DNA of 56,603 bases, filler included, from Nitrospiraceae bacterium (GTDB lineage: Bacteria > Nitrospirota > Nitrospiria > Nitrospirales > UBA2166): NCBI GenBank assembly GCA_002726235.1. It is 3 parts of 3 records of this genome, joined end to end, with 100 filler letters (N's around TTAATTAATTAA, not from the genome) between each part and the next. Parts side by side here need not be neighbours in the genome. Positions count along the whole stretch, not along the records: positions 49,285 to 56,603 come from PBSN01000024.1; 2 more parts are not named here. One strand, written 5' to 3'. Of this stretch, positions 1 through 56,603 are shown in pieces; position 1 is the first letter of the stretch; every line of letters begins with the position of its first letter. Position numbers and translations under genes: made by a program. The notes below the pieces were generated by a model. The model did no database searches, was not told the DNA's origin, and saw only the letters and a program-made list of their open reading frames with translations.

Positions 1-72
1 GATTTAGGTCGGAATCAACTTCGGCCCTATTTACAGGCTCTTCAAAGCATTGTTCAAGAAATGTGGGGTTGG
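1..72 (+). repeat. 72-bp exact direct repeat, copy 1 (may extend left of the window)
   Basis: gatttaggtc...aatgtggggttgg is identical to 4462-4533. Confidence 0.95.
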
Positions 73-416
73 TCTACCTAGCAGATAAAGATTCCCAACT
101 AAGGCACCTGATTGTCGCAAATAATTCCTTGAAATTTCGGAAACGGAAGTTCTGCTTCGAGGCGCTCATCAACGTTATGCAAATCAGCAACTTTTGGACA
201 AAGCATCAGATGCAATCCGCTCTAGGATCTGCCTGCTAATAAACAATGAAGTAACACCAAAAAAATTCCTAGCAACCGACGTGGCTCAGTTGAGGGCTTT
301 TGGAGTACCCTTAGCGCACACATAGAAAAGAATCTTCCCAATAAAAGTTCTGGCAACCGAGATGTCCTGACAGTCTACTCAATAGTTGGGTGCAGGAAGA
401 TAAAGGAGGAACAGAT

Positions 417-521
417 ATGGGGGATCAGGGGGGAAAAGACAAAAACAAAAGGGAACAACAGAAAAAGGACAAGCATAGTTCAAAGGAAAAACGACAATTG
501 AAAAGAGAAAAGAAGAAATGA
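417..521 (+). CDS. small Lys-rich protein, 34 aa (MGDQGGKDKNKREQQKKDKHSSKEKRQLKREKKK)
   Basis: Below the ORF-track cutoff; strong AAGGAGG Shine-Dalgarno just upstream of the ATG; hand translated. Confidence 0.6.
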   Translation: MGDQGGKDKNKREQQKKDKHSSKEKRQLKREKKK

Positions 522-886
522 TGGCCAGTGCTGTCCGGTGACCCGTTCAACACCGCAAAGTGATTGCTAATCGCGGATGGAGATCAACTTTCCATCAACA
601 TCCAGAATCAAGACCGAGGCAATCATCCAACAAAGCCTTCGAGCGTATGGGTAAACCCGCCGCTCAAGGCACACGTCATGCATCGAGTCGGAGTAGTTCT
701 TACTTCTTCCCCCTTGATGGAGTCCAGTCCCAGAGTGAGTGTTCTGGCCAGTCACTCTTCGATCCACCAGTCCACTTCTCCCCATTTTGACTGCATCACT
801 GCAACACCCCCCTTGAGCCTTCTCAACCGTTGCACTGTTGTGTGCCAATTGCGCTAAGTTAAAAACACCAGCGGAGGAGAGACCTA

Positions 887-1086
887 GTGAAGCGAGAGGA
901 CCAGTGTCCAAACCTCAACCATCGCATCCCAATGCGCCGTTACAATCTGGTATCATGTGCGGCGAGGTGGTGAATCACAGCATTCCTGTGCCGCCGAACG
1001 GGTGTCGGGAGAAACAACATGTGAGGCGTGGCCATGCACAGGATGCCTACTGTCGGTATTGTGGGCAACAGCTTAGAGGGACATGA
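887..1086 (+). pseudogene. small Cys/His-rich (zinc-ribbon-like) protein, frameshifted
   Basis: GGAGGAG then GTG at 887 reads MKREDQCPNLNHR; adding one C to the CCC run near 928-930 joins it to ...PNAPLQSGIMCGEVVN...YCRYCGQQL; stop lies 4 nt before ino1. Confidence 0.45.
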
Positions 1087-1090
1087 CACT

Positions 1091-2191
1091 ATGAATCGTA
1101 TCAAGATCGCTATTGTCGGGGTTGGGAACTGTGCCAGTTCATTGATACAGGGCATCCACTACTACCGGGAAAAGATTCCCCAAGAGGCGATCGGCCTGAT
1201 GCATTGGGAAATCGGTGGATACTCGCCTGGTGATATCGAGGTGGTCGCGGCTGTCGATATCGATGTGCGAAAAGTCGGCGTCGATGTGCATGAGGCCATT
1301 TTTTCCCTACCCAACTGTACGACAGTCTTCTGCCCCGACCTTCCCAAAGCCGGAGTCACCGTGCAGATGGGCGGGATTATGGATGGATTTTCCGACCACA
1401 TGACAGCGTACGATCCAAAGCGCACGTTTGTTCAAGCCAATAAGCCAGAACCGACCGAAGGAGACATCGTCACGTTGCTCCGCGAATCTGGTGTGGAGAT
1501 TCTCATGAATTATCTTCCGGTCGGCTCCGAGAAGGCGACGGAGTTTTATGCCGGCTGCGCATTGAAGGCTGGCGCGGCCTTCATCAACAACATTCCAGTG
1601 TTTATTGCCAGCGATGCTCAAGGGAGCTGGGCCAGGCGATTTCAAGAGGCCGGCCTCCCCATTATCGGCGATGACATCAAAGCGCAGGTAGGGGCAACCA
1701 TCACCCATCGGGTCCTAACTGATTTGTTCGCCAAGCGTGGGGTGAAGCTGGAGCGGACGTACCAACTCAATACCGGCGGCAATACTGACTTTCTCAACAT
1801 GCTCAACCGCGATCGGCTGGCGTCAAAGAAACAATCCAAGACTCAGGCCGTACAGTCCGTGGCCGCTCACCCTATAGAGGATGACAACATCCATATTGGC
1901 CCGAGTGATTATGTGCCGTGGCAAAATGACAATAAGGTCTGTTTTCTCCGTATGGAAGGACGGCTATTCGGTGATGTGCCCATGAACCTCGAATTGCGCC
2001 TTTCAGTAGAGGATTCACCTAACTCGGCAGGGGTCGCGATCGATTCCATCCGCTGCGCCAAACTCGCGTTGGACCGAGGACAGAGTGGCATACTCGAAGG
2101 ACCGTCGGCTTACTTTTGCAAACATCCCCAACGACAGTTTACCGATGATATCGCCTTCCAGATGACGGAACATTTCATCAACGGCGACTGA
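1091..2191 (+). CDS. ino1: myo-inositol-1(3)-phosphate synthase
   Basis: IAIVGVGNCASS NAD motif, GDDIKAQVGAT, QLNTGGNTDF, VEDSPNSAG; start taken at MNRIKI. Confidence 0.95.
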   Translation: MNRIKIAIVGVGNCASSLIQGIHYYREKIPQEAIGLMHWEIGGYSPGDIEVVAAVDIDVRKVGVDVHEAIFSLPNCTTVFCPDLPKAGVTVQMGGIMDGFSDHMTAYDPKRTFVQANKPEPTEGDIVTLLRESGVEILMNYLPVGSEKATEFYAGCALKAGAAFINNIPVFIASDAQGSWARRFQEAGLPIIGDDIKAQVGATITHRVLTDLFAKRGVKLERTYQLNTGGNTDFLNMLNRDRLASKKQSKTQAVQSVAAHPIEDDNIHIGPSDYVPWQNDNKVCFLRMEGRLFGDVPMNLELRLSVEDSPNSAGVAIDSIRCAKLALDRGQSGILEGPSAYFCKHPQRQFTDDIAFQMTEHFINGD

Positions 2192-2201
2192 GATTATCGG
2201 G

Positions 2202-3524
2202 ATGAAATGCCTCATCATCGCGGCGGGCAAAGGAAGCCGGCTGCAGCAGAGGGGTCCCAGTAAGCCCCTCATTCCCCTTCTAGGCATCCCCTTGATTGAA
2301 CGCGTCATCCGCACCGCGTTGGACGCTGGTGTCGACGAAATATTCGTCGTGACCGGCTACCAGGGTGAACAGATCCGTGATTTCTTGGAAGGATTGGCGG
2401 CACGACTTGCGATTCGGATCACTCCTTTGGTGAATGACGAGTGGGAGAAAGACAATGGACTCTCCGTGCTCACGGCGCGAGACTACCTTCACGATCCCTT
2501 TCTGCTTCTCATGGCGGATCACCTCTTCGACCCACGCTTAGGCCATGCACTAACAACGCATGCCCTGACCGATGGAGAGATCGCGCTCGGCATCGATCTC
2601 GACACCCGCAATCCTCTGGTTGATATGGAAGATGTGACCCGTATCAAAGTGGAGGACGGGAAGATTCGTACGATCGGCAAGGGATTAGTCGACTTCAATG
2701 GATTCGATACTGGAGTGTTCCTGTGTTCCCCAGCGATATTTAAGGCTCTGGCGCAAAGCAAAGACACCGTGGGTGATGCCACCCTGTCAGGAGCGGTACG
2801 GATTCTTGCCGCAAAGGGATGTGTGAGCGCTGTCCCTACGCGTGGTTTCTGGGTTGACGTCGACGATCCGAAGGCATTCAACAAGGCCGAAGCGGCCCTC
2901 TTAGATCATCTCCGCGACAAGTCAAACGATGGGCCTGTGTCCCGTTACCTGAACCGTCCCATATCCATACGAGTGTCCCGTTATTTGGCACAATATGATG
3001 TGACGCCCAATCAAATTTCCCTGTTCTCGTTTCTGTGTTCCATGATTGCCGCCGGACTGTTTGCTCTGGGCGGCTATCTCGCCTTGCTTCTGGGAGGCGT
3101 TCTTGCCCAATTCGCATCTGTCATCGATGGGTGCGACGGGGAAGTGGCTAGGCTCAAGTACCAAAGCAGCGACTTCGGCGGTTGGTTCGATGCGGTGCTG
3201 GACCGTTATGCCGATGCGTTTCTCCTCTTTGGCTTGACGTGGCATGTGCTCCTCACGGAGCCGAATGGTTGGATCCTCTTCATCGGTGTCATGGCCATTA
3301 TCGGATCCTTCATGCTGAGTTATACGGCGGATAAGTACGATAACCTCATGCGTGAACGATTCGAGTTGAGGGGTATGGCCATGATACGGATGGGACGTGA
3401 TGTGCGGGTATTGCTCATCTTCATTGGTGCAGTGATGAATCTCGTACTCCCTGTGCTGGTGGCGATCGTGGTGGTGATGAATATCGAGACAATACGCCGG
3501 ATGAAGGTCGCGTCGGATGCGTAG
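2202..3524 (+). CDS. bifunctional inositol-1-phosphate cytidylyltransferase / CDP-alcohol phosphotransferase (IPCT/DIPPS-like)
   Basis: N-terminal IIAAGKGSRL...KPL nucleotidyltransferase; C-terminal DGCDGEVAR...GGWFDAVLD CDP-alcohol motif with TM helices; directly after ino1. Confidence 0.88.
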   Translation: MKCLIIAAGKGSRLQQRGPSKPLIPLLGIPLIERVIRTALDAGVDEIFVVTGYQGEQIRDFLEGLAARLAIRITPLVNDEWEKDNGLSVLTARDYLHDPFLLLMADHLFDPRLGHALTTHALTDGEIALGIDLDTRNPLVDMEDVTRIKVEDGKIRTIGKGLVDFNGFDTGVFLCSPAIFKALAQSKDTVGDATLSGAVRILAAKGCVSAVPTRGFWVDVDDPKAFNKAEAALLDHLRDKSNDGPVSRYLNRPISIRVSRYLAQYDVTPNQISLFSFLCSMIAAGLFALGGYLALLLGGVLAQFASVIDGCDGEVARLKYQSSDFGGWFDAVLDRYADAFLLFGLTWHVLLTEPNGWILFIGVMAIIGSFMLSYTADKYDNLMRERFELRGMAMIRMGRDVRVLLIFIGAVMNLVLPVLVAIVVVMNIETIRRMKVASDA

Positions 3525-4104
3525 TGTTGAGTCTGCCAAACAGAGCATCAGGCGGATTGTCGGCGGCTCGCGCGTGCCCGAGGACCCACGCCATGCTGAC
3601 AACACCCTAGAGTGGCTGTTGCGCTTTGCACCGGATGCCGACGATGCTCTGCAATTGGCAGCGCTGGCCCACGACATCGACCGAGCCATCGAAGAAAGCA
3701 AGACCCCGCGTGCGGACTTTGAGGATTATGATGCCTTCAAGGCTGCCCATGCCCGTCATGGCGCGGAAATACTGCGCCCGATTCTCGTCGCATGTGGCGT
3801 GGAAGGCCATATCGTGAACGAGGCGTGCCGTTTGGTAAAGGTCCACGAGGTGGGAGGAGATCCCAGCTCCGATCTACTCAAGGATGCCGACAGTGTCTCC
3901 TATTTCGACGTCAATCTCCCGCTCTATTACGAGCGTGAGGGGTGGGATGAGGCCAAACGGAGATCACTCTGGGGATATCGGCGTCTGTCGCCACCGGCGA
4001 AAGAGATTGTCAAACACATTGTCTACCAGGAGCAAGCGCTGGTGCGTTTGATGCAGGAGGTCATTCATGAAGCTCGCGAATGTCTTCAACCGACTCTGCA
4101 ATGA
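3517..4104 (+). CDS. HD-domain (DUF4202-like) putative phosphohydrolase
   Basis: H...ALAHDIDR...HARHGA...HE...LKDADSVSYF pattern; overlaps the upstream stop. Confidence 0.7.
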   Translation: MRSVESAKQSIRRIVGGSRVPEDPRHADNTLEWLLRFAPDADDALQLAALAHDIDRAIEESKTPRADFEDYDAFKAAHARHGAEILRPILVACGVEGHIVNEACRLVKVHEVGGDPSSDLLKDADSVSYFDVNLPLYYEREGWDEAKRRSLWGYRRLSPPAKEIVKHIVYQEQALVRLMQEVIHEARECLQPTLQ

Positions 4105-4116
4105 AGCCGACCACCA

Positions 4117-4341
4117 TTGCCTCTCCTAGTGTACCATGAGTGGGTGGACGAATATCGAACTGACCTTTCCCCCTTGATTAAGTTCAGCGAGCGCGACGAT
4201 GCTGTGAAAGACTATCACCGCCAAAACAGAGCTCTCCCTGAAGAGACCCGATACGACATCCTGATTCTAAACGCGTCATCTAGAATGGCGTTACCCGTCA
4301 CGCATCCGCGCTTCTTCCCTCAGGGCCTACTCTCGCCATAA
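4117..4341 (+). CDS. small hypothetical protein
   Basis: 74-aa ORF 12 nt after the HD gene; LLVYH...DILILNASSRMALPVTHPRFF resembles the C-terminal module of some RelA/SpoT-domain proteins (recalled pattern, unverified); TTG start with weak RBS. Confidence 0.35.
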   Translation: MPLLVYHEWVDEYRTDLSPLIKFSERDDAVKDYHRQNRALPEETRYDILILNASSRMALPVTHPRFFPQGLLSP

Positions 4342-4461
4342 GATCAAGAGCTATATAGCTAGCCTCCCTTTCAAATTATCTTCACCCCCTGCTTACGATC
4401 TCAATCCAAAAATGTGTGATGCGCTAAAATTGTCGAGTATTGTTGTGTTCGACTCAATGTT

Positions 4462-4533
4462 GATTTAGGTCGGAATCAACTTCGGCCCTATTTACAGGCT
4501 CTTCAAAGCATTGTTCAAGAAATGTGGGGTTGG
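4462..4533 (+). repeat. 72-bp exact direct repeat, copy 2
   Basis: Identical to 1-72; ends on the GG of the sigma-54 -24 element. Confidence 0.95.
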
Positions 4534-4546
4534 CACGAAATCTGCT
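4530..4546 (+). promoter_or_regulatory. sigma-54 (-24/-12) promoter of the nitrate reductase operon
   Basis: TTGGCACGAAATCTGCT, GG-N10-GC, one mismatch to YTGGCACGRNNNTTGCW; about 65 nt before the ATG. Confidence 0.8.
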
Positions 4547-4612
4547 TTCCCCCATTGGAGGGAATCGTATACGAGGATAGCTCACATGCTGAATTTCTGG
4601 AAAACAGGGTAG

Positions 4613-6757
4613 ATGCGAAGCCTTTTGAAAGGAAACGTCGATCGTCAAGCTCGAAAGGTGAAGGTTCGCCAGAATCCTGTCGACCGTTGGGCATATACCA
4701 CGTGTGGGTATTGCTCGACCGGATGCGGCATTGAAGTGGGAGTGAAAGATGCTCGTGCGGTGTCCGTGCGAGGAACCAATGCCCATCCGGTCAATCAAGG
4801 CAAACTATGCTTGAAAGGCATTTGGGAGTTCGAGGCGATTAACGCACCGAATCGCGGGACACATCCGTTGATGCGCGAGGAACCGACTCAGCCATATCGT
4901 CGGGTCTCCTGGGATGCGGCACTCACGCAAACGGCGACAGAATTTCGTCGCATTATGGACACGTACGGTCCGGACGCGCTTGCGGTCGTCAGCACCGGCC
5001 AGATCTATACCGAGGAATTCTACGCCCTCGGTAAACTTGTGCGGGGGGGACTTGGGACAAACAACTACGACGGAAACACCACCTTATGCATGGCCAGTGC
5101 GGTATCAGGCTACAAGCGATCCTTTGGATCCGATGGCCCCCCAGGATGCTACGACGATTTTGATGAGACGGAGTGCCTGCTCGCATTCGGATCGAATCTT
5201 GTGGAATGTCATCCGGTAATTTACTACCGGCTCAAGATGGCGCTCGAGCGCCGTCGATTTCCTGTTATCGTCATCGATCCACGCGTCACTGTGTTCGCAC
5301 AAAACGCGGATATTCACCTTGCCATCAATCCTGGGACGGACTTGGTATTGCTCAATGCCCTCGCTCACGTGATTTTGGAAGAACGCCTCGCTGATCAGAA
5401 ATACATTGAAACCCATACCAGCGATTTCGATGCATTTGTGGAAACGGNGACGAAATACTCCCCTGAATACGCGGAGCCGATCACTGGAATTCCAGCATCC
5501 ACAACTCGAACAGTTGCCAGGATCTATGGCAACGCAAATGCTGCGATGTCCATTTGGACAATGGGAATCAATCAGTCTGTGCATGGATCAGATGGCGTGG
5601 TCGCTATTAACAATCTCTCGTTGCTTACAGGAAACATCGGAAAACCAGGCGCAACGTCGCTCTCTATCACTGGCCAGTGTAATGCCATGGGCACCCGTGA
5701 ATTTTCGTCATGCTCAGGACTGCCGGGCTATCGCCTGCTCGAAAATCAGGAACACCGGGCGCAAATCGCGCAATATTGGGGTGTGGATGAATCATTCTTT
5801 CCCCTTAAACGAGGCAAAACGATGACCGATATCTTTCCCGCCATTGAGGCAGGAACCATCAAGGGTCTTTGGCTCATCGCGACCAATCCTGCGACATCAA
5901 TGCCGCAAACCCAGCGGATTGCAAAGAGTTTGAGAAACCTTGAGTTTCTTGTCGTCCAAGACGTGTTCGAAAATGTGGATTCAGCAGAGTTTGCCCACGT
6001 GTTTCTCCCCGCTGCGATGTGGGCTGAAAAAACGGGAACATTTACAAATTCTGAGCGCCGAGTGGGATTAGTCAGAAAAGCAGTCGAGCCTCCCGTCGAA
6101 GCGAGAAGCGATTTAGAGATTTTCTGTGCGATGGCAGAAAAACTTGGCGTTGGACACCTTCTCCCGTCAACAGCACCTGAAATGATGTTCGATGAGTTCA
6201 AAACGATCAGTAAAGGACGTCCATGTGACTATTCCGGACTGAGTTACGACGCATTGGAACGAGAAGGTGGTATCNAGTGGCCTGCTCCAACAGGGGAGGG
6301 AAGCCCACGGCTGTATACCGATGGACGCTTTCACACCGCCAATCGAAAAGCGCGCTTCATTGCGTTAGAGTTTCACGATACCAACGAACGCCCTGACGAT
6401 CAGTATCCCTTCTGGTTGAATACTGGTCGAGTCATTGAGCACTGGCACACGAGAACCAAGACGGGACAGATTGGGAACCTGAACAAATTCTCGCCTATCC
6501 CCTACGTGGAAATGAACTCGATTGATGCCAACCGATTGGGGATTAACTCGTTAGATTCGGTACGGGTGATCTCAAGACGTGGCCAAATAACCGTCATCGT
6601 ACAGGTGACAGAATGCGTCGCCCCAAGGATGGTGTTCATTCCATTCCATTTTGCGAAGGGTGCGAATTTCATGACCCTAGGTCTCTTGGATCCATACTCA
6701 CGGCAGCCGGCGTTTAAGCAGTCTGCAGTCAAGATTGAGAAGGTGGTGTCGAGTTGA
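4613..6757 (+). CDS. nasA: assimilatory-type nitrate reductase catalytic subunit (NasA/NarB family Mo-bisPGD enzyme)
   Basis: CGYCSTGC...GKLCLKG 4Fe-4S motif; NYDGNTTLCMASAV Mo-ligand region; GQCNAMG; no Tat signal; neighbours nirB and narK. Confidence 0.85.
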   Translation: MRSLLKGNVDRQARKVKVRQNPVDRWAYTTCGYCSTGCGIEVGVKDARAVSVRGTNAHPVNQGKLCLKGIWEFEAINAPNRGTHPLMREEPTQPYRRVSWDAALTQTATEFRRIMDTYGPDALAVVSTGQIYTEEFYALGKLVRGGLGTNNYDGNTTLCMASAVSGYKRSFGSDGPPGCYDDFDETECLLAFGSNLVECHPVIYYRLKMALERRRFPVIVIDPRVTVFAQNADIHLAINPGTDLVLLNALAHVILEERLADQKYIETHTSDFDAFVETXTKYSPEYAEPITGIPASTTRTVARIYGNANAAMSIWTMGINQSVHGSDGVVAINNLSLLTGNIGKPGATSLSITGQCNAMGTREFSSCSGLPGYRLLENQEHRAQIAQYWGVDESFFPLKRGKTMTDIFPAIEAGTIKGLWLIATNPATSMPQTQRIAKSLRNLEFLVVQDVFENVDSAEFAHVFLPAAMWAEKTGTFTNSERRVGLVRKAVEPPVEARSDLEIFCAMAEKLGVGHLLPSTAPEMMFDEFKTISKGRPCDYSGLSYDALEREGGIXWPAPTGEGSPRLYTDGRFHTANRKARFIALEFHDTNERPDDQYPFWLNTGRVIEHWHTRTKTGQIGNLNKFSPIPYVEMNSIDANRLGINSLDSVRVISRRGQITVIVQVTECVAPRMVFIPFHFAKGANFMTLGLLDPYSRQPAFKQSAVKIEKVVSS

Positions 6758-8721
6758 GTGNTTCGAATATCAAATCNGACAGCTCATTGAGCTCAAGCCG
6801 TTATGATCTCNCTGTTGACATCGAGACGCCCTTGCCACAAAAGGCGGAATATGGAGAAGCTGGGGAAATTGCAAAAGCGCTATGTCAAAACAGCTGTGAT
6901 CCCACGGATGAATTCAAAGCAACCCAGCAGGTCGGATTTATCTTCCGAGCTGATAATTGTATCGGGTGTCACTCGTGCGAGGCGGCCTGTAGTGAAAAGA
7001 ATGGGTTGCCATCGCATATGGCTTGGAGAAAAGTCGGCTATGTGGAAGGCGGCACCTATCCTGACTACACTCGAGTCAACATCTCGATGGCCTGTAACCA
7101 TTGCGATGATCCCGTCTGTCTCAAGGGATGTCCAACCGGTGCCTATGTAAAGTATCAGGATACTGGTGCCGTTATCGTTGATAGTGACATCTGTTTCGGC
7201 TGTCAGTATTGCACGTGGGTGTGTCCGTATGAGGCGCCCGCATTTAACCCTGAAACAGGTTCGGTCACCAAGTGTAATATGTGTGTCGATCGCTTGGACG
7301 CTGGGCTTCAACCGATGTGTGTCGATGCCTGTCTCGGACACGCGCTGGAATTTGGAGCAATAGACAAGTATGAACGGGACAATCCTGCGGCGCTGACGCA
7401 CATTGCTGGGTTTCCAGATCCGTCTATCAGTAAACCGAACGTGCGGTTCGATCAGAGGCGATCACTTCCCACAACTATGAAGCGCGCCGACACTGAGCTC
7501 ATACAGTATCAGTCCCTCACTTCATCGAATGAAAACACCCGAATCAATGAGATCGGTCTCCCGTATCAGTCGAGCGGAAAAACACATTCAGCGAGTACGG
7601 GAGAGAATCACGGAAGCAAAACGAGCAAGCAGGTGCCCTGGTCTTCCTTGCACTCCCACGAAACCTCCCTTGTGGTGTTTACCCTGCTCGCTCAGTTCGT
7701 CGTTGGAGCGTTCCTCTCGCTCTGGAGTCTACCGCTGATAACATCGGGTGCCGGCTTGAAGACCAGCCTGGTCGGTCCAACACAGGCGATCCTTGTCGGC
7801 ATCACAACGTTATTGGCGGTGGGGCTTGGAATTTCAACCTCACACCTTGGAAAACCGTGGAGATGCTATCGGTCATTGAACAACCTGCGGTATTCCTGGG
7901 TGAGTCGCGAGATTCTCGCGATGGGATTATTCTTTGGTAGCTTGACCCTGTTCACAGCACTGACGTTTCTCGGAGTTTCAGGTTCGTGGGCGCAATGGGG
8001 ATTGGGATCTGCCGTAGCGATGTGTGGAATTGCCAGCATCTTTACCATGTCGAAGATCTATATGATCCCGGCAAGACCTTTCTGGAATCACCCACACACG
8101 TGGGTTTCCTTCTATTCATCGGCCTTCGTTCTGGGCCCGTACCTCGTTGCGGCTGTGCTCGGATTGCTGACCGCGATTCCAGTGATATTCCTTGCTGCGT
8201 TCACAGCGGTTGCGTTAACCACGCAGGTGATTCAGATGACTTCCCAGCGTGTCCATCTGCAAGATCTCGCGTCTGAACCGCAGATGAACAACAAGCGGAA
8301 TCGATCGTTTGGTCCATTGTCGACAAACACACAAGCCGCTCTCCATGTGCAAGGCGAAGCTCAGGCATCTTATGATCAACTTCTCGGAAAATTCGAACGG
8401 TTTCAGAAGATGAGAAGTGCACTCTCGCTCGTCACAATCAGCATGAGCGCAATCACCCTTGTGGCAGCGATTGCGACTAGCCTGTTCTGGAGCGGTCCAT
8501 CGGGAGTGATGAGCCTTGTGAATAGCGTGGTCCCGTGGGTGACTCTGTCCCTCTTTGTGACCGTGCTGGCCGGCGAACTCATCGGCCGTGCGTTGTTCTA
8601 CTCCGTTGTCACCCCCACCACCATGCCAGGATCTCTCTTCATCAAAAACCGTGGCTTCGAACAATTGGCCAGGGACACTGGCTTAGCTAACGATCCCATG
8701 GTTGGGGTTTCGCTGCACTGA
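6754..8721 (+). CDS. fused DmsB-like 4x[4Fe-4S] ferredoxin and DmsC/YnfH-like membrane anchor
   Basis: CIGCHSCEAAC, CNHCDDPVCLKGC, CFGCQYCTWVC, KCNMC..CVDAC, then ETSLVVFTLLAQ, SHLGKP, SWVSRE, ELIGRALFY with about 8 TM segments; start overlaps the nasA stop; several single Ns near the 5' end. Confidence 0.85.
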   Translation: MSXSNIKXDSSLSSSRYDLXVDIETPLPQKAEYGEAGEIAKALCQNSCDPTDEFKATQQVGFIFRADNCIGCHSCEAACSEKNGLPSHMAWRKVGYVEGGTYPDYTRVNISMACNHCDDPVCLKGCPTGAYVKYQDTGAVIVDSDICFGCQYCTWVCPYEAPAFNPETGSVTKCNMCVDRLDAGLQPMCVDACLGHALEFGAIDKYERDNPAALTHIAGFPDPSISKPNVRFDQRRSLPTTMKRADTELIQYQSLTSSNENTRINEIGLPYQSSGKTHSASTGENHGSKTSKQVPWSSLHSHETSLVVFTLLAQFVVGAFLSLWSLPLITSGAGLKTSLVGPTQAILVGITTLLAVGLGISTSHLGKPWRCYRSLNNLRYSWVSREILAMGLFFGSLTLFTALTFLGVSGSWAQWGLGSAVAMCGIASIFTMSKIYMIPARPFWNHPHTWVSFYSSAFVLGPYLVAAVLGLLTAIPVIFLAAFTAVALTTQVIQMTSQRVHLQDLASEPQMNNKRNRSFGPLSTNTQAALHVQGEAQASYDQLLGKFERFQKMRSALSLVTISMSAITLVAAIATSLFWSGPSGVMSLVNSVVPWVTLSLFVTVLAGELIGRALFYSVVTPTTMPGSLFIKNRGFEQLARDTGLANDPMVGVSLH

Positions 8722-8772
8722 CTTGTAGCCAGAGACAGATGCCCTGGTGCTAGAAAGCTGGGACAGCTTCGT

Positions 8773-9078
8773 TCATTGCTTGTACAGTAAGCAAGTACCA
8801 TTTCTCATTCGTGGAGAGAGCCTTGTCCGCTCAGGCGCCTCGTCGAGTTGAAGTAAAGACGATTTCTCGTTTCTGCCGAAGACCGCGTAGGCGAGAAGCA
8901 CAAACAAGAACACAAAGGTGGCGGGAATCACCAGTTTGATAAAGGCACCTTCAGTGAAGNAGCCAGCGATGCCCACCACTGACGGAAGTACAATCGTAAT
9001 CCAAGGAGAGATCTTTAGGAGTTTTCGTAGAGGGCCTTCGTGATTTGGTACCGAAGNCCGTATCCGATCGAGATGACC
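8773..9078 (-). pseudogene. possible 3' remnant of a membrane-protein gene
   Basis: Open frame with two hydrophobic stretches (ISPWITIVLPSVVGIAG; LVIPATFVFLFVLLAYAVF), bounded upstream by a stop, no good start. Confidence 0.25.
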
Positions 9079-9361
9079 GGATGTAATTCAATGGCGGTTT
9101 CGGGCCGAATTCCGTGAGTGTTTTGGGGCATGCGAGATCTCTCTGTGGGTTATCCCTCGATCTCTACGGACGAGAGAATGATGATTGGTATACTTGCCGG
9201 CAACCCCACTCAGAATGCAGCGCTCATGCAATATGGAATAGTCCATGTAGCTTCGACATAAGGTCACAGAAATGCATGGAACGCCAGCGGAGTGAGGAGT
9301 GTAGCGTATCGCGATTGCTTCTGCACGATACCGATGGGCATATTGTCAGGTGAGGACTCGT

Positions 9362-12300
9362 TCAACCATGACTGCTGGTGACTGTAGTCAGTTCAGGCTT
9401 GAAGTCACATGCCGTGGCAAGAGTGCATCCTATTTCGGTTGCGAGGAGGCGGTCGAGGACATGACTCGCAGGGAGGTTTAGGTAAACATCCTCGCCCTCC
9501 ACGCGAACCGGAAAGATCTGCACGGCATAGTCTTCGCCACTCAAACATTCTCCAGATTCCAGCGAGAAATTTTTCTTATGTAACGGACAGGCGATCTTTG
9601 GGATGCCATCGAGATCACCGATGATCCCTCGGGACACCACGAACGCCTTTTTGTGTGGACACATCTGCTGGCAGGCATACCATTCGCCTCGACTGGCGAA
9701 ATTGAAGACGGCAATTTGAACATCGCCGTACTTAATGGTTGCGCCACCGTTGACCGGAAAATCACCTACGGTCCCGACCTTGACCCATGAGTGTTCTGAC
9801 TCCGACTCTGTTTCGGCCTCCATTTGACTCTTCAGCATGCTGAATTGCTCAACCGACACCGTTTCTGAAGGCCAATTCGCCGGACGCTGTTGGCCGCGTT
9901 CTGCGATGATTTCAATCACTGGTTCGGTTTCGTTGGTATTGACGAACTGACGGAAGAGTTTCCGTTTTTCCGGATCATTGACAGTTTCGGTCCATTCGCA
10001 TTTATAAGAATCAACCAGAAATTGCATGCGTGTTTCCAACTCCATGCAAATTCCAAGCCTGTCCTCGATGATGACCCCTTTGAGATGGTCTATTCCTCCC
10101 TCGAGCTTCTCGATCCAGACGGACGTCCTGGTTAGCTTGTCGGCAGTCATGATGTAGTACATTAAGAACCGGTCGATATATTTGATCGCGGTCTCTTCGT
10201 CGATATTGGTCGCCAACAAGTCTGCGTGTCGCGGCTTAGCACCGCCGTTGCCGCAGATGTATAAGTTGTAGCCGCTCTCTGTCGCGACCAATCCAAAGTC
10301 TTTCCCTTGGGCTTCGGCACATTCGCGGATACAACCTGATACCGCACCCTTGATCTTGTGCGGTGCGCGAACGCCTTTGTAGCGATTCTCCAGTCGAACG
10401 GCGAAGGTAACGGAATCTTGCACCCCATAGCGACACCAGCTTGTTCCAACGCAACTCTTGATAGTGCGTAGCGCCTTGCCATAGGCGTGGCCGCTTTCGA
10501 ATCCGGCACCGACAAGCTTTTCCCAAATATCAGGAAGATCCTGCACTTGGGCGCCAAATAGGTCAATACGTTGCCCGCCGGTAATTTTGGAGTAGAGGCC
10601 ATATTCTTTTGCTGTTTCTCCTAACGCGATCAGCTTGTCTGGAGTAATTTCGCCTCCCGGAACCCTAGGGACGACCGAATACAAGCCACCGCGTTGCGCA
10701 TTTGCCATAAAACGATCGTTGGTGTCTTGAAGTGTGTGATGTTCGGGCAGCATGATATTGTCATTCCACAAGGCTGCGAGAATCGATGCAATGGTCGGTT
10801 TGCAAATTTCGCATCCGTATCCGGTGCCATACTGCACGATCNCGTCATCAAAAGTTTTCACCTGATTGGCTTTAATCATGGCGAACATCTCCGTGCGGGA
10901 ATAGGGGAAGTGTTCGCACAAGTGATTGGTCACCGCGATCCCCGCCGCCGCCAGTTCTGCGTTAAAGAGATCAGTGAGCAGTGGCATACACCCGCCGCAG
11001 CCAGTTCCAGCCTTCGTCGTCTCTTTGACCTGACCGACAGCGGTGAGTTGCTGTTGGCAAATCGCTGTGCGGATGACGCCCTTGGTGACGTTGTTGCAGG
11101 AGCAAATCTGTGCCGTGTCCGGCATCGCCTCTACTCCACCAAGTGCTGAGGCACCACCCGACTTACCGAGAATGAGTTCATGTGGTTGGCATGGCAATGG
11201 TTCATCGCTTTTACTACAAAGATACAGGCTGCAGTACTCGCTCGCATCGCCGATTAAGATTCCGCCAAGCAGGGCTGTCCCATCAAGGCTGAAGAGAAGT
11301 CTCTTGTAGATCCCGTCAAACGGATCTTCCCACGTGAGTGGCTTGGCTCGTTCCGGTCCTGCTTCGTAGTCTCCAAAGCTCGCGACATCTACGCCCATGA
11401 GTTTTAATTTGGTTGAACAGTCCGCACTGATAAATGACGCTTCACCACCGGCCAAGTTGTTTGCGACCACTTCAGCCATTTCATATCCGGGCGCAACTAG
11501 CCCATAGACCATGCCGTTATGAAGCGCGACCTCACCCATGGCAAAGATCATCGGATCAGAGGTTTCGAGCCGATCGTTCACGACAATTCCACCGTGCGCG
11601 CCGATATCGATGCCACAATCACGCGCGAGGTCATCACGTGGGCGAATGCCTGCGGAGACGATAATCATGTCAACGTTGAGCTGGCTCCCGTCGTTAAAAC
11701 GCAAGCCTTCGACCGCGCCGTTGCCGACAACTTCCTCTGTGGCTCTATTTAAATGGACGGATACTCCGAGATCTTCGATTTTTCGAACGAGAATTCGTGA
11801 GCCAGCATCGTCGATTTGCCTGGGCATCAGGCGTGGCGCGACTTCCACCACATGGGTTTCAAGTTTGAGGTCATAGGCTGCTTTGGCCGCTTCAAGTCCG
11901 AGTAGCCCTCCGCCAATGATTGCCGCCCGTTTGACTTTCGCACCGTAGGCAATGATGTGTTCAAGATCCTCAATGGTGCGATAGACGAAGACTCCTTGTT
12001 TATTGATACCAGGAACAGGAGGCACAAAGGGGTATGATCCGGTCGCAAGGACCACTGCGTCGTAGACGATCTCCACACCTTTATCCGATCGTACCGTGTG
12101 NGTGTGGCGATCAATCCGGTTGGCTCTGTCCCCAACATGCAAATCAATACCGTGTTCGGCATACCACTCGAGCTTTGCCAGCATCAACTGTTCGGCATCG
12201 CGGTGTGCAAAAAACGATGTGAGGCCAACACGATCATATGCGGCCCGCGGTTCCTCGCAGAACGTGACGATGTGATATTGTTTGGCTGAGTCGAACGCGA

Positions 12301-12385
12301 CCAGCTTCTCGCAAAACCGTTGTCCAACCATTCCGTTCCCGATCACGACGACGGTCTTCTGTGCATTTATGGTGTTTGTACTCAA
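9362..12385 (-). CDS. nirB: NAD(P)H-dependent siroheme nitrite reductase, NirB with fused C-terminal NirD Rieske domain
   Basis: VIGNGMVG and IGGGLLGLEAA FAD/NAD motifs, two BFD 2Fe-2S domains, CVGTSWC and GCIREC siroheme/FeS ligands, terminal CPHK...CPLH Rieske-like domain. Confidence 0.95.
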   Translation of the reverse strand: MSTNTINAQKTVVVIGNGMVGQRFCEKLVAFDSAKQYHIVTFCEEPRAAYDRVGLTSFFAHRDAEQLMLAKLEWYAEHGIDLHVGDRANRIDRHXHTVRSDKGVEIVYDAVVLATGSYPFVPPVPGINKQGVFVYRTIEDLEHIIAYGAKVKRAAIIGGGLLGLEAAKAAYDLKLETHVVEVAPRLMPRQIDDAGSRILVRKIEDLGVSVHLNRATEEVVGNGAVEGLRFNDGSQLNVDMIIVSAGIRPRDDLARDCGIDIGAHGGIVVNDRLETSDPMIFAMGEVALHNGMVYGLVAPGYEMAEVVANNLAGGEASFISADCSTKLKLMGVDVASFGDYEAGPERAKPLTWEDPFDGIYKRLLFSLDGTALLGGILIGDASEYCSLYLCSKSDEPLPCQPHELILGKSGGASALGGVEAMPDTAQICSCNNVTKGVIRTAICQQQLTAVGQVKETTKAGTGCGGCMPLLTDLFNAELAAAGIAVTNHLCEHFPYSRTEMFAMIKANQVKTFDDXIVQYGTGYGCEICKPTIASILAALWNDNIMLPEHHTLQDTNDRFMANAQRGGLYSVVPRVPGGEITPDKLIALGETAKEYGLYSKITGGQRIDLFGAQVQDLPDIWEKLVGAGFESGHAYGKALRTIKSCVGTSWCRYGVQDSVTFAVRLENRYKGVRAPHKIKGAVSGCIRECAEAQGKDFGLVATESGYNLYICGNGGAKPRHADLLATNIDEETAIKYIDRFLMYYIMTADKLTRTSVWIEKLEGGIDHLKGVIIEDRLGICMELETRMQFLVDSYKCEWTETVNDPEKRKLFRQFVNTNETEPVIEIIAERGQQRPANWPSETVSVEQFSMLKSQMEAETESESEHSWVKVGTVGDFPVNGGATIKYGDVQIAVFNFASRGEWYACQQMCPHKKAFVVSRGIIGDLDGIPKIACPLHKKNFSLESGECLSGEDYAVQIFPVRVEGEDVYLNLPASHVLDRLLATEIGCTLATACDFKPELTTVTSSHG

Positions 12386-12416
12386 GATGCAAATACCCTC
12401 AAATTATCTTAGATAA

Positions 12417-12433
12417 AGCAAGCTACATACCAG
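12417..12433 (-). promoter_or_regulatory. sigma-54 promoter of nirBD
   Basis: Minus strand CTGGTATGTAGCTTGCT (GG-N10-GC), 31 nt before the start codon. Confidence 0.75.
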
Positions 12434-12583
12434 CTCCTGTGAAACCTCCGCCCTTCTCCCATTTTCGTGGGTGTGTGTCTCGTAAATGCAGTTATAGCGT
12501 GAAAAACTTCGTACTTCCTTCGATTCGCTACAGAACTCGATAAGAGAAGAACCGCGAATATTTATGTTAGTCCATGTAATTAG

Positions 12584-12601
12584 TGCGACATAATTGTTGC
12601 A
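12584..12601. promoter_or_regulatory. candidate enhancer-binding-protein (NtrC-like) site
   Basis: Imperfect palindrome TGCGACA-TAAT-TGTTGCA, about 150 bp from each of two divergent sigma-54 promoters. Confidence 0.4.
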
Positions 12602-12756
12602 AAGAGTTTGTCCAAACCCCTATTCCTTGCCGGCTTAATGACGTCGCAGCATGGCAACGCTACTAGCACTATCGTGCCTCTCTTCGGAGCCAAGAGCAGT
12701 ATAAGCTTCGAACGTGTTGTGACTGTTACCGATAGTCCTAACAAGGGAATTGATTG

Positions 12757-12773
12757 CTGGCACAGGACTTGCT
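12757..12773 (+). promoter_or_regulatory. sigma-54 promoter of the porin-narK-kinase operon
   Basis: CTGGCACAGGACTTGCT, near consensus. Confidence 0.82.
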
Positions 12774-12786
12774 GTGTCCTCAGCGT

Positions 12787-14223
12787 ATGGTCTTAAGCCG
12801 ACGTAAAAAGGGAACGGGTGCTGGCGCCTCGTCGATTCGAGCGGCCCTTTTTGCCATGGTTCTCCTTCAGAATGCGCCGTTGTTTGCCTTGGACAGTGAA
12901 AACCTTAACATCAGCGCAGAGATTCGCGAGCGGTATGAAGGGCGCGTCAATTCGAGCTTTGGAAACCCTAATGACACTGGAGTGAATCAAAACAATCAAT
13001 CTTTCGTTGGATCCAGAACACGCTTGAACGTCGGCTATGATGTTTCACCCGATATCAACCTCTTTCTCCAACTCCAGGATACCCGGGCGTTTGGCGCCGA
13101 ACCGGGAACCATTAGCAATACTCAAAACCTTGACCTGCACCAAGGATACTTTCAAGTAAACAATATGTTCCTGGATGGGCTTCAGTTACGGGTAGGCCGG
13201 CAAGCCATTGCCTTCGGTAATCACCGCGTGATTGGCGATGTCGAGTGGAGTAATGTCGCCCGGTCGTTTGACGCCGTACGAATGACACTTAATCGATTGG
13301 TGGGTTCTCTCGATCTTATTTGGGCTCGAACCAGGGACAACGATGTCGATCAGATCACGATCAGAGACCCCGTTAGTTTTCCGGGAACCCCAGCGGAACA
13401 GCGAAAAGGAACTGATGACCAAAATCTGTATATCGCCTATGGGACGTTCAAAGGGATACCCACTGTCTCTGTTGAACCCTACTGGATTTTCCTCGTCGAC
13501 AATGGGGTTGGCGGATCTCTGTTAGCCCCTGCGGCTACGAATCAGCAACGCCATACCATCGGTACCAGAGTCGATGGCACCCTCTTTGCCAAACATCTGG
13601 ATTACACCATGGAAGGGGACTACCAATTCGGAAAGATCGCAAGTCAGCGGACGGGTGGCATTGGGGTGAGAGATCTGGACATCAATGCGTCTGCATTTGC
13701 AGCCAAGGCCGGCTACAACTTTTTGGAACTCCCGTGGCTCCCTCGCATCGGGGTGGAATACGACTTTGCGTCCGGTGATGGTGATAACAATACCGACGAT
13801 CAGCGGGGGAACTTCAATACCTTTGAAAATCTCTTTCCCACTAACCACGCGTTGATGGGCGTGATGGACCTTATGGGGTGGCGGAACATGCAGGACCTGA
13901 GTCTCAGTTTCAAGGTGAAGCCAGGGCCGAAAACTGGAATCTCCATGGATTATCACATGTTCCGTTTGGCCAATCGTAAGGACAACTGGTATCGATTCAA
14001 CGGTGAGGTCCAAATCCAATCGTCGGCAGACAATCAGGCGGCATCAATTGGACAAGAGTTAGACATTACCGCGTTTACGACGGTTAAGGAGACCGTCAAA
14101 CTCGGCGCTGGATGGGGCCATTTCTTCACTGGCGAGTTCATTGAGAAGAACAATCTGGCCAATAGCCAATCGTTTACCACCGATCAGGATTGGGTCTACG
14201 TCATGGCCACAGTCGGATTTTAA
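12787..14223 (+). CDS. alginate-export-family outer membrane beta-barrel (putative nitrate/nitrite porin)
   Basis: Signal-peptide-like N terminus; RERYE, LDLHQGY, RVGRQ, RSFDAVR, ASGD, TFENLFPTNH motifs; C-terminal Phe; start uncertain but must lie downstream of the promoter. Confidence 0.8.
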   Translation: MVLSRRKKGTGAGASSIRAALFAMVLLQNAPLFALDSENLNISAEIRERYEGRVNSSFGNPNDTGVNQNNQSFVGSRTRLNVGYDVSPDINLFLQLQDTRAFGAEPGTISNTQNLDLHQGYFQVNNMFLDGLQLRVGRQAIAFGNHRVIGDVEWSNVARSFDAVRMTLNRLVGSLDLIWARTRDNDVDQITIRDPVSFPGTPAEQRKGTDDQNLYIAYGTFKGIPTVSVEPYWIFLVDNGVGGSLLAPAATNQQRHTIGTRVDGTLFAKHLDYTMEGDYQFGKIASQRTGGIGVRDLDINASAFAAKAGYNFLELPWLPRIGVEYDFASGDGDNNTDDQRGNFNTFENLFPTNHALMGVMDLMGWRNMQDLSLSFKVKPGPKTGISMDYHMFRLANRKDNWYRFNGEVQIQSSADNQAASIGQELDITAFTTVKETVKLGAGWGHFFTGEFIEKNNLANSQSFTTDQDWVYVMATVGF

Positions 14224-14239
14224 GGAAAACGGAGGAATA

Positions 14240-15715
14240 ATGGCGGTGCCGACATCCCATTTGAACCTGTTGTCGTTCACAGGAAACATTCGCATTCTTC
14301 ATTTGACCTGGTTTGCGTTCTTTATCACCTTCGTTGTGTGGTTTAGTCATGCGCCATTAATGGCATTGATACAGGAAACATTTCAATTGACTGACCAAGA
14401 AGTGAAGACGTTGCTCATCCTAAACGTTGCTTTAGCGATACCGGCTCGAATCATCATCGGCATGCTGGTGGATAGCTTCGGTCCGCGTCGAACTTATTCG
14501 TTTCTGCTGTTTGTTTCTGGCTTCCTATGCCTGGGATTTGCCTTTGCGAACACCTATGAGCAGCTGGCCTTCATGCGATTTCTGTTGGGTGCCGCCGGTG
14601 CGGGCTTCGTGATCGGGATCCGCATGGTCGGCGAGTGGTTTCCGGCGAGACAAGTGGGATTTGCGGGAGGCCTGTACGGTGGCTGGGGGAATTTCGGCTC
14701 CGCCGCTGCCGCCATGAGTCTCCCGATCATTGCGTTGATGTTTGGAGGAGATGATGGATGGCGTTATGCCATTGCGTCAACCGGCATTCTTGCGCTTATC
14801 TACTCAGCTGTCTATTTTTTCTCCGTCACCGATACGCCTCAGGGGGCAACGTACTTCAAGCCAAAACGAGCAGGCGGCATGGAGGTAACCAGTGTTGGCG
14901 ATTTCATTCTGTACCTTCTTATGAACATCCCGATATACGCCGCCACAGCCTTACTTGCCTGGAAACTCGGTCCATCCAACGTCAATCTCCTAAGCGTAGC
15001 AGTTACGAACATCATTTATCTGGCAGTGGTGACGATTTATATCGTTCAGAGCATCTGGATCTATCAAGTGAATAGACAGGCCCTCAAAGAAGTCGTGCCT
15101 GAGCTTGAGCGCTACAACTTCAAACAAGTGGCTGTCCTGAACATCGCCTATATGGTCACATTCGGCACCGAGGTGGCCATGGTGTCCATGCTTCCATTAT
15201 TCTTCTTAAACACCTTCGGGCTTTCGCTGGTGACGGCCGGTTTGCTTGCCTCAGGATTTGCCCTCATGAATGTCATTGCGCGGCCTGTGGGCGGGCTCAT
15301 CAGTGACAGATTTGGCAGAAAGCACTCTCTCTCCTGGTTGCTTGTGGGGATGGCAGGCGGATTTTTCCTGATGAGCCAGATTACTGGCAGTTGGCCTGTT
15401 CTCTTGGCCTTGATTGTCATGATGACCGCAGGGGCCTTTGAACAAGCGGGAAATGGAGCGGTGTTTGCCATTGTCCCGCTTGTGAAGCGTCGTATGACCG
15501 GCCAAATCGCGGGCATGGCAGGAGCGTATGGCAGTACTGGTGCTGTGTGCCTTCTTACGGTCCTCTCATTCGTCTCCCCGCAGACTTTTTTTCTTGTCAT
15601 CGCGGTATCGACCATTGCTGCACTTGCTGTCGTCCTGCTGTTCCTCGAAGAACCCCAAGGGCATGTGGCCGAAGTGTTGCCAGACGGGACCATACAGCTA
15701 ATTGAAGTCACCTAG
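14240..15715 (+). CDS. narK: NarK/NNP family nitrate/nitrite MFS transporter
   Basis: LHLTWFAFFITF, GLYGGWGNFG, AGNGAVFAIVP, GMAGAYG signatures; GGAGG RBS before ATG 14240. Confidence 0.93.
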   Translation: MAVPTSHLNLLSFTGNIRILHLTWFAFFITFVVWFSHAPLMALIQETFQLTDQEVKTLLILNVALAIPARIIIGMLVDSFGPRRTYSFLLFVSGFLCLGFAFANTYEQLAFMRFLLGAAGAGFVIGIRMVGEWFPARQVGFAGGLYGGWGNFGSAAAAMSLPIIALMFGGDDGWRYAIASTGILALIYSAVYFFSVTDTPQGATYFKPKRAGGMEVTSVGDFILYLLMNIPIYAATALLAWKLGPSNVNLLSVAVTNIIYLAVVTIYIVQSIWIYQVNRQALKEVVPELERYNFKQVAVLNIAYMVTFGTEVAMVSMLPLFFLNTFGLSLVTAGLLASGFALMNVIARPVGGLISDRFGRKHSLSWLLVGMAGGFFLMSQITGSWPVLLALIVMMTAGAFEQAGNGAVFAIVPLVKRRMTGQIAGMAGAYGSTGAVCLLTVLSFVSPQTFFLVIAVSTIAALAVVLLFLEEPQGHVAEVLPDGTIQLIEVT

Positions 15716-15754
15716 CAGGATGCTCCGATGTTTGATTTCAAGTGACATGACCTC

Positions 15755-17464
15755 ATGACAGCAGATCTCATCATCACATCGGCCCACTACAGTGAAGCCG
15801 GGCACAAGCCGGAAAATGAGGATGCGTGTGGAATTTGCTTCGCCGATCCTGAGTTGCGTCGGGCGAAAGGCGTTGCTCTTGTGATTGCAGATGGCATGAG
15901 TGGCAGTGAAGCGGGGATGGAAGCGAGTTATGCCTGCGTAGAGGGATTTCTCAACGATTACTTCAGCACGCCGGAATCATGGTCGGTAAAGTTGTCTGGT
16001 CAAAAGGTTCTCTCCGCGCTCAATCGGTGGCTGTATAGCGAAGGCCATCAGCGATACGGATCGCCACGAGGTATGGTGGCGACGCTGAGTGCGATTGTCG
16101 TGAAGTCCAGATCCGCCCATCTGTTTCATCTCGGTGATACGCGCATCTATCGTGCGCGTCAAGGACAGCTAGAATGCTTGACCCAGGACCATCGCATTCA
16201 GGTGCAATCGGAAACCCACTGCTTGAGCCGAGCAATGGGGATTGATCTTGATCTGAAAATCGACTATCAGTCTATTCCCGTTGAGGAAGATGACCGGTTT
16301 GTTTTGCTGACGGATGGCATTCATGATCACCTTACCGACGATGAAATTGCAAAGATCGTGTTTCAACATACCGATGATTTGGCTACGGCGTGTCAGGCGA
16401 TAGCGATGAAAGCACTTGCACGCGGCAGCCCCGATAACGTGACGAGTCTTATTGCACGCGTTGAACAGCTTCCGGAGCAGGACAAACATGGATTCTACCA
16501 GCAGCTGACCGCATTACCATTCCCGCCGCCGCTTGCACCTGGAATGAATCTCGACGGATATCGCATTATCCGCGAGGTGCATACGAGTAGCCGATCGGAA
16601 TCGTATCTTGCGGTTGATGAGAAGACAAACACGCAAGTTCTTCTGAAAGTCCCTTCCAGCAACTTCGAAGACGATATCACATACATAGATCTGTTTTTGC
16701 ACGAAAGTTGGGTTGGGAAGCGTCTCAATAGTCCCCACGTCGTCAAAATCCTCGATCATGCGCGCCCCAAAACGTTTCTCTACACGATTCTAGAGTATAT
16801 TGAAGGACCCACACTACGGAAATGGATGTCGGATAACCCTAGGCCGGCACTACAGGATGTTCGCAATATTGTCGAGCAGATCGCGATGGGCATTCGTGCG
16901 TTTCAACGGCAAGAAATGATCCACCAGGACATAAAACCAGAAAATATCATGATTGATAAGCTCGGATACGCAAAAATCATCGATTTCGGTTCGACGAAAA
17001 TTGCGGGCATCGAAGAAATTATGATGCCGATCGATCGTCCCCATGTGCTAGGAACGGCAAACTATGTTGCACCGGAATATTGGCAAGGATACGCGGGGAG
17101 TCACCGTTCGGATATTTTCTCGCTAGGGGTTTTAACCTATGAAATGCTGACGGGGAAATTTCCGTATGGACCGAAACCAACGGTCGGAAACATTAACTCA
17201 TTCGCATACACGCCCGGGCATCAATATAATTCAGCCATACCTGTATGGATGGATGCTACGTTAGAAAAAGCTGTGCATCCCAATCCTGCCGATCGCTATG
17301 ATGCTTTATCAGCGTTTATCCATGACCTTGCGCATCCAAACCAGCAATTCCTGAAAGAAAGGCCTCTCGCACTGATCGAACGCAACCCCTTAGGGTTTTG
17401 GCGTTCGACAACAATCATGTTTTTTTTGCTCAATATGATTCTGCTCTACCTCGTATTCAGGTAG
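15755..17464 (+). CDS. bifunctional PP2C phosphatase / Ser-Thr protein kinase with C-terminal TM helix
   Basis: NEDA, IADGMSG, HLGDTR, LLTDG, DNVT (PP2C); HQDIKPEN, DFG, APE (kinase). Confidence 0.9.
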   Translation: MTADLIITSAHYSEAGHKPENEDACGICFADPELRRAKGVALVIADGMSGSEAGMEASYACVEGFLNDYFSTPESWSVKLSGQKVLSALNRWLYSEGHQRYGSPRGMVATLSAIVVKSRSAHLFHLGDTRIYRARQGQLECLTQDHRIQVQSETHCLSRAMGIDLDLKIDYQSIPVEEDDRFVLLTDGIHDHLTDDEIAKIVFQHTDDLATACQAIAMKALARGSPDNVTSLIARVEQLPEQDKHGFYQQLTALPFPPPLAPGMNLDGYRIIREVHTSSRSESYLAVDEKTNTQVLLKVPSSNFEDDITYIDLFLHESWVGKRLNSPHVVKILDHARPKTFLYTILEYIEGPTLRKWMSDNPRPALQDVRNIVEQIAMGIRAFQRQEMIHQDIKPENIMIDKLGYAKIIDFGSTKIAGIEEIMMPIDRPHVLGTANYVAPEYWQGYAGSHRSDIFSLGVLTYEMLTGKFPYGPKPTVGNINSFAYTPGHQYNSAIPVWMDATLEKAVHPNPADRYDALSAFIHDLAHPNQQFLKERPLALIERNPLGFWRSTTIMFFLLNMILLYLVFR

Positions 17465-17501
17465 CTTCCTTCACCCGAACTCTTGTAGTGCGTGGCTGAA
17501 A

Positions 17502-17843
17502 CTAATCCATCGCGCCAGGGGTGAAATTTGGCCACCTGTTGTACCCGACTTTGGGATCGTTGGCTTGGTGCTTCCGGATCATCTCGACCTCTTTTGCCGA
17601 AAGCTCTGCCTCCGTGGCAATATTAGATTCCCAAAGAATTTGCTTTCGGAGTGTGTAGTCATGACGAACTTCGTCGGAGAGATTCTCGAAGTCGGCGTTG
17701 ATGAGGTCCTTATCTGGACTCCCCATATATCGAGCACTGCCGAAGCTGTCCTTCCCTATGTATATCTTCCCAGTTGGGTACGTGATCTTATAGACCTGCT
17801 TCACGGAGGATCTACCTGACTTGCTCTCGTGGGCCGCAGCCAT
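17502..17843 (-). CDS. small GIY-YIG nuclease family protein
   Basis: VYKITYPTGKIYIGKD...E...GYNR. Confidence 0.7.
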   Translation of the reverse strand: MAAAHESKSGRSSVKQVYKITYPTGKIYIGKDSFGSARYMGSPDKDLINADFENLSDEVRHDYTLRKQILWESNIATEAELSAKEVEMIRKHQANDPKVGYNRWPNFTPGAMD

Positions 17844-17923
17844 TTTGGTGCCGCATGATGTCGGGACACCTTGAGGATACTTGGTAATAGAAGCATGAGT
17901 TTCGGCATTCAGTTTGCCAACTC

Positions 17924-18824
17924 CTACTCGGACGGTGCGAGAAAATACACTGGTCGTAACGGCAATCGCGCTTTGTCAGTATCATCCAGCTTGTTATAAA
18001 AGCTCTGCCATAACTCGATGAATTTTTCGAGGTCAAGCAATTCTAAATGTACTGGTGAATCACGAGCTGCAACCTTTGCATCTGAACTGAATCCTCCGGT
18101 AGAGACAAACATTCCCACATCGCCATCCTTTCTGAGGATGCCCATTAGTTCTCGTAGTTCCTTCACACCCGCTGCTGTCTCGCGATGTTTGACTTGGACT
18201 TTTATGCGTGGGGAGCTTGCTCCAAGTGGGTCGCGGTAGGCAATGATGTCTATGCCACCATCCTTGCCTCGGGGAGCAACGAAGGGAGTGTGGTAGCCCA
18301 TGCCTCGAAGCAGTGCCGCTACCAAATCCTGGAACTCGTAGGCATTCTGAGCCAGGATGTGATTTCGCAACCCTTCATCAGCAATCTGCTCAATTTGGTC
18401 AAATGTAACGGTTTCTTGTGTGGCCTCGCCCTCTTCATCGATGGCATCTTTGATCTCGTCAGATTGCTGCTTTGGGTTTTTAGCTTGCCAGCTACGGTAC
18501 GCACTCGACGCAGCAAGATAATGTTCAATTTCGCCCATGTGAAGCGACTCTTCACCCTCATTGGTCAGGTACCAGCGGCCCTTCTTTTTCACCAGCCATC
18601 CAGCTTTCACTAAACCAATGGAGTGAAAGTGCAGGATTGACCACCATCTAAAGTATCCGGTTCTCGTACCGCTCCTTTGCCCAATCATCGAGTGTGACAC
18701 TCTTTTCAACGGCACTGGCTACTTCCCGAGAAGGCAACTCGCCTCCATTTGCCTTCAAGGCTTTCAGTGCTGCGTAGACTACTTTGGCTGCAAGGAGTCG
18801 TGATGGGGCAAGTTGCTTAGTCAT
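17924..18824 (-). pseudogene. mrr: Mrr-family type IV restriction endonuclease, frameshifted
   Basis: AAGGAG RBS then ATG 18824 reads MTKQLAPSR...LDDWAKERYE; frame shifts near 18660 into TGYFRWWSILHF...; catalytic DGGIDI...VQVK...FVSTGGF intact. Confidence 0.8.
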
Positions 18825-19151
18825 GGGTTCTCCTTCTGTGAAGCTCGGCAGGGTGGCGAGGATTGGTCATGGAGTTATTGTCCTGCAAACGCTGATGCGT
18901 GACACCTATTTCCCCTTCGGCAGAATGCCCTTCTTCTCTCCCTTCAAACCTTGCCTGAACCAAGTCAAACACTACCATGGATGTCAGTGGGATTAGTTAG
19001 GAAGAGTACTCCAAAGAGAAACGAGGTTCAATGAAAAGGGGGCATCTGGTGGCCTGAAAACTTATTCTGGGGTGGACTCAGTCAAAGAGAAAAGGTCAGA
19101 GTCACGCTGAAAAGTGGGAGTAAAAATAGGGGTATGTAGAAAAGACCACAT

Positions 19152-21218
19152 TTGAAATATGCAGTTATATCAATGACATGCGTTGAGCATGCGACCCCCA
19201 TACCTCTCACGCCTTCCATGCTCATCATGACTCGGCATGACTTTGTTGGATTGTACAACCGGCATGCTAGCCGTACTCACCCCACCTTCAACACATGGCG
19301 GGGTCGAGCACAGCCAATTTCCAAGGCGCCCTCAAACGTATACGTGGTCACAGCTGATGACATTATCCAGTCCGGTGCTGTCGATGTGCCAAGTGCGTTA
19401 CGGCGTGTGCCAGGTATTGAGATCATCCAAATGACGGGTGGCCAGTACGACATCAGGGTGCGCGGCAATAACCAAGAATGGGAGACAGGATCCAGCAGAC
19501 TGTTGATCCTCATTGATGGCCGCTCAATTTACGATGATACCAGTGGGCAAGGGGGAATCAATTGGAAGGCTCTTCCAATCACACTCCCCGAAATCAAACA
19601 AATCGAAGTGCTGAAAGGACCCGCGTCGTCCGTGTATGGGTATAACGCCTTCGACGGAGTCATTGACATCATTACAAAGTCACCGGAAGAAATGGAAGGC
19701 TCCACGCTCCAACTTGCCGGAGGTGAATTTGGCACCGTGACAAGTTCGGCCGTACACGCTGGCCACGTAGGCAACCTGGGCTATCGCATCTCGGCAGGCC
19801 ACGATCAAAACTCACAGTGGGACGAGCCGGATGCCCTGGGATTCCGCGCAAACAAGTTCAATGTCCACACAAAATATGACCTCCCCGATTCTGGCATCCT
19901 GACCGCCGAAGGCGGCATGACCGATACGAACCGGTACGATGGACCAGTGCAGGAAGCCATTCACGCATCAGCCACACGAACAGACACCTACGCAAGGCTT
20001 GGCTACGCGAAAAAGGAATTTTATATCCGAGGATTTTGGCGGAGAACAGACGCTACCTCTGACAATGGCATACACCCATCCCTGACATCGGCGCTAACGG
20101 GTAAACCCTTTGTCCAAATCCTAGGATCAGACCGCGCTGAAACATTATCAATTCCAACCAACACCTTTGACCTTGAAACCCAAAATGCCTTTACATTACC
20201 CACATTTGGTCATTTCACCTATGGCGCGAATTATCGCCACATCACAGTTGGCGGCAATCTGCTTGACGAGGAGCACAACAAAGAACATCGCTTTGGCGTC
20301 TATCTCGAGAATGAATGGTAGGCGTTGGAAAAATTGACCATCGTGACTGGCGCCCGCGCCGATTTCCATTCGGAGATTAATCCGACATTCAGTCCCAGGC
20401 TTGCCTTGCTCTATGCCCTGCAAGAAAATCAGACAATTCGCGCGGCTGGATCAGTGGCCTACAGGTCCCCAACACTCACACACAGCAGTGCTCATCAGAT
20501 CAGTGTCAACACCATCCCCACCGGGGCACCACCACCACACCACATCTTTGAACGTGAGGTTCCAATCACAGGATCCCTTAATCTCAAGCCAGAAAAGATC
20601 ATTTCCTACGAGGCCGACTATCAAGGATGGTTTTGGAACCATCGTCTCCGGTTCCGCAGTGATCTCTTTTACAACCAGATTACGAATCAAATTGTAACGA
20701 GAGACAGTGCCAATATCATTGGCATAACATCAAGCTTGGAAACGCAGAATGACCTTGGATCCACCAATATCTATGGTGGCGAAACCGGGATCGAGGTGTT
20801 ACTTGCCCCGTGGCTCACAGGATATACAAACTATACCTATCAGGAATCGTCTGTCACTACCGACGGCCCCTCTGCCCAGCGAGGAATTCCACGCTCAAAA
20901 TTCAATGCAGGGTTACGCGGTGACTGGGAAAGCGGCCTGAGTGGCGAAATCAACCTTCATCACATCGGAGTTGCGCAGTACGGTTCCATCACACGGTTCT
21001 CCGAATTTGCGAGCTTAGGGCTGATCCCTTCGGACGCCGTTCCCAATAGCAGAGTAGACGGCTATACACTGCTGAACCTGCGTGGCGGCTACATGTATGA
21101 TGATGGTACGGAAGTCGCATTCTCTATCTTCAATGCCCTGAACGACAAACACCGGGAACATCCGCTCGGCGAGCTTCTTAGTACCCGTATTATGCTGTGG
21201 CTGACACGGCACTTCTAG
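19152..21218 (+). pseudogene. TonB-dependent receptor with an in-frame amber stop and no signal peptide
   Basis: Plug motifs from about 19311 (QPISKAPSNVYVV, LRRVPG, LILIDGR, IEVLKGPASSVYG); single TAG at 20319-20321 with the same frame continuing to a C-terminal Phe. Confidence 0.85.
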
Positions 21219-21397
21219 CACCACACGCCCCCCTCACCCGATGACCCATCAACATTGCGCGCTTCTCCCTGCTATCATCCGCTAGACATTGTTGCCACAA
21301 TGATAAAATTGTAGTATTTTGTGGCATTATTTGATCATAATATGACTACTTAGCTAGAGTTATGCGATAATTTAAGCAGCACAGACGACATGGGCCA

Positions 21398-22153
21398 ATG
21401 AACATGAAATGGTATGGGCACATCGCATGGATTCTCGTAACCATCACACCATGCCACGCCGACGAAGTTACCATCGCGGTAGCATCAAACTTTCGCGTGC
21501 CCATGGAAGTGATCGCTGACGCATTCACAACCCAGACCAAGCATCATGTAACAATCAGCGCTGCATCAACCGGAAAACTGTACGCGCAAATCACGCACGG
21601 CGCCCCCTTTGAAGTGTTGCTCGCAGCCGACACGCGACACCCCCAACTTCTCATCGACCAAGGCATTGCGGTCGAAGGCTCCGTATTCACGTATGCCGTT
21701 GGCCGTCTCACGCTATGGAGTCCAAATCCCACCCACGTGATTGATGATCTGAATGCGCTGCGTCGAGATGGAATTCGACACGTCGCAATGGCCAATCCAA
21801 AAACCGCCCCCTATGGACAGGCGACCTACGAAGTTCTCAGCGGCGCAGGTCTCTTGAGATCACTCCAACATCGGATCGTGCAGGGGGAAAATATCGGGCA
21901 GGCATTCCAGTTCGTTGCCTCAGGCAACGCGGAAATAGGCTTTGTTGCACTATCGCAAGTACTCAACCCGCGTAACCGTCACCCTGGCAATCGCTGGGAC
22001 GTACCACAACATCTCCATGCCCCACTCGAACAGAACGCGGTTCTTTTGAGAAAAGGACAATCGCATGAACCAGCTAAAACCTTTCTCCGCTTTCTGCGTG
22101 AGCCTTTTGCACGCCAAGTCATTCACAATTTCGGATATGGATTGAGAGGGTAA
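21398..22153 (+). CDS. modA: molybdate ABC transporter substrate-binding protein
   Basis: AVASNF, ASTGKLYAQI, ANPKTAPYG, GENIGQ. Confidence 0.93.
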   Translation: MNMKWYGHIAWILVTITPCHADEVTIAVASNFRVPMEVIADAFTTQTKHHVTISAASTGKLYAQITHGAPFEVLLAADTRHPQLLIDQGIAVEGSVFTYAVGRLTLWSPNPTHVIDDLNALRRDGIRHVAMANPKTAPYGQATYEVLSGAGLLRSLQHRIVQGENIGQAFQFVASGNAEIGFVALSQVLNPRNRHPGNRWDVPQHLHAPLEQNAVLLRKGQSHEPAKTFLRFLREPFARQVIHNFGYGLRG

Positions 22154-22274
22154 TGCAAGAACAATTTCATACTCGGCCACCTCGAACCACCCAATGTCCT
22201 GCTGTTCATGCGGTGGTGTCGAAAAAACTCGTCCAGCACGGCCATCTCTGGCGGACTGTTCCAACACCCCAATA

Positions 22275-22889
22275 ATGCTGAGTCACGACGATCTCCAAGC
22301 CCTCTGGCTCACTCTGCAACTTGCCACAGTCACCGTATGTGTACTGCTAATTGTCGGAACGCCAATGGCGTGGTGGCTCGCCCACTCGCGTTCAAAATTT
22401 CGAACCGCTGTCGAAGCAGTGGTAGCCTTACCCCTTGTTCTTCCACCAACCGTATTGGGCTTCTATCTTCTTATCGCGATGAGCCCCCAAGGGATAATTG
22501 GCGCACCATGGTTACAATTCACTGACGCAACCCTTTCATTCTCGTTTACGGCACTAGTTATCGCCTCAGCGTTGTACTCCCTTCCCTTTGTGGTACAACC
22601 ACTACAGACATCCTTCGAAGCAATCGGGGTCGTGCCATTGGAAACAGCATCAATGCTCCGCGCATCCCCTGTAGACACATTTATTAGCGTGGCATCTCCG
22701 TTGGCATTGCGTGGATACATCACAGCAACAGTCTTAGGATTTGCACATACCCTCGGTGAGTTCGGAGTAGTGTTGATGGTAGGAGGAAGTATCCCAGGAA
22801 AAACAAAGGTGCTCTCGATCTCAATTTACGATCATGTGGAGACCCTGGAATATGCTCAGGCTCACGCCCTCTCAGGAGGATTGCTCCTG
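22275..22889 (+). CDS. modB: molybdate ABC transporter permease (3'-truncated by contig end)
   Basis: LPLVLPPTVLGFYLL, FAHTLGEFG; follows modA. Confidence 0.92.
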
Positions 22890-22989
22890 NNNNNNNNNNN
22901 NNNNNNNNNNNNNNNNNNNNNNNNNNNNNNNNNTTAATTAATTAANNNNNNNNNNNNNNNNNNNNNNNNNNNNNNNNNNNNNNNNNNNN
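22890..22989. other. artificial contig spacer
   Basis: N-run + TTAATTAATTAA (stops in all six frames) + N-run. Confidence 0.98.
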
Positions 22990-23167
22990 CGCCGCCTACA
23001 TGCTCGGGATGTTTCAACGGATGGCACTGGGCCCTGTCTCCCCTCAGAGCGCTACTTTGTCAGACCTGACTCGCCGCGAGGTGGCGACTGTTATTCCGCT
23101 GATCTTGGCGATATTTGCCGTTGGCCTCTACCCAACCTTCATGCTGGATGTAATGCACATGAGTGTC
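22990..23167 (+). repeat. 178-bp near-identical segment shared by two tandem nuoM-like genes (other copy 24571-24748)
   Basis: 4 mismatches in 178 nt by hand alignment. Confidence 0.93.
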
Positions 23168-23236
23168 ACCACTCTCTTGCAAGACTTGCCGCAGATACCG
23201 ACACTCCAGATCGCGGAAGTGCTCACCACGCCATGA
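22990..23236 (+). CDS. NuoM/MrpD-like antiporter subunit, 3' end only
   Basis: AAYMLGMFQRMALG...GLYP; paralogous to the next gene. Confidence 0.85.
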
Positions 23237-23308
23237 GGGGATTATTGAAAACTGTTGTTATTAAGAAGATAAGCGTATCGAGCTTTTGTTCCCGCAGATC
23301 ATGAAAGG

Positions 23309-24817
23309 GTGAACATGGATAATTTGGTCTCCCATCTGGTGAGTTGGATTGTGTTAACCCCAATTCTGGGCTTGGCCATCATCGGATTCCTCCGCAATGC
23401 TGGCGCCATACGCTGGACAACTCTCGGCATCACACTGCTTACGCTCGGACTCGCGGTAGACCTGTGGGTAAACTTTGACTACGCAGTCGGCGGACCACAA
23501 TTCATAGACCGCGTAGCGTGGATACCGGCCTTCAGCATTCAGTACGCGGTTGGCGTGGACGGCATCAGCTTGCTGCTGGTTCTGCTCACCGCATTCCTTG
23601 TCCCTTTGTGCGTCCTGGGATCCTGGCGAAGCATCACGAAAAACGTAAAGGTCTTCATGATGCTCCTTCTCCTAGTGGAAGGGGCCATAATGGGCGTGTT
23701 TACTGCCCTGGACGCCTTCCTCTTCTTCTTTTTCTGGGAAATCACAATGATTCCCACGTATTTCCTGATCTTATTCTGGGGAGGGCCCAAGCGAACCCAA
23801 GCAGCAATCAAATTCCTCTTGTTCAGCCTAACGGGAAGTCTCCTGCTGCTCATTGGGATTTTGTCCCTGTACCTCGTGGGAGGCACATTCGATATGCTGG
23901 CACTCACGCAGGTGGCATATGCACCCGAGGTTCAGTTTTGGATTTTCCTGGCACTGTTTGTGGGATTTTCTATCAAAGTGCCTATGCTCCTCGTCCACAG
24001 TTGGCTTGCGGAGGCGCACTCGGAGGCACCAACGGCAGGCAGCGTTATCCTCTCTGGACTCTTGCTCAAGATGGGGACATACGGATTTCTTCGCTTCTGT
24101 CTCCCGATCTTTCCCGAGACCTCGGTAGCATTCGCCCCGTTCATCCAGTGGCTCTCCGTCCTAGCTATTCTCTACGGCGGCGCCATGGCCCTTGCACAAC
24201 ATGATTTCAAACGCCTTATCGCCTATTCCTCCATCGCCCATATGGGATTCGTCACCTTGGGTATTTTTGGGTTCAACAATCAAAGCGTCCAAGGCGCCGT
24301 CCTTCAGATGGTCAATCACGGAATTACCACCGGTGCCCTGTTCCTCATAGCTGGCATGTTGTACGACCGCACGCATGACCGGACGATCGACAATTATGGA
24401 GGGTTGCATCAGGTGATGCCGAGATTCGTGGTGGTTTTAGGCATTTTTGTCGTGGCAGCCTTTGGATTGCCGGGAACCGGAAATTTCATCGGAGAGTTCC
24501 TCGTTTTGGCCGGAACTCTCTCGCATAGTTACCTCATGGTCCTGCTTGTCTTGGCAGGAATTGTGCTTGGCGCCGCCTACATGCTCGGGATGTTTCAACG
24601 GATGGCACTGGGCCCTGTCTCCCCTCAGAACGCTACTTTGCCAGACCTGACTCGCCGCGAGGTGGCGACTGTTATTCCGCTGATCTTGGCGGTATTTGCC
24701 GTTGGCCTCTACCCAACCTTCATGCTGGATGTAACGCACATGAGTGTCGCGGTCTTGGTCAAAGATCTAGCCCAAGTTCAACCGCTTCAGATCATAGAAA
24801 CATTAACTGCACCATGA
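23309..24817 (+). CDS. nuoM: NuoM-like (complex I subunit 4) proton-translocating membrane protein
   Basis: VGVDGIS, FFFFWE, HSWLAEAHSEAPT, LLKMG, RLIAYSSIAHMG, QMVNHG, LPGTGNFIGE. Confidence 0.9.
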   Translation: MNMDNLVSHLVSWIVLTPILGLAIIGFLRNAGAIRWTTLGITLLTLGLAVDLWVNFDYAVGGPQFIDRVAWIPAFSIQYAVGVDGISLLLVLLTAFLVPLCVLGSWRSITKNVKVFMMLLLLVEGAIMGVFTALDAFLFFFFWEITMIPTYFLILFWGGPKRTQAAIKFLLFSLTGSLLLLIGILSLYLVGGTFDMLALTQVAYAPEVQFWIFLALFVGFSIKVPMLLVHSWLAEAHSEAPTAGSVILSGLLLKMGTYGFLRFCLPIFPETSVAFAPFIQWLSVLAILYGGAMALAQHDFKRLIAYSSIAHMGFVTLGIFGFNNQSVQGAVLQMVNHGITTGALFLIAGMLYDRTHDRTIDNYGGLHQVMPRFVVVLGIFVVAAFGLPGTGNFIGEFLVLAGTLSHSYLMVLLVLAGIVLGAAYMLGMFQRMALGPVSPQNATLPDLTRREVATVIPLILAVFAVGLYPTFMLDVTHMSVAVLVKDLAQVQPLQIIETLTAP

Positions 24818-25047
24818 CCATTCCCAATGTCTTTGATGTCCATGATGCTTAGACACGGTGCTTTGTGAGAGTCCACCTTGAATAAAATAACGGTATCGTT
24901 TGTGCGCATTTTTACACCTTTACCTTTTCAACGTGTGCTATGATCCGACCCCAGTTGAGGGGGATTATGTGAACTACCAGTATGGCTCAACTACACACAG
25001 CGCGCCATACGTAACCCTATTGCAGATGCGGGAAGGCATGTTTCAGA

Positions 25048-26712
25048 ATGAGCAACGATAACCCTACTCTTCCAAAAACCGGAATCCCGGGCCTCACTGC
25101 CCACTTCAAAGCAGATTTTGTCTCGGGGGCAATGATTTCGTTGATTGCACTGCCCTTGTGTCTTGGGATTGCGTTGGCATCAGGCGTGCCTCCAATTGCG
25201 GGATTATTCACCGCCATTATCGGTGGCATATTAGCCTCGCGTGTTAATGGTTCCTTCGTAACCATTAGTGGCCCAGCAGCTGGGTTAATTGTGGTCAATC
25301 TCGGCGCGGTAGCAAGTCTTGGCGGACTCGATCCGACTCCGGAAATGCAAGCGCAAGGCTTAACATACGCCGCCGGGTATCCCTATGCCCTCGCGGCCAT
25401 GCTGGTGGCTGGCGGCTTTATCATGCTGTTCGGGTTGTTGCGGGTTGGGAAATTGGGAGATTTTTTTCCCACCTCGGTAATTCACGGCATGTTGGCAGGC
25501 ATTGGCGCGATCATTATCGTCAAACAGTTCTTTGTAGCCTTGGGCACCGAGTCCAATGCCGCCCCTGGCGGTCATGGCCTCACGGGAGACATTCTCGCCA
25601 TTCCGAACGGATTTATGACCCTCAACCCCCTTATCACACTCATCGGCATTGTAAGCATCGCCATTATTGTGATCCATCCGTACATAAAAATTGGATTCCT
25701 CCGCGCCATTCCAGCGCCTATGTGGGTTATCCTCGTGACAATTCCGCTTGGACGCTATCTGGACATTGCGACAGAGCGATCCTATGAATTCATGGGTACC
25801 GTATACCAACTCGGACCACAGTATCTCGTCCGACTTCCAGAGAACGTCATGGACGGAGTCGTCTTTCCGGACTTTGGAAAAATCGCGGAAATGGCGTTCT
25901 GGTTCGCGGTACTCTCTATTGCGCTCGTGACCACGATCGAGTCCATGCTGAGTGCGGTGGCCGTTGACTCGCTTGATCCCCATAAGCGGCGAACGAATCT
26001 AGACAAGGATGTATTTGGTATGGGCGCTGGTTCGGCTGGTTCGGCCGTGATCGGCGGTCTCCCGATGATTTCTGAAATCGTGCGCAGTTCAGCGAATGTG
26101 ACCAACGGAGCGCAAACGCAGTGGTCGAATTTCTGGCATGGCACGTTCCTCCTTGTCTTTCTGCTGTTTGGAAAGGCGCTCATTGACATGATCCCGCTGG
26201 CTGCCCTCGCTGCCATGCTCATCACAGTCGGGTTTAGACTCGCCTCCCCGAAAGAATTTGCGCATGTACTGCACATCGGCAAGAATCAGCTTTTCCTGTT
26301 TGTCTTGACAATGGTCATGGTGGTTGCGACAGACCTTTTGGTTGGGGTGGCTACTGGAATCGTTGCCAAGATGATTATTCACCTGTACTTTGGCGCACCA
26401 GTCATGAATGCGTTTAAGGCAGAGATTACGACGACCCCTATTCAGGGTGGAGAGCTCATCAAGATCAAAGATGCAGTGATCTTTTCGAATTATCTGTCCA
26501 TCAAGGGGTATGTTTTAAAATTGGATAAGGATACGAAGAAAAATATCACACTTGATTTCGCGGAAGTTAATTTGGTTGACCATTCAGTGATGGCAGCCCT
26601 GCACAATCTCAAAAATCTCTTGGCCGAACGTGGACAAACATTGACATTGGCGAATATGGACCATATGACTCCGGTGTCAGAGCATCCACTGGCCGCACGG
26701 CTTGGGATCTGA
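25048..26712 (+). CDS. SulP/SLC26 anion (possibly bicarbonate) transporter with STAS domain
   Basis: ALPLCLGIALASG, ISGPAAGL, GGLPMISEIVRSSAN, C-terminal STAS. Confidence 0.9.
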   Translation: MSNDNPTLPKTGIPGLTAHFKADFVSGAMISLIALPLCLGIALASGVPPIAGLFTAIIGGILASRVNGSFVTISGPAAGLIVVNLGAVASLGGLDPTPEMQAQGLTYAAGYPYALAAMLVAGGFIMLFGLLRVGKLGDFFPTSVIHGMLAGIGAIIIVKQFFVALGTESNAAPGGHGLTGDILAIPNGFMTLNPLITLIGIVSIAIIVIHPYIKIGFLRAIPAPMWVILVTIPLGRYLDIATERSYEFMGTVYQLGPQYLVRLPENVMDGVVFPDFGKIAEMAFWFAVLSIALVTTIESMLSAVAVDSLDPHKRRTNLDKDVFGMGAGSAGSAVIGGLPMISEIVRSSANVTNGAQTQWSNFWHGTFLLVFLLFGKALIDMIPLAALAAMLITVGFRLASPKEFAHVLHIGKNQLFLFVLTMVMVVATDLLVGVATGIVAKMIIHLYFGAPVMNAFKAEITTTPIQGGELIKIKDAVIFSNYLSIKGYVLKLDKDTKKNITLDFAEVNLVDHSVMAALHNLKNLLAERGQTLTLANMDHMTPVSEHPLAARLGI

Positions 26713-26802
26713 GGACGCCTTGTCACAACGTTGGCGCATCGATGTTTCATAGTTTCGTGGCGCCATCTGAAACGGAATTGCATTTGAAATACGCCTAGCC
26801 AT

Positions 26803-26835
26803 ATGTCCTGCCCCAGATTCGCTGGGGCAGGACAT
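26803..26835. terminator. hairpin between convergent sulP and gyrA
   Basis: ATGTCCTGCCCCAG-attcg-CTGGGGCAGGACAT, perfect 14-bp stem; no clear U-tract. Confidence 0.55.
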
Positions 26836-26942
26836 GGCTGTGGGGCCTACCAATCCCTCGCAAGTACCCGAGACCGTCGATGCTAGCTAGGAATCTCTTA
26901 CGAATTTCTTGGGGATTGTCTGCCTTGTAGGGCGGTTGGGAT

Positions 26943-29396
26943 CTAGGAACTAGGCTGTTCGATGTTCGCCTCATTGGCAAGCTTTGCTACCCCAACGACG
27001 CGATCAGTATCTTGGGTGCCCATGAGCTTGACACCCTGAGTGTTTCGCCCAATTTCTCGAATGTTGGTGATCGGGCAGCGGAGGACTTTCCCTTCGGCAG
27101 TCATGATCATGATTTCATCCTCCTCGCTGACTTGAAGGAACGCGACCGCATTGCCATTTCGTTTTGTCGTTTTCACAGAAATAACGCCCTTGCCGGCACG
27201 ACCCTGTGTTCGGTAGCTATCTGACGAACTTCGTTTTCCAAAGCCGTTCTCTGTGACGGTAAGAATCGTCGCCTTTGTGTTCGGTGCAAGTGTCTGCATC
27301 CCGATGACTGTATCGCCCTTCACCAAGCTGATACCCCTCACGCCACGCGAGGGCCGTCCAACGGATCGGGCGTATTTTTCCTTGAATCGAATGACCAGCC
27401 CACTCTGCGTTCCCAGCATGAGATCGTGGTGTCCGTCGGTAACTTCAGTGGCAATCAACTTGTCGCCTTCGTCAAGCTTGATGGCAATAATGCCTCCACT
27501 TCTTGGATGACTATACGCCGAAAGCGCCGTCTTCTTTACAACCCCATTCTTGGTCCCCATCACAACATACCGGTCATCTCGAAATTCACTGACGGGAAGG
27601 ACAGTGGTCACATGTTCGTCGTCTGCCAAGGCGAGCAGATTGACGATCGCGCGTCCCTTGGTGTTGCGGCCAGCTTCGGGAAGTTCATGCACCTTCAACC
27701 AATAGACCTTGCCCCCATCAGTGAAAAAGAGCAGATAGTCGTGTGTCGATCCCAGATACAGATTTGAGACAAAATCCTCCTCGCGGATACCCATGCCTGT
27801 ACTGCCCTGCCCACCCCGTCGTTGGGATCGATACAACGACGCTGGAGTGCGTTTGATGTACCCCGCATTTGAGATGGTAATGGCCATATCCTCTTGCGCA
27901 ATAAGATCTTCAATGGTCATATCTTCGGCGTATGGAATGATTTCTGTGCGCCGTGTTTCAGGATATTGCGCTTTGATTTCTCCGAGCTCTGTGCGAATGA
28001 TGCCTCGCACTAAGTCCTCGCTGGCAAGCACTGACCGCAAATGAGCAATACGTTCAGTGACATCACGATACTCTTGCATCAATTTTTCTCGCTCAAGTCC
28101 GGTCAGGCTCTGCAAACGCAGAGTACAAATGGCAGTTGCTTGAATGTCACTCATCTCGAACTGCTGCATCAGCCCAGCTCGTGCATCTTGCGGTGTGTCG
28201 GCGTTGCGGATGAGCGCGATGACCGCATCAAGGTTATCGAGGGCACGGGTTAATCCTTCAAGAATATGCGCCCGTTCGAGCGCCTTCTTGAGTTCAAAGG
28301 AAGTTCGGCGAACGACGACTTCCTGACGATGCTTGATAAACTCACTAAGCGCGTCTTTCAACGTCAGGATCTGCGGTGTGTTCCGCACCAGTGCAAGAAG
28401 GATAATGCCAAACGACGTTTGAAGCGGCGTCATCTTATACAGCTGGTTAAGCACGATCGCAGGGATTTGTCCTTTCTTCAGGTCCAGCACGACGCGAATC
28501 CCATCTCGGTCTGACTCATCCCGAAGATCGGAAACACCTTCAACCTTCTTGTCTCGAATGAGATCCGCAATCCGTTCCATCAATTTCGATTTGTTGAGCT
28601 GAAACGGCAGCTCCGTAATGACAAGAGATTCCCGGTCCTTCCGCTCATCTGTTTCTACGGCTGCACGTCCGCGAAGAGTGATAATCCCGCGTCCCGTCTC
28701 ATAGGCTGATTTAATCCCTTGAGAACCAAAGATCATTCCTTTGGTCGGAAAATCCGGGCCTGGAATGAACTGCATCAATTGTTCGACAGTGATATTCGCA
28801 TTATCCATAAGGGCCAACAGCCCATCAATAAGTTCGGCAGCACAATGCGGCGGTATCTTCGTCGCCATGCCCACAGCAATACCTTCCGATCCATTCATCA
28901 GAAGGTTCGGAGCTTTCGAGGGCAACACGACAGGTTCGACGGACGATTCGTCATATGTCGGACGGAAATCCACAGTTTCCCTGTCGATATCCGTAAGCAA
29001 TGCCTCCGCAAGAGGAGTGAGCCTCGCTTCGGTATAGCGCATGGCGGCTGGAGGATCGCCATCAATGGACCCAAAGTTGCCTTGGCCATCGACCATTGGA
29101 TAACGCATGTTGAAGGCTTGCGCCATCCTGACCTCAGAGTCATAGATCGCGGAGTCACCGTGGGGATGATAGTTCCCCATGATTTCGCCAACGATCTTGG
29201 CCGATTTGCGATAGGCCCGATTCGACGCCAGACCCATCTCGTTCATGCCATGTAGAATCCGGCGATGAACCGGCTTGAGACCATCACGTACATCCGGCAG
29301 CGCACGGCCTACGATCACACTCATCGCATAGGCCATATACGATGAACGCATCTCGTCTTCTAAAGCAATATGGTCGAGTTGTTCTTCAAGTCCCAT
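26943..29396 (-). CDS. gyrA: DNA gyrase subunit A
   Basis: RALPDVRDGLKPVHRR, HPHGD, AAMRYTE, GyrA-box QRRGGQG. Confidence 0.98.
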   Translation of the reverse strand: MGLEEQLDHIALEDEMRSSYMAYAMSVIVGRALPDVRDGLKPVHRRILHGMNEMGLASNRAYRKSAKIVGEIMGNYHPHGDSAIYDSEVRMAQAFNMRYPMVDGQGNFGSIDGDPPAAMRYTEARLTPLAEALLTDIDRETVDFRPTYDESSVEPVVLPSKAPNLLMNGSEGIAVGMATKIPPHCAAELIDGLLALMDNANITVEQLMQFIPGPDFPTKGMIFGSQGIKSAYETGRGIITLRGRAAVETDERKDRESLVITELPFQLNKSKLMERIADLIRDKKVEGVSDLRDESDRDGIRVVLDLKKGQIPAIVLNQLYKMTPLQTSFGIILLALVRNTPQILTLKDALSEFIKHRQEVVVRRTSFELKKALERAHILEGLTRALDNLDAVIALIRNADTPQDARAGLMQQFEMSDIQATAICTLRLQSLTGLEREKLMQEYRDVTERIAHLRSVLASEDLVRGIIRTELGEIKAQYPETRRTEIIPYAEDMTIEDLIAQEDMAITISNAGYIKRTPASLYRSQRRGGQGSTGMGIREEDFVSNLYLGSTHDYLLFFTDGGKVYWLKVHELPEAGRNTKGRAIVNLLALADDEHVTTVLPVSEFRDDRYVVMGTKNGVVKKTALSAYSHPRSGGIIAIKLDEGDKLIATEVTDGHHDLMLGTQSGLVIRFKEKYARSVGRPSRGVRGISLVKGDTVIGMQTLAPNTKATILTVTENGFGKRSSSDSYRTQGRAGKGVISVKTTKRNGNAVAFLQVSEEDEIMIMTAEGKVLRCPITNIREIGRNTQGVKLMGTQDTDRVVGVAKLANEANIEQPSS

Positions 29397-29421
29397 GGGT
29401 ACAATCCAGAGAAGTCAAAAT

Positions 29422-32999
<3,578 letters not shown>

Positions 33000-33023
33000 C
33001 GAGTGTCCTCCCCCGCGCGCGAG

Positions 33024-34349
33024 TTAACTCCCAAGCCGTAGTGAGCGTGTTAATGCGTCAATCGTGAGGGCGACGCTTCCCCCATCTTGTTTTTCTTTCT
33101 CTATCTTTTTACACGCGTGCATGATCGTAGTGTGGTCTTTTCCCCCAAAGTGTCGCCCGATTTCCGGATACGACATCTCAGTCAGATCACGACTCAAATA
33201 CATGGCAAGCTGCCGCGGCAACACGAGTGCCTTGGTTCGCTTCTTTGACTTCATGTCTGCGACTTTAACGCCAAAACGGGCCGCTACTGCATTCTGCACT
33301 TCTGCAATGTCAATTCTCTGCTGGGATGCGCTGAGAAGATCTCGCAGAACTTCTCTCGTGAGACTCATTGTAATGGGTTCGCCGGTTAGAGACGAAAATG
33401 CTCCCAGGCGAATCAAGCAACTTTCCAGTTCTCGAATATTTGAGCGAACGCTTGACGCGATAAAGTGGGCAATCTCATCAACCAATTTCATCCCTTCAGC
33501 GTCTGCTTTTTTCTGAAGAATTGCTACCCGAGTTTCTAGGTCTGGTGGTTGAATGTCGGCAATCAGCCCCCATGCAAACCGCGACTGAAGACGAGCCTCC
33601 ATCCCTGGTATATCTTTCGGGAAGCAGTCGCTCGAAAGCACAATCTGCTTCTGGGCTTCATAGAGTGCATTGAACGTATGAAACAACTCCTCCTGCGTCC
33701 GCTCTTTCCCGGCAATGAATTGTATGTCATCAATTAATAGGGTTTCCGCGCTGCGGTATTTTCTTCTGAACTCTACCATCTTGTCATATCGGATGGAGTG
33801 CACCACTTCGTTGGTGAATTGCTCCGATGACACATAGACGATCCTCATTCCGGGGTTCGCGTATAGCGTGGTCCCAATCGCATTGAGAAGGTGGGTTTTC
33901 CCCAGCCCTACTCCCCCGTAAATATAGAGAGGGTTGTAGGCTTTCGCCGGGTTTTCCGCGACCGCGAGACAGGCGGCGTGAGCAAACTGATTACTCGCGC
34001 CTACAACAAATTTTCCAAATGTGTATTTTGAATTGAGTTGGTTTATACGATTGGGTTTTTTATCAGGAGGTCGCGGGGGCTCGGGCTTGGCATCTTCAGC
34101 AGCGTCATCGGGTTTCCACTGAATCTCAACGGCATCGCAGCCTAGCAATTCTCCGATAACGTCACTCACGACATCTCTATAGTGCTCCTCAAGCCACTGT
34201 CCGAAAAATCGGTTCGGGACTCGAAGCGTAATTTCCTTGCCATTCACAGAATCCAAGGAGACAGATCGAAACCACGTATCAAACGCTTGATGCCCTATCC
34301 TCTCCTCTATGCTCCCTAGGCATTGCCCCCATATAGCAGAAACGTTCAT
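33024..34349 (-). CDS. dnaA: chromosomal replication initiator
   Basis: YNPLYIYGGVGLGKTHL, LIDDIQF, GGKDHTT. Confidence 0.98.
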   Translation of the reverse strand: MNVSAIWGQCLGSIEERIGHQAFDTWFRSVSLDSVNGKEITLRVPNRFFGQWLEEHYRDVVSDVIGELLGCDAVEIQWKPDDAAEDAKPEPPRPPDKKPNRINQLNSKYTFGKFVVGASNQFAHAACLAVAENPAKAYNPLYIYGGVGLGKTHLLNAIGTTLYANPGMRIVYVSSEQFTNEVVHSIRYDKMVEFRRKYRSAETLLIDDIQFIAGKERTQEELFHTFNALYEAQKQIVLSSDCFPKDIPGMEARLQSRFAWGLIADIQPPDLETRVAILQKKADAEGMKLVDEIAHFIASSVRSNIRELESCLIRLGAFSSLTGEPITMSLTREVLRDLLSASQQRIDIAEVQNAVAARFGVKVADMKSKKRTKALVLPRQLAMYLSRDLTEMSYPEIGRHFGGKDHTTIMHACKKIEKEKQDGGSVALTIDALTRSLRLGS

Positions 34350-34425
34350 TTGCTCACCCTATCCATTGTTTGCACTCTTCCATAATACATCTCTACACAA
34401 TCTCTATATGTCTCTACTCACAGCT

Positions 34426-34660
34426 TTATCAACACATGTGCATAACCTGTTACTTTATACCAATCCATCTTCCCATCTTCAAGGACCTTCCATGAGCAAC
34501 CACAGGCCACCCCCATAGAACCCCAATGCCAATGTACTTTCTTCATACGCATTCACACTCATTAATTTCATTGTTTTTCAACAACTTATGAAATTATGCA
34601 CAGTGTCAACAGTCCTTACTATTACTACTATTACTATTATTCTTTCTTATATAGATAATA
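34426..34660. other. oriC: probable oriC: DnaA boxes, DnaA-trios and AT-rich tract
   Basis: TTATCAACA 34426, TGTGCATAA 34437, TTTTCAACA 34575, TTATGCACA 34594, GTGTCAACA 34603, GTCC, then TACTATTACTACTATTACTATTAT 34617-34640. Confidence 0.8.
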
Positions 34661-34693
34661 AAGAATAAGAAGAAGGTGCTACACCAAACCTCC

Positions 34694-34969
34694 CTACCAG
34701 GTAACAATTTCATCAGTTTCAAAAATGAGATCCATAAGGCCATCATATCCTAATATTTGAGGCGAATGTGAGGATGCTGATGCATTAAAAGAGTGACTCT
34801 CAGGGGACAAAAGTGAAAATATCGGAGTGTCCGCCGAAACGATAGTTTCTGTGAGCTTTTGTGCAGTGACTACCGTGACTCGAAGGTCTGCTCTTTCGCT
34901 TTGCGAATGCAGGATTGCTTGTAGAGGAGGTTCAACCGTATTGGTGATTAGGTAGAGGATGCGCTTCAC
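34694..34969 (-). CDS. DsrH/TusB-like small protein
   Basis: MKRILYLI...YDGLMDLIFETDEIVTW; third of three small genes; GTG start. Confidence 0.6.
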   Translation of the reverse strand: MKRILYLITNTVEPPLQAILHSQSERADLRVTVVTAQKLTETIVSADTPIFSLLSPESHSFNASASSHSPQILGYDGLMDLIFETDEIVTW

Positions 34970-34982
34970 TGGAAAACCATAG

Positions 34983-35327
34983 TTAGAAAGCCATGGAGTA
35001 TGAAGAGCGGGCAATCATGTCAGATATTTGTGAGTGAGAGACAGGATGGATTGAAAAAGAAGGGTCAAAATCTATGTGAATGGAAGACTCCTTTTCAACA
35101 TAAAAAGGTGTTCTCATGTCCTGAAAAATAGGGAGAAGTTTCTCTAGTGTATCATTATCAGACCCTTCGTTAAAGTCTTTTGAGAGAAGAGATAAGGCGT
35201 GATTTAGTAAGATAATGTCTGTCGATTGCCCGCTTGCAAGGAAAGAAAGTGCAATTCTGAGACCTTCAATCGAGCGATGTGTGGTAGAGGGATCGCTTCG
35301 AAGGAGAAATAAGATGGATGGTGTCAT
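34983..35327 (-). CDS. DsrF/TusC-like (DsrE family) protein
   Basis: ILFLLRSDP...EGLRIAL...FYVEKES. Confidence 0.65.
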   Translation of the reverse strand: MTPSILFLLRSDPSTTHRSIEGLRIALSFLASGQSTDIILLNHALSLLSKDFNEGSDNDTLEKLLPIFQDMRTPFYVEKESSIHIDFDPSFSIHPVSHSQISDMIARSSYSMAF

Positions 35328-35348
35328 GTGTGAAGCATTGGAGTTTAG

Positions 35349-35669
35349 CTAATTGAGAGCAAGGAAGCGATCCGTTCCACGAATAATATTGGAGAGAATG
35401 ACGAGTCCGCAAAAAACAATGTCTTTATCGGTGGATGAAGAGGGGATTTGTCGTTGCATGCAGCCATAGGCGCAGACAAATAGTTTCACATGAGGACAGC
35501 GAAACTCAGAGAATGATGGGGTAGAGAGGTGATGCACTCCATCATCAATGAGGTAAAGAGAAACGATGATATTTCTCTCTCCTGCGACTTGGAGGAGTCC
35601 AAGCGCAACAGCGGTATTTCTGTGAGCTGGGGGGGTTGAAAGGAGAATCCCGAGGGTCTTCTTCTGCAT
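35349..35669 (-). CDS. DsrE/TusD-like sulfur-relay protein
   Basis: LGILLSTPP, LYLIDDGV, CAYGCMQR, GLVIL...DRFL; start taken at MQKKTL. Confidence 0.72.
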   Translation of the reverse strand: MQKKTLGILLSTPPAHRNTAVALGLLQVAGERNIIVSLYLIDDGVHHLSTPSFSEFRCPHVKLFVCAYGCMQRQIPSSSTDKDIVFCGLVILSNIIRGTDRFLALN

Positions 35670-35956
35670 AAGAGGCTCAGAAAAAACGCAGAGCGATAGC
35701 ATCATATCCCTATGCCATTTAGCGTGTCAACCAGGAAAACCCCCCTATTTTCTCTTGCTGAATACCCCAAGTTGAGATCGAAAAACCCTCTTTTTCCCTG
35801 CGGCTACAGATACAATTTTGGCTCATGCGTGAGGTAGAGGAAAAGGAAAGAAATAGGGAGGAAAGAAGTGTGGAGGTGAGCACGAAAAAGAGCCCCCAGC
35901 TTGACTTTGCGTCTTCCCATGCGGTAGATGTTCTAGTTGCCAGTCTTGAGCCTGAG

Positions 35957-36039
35957 GCGAGAGTGGCGGAATAGGCAGACGCGCAAGATTTAGGATCTTG
36001 TGGGGAACCGTGAGGGTTCGAGTCCCTCCTCTCGCACCA
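35957..36039 (+). tRNA. tRNA-Leu(TAG)
   Basis: GCGAGAG/CTCTCGC acceptor stem, CAAGA-TTTAGGA-TCTTG anticodon arm, variable arm, GTTCGAGT, CCA. Confidence 0.96.
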
Positions 36040-36077
36040 GTTCTCACACGTCGTATTGGGATCCATTTGGAGAGTTG

Positions 36078-37379
36078 ATGAAGGTCGAGGTAGGTGAAAT
36101 TAGCTCGGTGAGGCGTACGCTCACCATCGAGGTTTCCGAGGAAGATGTCAAGAAGGAGTTTGCCCGTGCCTACACCGATCTTAGAAAGAGGGTTCGCGTT
36201 CCTGGGTTCCGACCTGGAAAAGCGCCTCACTCTCTCTTGGAGAGGAAGTACGCCGACGTTGTGGCGGAGGACGTTGTGCTAAAGCTTGTCCCTGACTATT
36301 CCCGCCGTGCAGTTAAGGAATCCGGAATGAGTCCGATTATGGTTGAATTTCCATCCATCGACCATAAGTCTATCCACACAGATAAGGCTTTCTCGTTCAC
36401 CACAACCATTGAGATTAAGCCCAATTTTAAAATGAATGATATCAATGGGATTCCTCTAAGCAAAGAGACTCGAAAGATTACGGCGGAAGACGAGGAGAAA
36501 GCGCTTGATGCTCTTCGGCATCGCCAGGCCACGCTACACGAGGTCACGGAAGAAAGGGAGACTGTAGAGGGTGACTTTGTGAGTGTTGATATTAGCGGTT
36601 TTGTTGGAGGTCGGCCAATCGAGGCGCTCACGCAAACCGGGGTCCTCGTCCACCTCGGTTCCAAAAGCTCATACATGGGAGTAGAACTTGATGCCCAGCT
36701 CACTGCGCAGCGCAAAGGAGATACGATTGATGTGACTGGCACTTATCCCAAGGATTCTTCCCATTCTGACCTGAGCGGTAAACCCGTCGCGCTTGCGATT
36801 CACGTTCGCGCGGTGAAGGCCTCAGTGCTGCCTGAGCTTGATGATGAATTTGCGACTGATCTGGGATTGACGTCGTTGGGCGAACTCAAACAGAAGGTGC
36901 GTGAGGGGCTAGAAGTACAGTTAAAGCGGGACACCGAAAAATTATATAAAGATCAGCTTGTCAAGCATCTTGTCGATACGCATACTTTTGATATTCCGCC
37001 ATCACTTCTCCAAGAGGAGATGGCGCTCGCTATGCAACATGTTGAGCATGATCATCAACATGAACATGGGGACGACGACGGTTCGGAGAAGCAGGACAAA
37101 TTGCGAACGCTGAGAGCCAATATTCAGGAAACGGCCATGGCACAGGTCAAGGCACGGCTGATTCTTGATGCGATTGCGAAAGAACAAGGCTTTACGCTTT
37201 CAGATGACGAAATTGAAACTGAATACAGGAGCCTTGCTGAACAGATGAAACTCTCCGTCGCTGAGGTGAAAAGGAAAGTCCATGCCGGGGGAGATCGTGG
37301 GGTTGAGCGTCTCAAGGCCAGACTGCTGCATCTAAAAGCCATCCAGCATGTCTATGACAACGCACATATTCAAGACTGA
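36078..37379 (+). CDS. tig: trigger factor
   Basis: VPGFRPGKAP; precedes clpP. Confidence 0.95.
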   Translation: MKVEVGEISSVRRTLTIEVSEEDVKKEFARAYTDLRKRVRVPGFRPGKAPHSLLERKYADVVAEDVVLKLVPDYSRRAVKESGMSPIMVEFPSIDHKSIHTDKAFSFTTTIEIKPNFKMNDINGIPLSKETRKITAEDEEKALDALRHRQATLHEVTEERETVEGDFVSVDISGFVGGRPIEALTQTGVLVHLGSKSSYMGVELDAQLTAQRKGDTIDVTGTYPKDSSHSDLSGKPVALAIHVRAVKASVLPELDDEFATDLGLTSLGELKQKVREGLEVQLKRDTEKLYKDQLVKHLVDTHTFDIPPSLLQEEMALAMQHVEHDHQHEHGDDDGSEKQDKLRTLRANIQETAMAQVKARLILDAIAKEQGFTLSDDEIETEYRSLAEQMKLSVAEVKRKVHAGGDRGVERLKARLLHLKAIQHVYDNAHIQD

Positions 37380-37401
37380 GCGAGTATAAGGAGCACTCCG
37401 A

Positions 37402-38004
37402 ATGCTAATTCCAATGGTCATCGAACATTCCAGTCGCGGAGAGCGTGCGTACGATATTTACTCTCGGTTGCTGAAAGACCGAATTGTTTTTATCGGTGAG
37501 CCGATTGATGATAACGTCTCAAATCTCGTCATTGCCCAATTATTGTTCTTGGAAGCCGAAGGCCCTGAAAAAGATATCAGCATCTATATCAACTCTCCAG
37601 GCGGCATGGTCACTGCGGGGCTTGCGATTTATGACACCATGCAATATATCAAGTCTCCGATCTCGTCAATATGCGTGGGGCAAGCATCAAGCATGGGAGC
37701 CTTACTCCTTGCGGCCGGGACAGCGGGAAAGAGGTTTGCCTTACCGAATGCACGAATCATGATTCATCAACCCATGGGAGGCTTTTCGGGGCAAGCCACT
37801 GATATCGATATTCAGGCCAAAGAGATTTTAAAGATGCGTCAACGGCTGAACGAAATCCTTGTCTGCCATACAGGACAATCGATTGAAAAAATCCGTGCGG
37901 ATACCGAGCGTGATTATTTCATGACGGGAGAAGAATGTTTGGCATATGGCCTGATTGATGAAGTTATTTTACGCATAAGTGAAGAGCGGAAGAGCGAGTC
38001 GTAG
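37402..38004 (+). CDS. clpP: Clp protease proteolytic subunit
   Basis: [26 protein letters not shown]. Confidence 0.98.
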
Positions 38005-38015
38005 GAAGGACCCAT

Positions 38016-39266
38016 ATGGCAAAAGCAGACAAGGGACAGGGGCAGCTCCGATGTTCCTTTTGCGGCAAGGGGCGGGATGATGTCCATAAGCTTATTGCCG
38101 GACCCGTGGTGTACATTTGCGACGAATGCGTCGACTTATGCAACGATATCATCGCAGAGGAGTGCGAGGAAGAGCGAGAGGCGATTGCCGGACGGCTGAT
38201 TAAACCAGCCGAAATTCGCACGGTTCTCGACCAATATGTCATCGGGCAAGACCGAGCCAAGAAGATCCTCTCGGTTGCAGTCCACAATCACTACAAGCGA
38301 GTTGCAGCGAGCATGACTGATGAGGTCGAGCTTCACAAGGGGAATATCCTCATTCTCGGACCCACTGGAAGTGGAAAGACGTTACTCGCACAAACCCTTG
38401 CGCGCATTCTTGATGTTCCCTTTACCATCGCTGACGCCACGACGCTGACTGAGGCTGGATATGTCGGGGACGATGTCGAAAACATCATTCTGAAACTCCT
38501 TCAAGCAGCGGATTACGATGTCGAGCGCGCAGAACGCGGGATCGTCTACGTTGATGAGATTGACAAAATCAGCCGAAAAAATGACAGTCCATCGATTACA
38601 CGGGATGTATCTGGGGAAGGCGTCCAGCAGGCGTTGCTCAAGTTGATCGAGGGTACAGTTGCGAATGTCCCTCCACAGGGAGGGCGCAAGCACCCGCATC
38701 AGGAATTTATTCAGGTTGATACATCACATATCCTATTCATTTGCGGTGGTGCGTTTGTCGGTATCGACGATGTGATTAGCCAGCGCATGAATCAGAAAAC
38801 AATGGGGTTCGGGGCCAACGTGAGCGGATCCAAGGATCAGGATGCCGGAAATGTATTACAGAAAATTCAACCCGAAGACTTGCTAAACTACGGACTCATT
38901 CCGGAATTCGTTGGACGGCTTCCGGTCATTGCGACGCTTGACGAGCTGGACGAAAAAGCCTTCATAAGAATTCTTCGCGAGCCTCGCAATGCCCTGACCA
39001 AGCAATACGAAAAGCTGTTTTCATTTGAGAAAGTGCGGCTAAAATTTACCGACAGTGCACTTGCGGCCATTGCCAAGAAAGGGTACGCGCAAAAGACGGG
39101 TGCACGAGGACTTCGAGCAATTATGGAGGAGGCACTGCTGGATTTAATGTACGATCTTCCGTCGCGTACGGACATCAAAGAGTGCATCATCACGGAGGAG
39201 ACCATCTCAGGGTCTGGACAAGGAGCTTTAATTCCAATTCAAGATACAGATGCAAAGTCTGCGTAG
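38016..39266 (+). CDS. clpX: Clp protease ATPase subunit
   Basis: CSFC zinc finger, [19 protein letters not shown]. Confidence 0.98.
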
Positions 39267-39349
39267 CTCCTAATGATGTTTTGAGGAAACACCATGAGGA
39301 GTTATAGATCGGCATAACTTAGCGCGTAGGTAGGAGGGCAACCGTACTA

Positions 39350-39544
39350 ATGGAAATTCGAGTATTCAATAACAATGTCGAGAAGGCACTGAAAATTGTG
39401 AAAAAGAAGCTTGCTGGGGAGGGGCTCTTTCGAGAGCTTAAGCGACGGCGATTTTACGAGAAGCCCAGCATGCGGAAAAAAAAGAAGGAGCGTGAGGCCA
39501 ACCGGCGTCGCTTGAAATGGTTGATGAAGCGGCGGGCTGGTTGA
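39350..39544 (+). CDS. rpsU: 30S ribosomal protein S21
   Basis: RRRFYEKPS; GGAGG RBS. Confidence 0.93.
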   Translation: MEIRVFNNNVEKALKIVKKKLAGEGLFRELKRRRFYEKPSMRKKKKEREANRRRLKWLMKRRAG

Positions 39545-39939
39545 ATGGGTCTATGTTGCGTGCTCCTGGCTAGGCACTGAACCGGTTGCACCTTCATAGT
39601 GCACTGCAGTGCTTTACACACCAGCGTCTGCGTACGCTGATAGTCTTCACGGGTATTAACTTCCATTCAGCCTTTGTACATTTTGCATCGGTCACTTCAA
39701 GGCCCGCTCCGATAAGTTCTTGAGTCAACTCTGTAAAGTCCGCCGTGCGAATCGGCAGTGATTCGTAGAAAATGCTTTCCTAAATATCGTTCGTGTGTCT
39801 TGTGATATCCCTGCGTAAGGCGCCCGGTTTCTTTTTCGAACACAAAGCCATCCTAAAATTCTCCATACAGATTTATCCATGCATCTGGTTATGACCCAAC
39901 TATTGGCCAATATAGGCTATTGCGGGAATGTCATCATTT

Positions 39940-40055
39940 TTATTCACAGCGCTCTCAACAGACGATGCGGGAATTTCCACAGGAAAGTACATTGTTATCA
40001 ACAGGAAAACAACAGTATATAGTATTTAATGCAATAAAGTACTGGATATTTAGTG
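39940..40055 (+). promoter_or_regulatory. DnaA boxes and tandem NrdR boxes upstream of nrdJ
   Basis: TTATTCACA 39940, ATTTCCACA 39973, TTATCAACA 39995; NrdR-like AACAGTATATAGTA 40011 and CTGGATATTTAGTG 40042, 31 bp apart. Confidence 0.65.
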
Positions 40056-40140
40056 TTGCTTGCTTTATTCTACGTGGATCAGGTTTGCAGGGTTTTTGCC
40101 GTAATTCCGAGAAGTCAATCCGTGGTTGTGGAGGGTGTAT

Positions 40141-43100
40141 ATGAGGATCCAAAGACGATTTACGCAAGCTGGAGCTAGCCCCTACAAAGACATTCAGTTT
40201 ATCAAGCGCTTCTCAGAGATCCGGAATCCTGATGGGTCCGTTGTCTTTCACATGGATCAAGTAGATGTACCCGAAGACTGGTCTCAGCTCGCAGTTGATA
40301 TCCTCGCGCAAAAATATTTTCGCAAAGCAGGCGTTTCCCAGGCGCACACGAATGGGACCTTGGAGAAGGAATCAGATGGTAAACCTGTGTTGGGTGGTGA
40401 ACATGATGCTCGCCAGGTGTTCCATAGGCTTGCCGGGTGTTGGACCCAGTGGGGAAAGGACGGAGGGTACTTTCAGGCCGACACGGATGCCAATGCTTTT
40501 TATGACGAAGTCTGTTACATGCTAGCGACTCAGATGGCTGCACCAAATTCGCCGCAGTGGTTTAACACCGGCCTCAACTATGCCTATGGCCTCGTTGGCC
40601 CGTCTCAGGGGCATTTTTATGTAGACCCGAAAAGTGGCAAGGTTCAAAAGACGGAGAACGCCTATGAGCGTCCTCAAGTACACGCCTGCTTTATCCAGTC
40701 AATCAACGATGATTTGGTCAATGACGGCGGGATCATGGATTTATGGGTTCGGGAAGCTCGCCTGTTTAAGTACGGATCGGGTACGGGAACCAATTTCTCA
40801 AATCTTCGAGGGAACGGAGAGCAGTTATCGGGAGGCGGGAAGTCTTCTGGACTCATGTCGTTCCTAAAGATCGGCGATCGTGCCGCCGGGGCCATCAAAT
40901 CTGGTGGGACCACTCGACGTGCCGCGAAGATGGTGTGCTTGGATCTTGACCATCCTGATATCGAGGAGTTTATCGACTGGAAGGTCGTCGAAGAACAAAA
41001 AGTTGCAGCAATGGTCACCGGGTCAAAGATTTGCGCGCGCATGCTCAACGAAGTGTTGCAGGCGTGCTATGTCAAAAATGGGAATGGCCATCCACAAGTT
41101 AAAACGGATGTGAAGGAAAATCAGGTTCTCAGGCACGCAGTGCAAGCGGCACGGCGAGAGAATGTCCCTGATGCTTACATTCAGCGCATGTTCGTCTATG
41201 CGCGAGAAGGGTTTACCCATTTTGTGTTTCATGAATATGACACGAACTGGGACAGCAACGCGTATCAGACCGTCGCTGGGCAAAATTCAAATAACAGTAT
41301 TCGCGTGCCCAATGAATTTTTCCATGAGCTTGAAAAAGATGGCGATTGGACGTTGCGACAGCGGACCGATGGGACGGTGGCAAAAACCGTCAAGGCGCGA
41401 GAATTGTGGGACCGCATTTCATGGGCTGCGTGGATTTGTGCAGATCCAGGAATCCAATATGACACAACGATTAATGACTGGCATACCTGTCCAGAAGACG
41501 GGCGTATCAACGCCTCGAATCCTTGTTCAGAATATATGTTTCTTGATGATACCGCATGTAATCTTGCATCGCTAAATCTTGGAAAATTTGTAAAAGCCGA
41601 TGGATCGTTTGATATCGATAGCTTCAAGCATGCTGTTCGGATTTGGACCATTGTGCTTGAGATTAGTGTGTTCATGGCGTCGTTTCCGAGCCGGGCCATT
41701 GCCGAGAAGAGCTATGCGTTTCGCACCCTTGGGTTGGGATATGCGAATCTCGGATCGATGTTGATGCGCCAAGGCATTTCGTATGATTCAGTTGAGTCGC
41801 TTGCGATTTGCGGAGGAATTACCGCGATTCTTACAGGTGAATCGTATGCTACATCAGCGGAAATAGCTGCGGAGCTTGGGCCCTTTGCGGGATTTGCAAA
41901 GAACAGAGAGCATATGTTGCGAGTAATTCGTAACCATCGTCATGCGGCCTATGATGGTGCACCCGAAGAATACGAGGGTCTCGGTATTGTGCCGAAAGGT
42001 CTTGATGTTGAACATTGTCCTCCAGAGCTGGTAACAGCCGCACGTGACGCCTGGGATCGTGCGTTGGAATTGGGCAAGGCTCATGGGTACCGTAATGCGC
42101 AGACAACGTGTATCGCACCGACTGGAACGATAGGTTTGGTGATGGACTGTGACACCACTGGTATCGAGCCGGATTTCGCGCTGGTGAAGTTTAAGAAACT
42201 CGCGGGAGGGGGATACTTTAAAATAATCAATCAAAGCCTGCCCCTAGCATTGGCACGCCTCGGGTACTCGGAGGTCGAAATCCAAGATATCGTCACCTAT
42301 GCTATCGGACATGGGACCCTCGAGGATGCTCCGGAAATCAATCATGAGACACTGACAGAGAAAGGGTTTGACAGTACCGCTATTGATCGTCTTGAAGCTT
42401 TGCTGGGACAGGCATTTGACATTTCCTTTGCGCTGAATCCTTTAACGCTTGGTGAGGAGTTTTGCCGAGAACACCTTGGGATCACTAGCGAACAAATTGG
42501 AAAGCCACGCTTCAATTTATTGAAAGCGCTCGGATTCACCCAAGCTCAGATCGATGCGGCAAATGACTATTGCAGCGGCACCATGACTGTCGAAGGCGCA
42601 CCTCATCTTAAGCTAGAACACCTATCGGTCTTTGACTGTGCGAACAGATGTGGACGTATAGGGAAGCGGTTTCTTGCGGTGGCGGCCCATATTCAGGTGA
42701 TGGCAGCCGCGCAACCATTTATCAGTGGGGCGATAAGCAAAACGATTAATTTACCCGCTGAGGCTACGGTTGAGGATGTCATGGCATCATATATCTTGGC
42801 ATGGCGGAGCATGCTTAAAGCGGTTGCGCTCTATCGGGACGGGTCGAAGCTCAGCCAGCCGCTGAGTGCGTCAATTAATGTGGATGAACTGGAAGAGTTC
42901 GGTGCCGACCTTAAGGCAACGCCGGTTGCCGCATCTGTGGTGGAAGATCTCAGTCACCGAATCTTGGTGAGGTATTTGGCGAAACGACGGCCATTGCCCG
43001 GACGAAGATCTGGCTACACCCAGAAAGCGATCATCGGAGGACACAAGTTGTATCTTAGAACCGGTGAGTACGAGGATGGCACTATAGGTGAAATATTCCT

Positions 43101-43731
43101 CGATATGCATAAAGAAGGCGCTGCGTTTCGGAGCCTAATGAATTGTTTTGCCATTGCAGTGTCACTCGGCCTTCAGCACGGTGTGCCGCTGGAGCGATTT
43201 GTCGACGCCTTCGTGTTCACTCGTTTTGAACCAAGTGGACCCGTAAGAATGAACGACCATATCAAAATGAGCACTTCGCTAATCGATTATATTTTCCGAG
43301 AGCTGGCAATCACCTATCTCGGACGGGAAGATCTCGCGCAAGTGGTTGAAGACGACCTCCGCGTGGATTCCGTAAAGAAAGATCCGGAATGTCTCGATGA
43401 AGTCTTGCCAGATAAGCATGAACTTGCTGCTGCGTCTATTAGCACACATCTCTTTCCAGCACGGAGTCGGGTTGATCATGGGAACGGCAATGGTCATGAG
43501 AACGGCAATGGTCATGAGAACGGCAATGGTCATGAGAACGGCAATGGTGCTGTCCGTACAATGCTGAAAGGTGCGCAGAAGATGGTGACGGCTACCGCCG
43601 AAATACAAGAAGCACGGATGAAAGGGTACGAAGGTGATCCCTGTTCTAACTGCGGGCTTTTTAAGATGGTCAGAACCGGAACTTGTCTGAGATGTGACGA
43701 TTGTCACGAAGTTAGCGCAGGGTGTTCGTAG
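40141..43731 (+). CDS. nrdJ: vitamin B12-dependent class II ribonucleotide reductase
   Basis: [37 protein letters not shown]-terminal TSCPD and CxxC..CxxC. Confidence 0.96.
43482..43548 (+). repeat. in-frame 18-bp tandem repeat, about 3.7 copies (NGNGHE)
   Basis: GAACGGCAATGGTCATGA x3 plus a partial copy. Confidence 0.95.
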
Positions 43732-43969
43732 GCGTCATAAGAGCGTATGTGTTTTGATGTCATCATGCGGTTGCGATGAGGAAAGCGGGCAAGAAAACGG
43801 TTCGTGCATTCAACTCGTCAGTGTAACGGTGCTAATTCTGGTGAGGAGGTAGCATGCGTCCGGTAATCGTCTCTGGCCGGAGCATGTGACGTAACGATCG
43901 CATGCCCCTGTCGCACATTGCGCCGATGAGTAAGGCGAAAACGCCGTTGGCGAGCTTTTCGCCATTCTG

Positions 43970-45223
43970 TTAAGGGTACAAACCTCTTGCCAAATGGGCT
44001 TGCGCGACGGTATCAATTCCACGCATCAGGGCGGCTGTCCTCATGCTGATGCCGTTATTTCTTGAAAATTCCATAGTTCGATGAAAGGCTGACTTTAGGA
44101 TGCGATGAAGCCGTTCGCGAATATCTTGCTCTTCCCAAAAGTACTTCTGCACATCCTGTACCCATTCAAAATATGAGACGATGACTCCACCCGAGTTCGC
44201 GAGAATGTCGGGAATCACCATTACTCCCTTTTTTTCCAAAATCAGATCGGCTTCGAGGGTCGTTGGCCCATTCGCAGCTTCTACAAGGATCTTGCATTTG
44301 ATGTGCCGCACGTTCTTCTTTGTGATTTGCTCGGAAAGCGCCGCGGGAACTAGAACTGTACAGTCCAGTTCAAGCAATTCCTGGTTTGTCACAGGTGTTG
44401 TGTTTGGGAATGTTTCCAAGAGGCGTCCTTCTGATTGATGTCGCATAAGCGCGTGAATATCCAGTCCATCCGTATTGTAAATTCCCCCCGTGGATTGACT
44501 GACAGCGACTACTTTGGCTCCCTTTTCGTGAAACGTTCTAGCAGCATGAAACCCAACATTGCCAAATCCTTGCACCACGACCGTGGCATCTTCGACTGGA
44601 ACCTTGAGCATGTCCAGAGCCTCGAGGGCGACAGTAACAACACCGAGGCCAGTCGCTTCCTCGCGTCCACGGCTTCCGCCAATCACAATGGGCTTTCCGG
44701 TGACCACTCCGGGAACGGCATAGCCGCGCTGCTGGCTGTAGGTGTCCATCATCCATGCCATAGTCTGAGCATTTGTTCCCACATCAGGAGCCGGAATGTC
44801 CTTGTCAGGACCAATGACCGACACAAACTCTGACGTATAACGTCGGGTCATGCGTTGGAGTTCGTTTCGAGACATCGTTCGTGGATTACATCTCACTCCG
44901 CCTTTTGCCCCACCATAGGGAAGATTCACCAACGCGCACTTCCAAGTCATCCACATGGCCAATGCGGCAACCTCTCCAAGGTTTACATCGGGATGATAGC
45001 GAATGCCGCCTTTGGTCGGTCCTAAAGCGCTATCGTGTTGTACGCGATAACCGGTGAACACTTGGACGCTGCCATCATCCATCCGTGTGGGAATTGACAC
45101 GACGACTGCGCGTTGCGGAAGCCTTAGTCGCTCACGGAGGTTGGAATCAAGTTTCAACATATCCGCAGCGTGTTCGAACTGCTCAGTTGCGAGACGGAAA
45201 GTTGGCGTATCACATTCTTTCAT
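43970..45223 (-). CDS. gdhA: Glu/Leu/Phe/Val dehydrogenase (glutamate dehydrogenase)
   Basis: GPTKGGIRYHP, GGAKGG, PAPDV, QGFGNVG, EAANGP. Confidence 0.92.
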   Translation of the reverse strand: MKECDTPTFRLATEQFEHAADMLKLDSNLRERLRLPQRAVVVSIPTRMDDGSVQVFTGYRVQHDSALGPTKGGIRYHPDVNLGEVAALAMWMTWKCALVNLPYGGAKGGVRCNPRTMSRNELQRMTRRYTSEFVSVIGPDKDIPAPDVGTNAQTMAWMMDTYSQQRGYAVPGVVTGKPIVIGGSRGREEATGLGVVTVALEALDMLKVPVEDATVVVQGFGNVGFHAARTFHEKGAKVVAVSQSTGGIYNTDGLDIHALMRHQSEGRLLETFPNTTPVTNQELLELDCTVLVPAALSEQITKKNVRHIKCKILVEAANGPTTLEADLILEKKGVMVIPDILANSGGVIVSYFEWVQDVQKYFWEEQDIRERLHRILKSAFHRTMEFSRNNGISMRTAALMRGIDTVAQAHLARGLYP

Positions 45224-45292
45224 ACCGACAGAGTCTCCTCTCGTCTACTCTCACAATTAGTATGGTATGACTGGCAATCCCTATTTATGTCC

Positions 45293-46408
45293 TCACGCAT
45301 TGATGTTTGCGAGAGTTTGCCATTCCATGCCGAAAGTTTCCGCTACGCCACGACAATACACACTGCCATCGAAGAGATTCAGTCCTGATGCAACGGCAGG
45401 ATCTTTATTGATTGTTTGCTGAAGGCCAAGTTTTCCCACTCTACGAATCATCGGAAGTGAGGCATGCGTGAGTGCTCGAGTTGATGTCTGTGGCACAACA
45501 CCAGGCATGTTCGTGACACCATAGTGCAAGATACCCCCTACATCGAACACAGGATCGCGGTGTGTTGTCGGCTGCGACGTTTCAAAACATCCTCCTTGAT
45601 CAACAGACACATCTACAATGACCGATCCGGGTGTCATTAGTGAAACCATCTCCTGTGTTACCAGCAGTGGAGTTCGTGATCCCACCACGTGGACAGCGCC
45701 GATAGCGAGGTCAGTATCACACAGTGTATCCTGCACAATTGCGGTGTTCGCTATAAGCGTAGTTACTTGATCACCATATCGATCTTGGTGTCGCTGGAGC
45801 TGGCGATGATCTTCTCCCAAAATCGTTACACGTGCGCCAAGGCCTATTGCGATCATTGCCGCATTACTTCCGACGACACCACTACCGAGAATGGCCACAT
45901 GTCCTGGTGAGGCACCCGAAGCGCCGGAGAGCAGACAGCCTTTCCCGCCGTGCTGCTTCTGAAGAAAACTTGCTCCGATTTGCACGGAGAGGCGTCCCGC
46001 GATTTCACTCATCGGGATCAACAATGGGAGACTTCCATCAGGCAACTGAACTGTTTCATATCCGATGGCGGAAATATTTTTTTCGAGTAGTGCATCCATC
46101 ACATCGCGGTGCGTTGCTAGGTGAAGGTAGCTGAAAAGAATTTGCCGCTGACGCAATAGGCGGCATTCCGCGAGTGTTGGCTCCTTCACCTTCACGACCA
46201 ATTCCGCTTGCTCAAAGAGCTGTTCTTCTGACATCATGATGACTGCGCCTGCCGTCGTGTATTGATGGTCTGAAATCCCGCTCCCGATACCTGCAGACTG
46301 TTCAACGAGTACTTGATGCCCATCGCTGACAAGTAGGCCTACTCCTTCCGGAGTGATCCCGACACGATATTCATCAATTTTTCGTTCTTTGGGGATGCCG
46401 ATAACCAT
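45293..46408 (-). CDS. ald: alanine dehydrogenase
   Basis: IGIPKE, KVKEP, PMSEIAGR, DVSVDQGGC, NMPG. Confidence 0.93.
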   Translation of the reverse strand: MVIGIPKERKIDEYRVGITPEGVGLLVSDGHQVLVEQSAGIGSGISDHQYTTAGAVIMMSEEQLFEQAELVVKVKEPTLAECRLLRQRQILFSYLHLATHRDVMDALLEKNISAIGYETVQLPDGSLPLLIPMSEIAGRLSVQIGASFLQKQHGGKGCLLSGASGASPGHVAILGSGVVGSNAAMIAIGLGARVTILGEDHRQLQRHQDRYGDQVTTLIANTAIVQDTLCDTDLAIGAVHVVGSRTPLLVTQEMVSLMTPGSVIVDVSVDQGGCFETSQPTTHRDPVFDVGGILHYGVTNMPGVVPQTSTRALTHASLPMIRRVGKLGLQQTINKDPAVASGLNLFDGSVYCRGVAETFGMEWQTLANINA

Positions 46409-46507
46409 CTCGGTCTATTGTAGCTATTCAGCTTTATGGGAGGAAACGGCAAAAAAATCTAAAACTGTCCCTGAAGTTCCTTGAACCTGCTCAAGGTCTA
46501 AAACAGA

Positions 46508-47239
46508 CTATCCCAGCGCGTGGTCAATGTCTTCACAAATGTTTGCAGCAATCGCTCGTGGATCGTGCGCATTTTTGATTGGCCGTCCAACGACCAGATA
46601 ATCCGCGCCATTTTTTATAGCCTCAGCAGGAGATACAACACGCTTTTGATCATCGTGATCAACTCCTTGTGGACGAATTCCTGGACAAACGATGATGGGA
46701 TCTTTTCCAACATGATCCCGTAGCATTGCCACACTGTCACCTGAACAAATCAAGCCGTCACTTCCATGAGCGAGACTGTATTTCGCTTTCCACACGATAA
46801 AATCGTCAAGTGTGCGCTGTGGTCTATCGGGGCCAATCATACCGAGTGTATGCAAGTCCTGCTCATTGAGACTGGTGAGAACCGTGACGGAAAGGAGTTG
46901 TAGCCGCGATTCTCCCTTTGCCTCCTTTGCAACTCTCAGGGTCGTTCCCATTGCACTCATGGTGACAAAGCGAACGCCAGCTCCAGTCGCATAGGAGATC
47001 GTCCGTCTGATTTGGTCCGGGATATCGTCGGGAATTTTAAGGTCAAGGAACACCGTAAGTCCACGCTGCATGATTTCGGATACTATTGCTGGACCTTCTG
47101 CAAAAAATAAAGCCCACCCAACCTTGTAAAACGAGACAAGCCCATCAAGTTTCTCAATAAGCCGAAATGCCTCGTTCCTCTTCGTCACATCAAGAGCAAC
47201 GATTAGGCGGTCTTGTGGCGAAATCAGCGCACGAGCCAT
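46508..47239 (-). CDS. pyrF: orotidine-5'-phosphate decarboxylase
   Basis: IVALD, FLDLK, VTVLTS, PGIRP, DDQKR, VVGRPI. Confidence 0.93.
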   Translation of the reverse strand: MARALISPQDRLIVALDVTKRNEAFRLIEKLDGLVSFYKVGWALFFAEGPAIVSEIMQRGLTVFLDLKIPDDIPDQIRRTISYATGAGVRFVTMSAMGTTLRVAKEAKGESRLQLLSVTVLTSLNEQDLHTLGMIGPDRPQRTLDDFIVWKAKYSLAHGSDGLICSGDSVAMLRDHVGKDPIIVCPGIRPQGVDHDDQKRVVSPAEAIKNGADYLVVGRPIKNAHDPRAIAANICEDIDHALG

Positions 47240-47414
47240 GGTGAAGTGTGGGAGTGCGAAGTCAAGGTTTGCTTCCAAGTATTGACACTATCGGCGGATC
47301 TTATACCACGGGAAGAATGCAATCTCATACTACATAGTCATGCGCAAGAAGCAAAGCGGAGAGTGTGGTTAAGATTGCAGGGATCTGGTCTTCAAATGAG
47401 TGATGCGGGATGCT

Positions 47415-47452
47415 CTGGCAGGAATCGAACCTGCGACAACTGGATTAGAAGT
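47415..47452 (-). repeat. partial duplicate of the tRNA-Arg 3' half (att-like core)
   Basis: 37 of 38 nt match 47657-47694. Confidence 0.85.
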
Positions 47453-47648
47453 TCGGTCCACCCTTGTAACGCCACACTACACCACCCTACGTAAGACTAC
47501 GTAGGATACTCTCAAGTCCTTACCAGCGCACTGTTTCGTTGATTATTGTTGTCTGATGTTGCATGGCGTAGTTCTGGCTAACCGTACCAAAAACCGGACT
47601 CTTGAAGAATTGAAAATTGTGTGAGGTGACGTAAGTGATTGAAATGAT

Positions 47649-47725
47649 TGGCGCGCCTGGCAGGAATCGAACCTGCGACAACCGGATTAGAAGTCCGATG
47701 CTCTATCCTACTGAGCTACAGGCGC
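47649..47725 (-). tRNA. tRNA-Arg(TCT)
   Basis: GCGCCTG/CAGGCGC acceptor stem, TCGGA-CTTCTAA-TCCGG anticodon arm, GTTCGATT, CCA. Confidence 0.96.
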
Positions 47726-48320
47726 ATCCCCTCAGCCGTCAGATGTAACGTAAGCGCTGCAGGAGGTCAAGGGGAAAGAGATGTTCAGTGACAAAAGGGC
47801 GGTGGCGCATTTGCCCCACGATCCTCGACCTGACGAGAATGCATCTCAAACGCAGTATAGACGTTTTGAGATGATTAGCTATACAAGTTTTCGTGAGATG
47901 GTGAAAAATCACACAATTTGAATGGATGGCTGATGCTTATGAAGATGGGATCCACGCAATTTTCGACGCGTTGTGGATGCTGGGGAAGCTTTTTCGGAAC
48001 CACAAATGCCTACAGGCGATGGTCATTTGACAGTGATGATGGAAACAGCCTCCCCAGCAAAACCATTTCTAGATGGGACATGGGAGATTTGGGGAAGAAA
48101 GCTGGTCAAGAGGGCTGATGGGGGAGAATATCAGATTGCTTGCCAATTACAAAATAAGCCAAAATCACCCGAACATTGGACCGGGTCTCTGCATGGACAA
48201 TGCGTGCTTCAGCTCATGCTTTAATGTTCCAGAAGCAGTTTTTATTTCAATGTATGCCACTTGATTTAATTTAAAGCAAAAAGCAGTGACAATTATTGAT
48301 TGTTATGTTTAAAGTTTTTA

Positions 48321-48358
48321 TTGACAGCGTGCGTGCATGATGATATAACACGCACGCT
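48321..48358 (+). promoter_or_regulatory. sigma-70 promoter overlapped by a 10-bp inverted repeat
   Basis: TTGACA-N17-TATAAC with extended TG; AGCGTGCGTG-N13-CACGCACGCT at 48326-48358. Confidence 0.75.
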
Positions 48359-48413
48359 TCCTAATGGTGTTGCTAGGAAGGGTTGCTGTATTGTTGCTGG
48401 AGAGTGTGGGCGA

Positions 48414-48929
48414 ATGGCGGAAGAGTTTAAAGATATTATTGTTGGCCTTGAGCAGAGAATCAAGAATTATCGAACTCGCTTGAAAGATGTTGAGAAAAAG
48501 CGAGAAAAACTCTCCGATCAGGTCGAAACGATACAAAAGTACTTAGAAGTAGCAGAAACCCTCTACAGAGTCGAAGTGGATAAAGCCAAACTGGCAAGTT
48601 TGTCCACCCAAATCACGACCGAGGATGTGGCGAACAACTCGCCTGCCATTTCGGGCTCAGATGCCGAGGATCAAGCCCGGGACATTCTTCTTGGACGAAG
48701 CCGATTTTCTCGTTTGAATATCCCCGATGCGACTTACAAAATTCTGTCCGAAACGCGCAAACCAATGCACGCCAAGGATCTCTATCAGCGATTGCTGGAG
48801 GGGGGAATCCACATCAGAGGGAAAACGCCGGTGACGTCAATTGCTACCGCGGTAAAACGGGATAAACGCTTTAGAAAGGTTCTGCCGAATACCTTTGAAT
48901 TGGTAGAGGACAAGAACGTAGGGACTTAG
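48414..48929 (+). CDS. coiled-coil plus C-terminal winged HTH (HARE-HTH-like) protein
   Basis: Heptad-rich N terminus; ATYKILSETRKPMHAKDLY...GKTPVTSI...DKRFRKVLPNTFEL. Confidence 0.75.
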   Translation: MAEEFKDIIVGLEQRIKNYRTRLKDVEKKREKLSDQVETIQKYLEVAETLYRVEVDKAKLASLSTQITTEDVANNSPAISGSDAEDQARDILLGRSRFSRLNIPDATYKILSETRKPMHAKDLYQRLLEGGIHIRGKTPVTSIATAVKRDKRFRKVLPNTFELVEDKNVGT

Positions 48930-49074
48930 GTGAGCATGATGGTCAGCAATATCGGGAGGAATTCTAAGCCCTGCGGGCCTGAAACTATATACGAAAGGGT
49001 GGTTGTTGAATAAATCGTTCCCTTGGAGAGTCGGGTTTAGTCATTTTCATTAACTTAAGGAGGAGGTGAACTCA

Positions 49075-49184
49075 ATGCCAGTGAAAAAGAAACCAGCTGC
49101 TAAGAAAAAAGCAGTGAAAAAGAAACCAGCTGCCAAGAAAAAAGCAGTGAAAAAGAAACCAGCTGCCAAGAAAAAAGCAGTGAA
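49075..49184 (+). CDS. histone H1-like Lys/Ala/Pro-rich protein, truncated by contig end
   Basis: AAGGAGGAGGTG RBS; MP(VKKKPAAKKKA)x3, encoded by a 33-bp tandem repeat. Confidence 0.75.
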
Positions 49185-49284
49185 NNNNNNNNNNNNNNNN
49201 NNNNNNNNNNNNNNNNNNNNNNNNNNNNTTAATTAATTAANNNNNNNNNNNNNNNNNNNNNNNNNNNNNNNNNNNNNNNNNNNN
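49185..49284. other. artificial contig spacer
   Basis: N-run + TTAATTAATTAA + N-run. Confidence 0.98.
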
Positions 49285-49952
49285 AATGGAGATTCTAAAG
49301 GTAGAACTTAGAATTCACAAAAATATTAGTGCCATTATTACAAGAACACGTTTCAAAGTACATTTTTTTAATTCGAATTCAAACACAAAAATTTAAATAA
49401 AATTACCCAAAGCAAAACCCCCCCAAAATCCCATAGCATTACTAATATTATTAGTAATGTTAAGCCAAAGGAAAAAGCGAAAAATTATTACTAGAAATAG
49501 TAATATTAACAATGGAGCAAATGAACCGAGATTATTCGGTCGGGTAAGTTGCATGGAATTAAAGGCGGTGTGCGCTTTTTAATAGGATTTTGCGTCAATT
49601 TTTTTTTTTTTTGCACAAATTTTACGTCAATTTTAATTTTAATTCGGAAGGATGTACATTTTGTACACAAAGATTAAGACAAAAACAATAATTTGATTGT
49701 ATTTATTATCTAACTCAAAATTGATTGTAATAAATATCTAACTCAATATTGGAATATAGACAAAAGTAGAAAAGACAAAAGAGTATCGAAGACAAGACAG
49801 AAACACGCGGGAAAGTAAACGCCCGAACGGAAGAAAAGGTTTAATTCAGACAGGAAGTAGTAACTCTACAATAGTGTCCACTATTCTAATCAGACGAGAC
49901 CTGATTAAGTTAGACTGAGTAGAGAATATCGATTAGTTATACCTAATTGATT

Positions 49953-49963
49953 GAAAGGGGGAA
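49953..49963 (+). other. polypurine tract
   Basis: GAAAGGGGGAA immediately before TGTTAG. Confidence 0.65.
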
Positions 49964-50070
49964 TGTTAGAGAGATGATTTCAGTGTGAAAAGGGAAAGAT
50001 TCATGTGTGAATGATATCAAGAAAGTGAGTGTTAAATCATTGAATGTCATGAATGAAATACCCTCTAACA
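49964..50070 (+). repeat. candidate short LTR (107 bp)
   Basis: TGTTAGAG...CTCTAACA 8-bp terminal inverted repeat with TG...CA ends, preceded by the PPT; no second copy in the window. Confidence 0.55.
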
Positions 50071-50699
50071 AGGCAATACTTCCACAAATACTCAATTCCA
50101 ATATACCAAATACCATAGGAATATAGATAACGAATTATCTCTAAATAAGTTATTTGAAATCATTGGTAAGTACAAAGAGTCTAAATGAATGTTACATAAC
50201 ATTCTATATTCCTTAACACCAAAAATACGTTAAATCTATTTATACACATTACACACTATTATTAGTCTTAAAATGCCTTAAAATGCCCTCCCAATATTAA
50301 TAATATTAATATTAAGTCCCAAAATGCCTTAAAACCCTCCCCCTCTTCAGTGTTTAACACTTTCTAGTACAAAATACAAGTAAAATCCTCTAAACCTCAA
50401 GCCTCCTTCAAAATCCCGAAATAGCCTTCAAAATCCAGAAACAAAAATATTTTCCGACCCCCACTGTCAAACCCGAAAAGAACAATTTTTGTTATTACAA
50501 AAATAACAATAATATTTTCTCCGACCCCCACTTTCTCGTCGTAAAGGAACAAAAAGTGTTTAAAGACAAAACACAAAGTATTTTTAAAGACAAAAATACT
50601 ACAGACACAGACAAAAAGTGTTTACAGACAAAACACTCAGACAAAAGACAAATAAACCAGACATTGTGTAATAAAACTAAACAAAACAAAGGTAACACA

Positions 50700-52160
50700 A
50701 TGCCGGAAGGACTGCTAATTCCGGAAGACAATGAATTGCTTGCGGATTTATCCGACATGCAAATACACTTGTTAGCAAGTGTAGAAGAAGTAGCGCACGT
50801 TAACAAAAGTCGTCAGGAAATCATTGAAAAATTGGTAGAAAAATCAAACAGATTTGACGAAAACAGCGAGTTAAGACTACTTCCAGCAACAACCCTCAAA
50901 AACCTAGCAAGCACATTAGGGTTGTCACAGACAGGCAGTAGGGATAGCATAGCAAAAAGAATTGTTCAACAAGCAAAGGATGCAGAAAACAACCAACAAG
51001 AAAACAACAATGAACACCATGCTTATGATCCGTCTACGATGCCAGCAAACAATCCCAGGTCAATAGAGATTATACCTCTAGAAAGCATCCAATCAAAAGT
51101 AAAAGTGGAAAATTGGATACAAGATATCAAAATAACGGCTCAAGTCCGTCAAGTTGAAGGAATCCTAGACAGTTTGTTAGAAAAAGAAATTGATGAACAA
51201 GGAAGACAAATAATCTACCAAGGATTAAATGGTCTTCAAACACAAACGATGCAACTAATCTTGCAAGGAATCAGGAATTCCTTGGGTGAAAGTTTAGCTG
51301 TAACACTATTTTCTGATTTACGCTCGGGTAAATGCAAAAATAGGCGTGAGTGTATCATTGACTGGGCAAGAGGATACACAGGAGACTTAGGAAATGCGAT
51401 TGAAGCTAAAGCAATCAAAAGTTTCCACGAATTAAGTTTCAAACGCTCAAAAACAGACCTTCACTCATGGGTCTCACAACTACGCCAGCATGCCACTGAC
51501 TTTGGCATCACAATTCCAGAAGGAATTGCGCGTGAGTCCATGGTTCGTGAGAAAATTCTCACGAACATAAAAGAAAACGTGAGTGATACAGTAAAATTAA
51601 TATTGAATAGTTTTAGATTGAAAGAATGCGTAGACAAAGGGCGCGAGGTCGATGATCTCGTACAACAGCTATCAAAAGAATTCTTCAAGTTGACAGAGAA
51701 AGGAGAACAACAGTGTCAAGTGTTCTCAGTACAATTTCAAGGTCAAGGTGGTAAAAACTCATTCAATACGTTTTACAATGGTAAAAACAACAGCAATGGT
51801 AAAGGAAAAGGGAAAAAGACATTCCCTGGAAAAGGCAGTAAATGGAATAATACTGGATACAATAGTCAAAATCAAGGTTATCAGAATAATAATAGTAATG
51901 CTGGAGACAAATGGTGCACTAGATGCGCAGCCTTTTATTCTGATAACGGATGGCCAATCAATTACAGATTGGTCCAGTCACACAATCAAGCACAGTGTAG
52001 GATCTCACAGCAGAAAAATGAGAAAAATGCTGGAAACAAACCAAACAAAGGGGGCGGAAAGAACAACACAGTCAAGAAGGATAACCACAAGAAAGGCAAA
52101 GGAGGTGGAAAAGGAAAGGGAAAAGGTAAAGGGAAGAAAGGGGGTGGTAAAAATTCGTGA
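50700..52160 (+). CDS. gag: retrotransposon Gag
   Basis: First ATG at 50700; SAP-like N terminus, CX2CX18HX4C knuckle, G/K-rich tail; precedes pol. Confidence 0.8.
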   Translation: MPEGLLIPEDNELLADLSDMQIHLLASVEEVAHVNKSRQEIIEKLVEKSNRFDENSELRLLPATTLKNLASTLGLSQTGSRDSIAKRIVQQAKDAENNQQENNNEHHAYDPSTMPANNPRSIEIIPLESIQSKVKVENWIQDIKITAQVRQVEGILDSLLEKEIDEQGRQIIYQGLNGLQTQTMQLILQGIRNSLGESLAVTLFSDLRSGKCKNRRECIIDWARGYTGDLGNAIEAKAIKSFHELSFKRSKTDLHSWVSQLRQHATDFGITIPEGIARESMVREKILTNIKENVSDTVKLILNSFRLKECVDKGREVDDLVQQLSKEFFKLTEKGEQQCQVFSVQFQGQGGKNSFNTFYNGKNNSNGKGKGKKTFPGKGSKWNNTGYNSQNQGYQNNNSNAGDKWCTRCAAFYSDNGWPINYRLVQSHNQAQCRISQQKNEKNAGNKPNKGGGKNNTVKKDNHKKGKGGGKGKGKGKGKKGGGKNS

Positions 52161-52226
52161 CTATCTCGCCATCAGTCGCAAACTTCAGGTTACTGGAGTA
52201 ATACAGGAAATACCGATGCGACTGAT
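52158..52226 (+). promoter_or_regulatory. probable stop-codon readthrough signal (UGA-CUA plus 3' stem-loop)
   Basis: Single in-frame TGA; ATCAGTCGCA (52171-52180) pairs with TGCGACTGAT (52217-52226). Confidence 0.75.
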
Positions 52227-55200
52227 CAAGATACAGACGAAAGAAACAATGCTAGCGATGAAGGAACATCATATTACAATGGATACAATGCTCCAATGGG
52301 ATACAATGCAGACAAATGGAGTATTTACGATGATCCTTCTGATAATGATGATCCGATGGATATAGAAGACGTAACTGAGGAAGTAGCTAGCGAAAATATG
52401 GGAGCAAAAGGTATTACTAATAGAAAACTTAAATTAGTTAAAAAGAGAGAAAAGAAATACAAAGGCGTGTATGTGAGAAGTTCAAAATTAAACAAAATGT
52501 CAGAAGAAGAACAAGTGAGAAAAGCAAAAATCAAATTATCAAAAAGACTTCCAGCTCGATCCAGAAGAGCAGTTAGAAGATTAATCCTTTTCTCCAATAC
52601 AGAATCAATAGATTTAAAGAATACTAAACAATGGAAAGACATTTGTTCATTTTATATGAATAACACCAGAAACAAAACAGGAACAAATATAATAGTAGAC
52701 TCAGGAACAGAATATCATATATTCAGAGACAAAGAAAACTTTAAACAAGCATCAAATGAAAAGATACGTATTAAAGGCGTTTCTGGTAGTTCATATGGAT
52801 ACAAAGGAGTACTTAAAAACTCAGTATTAGGAACAAATATTTCAGCAGTGTGGTTTAAACAACTTCCTGTTGAATGTCTTCTCTCGGTAGAACATTTGAA
52901 AAAGAGAGGTTGGGAGACAATGTTCATGTTAAAACATGATTTCATTCGTAATGCAAGAAGTGGAGAAATTCTATACCTAAACAAAGACTCGTCTACGGGC
53001 TTACCAGTGATGAAATTAACTTTCTCGAATGAAATACAAGAAACCCAATCTTATATATGTTCACCTTGCGAAGATTCGTATACAAATATACAAGCCTATA
53101 ATAATCTACCTAAAAGACTAGTAAAATCAAACAACGGCAAACAGACAAAACGGGGAAAAACACAAACGTCAAGGTTACTTCAGCATCAAAGAATGTGCCA
53201 CATGCATGTGGACGGAGTAACAAGAACAAGATGTTTGGATTGTATGGAAAGTAAGGGCAAAAGGGGAGGCGCGAGTAAAGTAAGAGATCCCAAATACCGT
53301 GTCAGAAACCCCCTTATGCTATTTTCAGCCGACTTCTTTGGCAAGGTTACCCCAACCTCCATCAGAAGTAACAAATGGGTTTTATTATTCATATGTGACG
53401 AGTGTAATTTCGCACATGCTGAATGTATACCAAAGAAATCTGATGCGCCGCAAGCCTTAGAAAGATTTACCAAACAAATTAGACAAAAATGCGGTACAGA
53501 CAAAGAAGGTAGAACAATGGCAAAGCAACTAATAGTTGCAGGAATCCACACAGACAATGAACCTGTGTTAACGGGTACGAAGTGGAAGTCAGTGTGCAAT
53601 CAATTAGGGATAACAGAATTGCATTCAGTTCCATATGTTCCTCAAATGAATGGAACAATAGAAAGATTTGTAGGTACCATGAAAGACGCACTAAGAACAA
53701 CATTATTTGGTGTTGATGGTAGAGTGTGGGATTGGGCCTTAGAACATATCATTTCTGTATGGAATATGAAACAACACAGAAAGTGTGCCAAACACAACAA
53801 CAATGAAATATGCGCTCCAAACAAAATACTGTCAAATATAAGTGATAATCCTTTTGAACAAGGAAAAACAGACAAACAAAAATATTTGCGCAGGTTTGGT
53901 TGCTTAGCATTTTTCAAGGCATGCAAAAATCCGAAAGAGATGGAAAAAGAGAGAAACCTCGTCCTCATACCAAAAAGGTTAAGAGGAATACATCTCGGAT
54001 TTTCAAACAAGAATAGTGCTTGGATAATAGGTACTATAAATTACGGTGGATACTTCACAGTCTACGAATCCCGCGATGTTTCATTTTGCGAGGACATCTT
54101 AGTAAATGATGTGAGAGCACTTGATGTAATATCAAATCCAGACCCACCATTCGTTAAAAGTCTCCTGGATAAGCTCAACGTTGTGGCCGAGAAAGGGAAA
54201 TCCGTTGGGGCTGAGACGTCGGTCGTAGGGGAAATGCGAGAAATCGTTCCCGAAAACCAGCCGCAGGGTTCAGTCTTATCTCAGTGGGAAGTGCCGGAAG
54301 TTGAGAAAACAATACCATTAGAGACGGTAGAATTTGATCAGCTGAAGATAGAGGCACGAGGAAATCCTGATAGACAATTAGATAGGAAAATATCTACAAA
54401 ACCTGAAGAGGTGGATTTCCACAATTCTGATTCCGAAGAAGAGATGGCTAAAGCTCAAATAGACATCCTTCTGGAAGAAAATAATACTAAAAGGGCAAAG
54501 GAAAAAGAAAAGAAGACAGACACGAATCAGAATAATGGTGCTATGCAGGTGCCTGAGGTTCAATTTGGACCATCTGCAGAAATCAGGCGTCGGGGTCGAC
54601 CGCGAGGGTCTAAGGACCAAGTTCAGAGGAACAGACGTACGAAAAGACAAATGCGTACAGAAAAATTAAATACAGCACATGCGATGCTCGCGGAGGATGA
54701 TGGAACCCAAGATTTCTATAGTCACTTTGCTTCATGCGAAGAGGACGAAGAAATAGTAGAAGCAGAAGTATTCTTAGCTAAAGTAGGTGTCGAATCAAAA
54801 CCAGGAGACTCCGTAGGAGCAAGCTGGGCATTCTCACCGAACAATCCAGAAAGGCCCAAGTGGATTGAAGCAAAAGACAAAGAACAAGCCAGATTAATGG
54901 CTTATGAGACATGGAGAAAATTAACTCCAGAAGAAGAAAGCGACTGGAAAAACCGTAAAATTAAAGCTGTACCTTGTGCACTGATCTTAAACAGAAAAAG
55001 GTGTGGAAGGTACAAAGCAAGACTAGTCGTTTTAGGCAACCGTTGGGAACCAACGGGAGACAACTGTGTATACGCAAGTGTAGTATCTCAAGTAGGCAAT
55101 AGAGCTACATTAGTTCACGCAGCGAAAAATGGATACCATGTAATCCCATTTGACATAGGCAATGCTTTTATAAGAGCGTCAATGGGCAGTCTAAAAGTTG

Positions 55201-56579
55201 CAGTCACAATACCAGAAACATTCAGAGACAAAGATCCAAAGGATAACGGTAGAAGAATGTTACTAAAAGCATTATACGGTCTTCCAATATCTCCGAGGTT
55301 ATGGGCTAAATGCTTAGGAAAAGATCTTCTTTCTAAGGGTTGGAAAGAATGTATTAATGAACCAGGAGTTTGGAGGAAACTAGACGCAGACAATAAACCA
55401 GTTGGATACTTAACGGTTTATGTAGACGACTGTGTTCTAGCATGCAAAGACAAAGAGACAGCGGAAAAAGAATTACAAATTATACATGATCTGCACCCTT
55501 TATCAGTTATTGAATGTAAAGAAACACCAGACGGTGGAATCAAATTTGATTTAACTGGAGCAGACATAGAATATAATTCAAAACTAAAAACACTCAAAAT
55601 ATCTATGGCGTCCTACATCCGCAAGATGTTAACGACATATGATATGCTAAAAGCAAAGCCTCGTAACACCCCTTCGTTCGAGGAGAAGAATTTGTATGAC
55701 AAATCAAGCAAAGAATGTAATTTTCCGTTTAGAAATGCAGTTGGAGCTCTACAATGGGCAACAACATGTGCAAGACCAGACCTAGCCCATTCTGTAAATA
55801 TGCTCGCTAGAGCAGGTAGTCAGAAATGCACCGTAGCCATGCAGAAATGCGCAAGGTTGGTGTTTAGGTATCTTCTAGGTACAATTGAATGGAGCTTAAA
55901 CTATTCCCCAGAAAGTGAAGAAAAATTCAATACAGAATTTGATAAAATTGCTAGAGACGAAAATGAGAATGCATCAATGAAAGACAAATTAGAACAAATA
56001 AAGGAACCAATCCATTTGTTCACAGATGCATCATTCGGGGTAGAATACAAAGCAATGAAGTCAATCACTGGAATAGTGCTATACCTTCATGGAACTCCAA
56101 TTGCCTGGAGATCCAAAGTACAAAGTATTTTTACCTCTTGTACTACACAAAGTGAATTTGTAGCATTAAGCGATGCAATACAATTCTCTAATACAATATA
56201 TGGTTTACAAAGATTCTTAATAGGAAAACCTGAGACAGACGAGAACTGCGGACCAATCTGGTCAGATAATCGTGGGGCAGTTCTAATTGGCAGAAAAGGA
56301 AATAAAAATAGGGATGAAATCCCTAAACGTTCTAGACACGTTGCATTGAAATATTCGGAGGTATTAAACCACTCAGAAAGACTATTCTGGGTACCTACCG
56401 AAAATCAACGTGCAGACGGGTTGACAAAATCCCTCAATAAAGAGGCTCTGAGGATGATCATGAACAACCCAAAGACAAAAGATTTTGCAGAGGCTGACGA
56501 AGAAGAAGAAGAGACCTTCTTCTCAGCACTCAGTATGTGCGCAAAACTTGAATGGTTAACATGTGAGAAGACCCGTTAA
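52161..56579 (+). CDS. pol: Ty1/copia Pol polyprotein (protease, integrase, RT, RNase H)
   Basis: IVDSGT protease; HQRMCH..CLDC, ADFFG, HTDNE, NGTIER integrase; RRGRPRGS AT-hook; FDIGNAF, ALYGL, YVDD RT; TDASF, SEF, SDN, ADGLTK RNase H; frame is open from the gag stop onward. Confidence 0.95.
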   Translation, partial: LSRHQSQTSGYWSNTGNTDATDQDTDERNNASDEGTSYYNGYNAPMGYNADKWSIYDDPSDNDDPMDIEDVTEEVASENMGAKGITNRKLKLVKKREKKYKGVYVRSSKLNKMSEEEQVRKAKIKLSKRLPARSRRAVRRLILFSNTESIDLKNTKQWKDICSFYMNNTRNKTGTNIIVDSGTEYHIFRDKENFKQASNEKIRIKGVSGSSYGYKGVLKNSVLGTNISAVWFKQLPVECLLSVEHLKKRGWETMFMLKHDFIRNARSGEILYLNKDSSTGLPVMKLTFSNEIQETQSYICSPCEDSYTNIQAYNNLPKRLVKSNNGKQTKRGKTQTSRLLQHQRMCHMHVDGVTRTRCLDCMESKGKRGGASKVRDPKYRVRNPLMLFSADFFGKVTPTSIRSNKWVLLFICDECNFAHAECIPKKSDAPQALERFTKQIRQKCGTDKEGRTMAKQLIVAGIHTDNEPVLTGTKWKSVCNQLGITELHSVPYVPQMNGTIERFVGTMKDALRTTLFGVDGRVWDWALEHIISVWNMKQHRKCAKHNNNEICAPNKILSNISDNPFEQGKTDKQKYLRRFGCLAFFKACKNPKEMEKERNLVLIPKRLRGIHLGFSNKNSAWIIGTINYGGYFTVYESRDVSFCEDILVNDVRALDVISNPDPPFVKSLLDKLNVVAEKGKSVGAETSVVGEMREIVPENQPQGSVLSQWEVPEVEKTIPLETVEFDQLKIEARGNPDRQLDRKISTKPEEVDFHNSDSEEEMAKAQIDILLEENNTKRAKEKEKKTDTNQNNGAMQVPEVQFGPSAEIRRRGRPRGSKDQVQRNRRTKRQMRTEKLNTAHAMLAEDDGTQDFYSHFASCEEDEEIVEAEVFLAKVGVESKPGDSVGASWAFSPNNPERPKWIEAKDKEQARLMAYETWRKLTPEEESDWKNRKIKAVPCALILNRKRCGRYKARLVVLGNRWEPTGDNCVYASVVSQVGNRATLVHAAKNGYHVIPFDIGNAFIRASMGSLKVAVTIPETFRDKDPKDNGRRMLLKALYGLPISPRLWAKCLGKDLLSKGWKECINEPGVWRKLDADNKPVGYLTVYVDDCVLACKDKETAEKELQIIHDLHPLSVIECKETPDGGIKFDLTGADIEYNSKLKTLKISMASYIRKMLTTYDMLKAKPRNTPSFEEKNLYDKSSKECNFPFRNAVGALQWATTCARPDLAHSVNMLARAGSQKCTVAMQKCARLVFRYLLGTIEWSLNYSPESEEKFNTEFDKIARDENENASMKDKLEQIKEPIHLFTDASFGVEYKAMKSITGIVLYLHGTPIAWRSKVQSIFTSCTTQSEFVALSDAIQFSNTIYGLQRFLIGKPETDENCGPIWSDNRGAVLIGRKGNKNRDEIPKRSRHVALKYSEVLNHSERLFWVPTENQRADGLTKSLNKEALRMIMNNPKTKDFAEADEEEEETFFSALSMCAKLEWLTCEKTR

Positions 56580-56603
56580 AGTAAACATGAGCATTAATGG
56601 TCA

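What the first reader, a model, noticed from the sequence alone, without database searches (positions are those of the whole stretch)
4613..8721. Assimilatory-type nitrate reductase wired to a quinone-type membrane anchor (NasA plus fused DmsB-DmsC)
Established: NasA/NarB enzymes are soluble and take electrons from ferredoxin/flavodoxin or an NADH diaphorase; DmsBC modules link respiratory Mo enzymes to quinol. Seen: a NasA-like subunit with no Tat signal and no C-terminal BFD domain, translationally coupled to one polypeptide holding four 4Fe-4S motifs and a DmsC anchor, under a sigma-54 promoter. Inference: a cytoplasm-facing, quinol-fed nitrate reductase distinct from Nas, Nap and Nar, which would spare NADH and ferredoxin in a chemolithoautotroph. 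Similar pairs probably exist in other genomes as annotations; I know of no biochemical characterisation. This is the best bacterial candidate for an undescribed system.
Basis: partly seen in the sequence, partly recalled or inferred. Interest (0 to 1): 0.78.

Follow-up and report, generated by a model that had tools for sequence, protein, structure and literature searches.

The report
Membrane-anchored, probably quinol-fed assimilatory nitrate reductase
A nitrate-assimilation enzyme, normally a soluble protein, is here paired with a fused iron-sulfur and membrane-anchor protein that probably feeds it electrons from the respiratory quinone pool; the pairing is common in marine bacteria and we found no study of it.

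Summary
Window 4613-6757 encodes a 714-aa Mo-bisPGD protein with nitrate-reductase active-site residues, no Tat signal and no BFD domain. It overlaps by 4 nt (TTGA) a 655-aa protein (6754-8721) that is collinear with E. coli DmsB plus DmsC. That protein has 16 invariant cluster cysteines, and the DmsC quinol-site residues are conserved.

Charge bias puts the Fe-S domain in the cytoplasm: 14-23 K+R on its side against 0-2 on the far side, in 19 of 19 homologues.

The pair is a conserved module. A NasA-like gene lies directly upstream of the fused gene in 77 of 80 loci, usually beside nirB, a NarK-type transporter and a kinase. The fused protein was found in 55 of 400 sampled Gammaproteobacteria genomes and 16 of 301 Nitrospirota genomes.

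Ten literature searches found no description. Two reviews state or imply that Nas-clade enzymes lack such subunits.

Best reading: a cytoplasm-facing quinol:nitrate oxidoreductase for assimilation, which is a new variant of known kinds. The tree does not resolve the clade against Nas, Nap and FDH. The system is not specific to chemolithoautotrophs.

The parts
4417..4453 (+). Conserved upstream block with an inverted repeat, GTCGA (4432-4436) and TCGAC (4449-4453). Candidate binding site for an enhancer-binding activator.
   Evidence: The block is conserved between the window and L001 in an otherwise diverged intergenic region. Function is inferred only.
4531..4546 (+). Sigma-54-type -24/-12 promoter-like site, TGGCACGAAATCTGCT
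   Evidence: One mismatch to the consensus. Conserved in L001. A looser motif lies within 450 nt upstream of the NasA-like gene in 14 of 60 loci.
4613..6757 (+). NasA-like Mo-bisPGD catalytic subunit, 714 aa. FS0 cysteines are C31/C34/C38/C66. The Mo ligand is C159 followed by M160. No Tat signal and no BFD domain.
6754..8721 (+). Fused DmsB-DmsC protein, 655 aa. It comprises a 56-aa N-terminal extension, a four-cluster Fe-S domain (about aa 57-235, nt 6922-7458), a linker, eight TM helices (aa 304-618, nt 7663-8607) and a conserved 37-aa C-terminal tail.
9362..12385 (-). Fused NirB-NirD NAD(P)H nitrite reductase, 1007 aa, convergent with the pair
   Evidence: Pfam finds Pyr_redox_2, Fer2_BFD, NIR_SIR and Rieske_2. 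A NirB homologue lies in 36 of 48 loci of 15 kb or more.
12787..14223 (+). Alginate_exp-type outer-membrane porin. The likely start is ATG 12787. A sigma-54-like site at 12758-12773 ends only 13 nt before it.
14141..15715 (+). MFS transporter, NarK-like by context; start uncertain
   Evidence: MFS_1 domain. Homologues lie in 24 of 48 loci of 15 kb or more.
15755..17464 (+). Fusion of a PP2C phosphatase and a Ser/Thr kinase, conserved beside the transporter
   Evidence: Found in 22 of 48 loci of 15 kb or more.

Best explanation
The two genes encode a membrane-bound, cytoplasm-facing quinol:nitrate oxidoreductase that performs the first step of nitrate assimilation.

Proposed mechanism:
- Quinol binds the DmsC-type eight-helix domain at a site on the cytoplasmic side, formed by S361, H364, S381 and E386.
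- Electrons pass through the four [4Fe-4S] clusters of the fused DmsB-type domain to the N-terminal cluster of the NasA-like subunit, and then to Mo-bisPGD, where nitrate is reduced to nitrite.
- The fused NirBD encoded next door takes nitrite on to ammonium.
- Quinol oxidation and nitrate reduction both occur on the cytoplasmic side and the anchor has no haem, so the enzyme itself should be electroneutral.
- Drawing electrons from the quinone pool instead of NAD(P)H or ferredoxin lets any quinone-reducing dehydrogenase pay for nitrate assimilation. It also keeps the energy conserved between NADH and quinone.

Shown here: domain content, conserved residues, absence of signals, charge bias, linkage, co-inheritance and context.
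Inferred: that the two proteins bind, that quinol is the donor, that nitrate is the substrate, and the physiological role.
For: Nitrate-reductase identity of the catalytic subunit:
- The best solved relative is D. desulfuricans NapA (486 bits). The Mo-ligand motif TLCMASAVSGY aligns with NapA's LCMASAVGGY, whereas FdhF has C-H.
- Across 64 clade members the consensus is TLCMaSAVSGY, IWTMGINQ, SITGQ and GT-RE, as in the Nap and Nas references. The three FDH references have C/U/Q-H or Q, lack the Arg at the GT-RE position, and carry Arg where the clade and the Nap and most Nas references have Thr (SITGQ).

Partner module:
- The fused protein is collinear with E. coli DmsB (hhalign probability 100, E 3.3e-40) and DmsC (probability 99.3, E 7.6e-21).
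- All 16 cluster Cys are invariant in 19 sequences.
- DmsC Ser62, His65, Ser82, Glu87 and Arg271 align with invariant S361, H364, S381, E386 and R612.
- Replacing His65 blocks quinol oxidation, and Glu87 matters for quinol binding (PMC8076601, passages read).

Orientation:
- No signal peptide is present.
- K+R counts are 14-23 on the Fe-S side against 0-2 on the far side in 19 of 19 homologues. E. coli DmsC shows the opposite, weaker bias.

The pair as a unit:
- A NasA-like gene lies directly upstream on the same strand in 77 of 80 loci.
- The median gap is 12.5 nt, and it is 30 nt or less in 58 of 76 loci.
- Pairwise identity matrices of the two proteins correlate (Mantel r 0.88, 0 of 999 permutations) over 58 loci.
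- In Ketobacter L032 the pair stands alone among unrelated genes.

Assimilatory context:
- The window carries nirBD, a porin, an MFS transporter and a kinase.
- Among loci of 15 kb or more, NirB is present in 36 of 48 and the MFS transporter in 24 of 48.
- A sigma-54-type promoter precedes the pair.
- It is the only Nas-type enzyme in 4 of 5 genomes checked.

Expression hint:
- Contigs of an RNA library that are 99% or more identical cover parts of dmsBC. One of them runs across the nasA/dmsBC junction.
Against:
- No NasA-DmsB-DmsC triple fusion was found (weak evidence).
- All NCBIfam scores are below the curated cut-offs: Fdh-alpha 614 against 666, NasC 519 against 1100, NapA 433 against 904, DmsB 169 against 214.
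- The tree leaves the clade unresolved against FDH, Nap and Nas. The clade+FDH branch has support 19, and the clade+NapA constraint gives p-AU 0.45.
- NirBD next door could in principle supply NADH-derived electrons.
- Methylophaga L046 carries a classical NADH-type Nas in the same cluster, so the module is not always the sole route.
- In L076 the fused gene follows nirA-like and PII genes with no NasA upstream.
- The RNA-library contigs also cover the region after the stop codon, so DNA carry-over is possible.
- No experimental data were found.
Confidence: 0.6

Rival explanations
1. Same enzyme and mechanism, but a dissimilatory or redox-balancing role. It would act as a non-electrogenic quinol:nitrate electron sink under low oxygen, with NirBD detoxifying the nitrite.
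For: - Parahaliea and Pseudoalteromonas also carry NarG or NapA.
- 3 of 17 Nitrospirota carriers have a true NarG, and in two of them it lies on the same contig as the fused gene.
- NirBD also serves fermentative nitrite ammonification in enterobacteria (recalled).
Against: - A sigma-54-type promoter precedes the pair.
- PII is linked to the fused gene in L076.
- The module co-occurs with nitrate-assimilation transporters.
- The enzyme would conserve no energy itself.
- It is the only Nas-type enzyme in 4 of 5 genomes checked.
Confidence: 0.15
2. NasA is fed by a soluble donor, either NirBD/NADH or ferredoxin. The fused protein would then only tether NasA to the membrane, relay electrons from a cytoplasmic donor through its Fe-S domain, or serve another enzyme.
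For: - nirBD lies in the window and in 36 of 48 long loci.
- In Paracoccus a Rieske NirD-like protein passes NADH electrons to NasC (recalled).
- In L076 the fused gene sits beside a nirA-like gene.
Against: - The DmsC quinol-site residues are invariant, which a mere tether would not need.
- The pair occurs without nirB nearby in 12 of 48 long loci, and stands alone in L032.
- NasA lacks the BFD-type domain of NADH-linked enzymes.
Confidence: 0.15
3. The catalytic subunit acts on a substrate other than nitrate, for example formate, chlorate, selenate or sulfite. In that case this is a SoeABC-like or Fqo-like quinone-linked enzyme.
For: - The best NCBIfam score is Fdh-alpha (614 bits), below its cut-off.
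- The tree does not separate the clade from FDH.
- SoeABC gives a precedent for a cytoplasm-facing complex with a DmsC-like anchor (PMC8076601).
Against: - The clade has C-M, not C/U-H.
- It has Thr at the position where the FDH references have Arg.
- The Arg and Met typical of Nap and Nas are present.
- The genes are steadily linked to nirB and a nitrate-transporter-type MFS.
Confidence: 0.07

Closest known systems
Assimilatory nitrate reductases NasA/NasC/NarB (soluble, cytoplasmic Mo-bisPGD enzymes)
   Same: - Same domain order, FS0 cluster and Cys Mo ligand, with no Tat signal.
- Sits in a nitrate-assimilation cluster.
- 36-40% identity to plasmid-borne Nas proteins.
   Different: - Forms its own clade (support 100).
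- Scores below the NasC and haloarchaeal NasA cut-offs.
- Has no BFD domain.
- Its partner is a membrane-anchored four-cluster protein, not ferredoxin or an NAD(P)H reductase.
- Has a conserved 25-residue N-terminus, MLFGRKxKNPIxIxDKxVxEWKYTT.
Monomeric periplasmic nitrate reductase NapA of Desulfovibrio desulfuricans (PDB 2NAP/2JIM)
   Same: - Best solved relative: 486 bits, aligned over residues 21-710.
- The CMASAV and W-x-MGINQ motifs are identical in type.
   Different: - NapA is Tat-exported and periplasmic (recalled).
- This protein has no signal and scores below the NapA cut-off.
E. coli DMSO reductase DmsABC (subunits DmsB and DmsC)
   Same: - The partner is collinear with DmsB plus DmsC.
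- It has the 16 Cys, eight helices and the quinol-site residues Ser62/His65/Ser82/Glu87 and Arg271.
   Different: - B and C are fused into one polypeptide.
- It has an extra conserved C-terminal tail and an N-terminal extension.
- The charge bias is inverted, so it should face the cytoplasm.
- The catalytic partner is Nas/Nap-like, not DmsA-like.
Respiratory nitrate reductase NarGHI
   Same: - It works alike in outline: cytoplasm-facing, takes electrons from quinol and reduces nitrate.
   Different: - Not a member of this family. P0001 gave no NarG match among its top NCBIfam families, and NarH scored 75 bits against a cut-off of 524.
- The anchor is DmsC-type, not the dihaem NarI (NarI's dihaem nature is recalled), so no redox loop or proton-motive force is expected.
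Sulfite:quinone oxidoreductase SoeABC
   Same: - According to PMC8076601 (passages), it is the only NrfD/DmsC-type complex thought to face the cytoplasmic side with an inverted anchor.
- SoeC also has His65 and Glu87.
   Different: - It oxidises sulfite and reduces quinone.
- Its B and C subunits are listed as separate subunits in the review's table of complexes.
- I could fetch no SoeABC sequence, so the relationship is untested.

Membership tests
Assimilatory nitrate reductase (Nas/NarB) | Mo-bisPGD fold with an N-terminal [4Fe-4S] Cys motif | tested here: met
   Pfam finds three domains. The cysteines are C31, C34, C38 and C66.
Assimilatory nitrate reductase (Nas/NarB) | Cys Mo ligand with nitrate-reductase-type neighbours, not the Sec/Cys-His plus Arg of FDH | tested here: met
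   C159-M160, T353, R362 and M317 are present. The consensus holds across 64 clade members.
Assimilatory nitrate reductase (Nas/NarB) | Cytoplasmic location, with no Tat signal | tested here: met
   64 of 64 clade members have no hydrophobic region before FS0.
Assimilatory nitrate reductase (Nas/NarB) | Score above the curated NasC or haloarchaeal NasA cut-off | tested here: not met
   519 against 1100 and 512 against 1000.
Assimilatory nitrate reductase (Nas/NarB) | Soluble enzyme fed by ferredoxin/flavodoxin or an NAD(P)H reductase (BFD-type domain in the NADH class) | tested here: not met
   No BFD domain. The conserved partner is a membrane Fe-S protein. Solubility itself is not testable here.
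Assimilatory nitrate reductase (Nas/NarB) | Groups with Nas sequences in a tree | tested here: inconclusive
   The clade is monophyletic (support 100), but its position against two Nas groups, Nap and FDH is unresolved. No NarB, B. subtilis NasC or D. desulfuricans NapA was in the tree.
Assimilatory nitrate reductase (Nas/NarB) | Clustered with nitrite reductase and nitrate transporter genes | tested here: met
Periplasmic nitrate reductase NapA | Tat signal and a score above the NapA cut-off | tested here: not met
   No signal. 433 against 904.
Formate dehydrogenase alpha (TIGR01591) | Score above the cut-off, and Sec/Cys-His plus the catalytic Arg | tested here: not met
   614 against 666. 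The protein has C-M, and Thr in place of the Arg.
DmsB-type four-cluster protein | Four Cys groups (16 Cys) | tested here: met
   All 16 are invariant in 19 sequences. hhalign probability against E. coli DmsB is 100. It scores below the DmsB equivalog cut-off, 169 against 214.
DmsC/YnfH membrane anchor (PF04976) | Pfam match above the cut-off, eight helices and the quinol-site residues | tested here: met
   90.9 bits against 22.3. hhalign probability is 99.3. S361, H364, S381, E386 and R612 are invariant.
DmsABC-type complex | Separate B and C subunits, Tat export, and peripheral subunits on the periplasmic side | tested here: not met
   The polypeptide is fused, has no signal, and has an inverted K+R bias.
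NarGHI | NarG-type catalytic subunit, NarH, and a dihaem NarI anchor | tested here: not met
   No NarG match for P0001. NarH scores 75 against 524. The anchor is DmsC-type.
SoeABC | Sequence kinship of the B and C parts to SoeB and SoeC | not tested
   No SoeABC sequence could be fetched. The plasmid search gave only DmsC/YnfH. The likeness in orientation is taken from PMC8076601.

The most novel reading that the evidence does not exclude
This would be a third, overlooked class of prokaryotic assimilatory nitrate reductase. It would be membrane-bound and quinol-dependent, wiring nitrate assimilation directly to the respiratory quinone pool. It would be common in marine Gammaproteobacteria, in sulfur- and iron-oxidising Proteobacteria and in some Nitrospirota. 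It would also be only the second known complex, after SoeABC, with an inverted, cytoplasm-facing DmsC-type anchor. If so, the energetic cost of nitrate use in much of the ocean's bacterioplankton is lower than models based on NAD(P)H- or ferredoxin-dependent Nas assume.
Probability: 0.5. Interest if true: 0.78.

Novelty: new variant of a known kind. Interest (0 to 1): 0.68.

Why it matters
Assimilatory nitrate reductases are usually described as soluble enzymes fed by ferredoxin, flavodoxin or NAD(P)H. A family-wide phylogeny states that no member of the Nas/Nap/FDH clade is associated with the canonical four-cluster or membrane-anchor subunits (PMC7331816, passage read). A survey of NrfD/DmsC-type complexes never uses the term 'nitrate reductase' and names no nitrate-reducing complex in the passages read (PMC8076601).

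The module found here contradicts both statements, and it is not rare. It was found in 55 of 400 sampled Gammaproteobacteria genomes and 16 of 301 Nitrospirota genomes.

If the enzyme is quinol-fed, three things follow:
- The energy budget of nitrate assimilation changes.
- Lithotrophs gain a route that avoids reverse electron flow.
- Gene-based surveys that count 'nasA' would be mixing two enzyme classes with different electron sources.

The hypothesis is directly testable in cultured carriers such as Parahaliea mediterranea DSM 21924, Pseudoalteromonas, Colwelliaceae and Methylophaga.

Tried and rejected

Searches that found nothing:
- A search for proteins over 1148 aa found no triple fusion of NasA, DmsB and DmsC (weak evidence).
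- Rfam found only two tRNAs and no leader RNA.
- A terminator scan of 8600-9500 gave one weak site on the minus strand, no more than chance.
- A plasmid search with the TM domain found only ordinary DmsC/YnfH at 26-34% identity and no SoeC.
- Ten literature searches found no paper describing NasA with a DmsB/DmsC partner. Two candidates, PMC4013037 and bioRxiv 10.1101/2020.10.19.345819, were checked by passages and are unrelated.

Phylogeny:
- The careful search did not finish in 287 s.
- The quick tree and one AU test leave the clade's placement open.
- My first reading, that the clade sat 'inside Nas+Nap', came only from rooting on FDH, and I withdrew it.

Readings considered and rejected:
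- The FqoABC complex proposed in PMC8076601 is a different thing. It has FdnGH-like subunits, Asp at the His65 position, and occurs in other phyla.
- Nitrite oxidation to nitrate with quinone reduction is rejected on thermodynamic grounds (inference).

Read laying:
- Parts of dmsBC without RNA-contig cover say nothing either way.

Full report
**What is there**

The window holds two adjacent plus-strand ORFs at the stated coordinates.
- P0001 (4613-6757, 714 aa) has the three Pfam domains of a Mo-bisPGD enzyme and no BFD domain.
- P0002 (6754-8721, 655 aa) has a 4Fe-4S dicluster region and a DmsC anchor domain (90.9 bits against a cut-off of 22.3).
- The TGA stop of the first gene overlaps the TTG start of the second.
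- Five single N bases give five X residues but no frame break.

The neighbours on both strands are nitrate-assimilation genes:
- a fused NirB-NirD nitrite reductase (9362-12385, minus strand);
- an Alginate_exp porin;
- an MFS transporter;
- a fused PP2C phosphatase and Ser/Thr kinase;
- further on, molybdate-transporter genes.

**The catalytic subunit**

NCBIfam ranks Fdh-alpha first (614 bits), then NasC (519), haloarchaeal NasA (512) and NapA (433). All are below their curated cut-offs, so the protein belongs to no curated equivalog.

The best solved relative is the monomeric NapA of D. desulfuricans (486 bits). There the Mo-ligand motif aligns residue for residue (TLCMASAVSGY against LCMASAVGGY), while the next hit, an FdhF, has C-H at this place.

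I aligned 64 members of the clade with 12 named references taken from plasmids.
- The clade consensus is TLCMaSAVSGY, IWTMGINQ, SITGQ and GT-RE.
- The Nap references and some Nas references share these residues.
- The three FDH references have C/U/Q followed by H or Q. They carry Arg where the clade and the Nap and most Nas references have Thr, and they lack the Arg at the GT-RE position.
- The catalytic roles of the FDH His and Arg are recalled from the FdhH literature and were not checked here.

The tree does not settle placement.
- A quick maximum-likelihood tree (33 rows) shows the clade as monophyletic (support 100).
- Read unrooted, its place relative to FDH, Nap and two Nas groups is unresolved. 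The clade+FDH branch has support 19.
- Constraining clade+NapA costs 0.85 log-likelihood units (p-AU 0.45).
- A careful search did not finish.
- I could not fetch NarB, B. subtilis NasC or D. desulfuricans NapA for the tree.

The nitrate-reductase call therefore rests on the active-site signature, the PDB ranking, the identity ranking against plasmid proteins (Nas 36-40%, FdhF 30-35%, NapA 28-31%) and the gene context. It does not rest on the tree.

**No export signal**

In all 64 clade members the first cluster cysteine follows a short conserved basic N-terminus with no hydrophobic stretch. In Proteobacteria this N-terminus reads MLFGRKxKNPIxIxDKxVxEWKYTT. The two NapA references show RR plus a hydrophobic region.

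**The partner protein**

Profile comparison shows it is collinear with E. coli DmsB (probability 100, E 3.3e-40, 39% identity) and DmsC (probability 99.3, E 7.6e-21, DmsC residues 6-281 of 287).

All 16 cysteines of four clusters are invariant in 19 homologues.

DmsC residues Ser62, His65, Ser82, Glu87 and Arg271 align with S361, H364, S381, E386 and R612, which are all invariant. A review of NrfD-like subunits (PMC8076601; passages read) reports three things about these positions:
- it lists these residues as the DmsC quinol site;
- replacing His65 blocks quinol oxidation;
- Glu87 is important for quinol binding.

Relative to DmsC the family adds a conserved 37-residue C-terminal tail (PTTMPG...GLA...VGV..H). 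In Proteobacteria it also adds an N-terminal extension that brings the protein to 612-741 aa in most loci.

**Orientation**

With eight helices placed by hydropathy, the loops on the Fe-S-domain side carry 14-23 Lys+Arg and the opposite loops 0-2, in 19 of 19 homologues. E. coli DmsC, aligned to the same frame, has a weak bias the other way.

Together with the absence of signals, this places the Fe-S domain, the quinol site and NasA on the cytoplasmic side. The same review says that SoeABC is the only complex of this kind thought to be oriented so, with an inverted SoeC.

**The pair is a conserved unit**

I examined the best 80 loci.
- A NasA-like gene (53-89% identical) lies directly upstream on the same strand in 77 of 80. 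The count is 76 if at least 100 aligned residues are required.
- Of the three loci without it, two have no room upstream (L008, L037).
- The third (L076) has a nirA-like gene and PII upstream instead.
- The gap between the NasA stop and the earliest possible start of the fused gene has a median of 12.5 nt. It is 30 nt or less in 58 of 76 loci, and exceeds 500 nt in two.
- The pairwise identity matrices of the two proteins correlate over 58 loci (Mantel r 0.88, 0 of 999 permutations reach it). Shared organismal descent contributes to this.
- In loci of at least 15 kb, NirB is present in 36 of 48, the MFS transporter in 24 of 48 and the kinase in 22 of 48.
- In Ketobacter (L032) the pair stands alone among unrelated genes.
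- In Methylophaga (L046) it sits beside a classical 408-aa flavoprotein reductase and an 880-aa Nas.

**Distribution**
- The full-length fused protein was found in 55 of 400 sampled genomes of the class of Parahaliea. Five more hits were short and DmsB-only.
- It was found in 16 of 301 sampled Nitrospirota genomes.
- In 1.84 billion representative proteins, 1077 score E 1e-30 or better. Many 480-620-aa proteins hit in two stretches at lower scores, which suggests further fused Fe-S/DmsC families.
- Carriers include cultured strains: Parahaliea mediterranea DSM 21924, Pseudoalteromonas sp. NBT06-2, Colwelliaceae BS250, an Alteromonadaceae strain and Methylophaga.
- Carriers also include MAGs labelled Sulfuricaulis, Thiotrichaceae, Gallionellaceae, Ectothiorhodospiraceae and Leptospirillia. 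That these groups are sulfur and iron oxidisers is recalled.
- Database names are generic. They include 'DmsC/YnfH family anchor subunit', 'DMSO reductase iron-sulfur subunit' and once 'aspartate carbamoyltransferase'.

**Other Mo enzymes in carriers**

Among five carrier genomes, four have no other Nas-type enzyme:
- Parahaliea also has NarG.
- Pseudoalteromonas also has NapA and TorA.
- The two Nitrospirota MAGs have only NuoG-like or QrcB-like proteins.

Of 17 Nitrospirota carriers, 12 gave no NarG-family match at E 1e-20, 3 have a true NarG and 2 gave weak matches. The MAGs may be incomplete. Still, this does not support the idea that the hosts are typical nitrite oxidisers. For the window's own organism I cannot tell, because no genome is held.

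**Regulation and expression**
- The sigma-54-type site at 4531-4546 has one mismatch to the consensus. Two such sites occur in the window against 0.59 expected, and 16 of 100 shuffles reach two.
- The site and an upstream block with an inverted repeat are conserved in L001 within a diverged spacer.
- A looser motif occurs upstream of the NasA-like gene in 14 of 60 loci. In many Proteobacteria nasA follows nirBD.
- The second site (12758-12773) ends 13 nt before the likely porin start, which is oddly close.
- The stretch occurs in marine, seawater and hydrothermal-vent metagenomes: 16 runs hold at least half of its sampled words, and the holders come from 14 studies.
- In two RNA libraries of one sample, eight contigs that are 99% or more identical lie on dmsBC. 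One of them extends about 98 nt upstream, across the gene junction.
- Another contig covers DNA after the stop codon, so DNA carry-over cannot be excluded.

**Mechanism proposed**

The proposed route is quinol, then the DmsC-type site on the cytoplasmic face, then four [4Fe-4S] clusters, then FS0 of NasA, then Mo-bisPGD, and finally nitrate to nitrite. NirBD then takes nitrite to ammonium.

Both half-reactions lie on one side and the anchor has no haem, so the enzyme should be electroneutral. The gain would be that electrons enter at the quinone level. Energy conserved between NADH and quinone is kept, and lithotrophs need no reverse electron flow. All of this is inference from established properties of DmsABC, NarGHI and Nas.

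**Comparison and novelty**

The system works like NarGHI in outline but is not a member of that family. Its parts belong to the Nas/Nap side of the family and to the DmsB/DmsC families, but in a new combination, fused, and inverted.
- PMC7331816 states that no member of the Nas/AioA/Nap/FDH clade is associated with the canonical four-cluster or anchor subunits (passage read).
- PMC8076601 never uses the term 'nitrate reductase' (0 occurrences). Its abstract, figure legend and the table rows I saw name complex types with NrfD-like subunits, and none reduces nitrate.
- Ten full-text searches found no description.
- The library lacks most subscription journals, and I saw no supplements, so an earlier mention elsewhere cannot be excluded.

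I rate it a new variant of a known kind.

**Limits**

Binding, donor, substrate and role are all inferred.

Noticed in passing
window 48000-56603: G+C falls from about 51% to 36-40%. After an N run at 49185-49284, a 1427-aa ORF (52296-56579) has integrase core, retroviral SH3-like and RVT_2 domains. That integrase-before-RT order is the order of Ty1/copia-type retrotransposons (recalled). This end of the window looks like eukaryotic DNA joined to a bacterial contig, through a scaffolding or binning chimera.
   Followed up: partly
window 19152-21218: A TonB-dependent receptor is split into Plug (19152-20321) and barrel (20325-21218) ORFs in the same frame by one in-frame TAG at 20319-20321. This is a nonsense mutation, a sequencing error or a read-through.
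   Followed up: partly
window 15755-17464 and related loci: A fused PP2C phosphatase and Ser/Thr kinase gene sits beside the NarK-type transporter here and in 22 of 48 long loci. It is a conserved but, to my knowledge, unexplained partner of bacterial nitrate uptake genes.
   Followed up: no
L046 1233-17374 (Methylophaga sp.): One cluster holds nirB, nirD, a PhzF-like gene, the NasA-like/DmsBC pair, a 408-aa flavoprotein reductase, a classical 880-aa Nas, a porin and an MFS transporter. That is two nitrate reductases with different predicted donors side by side.
   Followed up: partly
L076 3-4416 (Nitrospirota MAG): The fused DmsBC gene follows a ferredoxin-type nirA-like gene and a PII gene, with no NasA-like gene upstream. 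A 169-aa ORF with no Pfam match follows it. The contig is only 4.4 kb.
   Followed up: partly
window 12758-12773: A second sigma-54-type site (TGGCACAGGACTTGCT) ends only 13 nt before the likely ATG (12787) of the porin gene. That would leave almost no leader.
   Followed up: partly
window 4417-4453: An upstream block with the inverted repeat GTCGA...TCGAC lies about 80-115 nt before the -24 element and is conserved in L001. It is a candidate activator site of unknown specificity and does not match the NtrC consensus I recall.
   Followed up: no
one search hits, for example P0140-P0149: Many proteins of 480-620 aa match the profile in two stretches at 240-340 bits. These look like other families of fused Fe-S plus DmsC-type proteins. 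Their catalytic partners were not examined.
   Followed up: no
L032 3766-5064 (Ketobacter sp.): A gene with an RVT_1 reverse-transcriptase domain, possibly of a group II intron, lies just upstream of the isolated NasA-like/DmsBC pair, on the opposite strand. This hints that the pair moves as a unit.
   Followed up: no
P0008: One database source names a 590-aa fused DmsB-DmsC homologue 'aspartate carbamoyltransferase', which is an evident mis-annotation.
   Followed up: no

Follow-up and report, generated by a model that had tools for sequence, protein, structure and literature searches.

In gammaretroviruses, stop-codon readthrough between gag and pol is a textbook strategy, and the type II context UGA-CUA occurs in alphaviruses as well as in certain plant viruses and cellular genes. 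To our knowledge, very few copia-type elements have documented gag-pol readthrough, and in the one that has been studied, Tca2, the mechanism is unsettled. Type II readthrough signals consist of UGA-CUA or UGA-CGG, often with a stem after a spacer of 8 to 12 nt (PMC3159437, PMC13517186). We analyzed a window of 56,603 nt from a bin assigned to a Nitrospiraceae bacterium (GCA_002726235.1), in which a copia-type retrotransposon carries UGA-CUA at its gag-pol junction.

Tca2 (pCal) of Candida albicans, a Ty1/copia element, resembles the window element in having gag and pol in the zero frame with one UGA between them and a predicted 3′ RNA structure (PMC2194720). The Tca2 signal resembles that of murine leukemia virus (MuLV), with a purine-rich spacer of 8 nt and a putative pseudoknot (PMC2194720). 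The window element instead has UGA-CUA and a 10-nt spacer rich in pyrimidines, and its forked stem-loop showed no pseudoknot pairing. Here conservation of the stop extends over a deep lineage, compared with one species for Tca2. According to the same source, the UGA context of Tca2 together with its predicted pseudoknot did not suffice to give readthrough in S. cerevisiae, and the work on Tca2 also revealed a minor internal promoter (PMC2194720). A convincing-looking readthrough context can therefore fail. The preliminary description of the locus gave Tca2 as a rare case of stop-separated copia genes; the example holds, but the rarity needs qualification, as fission-yeast Ty3/gypsy elements also carry a conserved GAA-TGA-CT at the gag-pol junction (PMC10085805).

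The stop of one such element, Tj1, is essential for transposition (PMC10085805). Tj1, Tcry1, and Tosmo1-3 share with the window element an in-frame gag-pol TGA followed by CTA or CTG, found across diverged elements and taken as programmed readthrough (PMC10085805). However, these are Ty3/gypsy elements of fungal hosts with the order PR-RT-RH-IN, whereas the window element is copia-type and comes from marine plankton. Their conserved 8-mer includes the preceding GAA, whereas in the window TGA-CT is preceded by TCG, and this −1 codon varies among relatives.

The alphavirus nsP3-nsP4 opal codon is likewise followed by CUA (Sindbis, O'nyong-nyong) or CGG, with a 10- to 12-bp stem after a spacer of 8 to 12 nt (PMC3159437, PMC13517186). 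Alphavirus stems enclose 100 to 150 nt and are backed by synonymous-site conservation and compensatory changes, whereas the window stem encloses 36 nt and has no such comparative support; the likeness is an analogy of signal and not homology. MuLV is, like the proposed window system, a retroelement that makes Gag-Pol by same-frame readthrough of the gag stop. Its type III signal has UAG-G and, after a purine-rich spacer of 8 nt, a compact H-type pseudoknot (PMC13517186, PMC3159437), whereas none of the three occurs in the window element, in which UGA is followed by C and the spacer, CTATCTCGCC, is rich in pyrimidines. Diatom copia elements (CoDi) and the copia reverse transcriptases of marine metagenomes are, like the window element, copia-type elements of marine protists.

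The element, its source, and its Gag protein

The element lies on a contig, C24, that makes up positions 49285 to 56603 of the window (7,319 nt; GC, 0.372). This 7.3-kb contig is of eukaryotic origin and has strayed into a prokaryote bin (GC, 0.37 versus ∼0.49 for the bin), and the source of the retrotransposon is a marine eukaryote, wrongly binned with a microbial genome. Its features are as follows.

49285 to 50699, + strand: part of the 5′ LTR and the untranslated leader (the contig begins at 49285; edges approximate)
50700 to 52157, + strand: gag, an ORF of 486 codons with its ATG at 50700
52158 to 52160, + strand: in-frame UGA closing gag, the proposed readthrough codon and the sole in-frame TGA in 1,960 codons
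52161 to 52163, + strand: CUA codon directly 3′ of the stop, giving the type II context UGA-CUA
52171 to 52226, + strand: forked stem-loop, with a perfect stem of 10 bp around a 7-bp hairpin (folding and control-position test)
52161 to 56576, + strand: pol, 1,472 codons in the gag frame, with TAA at 56577 to 56579 (ORF and domain matches)
Between the stop and the protease, + strand: linker, the start of pol
52698 to 52709 (pol codon 180), + strand: protease DSGT motif
Pol codons ∼389 to 513, + strand: integrase (rve/rve_3 domain match)
Pol codons 568 to 646, + strand: SH3-like domain (SH3_retrovirus domain match)
54966 to 55676 (pol codons 936 to 1172), + strand: reverse transcriptase RVT_2 (E value, 4.9e-16, above the curated cutoff), followed by RNase H

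The order protease, integrase, reverse transcriptase, and RNase H, with a reverse transcriptase of the RVT_2 type, is that of Ty1/copia elements, and the Gag has a retroelement capsid fold according to its AlphaFold model and the structural search. It is plausible from these sequences that the element represents a new copia lineage. The leads from a protein atlas search all fell below 0.9, and no usable taxon came of it. The contig ends 24 nt past pol, and the 5′ LTR cannot be delimited because the 3′ LTR is absent from the contig. A weak resemblance of positions 49884 to 49903 to the motif that directly follows the 5′ LTR of two full-length relatives tentatively suggests that the 5′ LTR may end near 49883. 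An LTR boundary at the contig break near 49694 was rejected, the loose letters there being homologous with indels.

The capsid fold spans Gag residues ∼120 to 334 in the AlphaFold model (mean pLDDT, 78). The top structural match in a wide VIA-align search was the Drosophila copia capsid 8vvw_A (Z score, 8.3; rmsd, 5.6; 181 of 184 residues aligned), followed by PNMA2, Ty1 CA-CTD, dArc1, RSV, and MLV capsids, and the first 24 rows were all retroelement or retroelement-derived capsids. For a helical protein a Z score of 8.3 is no more than moderate, and Foldseek against the PDB returned nothing at an E value of ≤0.001. Downstream of the capsid lie an extended zinc knuckle, C-X2-C-X18-H-X4-C, whose residues C406, C409, H428, and C433 are invariant across 35 aligned Gag sequences, and a Lys/Gly-rich C-terminal tail with KNS as its last residues. 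The protein databases yielded a Gag family of 75 representatives, and a Pfam search with Gag gave no match. This knuckle together with the Lys/Gly tail, outside any Pfam family, may serve as a marker of the lineage.

Conservation of the gag stop, the shared frame, and the CUA codon

The preliminary description had placed gag and pol in one frame, with no stop in the 135 nt after the gag TGA, a single TGA splitting about 1,950 codons, and a UGA-CUA context, all of which is borne out by the sequence. Gag (50700 to 52157) and pol (52161 to 56576) share a frame that contains 1 TGA, 0 TAA, and 0 TAG in 1,960 codons, as opposed to 139 and 158 stops in the off-frames; positions 52161 to 52295 are stop-free; and TGA CTA stands at 52158 to 52163, the UGA followed directly by CUA as in type II signals. 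Rfam gave no match at the junction, its one match (E value, 0.84) being located elsewhere.

Among 14 related metagenomic loci, 10 hold the gag-pol junction, with Pol proteins 36 to 54% identical to that of the window. In nine of these 10, gag and pol lie in one frame, and the only stop between them is at the end of Gag (TGA in eight and TAG in one). The remaining locus, L015, has no stop at that place and carries a TAA before the zinc knuckle instead, while the TAG locus, L012 (junction TAG-CAG-CTA), has a further TAG inside pol and is probably defective. CTA directly follows the TGA in five of the eight TGA relatives, or in six of nine counting the window; the other three contexts are TGA-TGG, TGA-CAA (L003), and TGA-AAG. 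The CTA codon makes up 0.2 to 1.9% of codons and 3 to 22% of Leu codons in these elements, and the CTA junctions fall in two separate parts of the Pol tree (ten rows, the L015 row left out). The amino acids after the stop are not conserved except for that Leu, and the chance of CTA in all six would be ∼6e-6 if only Leu were selected and sites were saturated. TGA closes 9 of 10 gag genes but 3 of 11 pol genes (Fisher P = 0.0075). Two of the UGA-CUA relatives, L010 and L011, are young full-length elements, with 99.5% identical LTRs that start with TG (206 bp in L010 and 603 bp in L011) and 5-bp target duplications identified by eye. Pfam found no family in their flanking ORFs, and hence no host could be named.

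Protein databases agree with these junctions. None of the 75 Gag-family representatives runs on into Pol; the 45 that match as far as the tail all end within 33 residues thereafter (hand count), and 34 of 34 aligned Gag proteins stop just past the tail. All 15 Pol relatives are 1,028 to 1,697 aa long and none is of Gag-Pol size, with lengths of up to 2,576 aa searched. Searches with a single Pol protein in metagenome contigs, with a five-sequence Gag alignment in genome contigs, and with the Pol alignment in viral contigs returned no relatives; the Pol alignment in genome contigs found one fragment, L016, which lacks the junction.

The window holds only one assembled copy, on an incomplete contig without a 3′ LTR, and the TGA might be a nonsense mutation or an assembly error in a dead copy. 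Yet the stop position is common to nine of 10 distant relatives and to all database Gag proteins, and two near-identical variants of Gag, P0001 and P0008, likewise terminate after KNS. The earlier argument that a stop falling exactly at the Gag end is no random nonsense mutation thus gains from the relatives, in nine of which the same site is stopped. Pol, moreover, is in frame, open over all 1,472 codons, and under purifying selection, with 16 synonymous and 4 nonsynonymous changes relative to other copies among the 40 of 127 differences listed. Close copies were also compared: contigs of three runs (X1, X2, and X3) bridge the junction, and no difference falls in 51901 to 52282 among the 40 of 127 listed, in contigs as distinct from raw reads. 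Read support for the TGA is thin because X1 is possibly the sample from which the contig itself came, and X2 and X3 seem to be duplicate entries of a single data set. Taken together, a mutated or misassembled stop is barely credible.

Stop codons have been reassigned in some marine protists, and a host reading UGA as sense would turn gag-pol into one ORF. TGA occurs only once in 1,960 codons, however, exactly at the Gag end, compared with 32 TGG and 41 TGT plus TGC codons. Pol is terminated by TGA in three relatives, and the stop position is conserved over elements whose GC spans 0.37 to 0.53 and which, judging from their sequences, probably come from different hosts. We consider a variant nuclear code very improbable.

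The comparisons support a stop that is conserved across the lineage and sits precisely where Gag ends, usually in the form UGA-CUA. Such a stop could also be real and conserved while Pol is made from a separate or processed RNA, through an internal promoter or splicing, or by ribosomes that reinitiate at an ATG farther downstream. An in-frame ATG occurs 6 to 181 codons after the stop in every element, and it lies 5′ of the protease motif in each of the 8 elements (of 10, counting the window element) that yielded the motif; none was found in L007 and L010. The Tca2 junction has a minor promoter and a local context that gave no readthrough in S. cerevisiae, and in Drosophila copia two RNAs regulate Gag and Gag-Pol (PMC2194720). 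Separate initiation, however, requires neither a common frame nor an open linker, yet nine of 10 relatives share the frame, and from the stop to the first in-frame ATG the window element and nine relatives together have 496 codons with 0 stops. At the off-frame stop density the chance of such openness is ∼1e-17, which indicates that the linker is translated from upstream. A separate RNA also leaves the preference for TGA at gag ends and the CTA codon unexplained. We regard this alternative as clearly unlikely.

Programmed readthrough of type II is well supported because the stop is conserved at the Gag end, CTA is recurrent, no Gag runs into Pol, and full-length relatives exist. The element is thus likely to be a Ty1/copia-type LTR retrotransposon of a marine eukaryote that makes Gag-Pol by programmed readthrough of the UGA at the end of gag. 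From the sequences, we infer that readthrough takes place, what level it reaches, and any part that the stem may play. In the proposed mechanism, most ribosomes would terminate at the UGA and release a Gag with the capsid fold, the extended zinc knuckle, and the basic Lys/Gly tail, while in a minority a near-cognate tRNA would decode the UGA, and translation would continue in the same frame, crossing the variable linker to reach protease, integrase, reverse transcriptase, and RNase H. Rare readthrough would keep the ratio of Gag-Pol to Gag low. The conserved signal would be the choice of UGA together with the 3′ codon CUA.

The stem-loop 3′ of the stop

The structure reported downstream of the stop is present as described. 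ATCAGTCGCA (52171 to 52180) pairs perfectly with TGCGACTGAT (52217 to 52226), and the inner hairpin ACTTCAG-GTTA-CTGGAGT (52182 to 52199) has 7 pairs, one of them G-U. The stem starts 10 nt after the stop (+14 with the U of UGA as +1), and a stem-loop is therefore present, in the sense of presence only, at the ∼8 to 12 nt typical of type II signals. The fold also held up when computed: over 83 nt the MFE is −25.3 kcal/mol (z = −4.2; 0 of 200 shuffles equal it), and over 103 nt z is −3.0, with 1 of 200 shuffles as good. The MFE stands out less when ranked among windows taken elsewhere in the element (4.2% for 90 nt and 9% for 103 nt; 60-nt windows are too short to contain the stem). In a targeted test of the best helix with its 5′ arm beginning 5 to 14 nt after a given position, the junction was equalled at 1 of 185 control positions. 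In all, 4 distinct perfect inverted repeats with arms of ≥10 bp and loops of up to 60 nt occur in the element, versus 0.5 expected under a Markov model, so such stems are not unique to the junction; two of the other three lie inside gag. When the loop was screened crudely for pseudoknot partners, nothing convincing emerged: the best downstream pairing is 7 nt long, overlaps an arm of the inner hairpin, and lies >60 nt away.

The claim of a structured readthrough element was not borne out as worded. The stem-loop is found in the window element only, and nothing shared or enriched appears in nine relatives (Fisher-combined rank test, P = 0.83), the nearest of which is ∼50% identical in Pol and not alignable as nucleotides. 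In the helix test, six of the nine score no better than their own background. Of the five UGA-CUA relatives, four (L010, L011, L013, and L014, but not L007) are less structured 3′ of the stop than their own average. L012 and L003, with helices of 9 to 10 bp after spacers of 8 to 9 nt, rank at 2.3% and 5.6%. Close copies of the window element (∼99% identical) have no change in the stem among the differences listed, and they are uninformative on covariation.

These results bear on whether the stem-loop belongs to the signal at all. It is somewhat the likelier reading that it does not, being a product of chance or of another use (packaging, dimerization, or a coding by-product), and that UGA-CUA alone sets the level of readthrough. 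The relatives without a common 3′ structure, the further perfect stems of the element, and the conserved pseudoknot of Tca2, which had no stimulatory effect (PMC2194720), all point this way. Against it stand the placement of the stem, whose 10-nt spacer is like the 8 to 12 nt of stimulators in alphaviruses and others (PMC3159437), the rarity of an equal helix at that spacing, the shuffling z values, and the helices of L012 and L003. By analogy with alphavirus 3′ stems, the stem-loop may boost readthrough in the window element, which is the weakest step of the proposed mechanism and a rather doubtful one. More tentatively still, and on the unlikely side, the lineage could have kept gag-pol readthrough over deep time while exchanging its stimulatory signal. 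Most members would use UGA-CUA with an unstructured 3′ region, others (L003, TGA-CAA; L012, TAG-CAG-CTA) would use another context with a stem 8 to 9 nt downstream, and the window element would have both.

Wider implications

Readthrough of a gag-pol stop is a known strategy, and these sequences most likely place it in a further lineage. They add a deep, environmentally widespread copia lineage with a conserved in-frame UGA and a CUA neighbor, which makes for cleaner comparison and supplies several natural variants of the context. If the lineage has indeed swapped signals, it would provide a natural series on the trade-off between sequence context and RNA structure in eukaryotic readthrough. 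Gene callers split these elements into two proteins, and the products are therefore better annotated as Gag and Gag-Pol. Prokaryote bins of this kind need decontamination because they hold eukaryotic passengers, C24 being one; the fragment L016, a second eukaryotic piece of such an element, sits in another MAG.

Layout of the gag-pol element and identity of its genes

The Ty1/copia-type LTR retrotransposon on contig C24 encodes gag and pol in one reading frame interrupted by a single TGA, with a stem-loop shortly downstream.

Features of the gag-pol junction
50700-52157, plus strand: gag, with an ATG start at 50700
52158-52160, plus strand: in-frame TGA between gag and pol
Ending in TAA at 56577-56579, plus strand: pol, in the same frame as gag
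52171-80 with 52217-26, plus strand: outer stem, ATCAGTCGCA pairing perfectly with TGCGACTGAT, after a 10-nt spacer on the TGA side
52182-99, plus strand: inner hairpin of 7 bp, one pair being G-U

Among the 1,960 in-frame codons, TGA occurs once and TAA and TAG are absent, while the other two frames hold 139 and 158 stops. The preliminary description had proposed this layout, a UGA-CUA context and a perfectly paired stem enclosing a second hairpin; all coordinates of the layout match, CTA directly follows the TGA, and the stem is found as described. Pol displays a copia-type domain order of protease (DSGT, codon 180), integrase, SH3-like domain, RVT_2 reverse transcriptase (E value of 4.9e-16) and RNase H.

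Pfam assigned no family to gag, and the entire Gag family is without a Pfam model. The gene was identified because its product defines a family of 75 representatives (profile search), carries an invariant zinc knuckle and a Lys/Gly-rich tail, and has a capsid-like AlphaFold model. The knuckle (residues 406 to 433; 51915-51998 in the window) reads C-X2-C-X18-H-X4-C, with all four ligands invariant in 35 sequences. The usual retroelement knuckle is C-X2-C-X4-H-X4-C, which differs in having X4 rather than X18 between the second Cys and the His. Residues 121 to 334 of the model (pLDDT of 78) find their best structural match in the Drosophila copia capsid 8vvw_A (Z of 8.3, which is middling for a helical protein; rmsd of 5.6; 181 aligned), followed by the PNMA2, Ty1 CA-CTD, dArc1, PEG10, RSV, and MLV capsids. 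The best 24 rows of this comparison are retroelement capsids without exception; Foldseek alone returned no match for Gag at E ≤ 0.001.

Relative to the window, the copies in X2, X3, and X4 (public sequencing runs with near-identical contigs) and the near-identical database Gag P0001 carry a 27-nt in-frame gag insertion at 50985, encoding 9 Asn/Gln-rich residues. Two additional perfect inverted repeats fall within gag, at 51543-51570 (10-bp stem, 4-nt loop) and 51877-51950 (13-bp arms about 45 nt apart), and the element has about 10 times more local stems of 10 bp or longer than a Markov model predicts.

The stop at the Gag end in relatives, close copies, and protein databases

Scanning metagenome contigs with the Pol alignment yielded 14 loci with Pol 36 to 54% identical. 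The junction is present in 10 of them and absent from L004, L006, L008, and L009, as well as from the further locus L016. Nine of these 10 loci have gag and pol in one frame, separated by one stop codon at the Gag end.

Stop codon at the Gag end of relatives
TGA: L002, L003, L005, L007, L010, L011, L013, L014 (8 loci)
TAG: L012 (1 locus)

This shared position bears out the earlier argument that the stop is not a random nonsense mutation. The 496 codons from the stop to the first in-frame ATG, in the window and these nine relatives, are all open. TGA closes 9 of 10 gag genes versus 3 of 11 pol genes (P = 0.0075), and its use at pol ends means that these hosts treat TGA as a true stop. Both L010 and L011 are full-length, their LTRs being 99.5% identical; elements with this stop have therefore transposed recently. 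L012 (164-166, 1604-1606) has a gag end of TAG-CAG-CTA and is probably a defective copy, because a second in-frame TAG inside pol occupies a position where relatives keep Ser. The exception is L015, the most distant relative, in which a TAA (1970-1972) lies 5′ of the zinc knuckle and the Lys/Gly tail leads into pol with no intervening stop; its recoding site may have shifted, or the locus is perhaps a broken single-ORF copy.

Contigs of X1, X2, and X3 span the junction, and no difference falls within 51901-52282 among the 40 of 127 difference rows listed. Among those listed, synonymous and nonsynonymous differences number 16:4 in pol and 3:9 in gag. These contigs speak for the TGA in other copies, but the support is thin, because X1 is possibly the sample of origin and X2 and X3 appear to be duplicate filings of one data set.

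In the protein databases, Gag relatives (25 to 33% identity) all terminate at the same Lys/Gly tail, and none of the 75 matches of the Gag profile in the library runs on into Pol. All 45 matches reaching profile position 476 or later end within 33 residues past the match (hand count), all 34 aligned database Gag sequences stop just past the tail, and in the three long profile matches Gag sits C-terminally. The 15 Pol relatives are all 1,028 to 1,697 aa long, lengths having been searched up to 2,576 aa.

The L014 contig (2-1804 and 2576-7105) holds two related elements in head-to-tail order, with gag-TGA-pol of the second following the pol end of the first, and its two ends match at 92% identity over 201 nt. 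Just 3′ of the 5′ LTR, L010 8054-8093 resembles L011 8125-8166 (TTCTA..CAG..CC..AGAGCCT), with a start that differs from the TGG at which a tRNA primer-binding site usually begins; window positions 49884-49903 match weakly. These similarities suggest an unusual primer, perhaps self-priming or a fragment from inside a tRNA, and an LTR that may end near 49883 in the window.

Codon context and structure 3′ of the stop

CTA follows the TGA in six of nine junctions (the window, L007, L010, L011, L013, and L014); the other three have TGG, CAA, and AAG. Selection here appears to act on the nucleotides, because CTA is rare in these elements (0.2 to 1.9% of codons, 3 to 22% of Leu codons), the residues downstream of that Leu vary between elements, and the window pairs with L002 (TGG) in the Pol tree, read with the L015 row left out, outside the clade of the other five CTA elements. 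The relevant passages of PMC3159437 and PMC13517186 class UGA-CUA as a type II readthrough context, and those of PMC3159437 give CAR-YYA as the tobamovirus readthrough motif, which the L012 gag end matches.

The stem-loop is more stable than its shuffles (z of −4.2 over 83 nt, −3.0 over 103 nt), and an equally good helix that starts 5 to 14 nt downstream occurs at 1 of 185 control positions in the element. Compared with other windows of the element, its MFE ranks only at 4.2% over 90 nt and 9% over 103 nt, and the element holds three more perfect stems that are 10 bp or longer. No common 3′ structure was found among the nine relatives (Pol 36 to 54% identical), and their combined P value against in-element windows is 0.83. 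Four of them (L002, L003, L007, and L012) have a shuffle z of −2.5 or below, the others about −1.8 to +1.1; the helix test singles out L012 (2.3%) and L003 (5.6%) alone. For Tca2, passages of PMC2194720 indicate that a 3′ structure that is both conserved and plausible can lack functional relevance. The structured readthrough element proposed earlier thus keeps a well-spaced stem that beats its shuffles but not a structure shared by relatives. Given the MFE ranks, the other stems, the relatives, and the Tca2 precedent, stimulation of readthrough by the stem-loop is possible but rather doubtful.

Known systems and origin of the contig

Readthrough at gag-pol is already known in several systems, and the element represents no new mechanism. 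MuLV uses UAG with a pseudoknot; Tca2, a copia element, has a gag-pol UGA as here, its mechanism being unsettled. Passages of PMC10085805 report a conserved GAA-TGA-CT in fission-yeast gypsy elements, and a passage of Maumus et al. (PMC2806351) describes diatom copia elements whose gag and pol are separated by one stop. A full-text literature search for studied copia cases of gag readthrough or an in-frame stop codon found Tca2 alone. The addition to these is a deep marine copia lineage that conserves the stop, the frame, and the CUA.

The prokaryote assembly comprises 1.87 Mb in 27 contigs, of which the window joins C14 (1-22889), C15 (22990-49184), and C24 (49285-56603; 7,319 nt, fully inside) with N-TTAATTAATTAA-N spacers. 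C24 is almost certainly a eukaryotic contig mis-binned into this assembly, because its GC content is an outlier (0.372 versus about 0.49 for the bin; 23 of 26 other contigs at 0.48 to 0.53) and its only coding content is a eukaryote-type LTR retrotransposon. It occurs in public runs from marine or seawater metagenomes and from one hydrothermal vent metagenome. A pol fragment of the same lineage (L016, 1,767 nt) lies in another prokaryote record, titled Acidimicrobiales MAG, so eukaryotic passengers of this sort recur in marine bins.

The bin has a second GC outlier, C26 (L017 1-12803; GC of 0.255), which is densely coding, prokaryote-like, and probably derived from another organism; it encodes HD-domain, VIT1, Polysacc_synt_2, and exo/endonuclease-phosphatase proteins and a 1,328-aa ORF with no Pfam family. 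On C15, two 41-nt stretches 242 nt apart (47415-47455 and 47657-47697) are 95% identical; ARAGORN called no tRNA at the former, and the latter lies within a minus-strand tRNA-Arg(TCT) gene. Three 33-nt tandem repeats, 98 to 100% identical, occupy 49079-49184 and reach the contig end.
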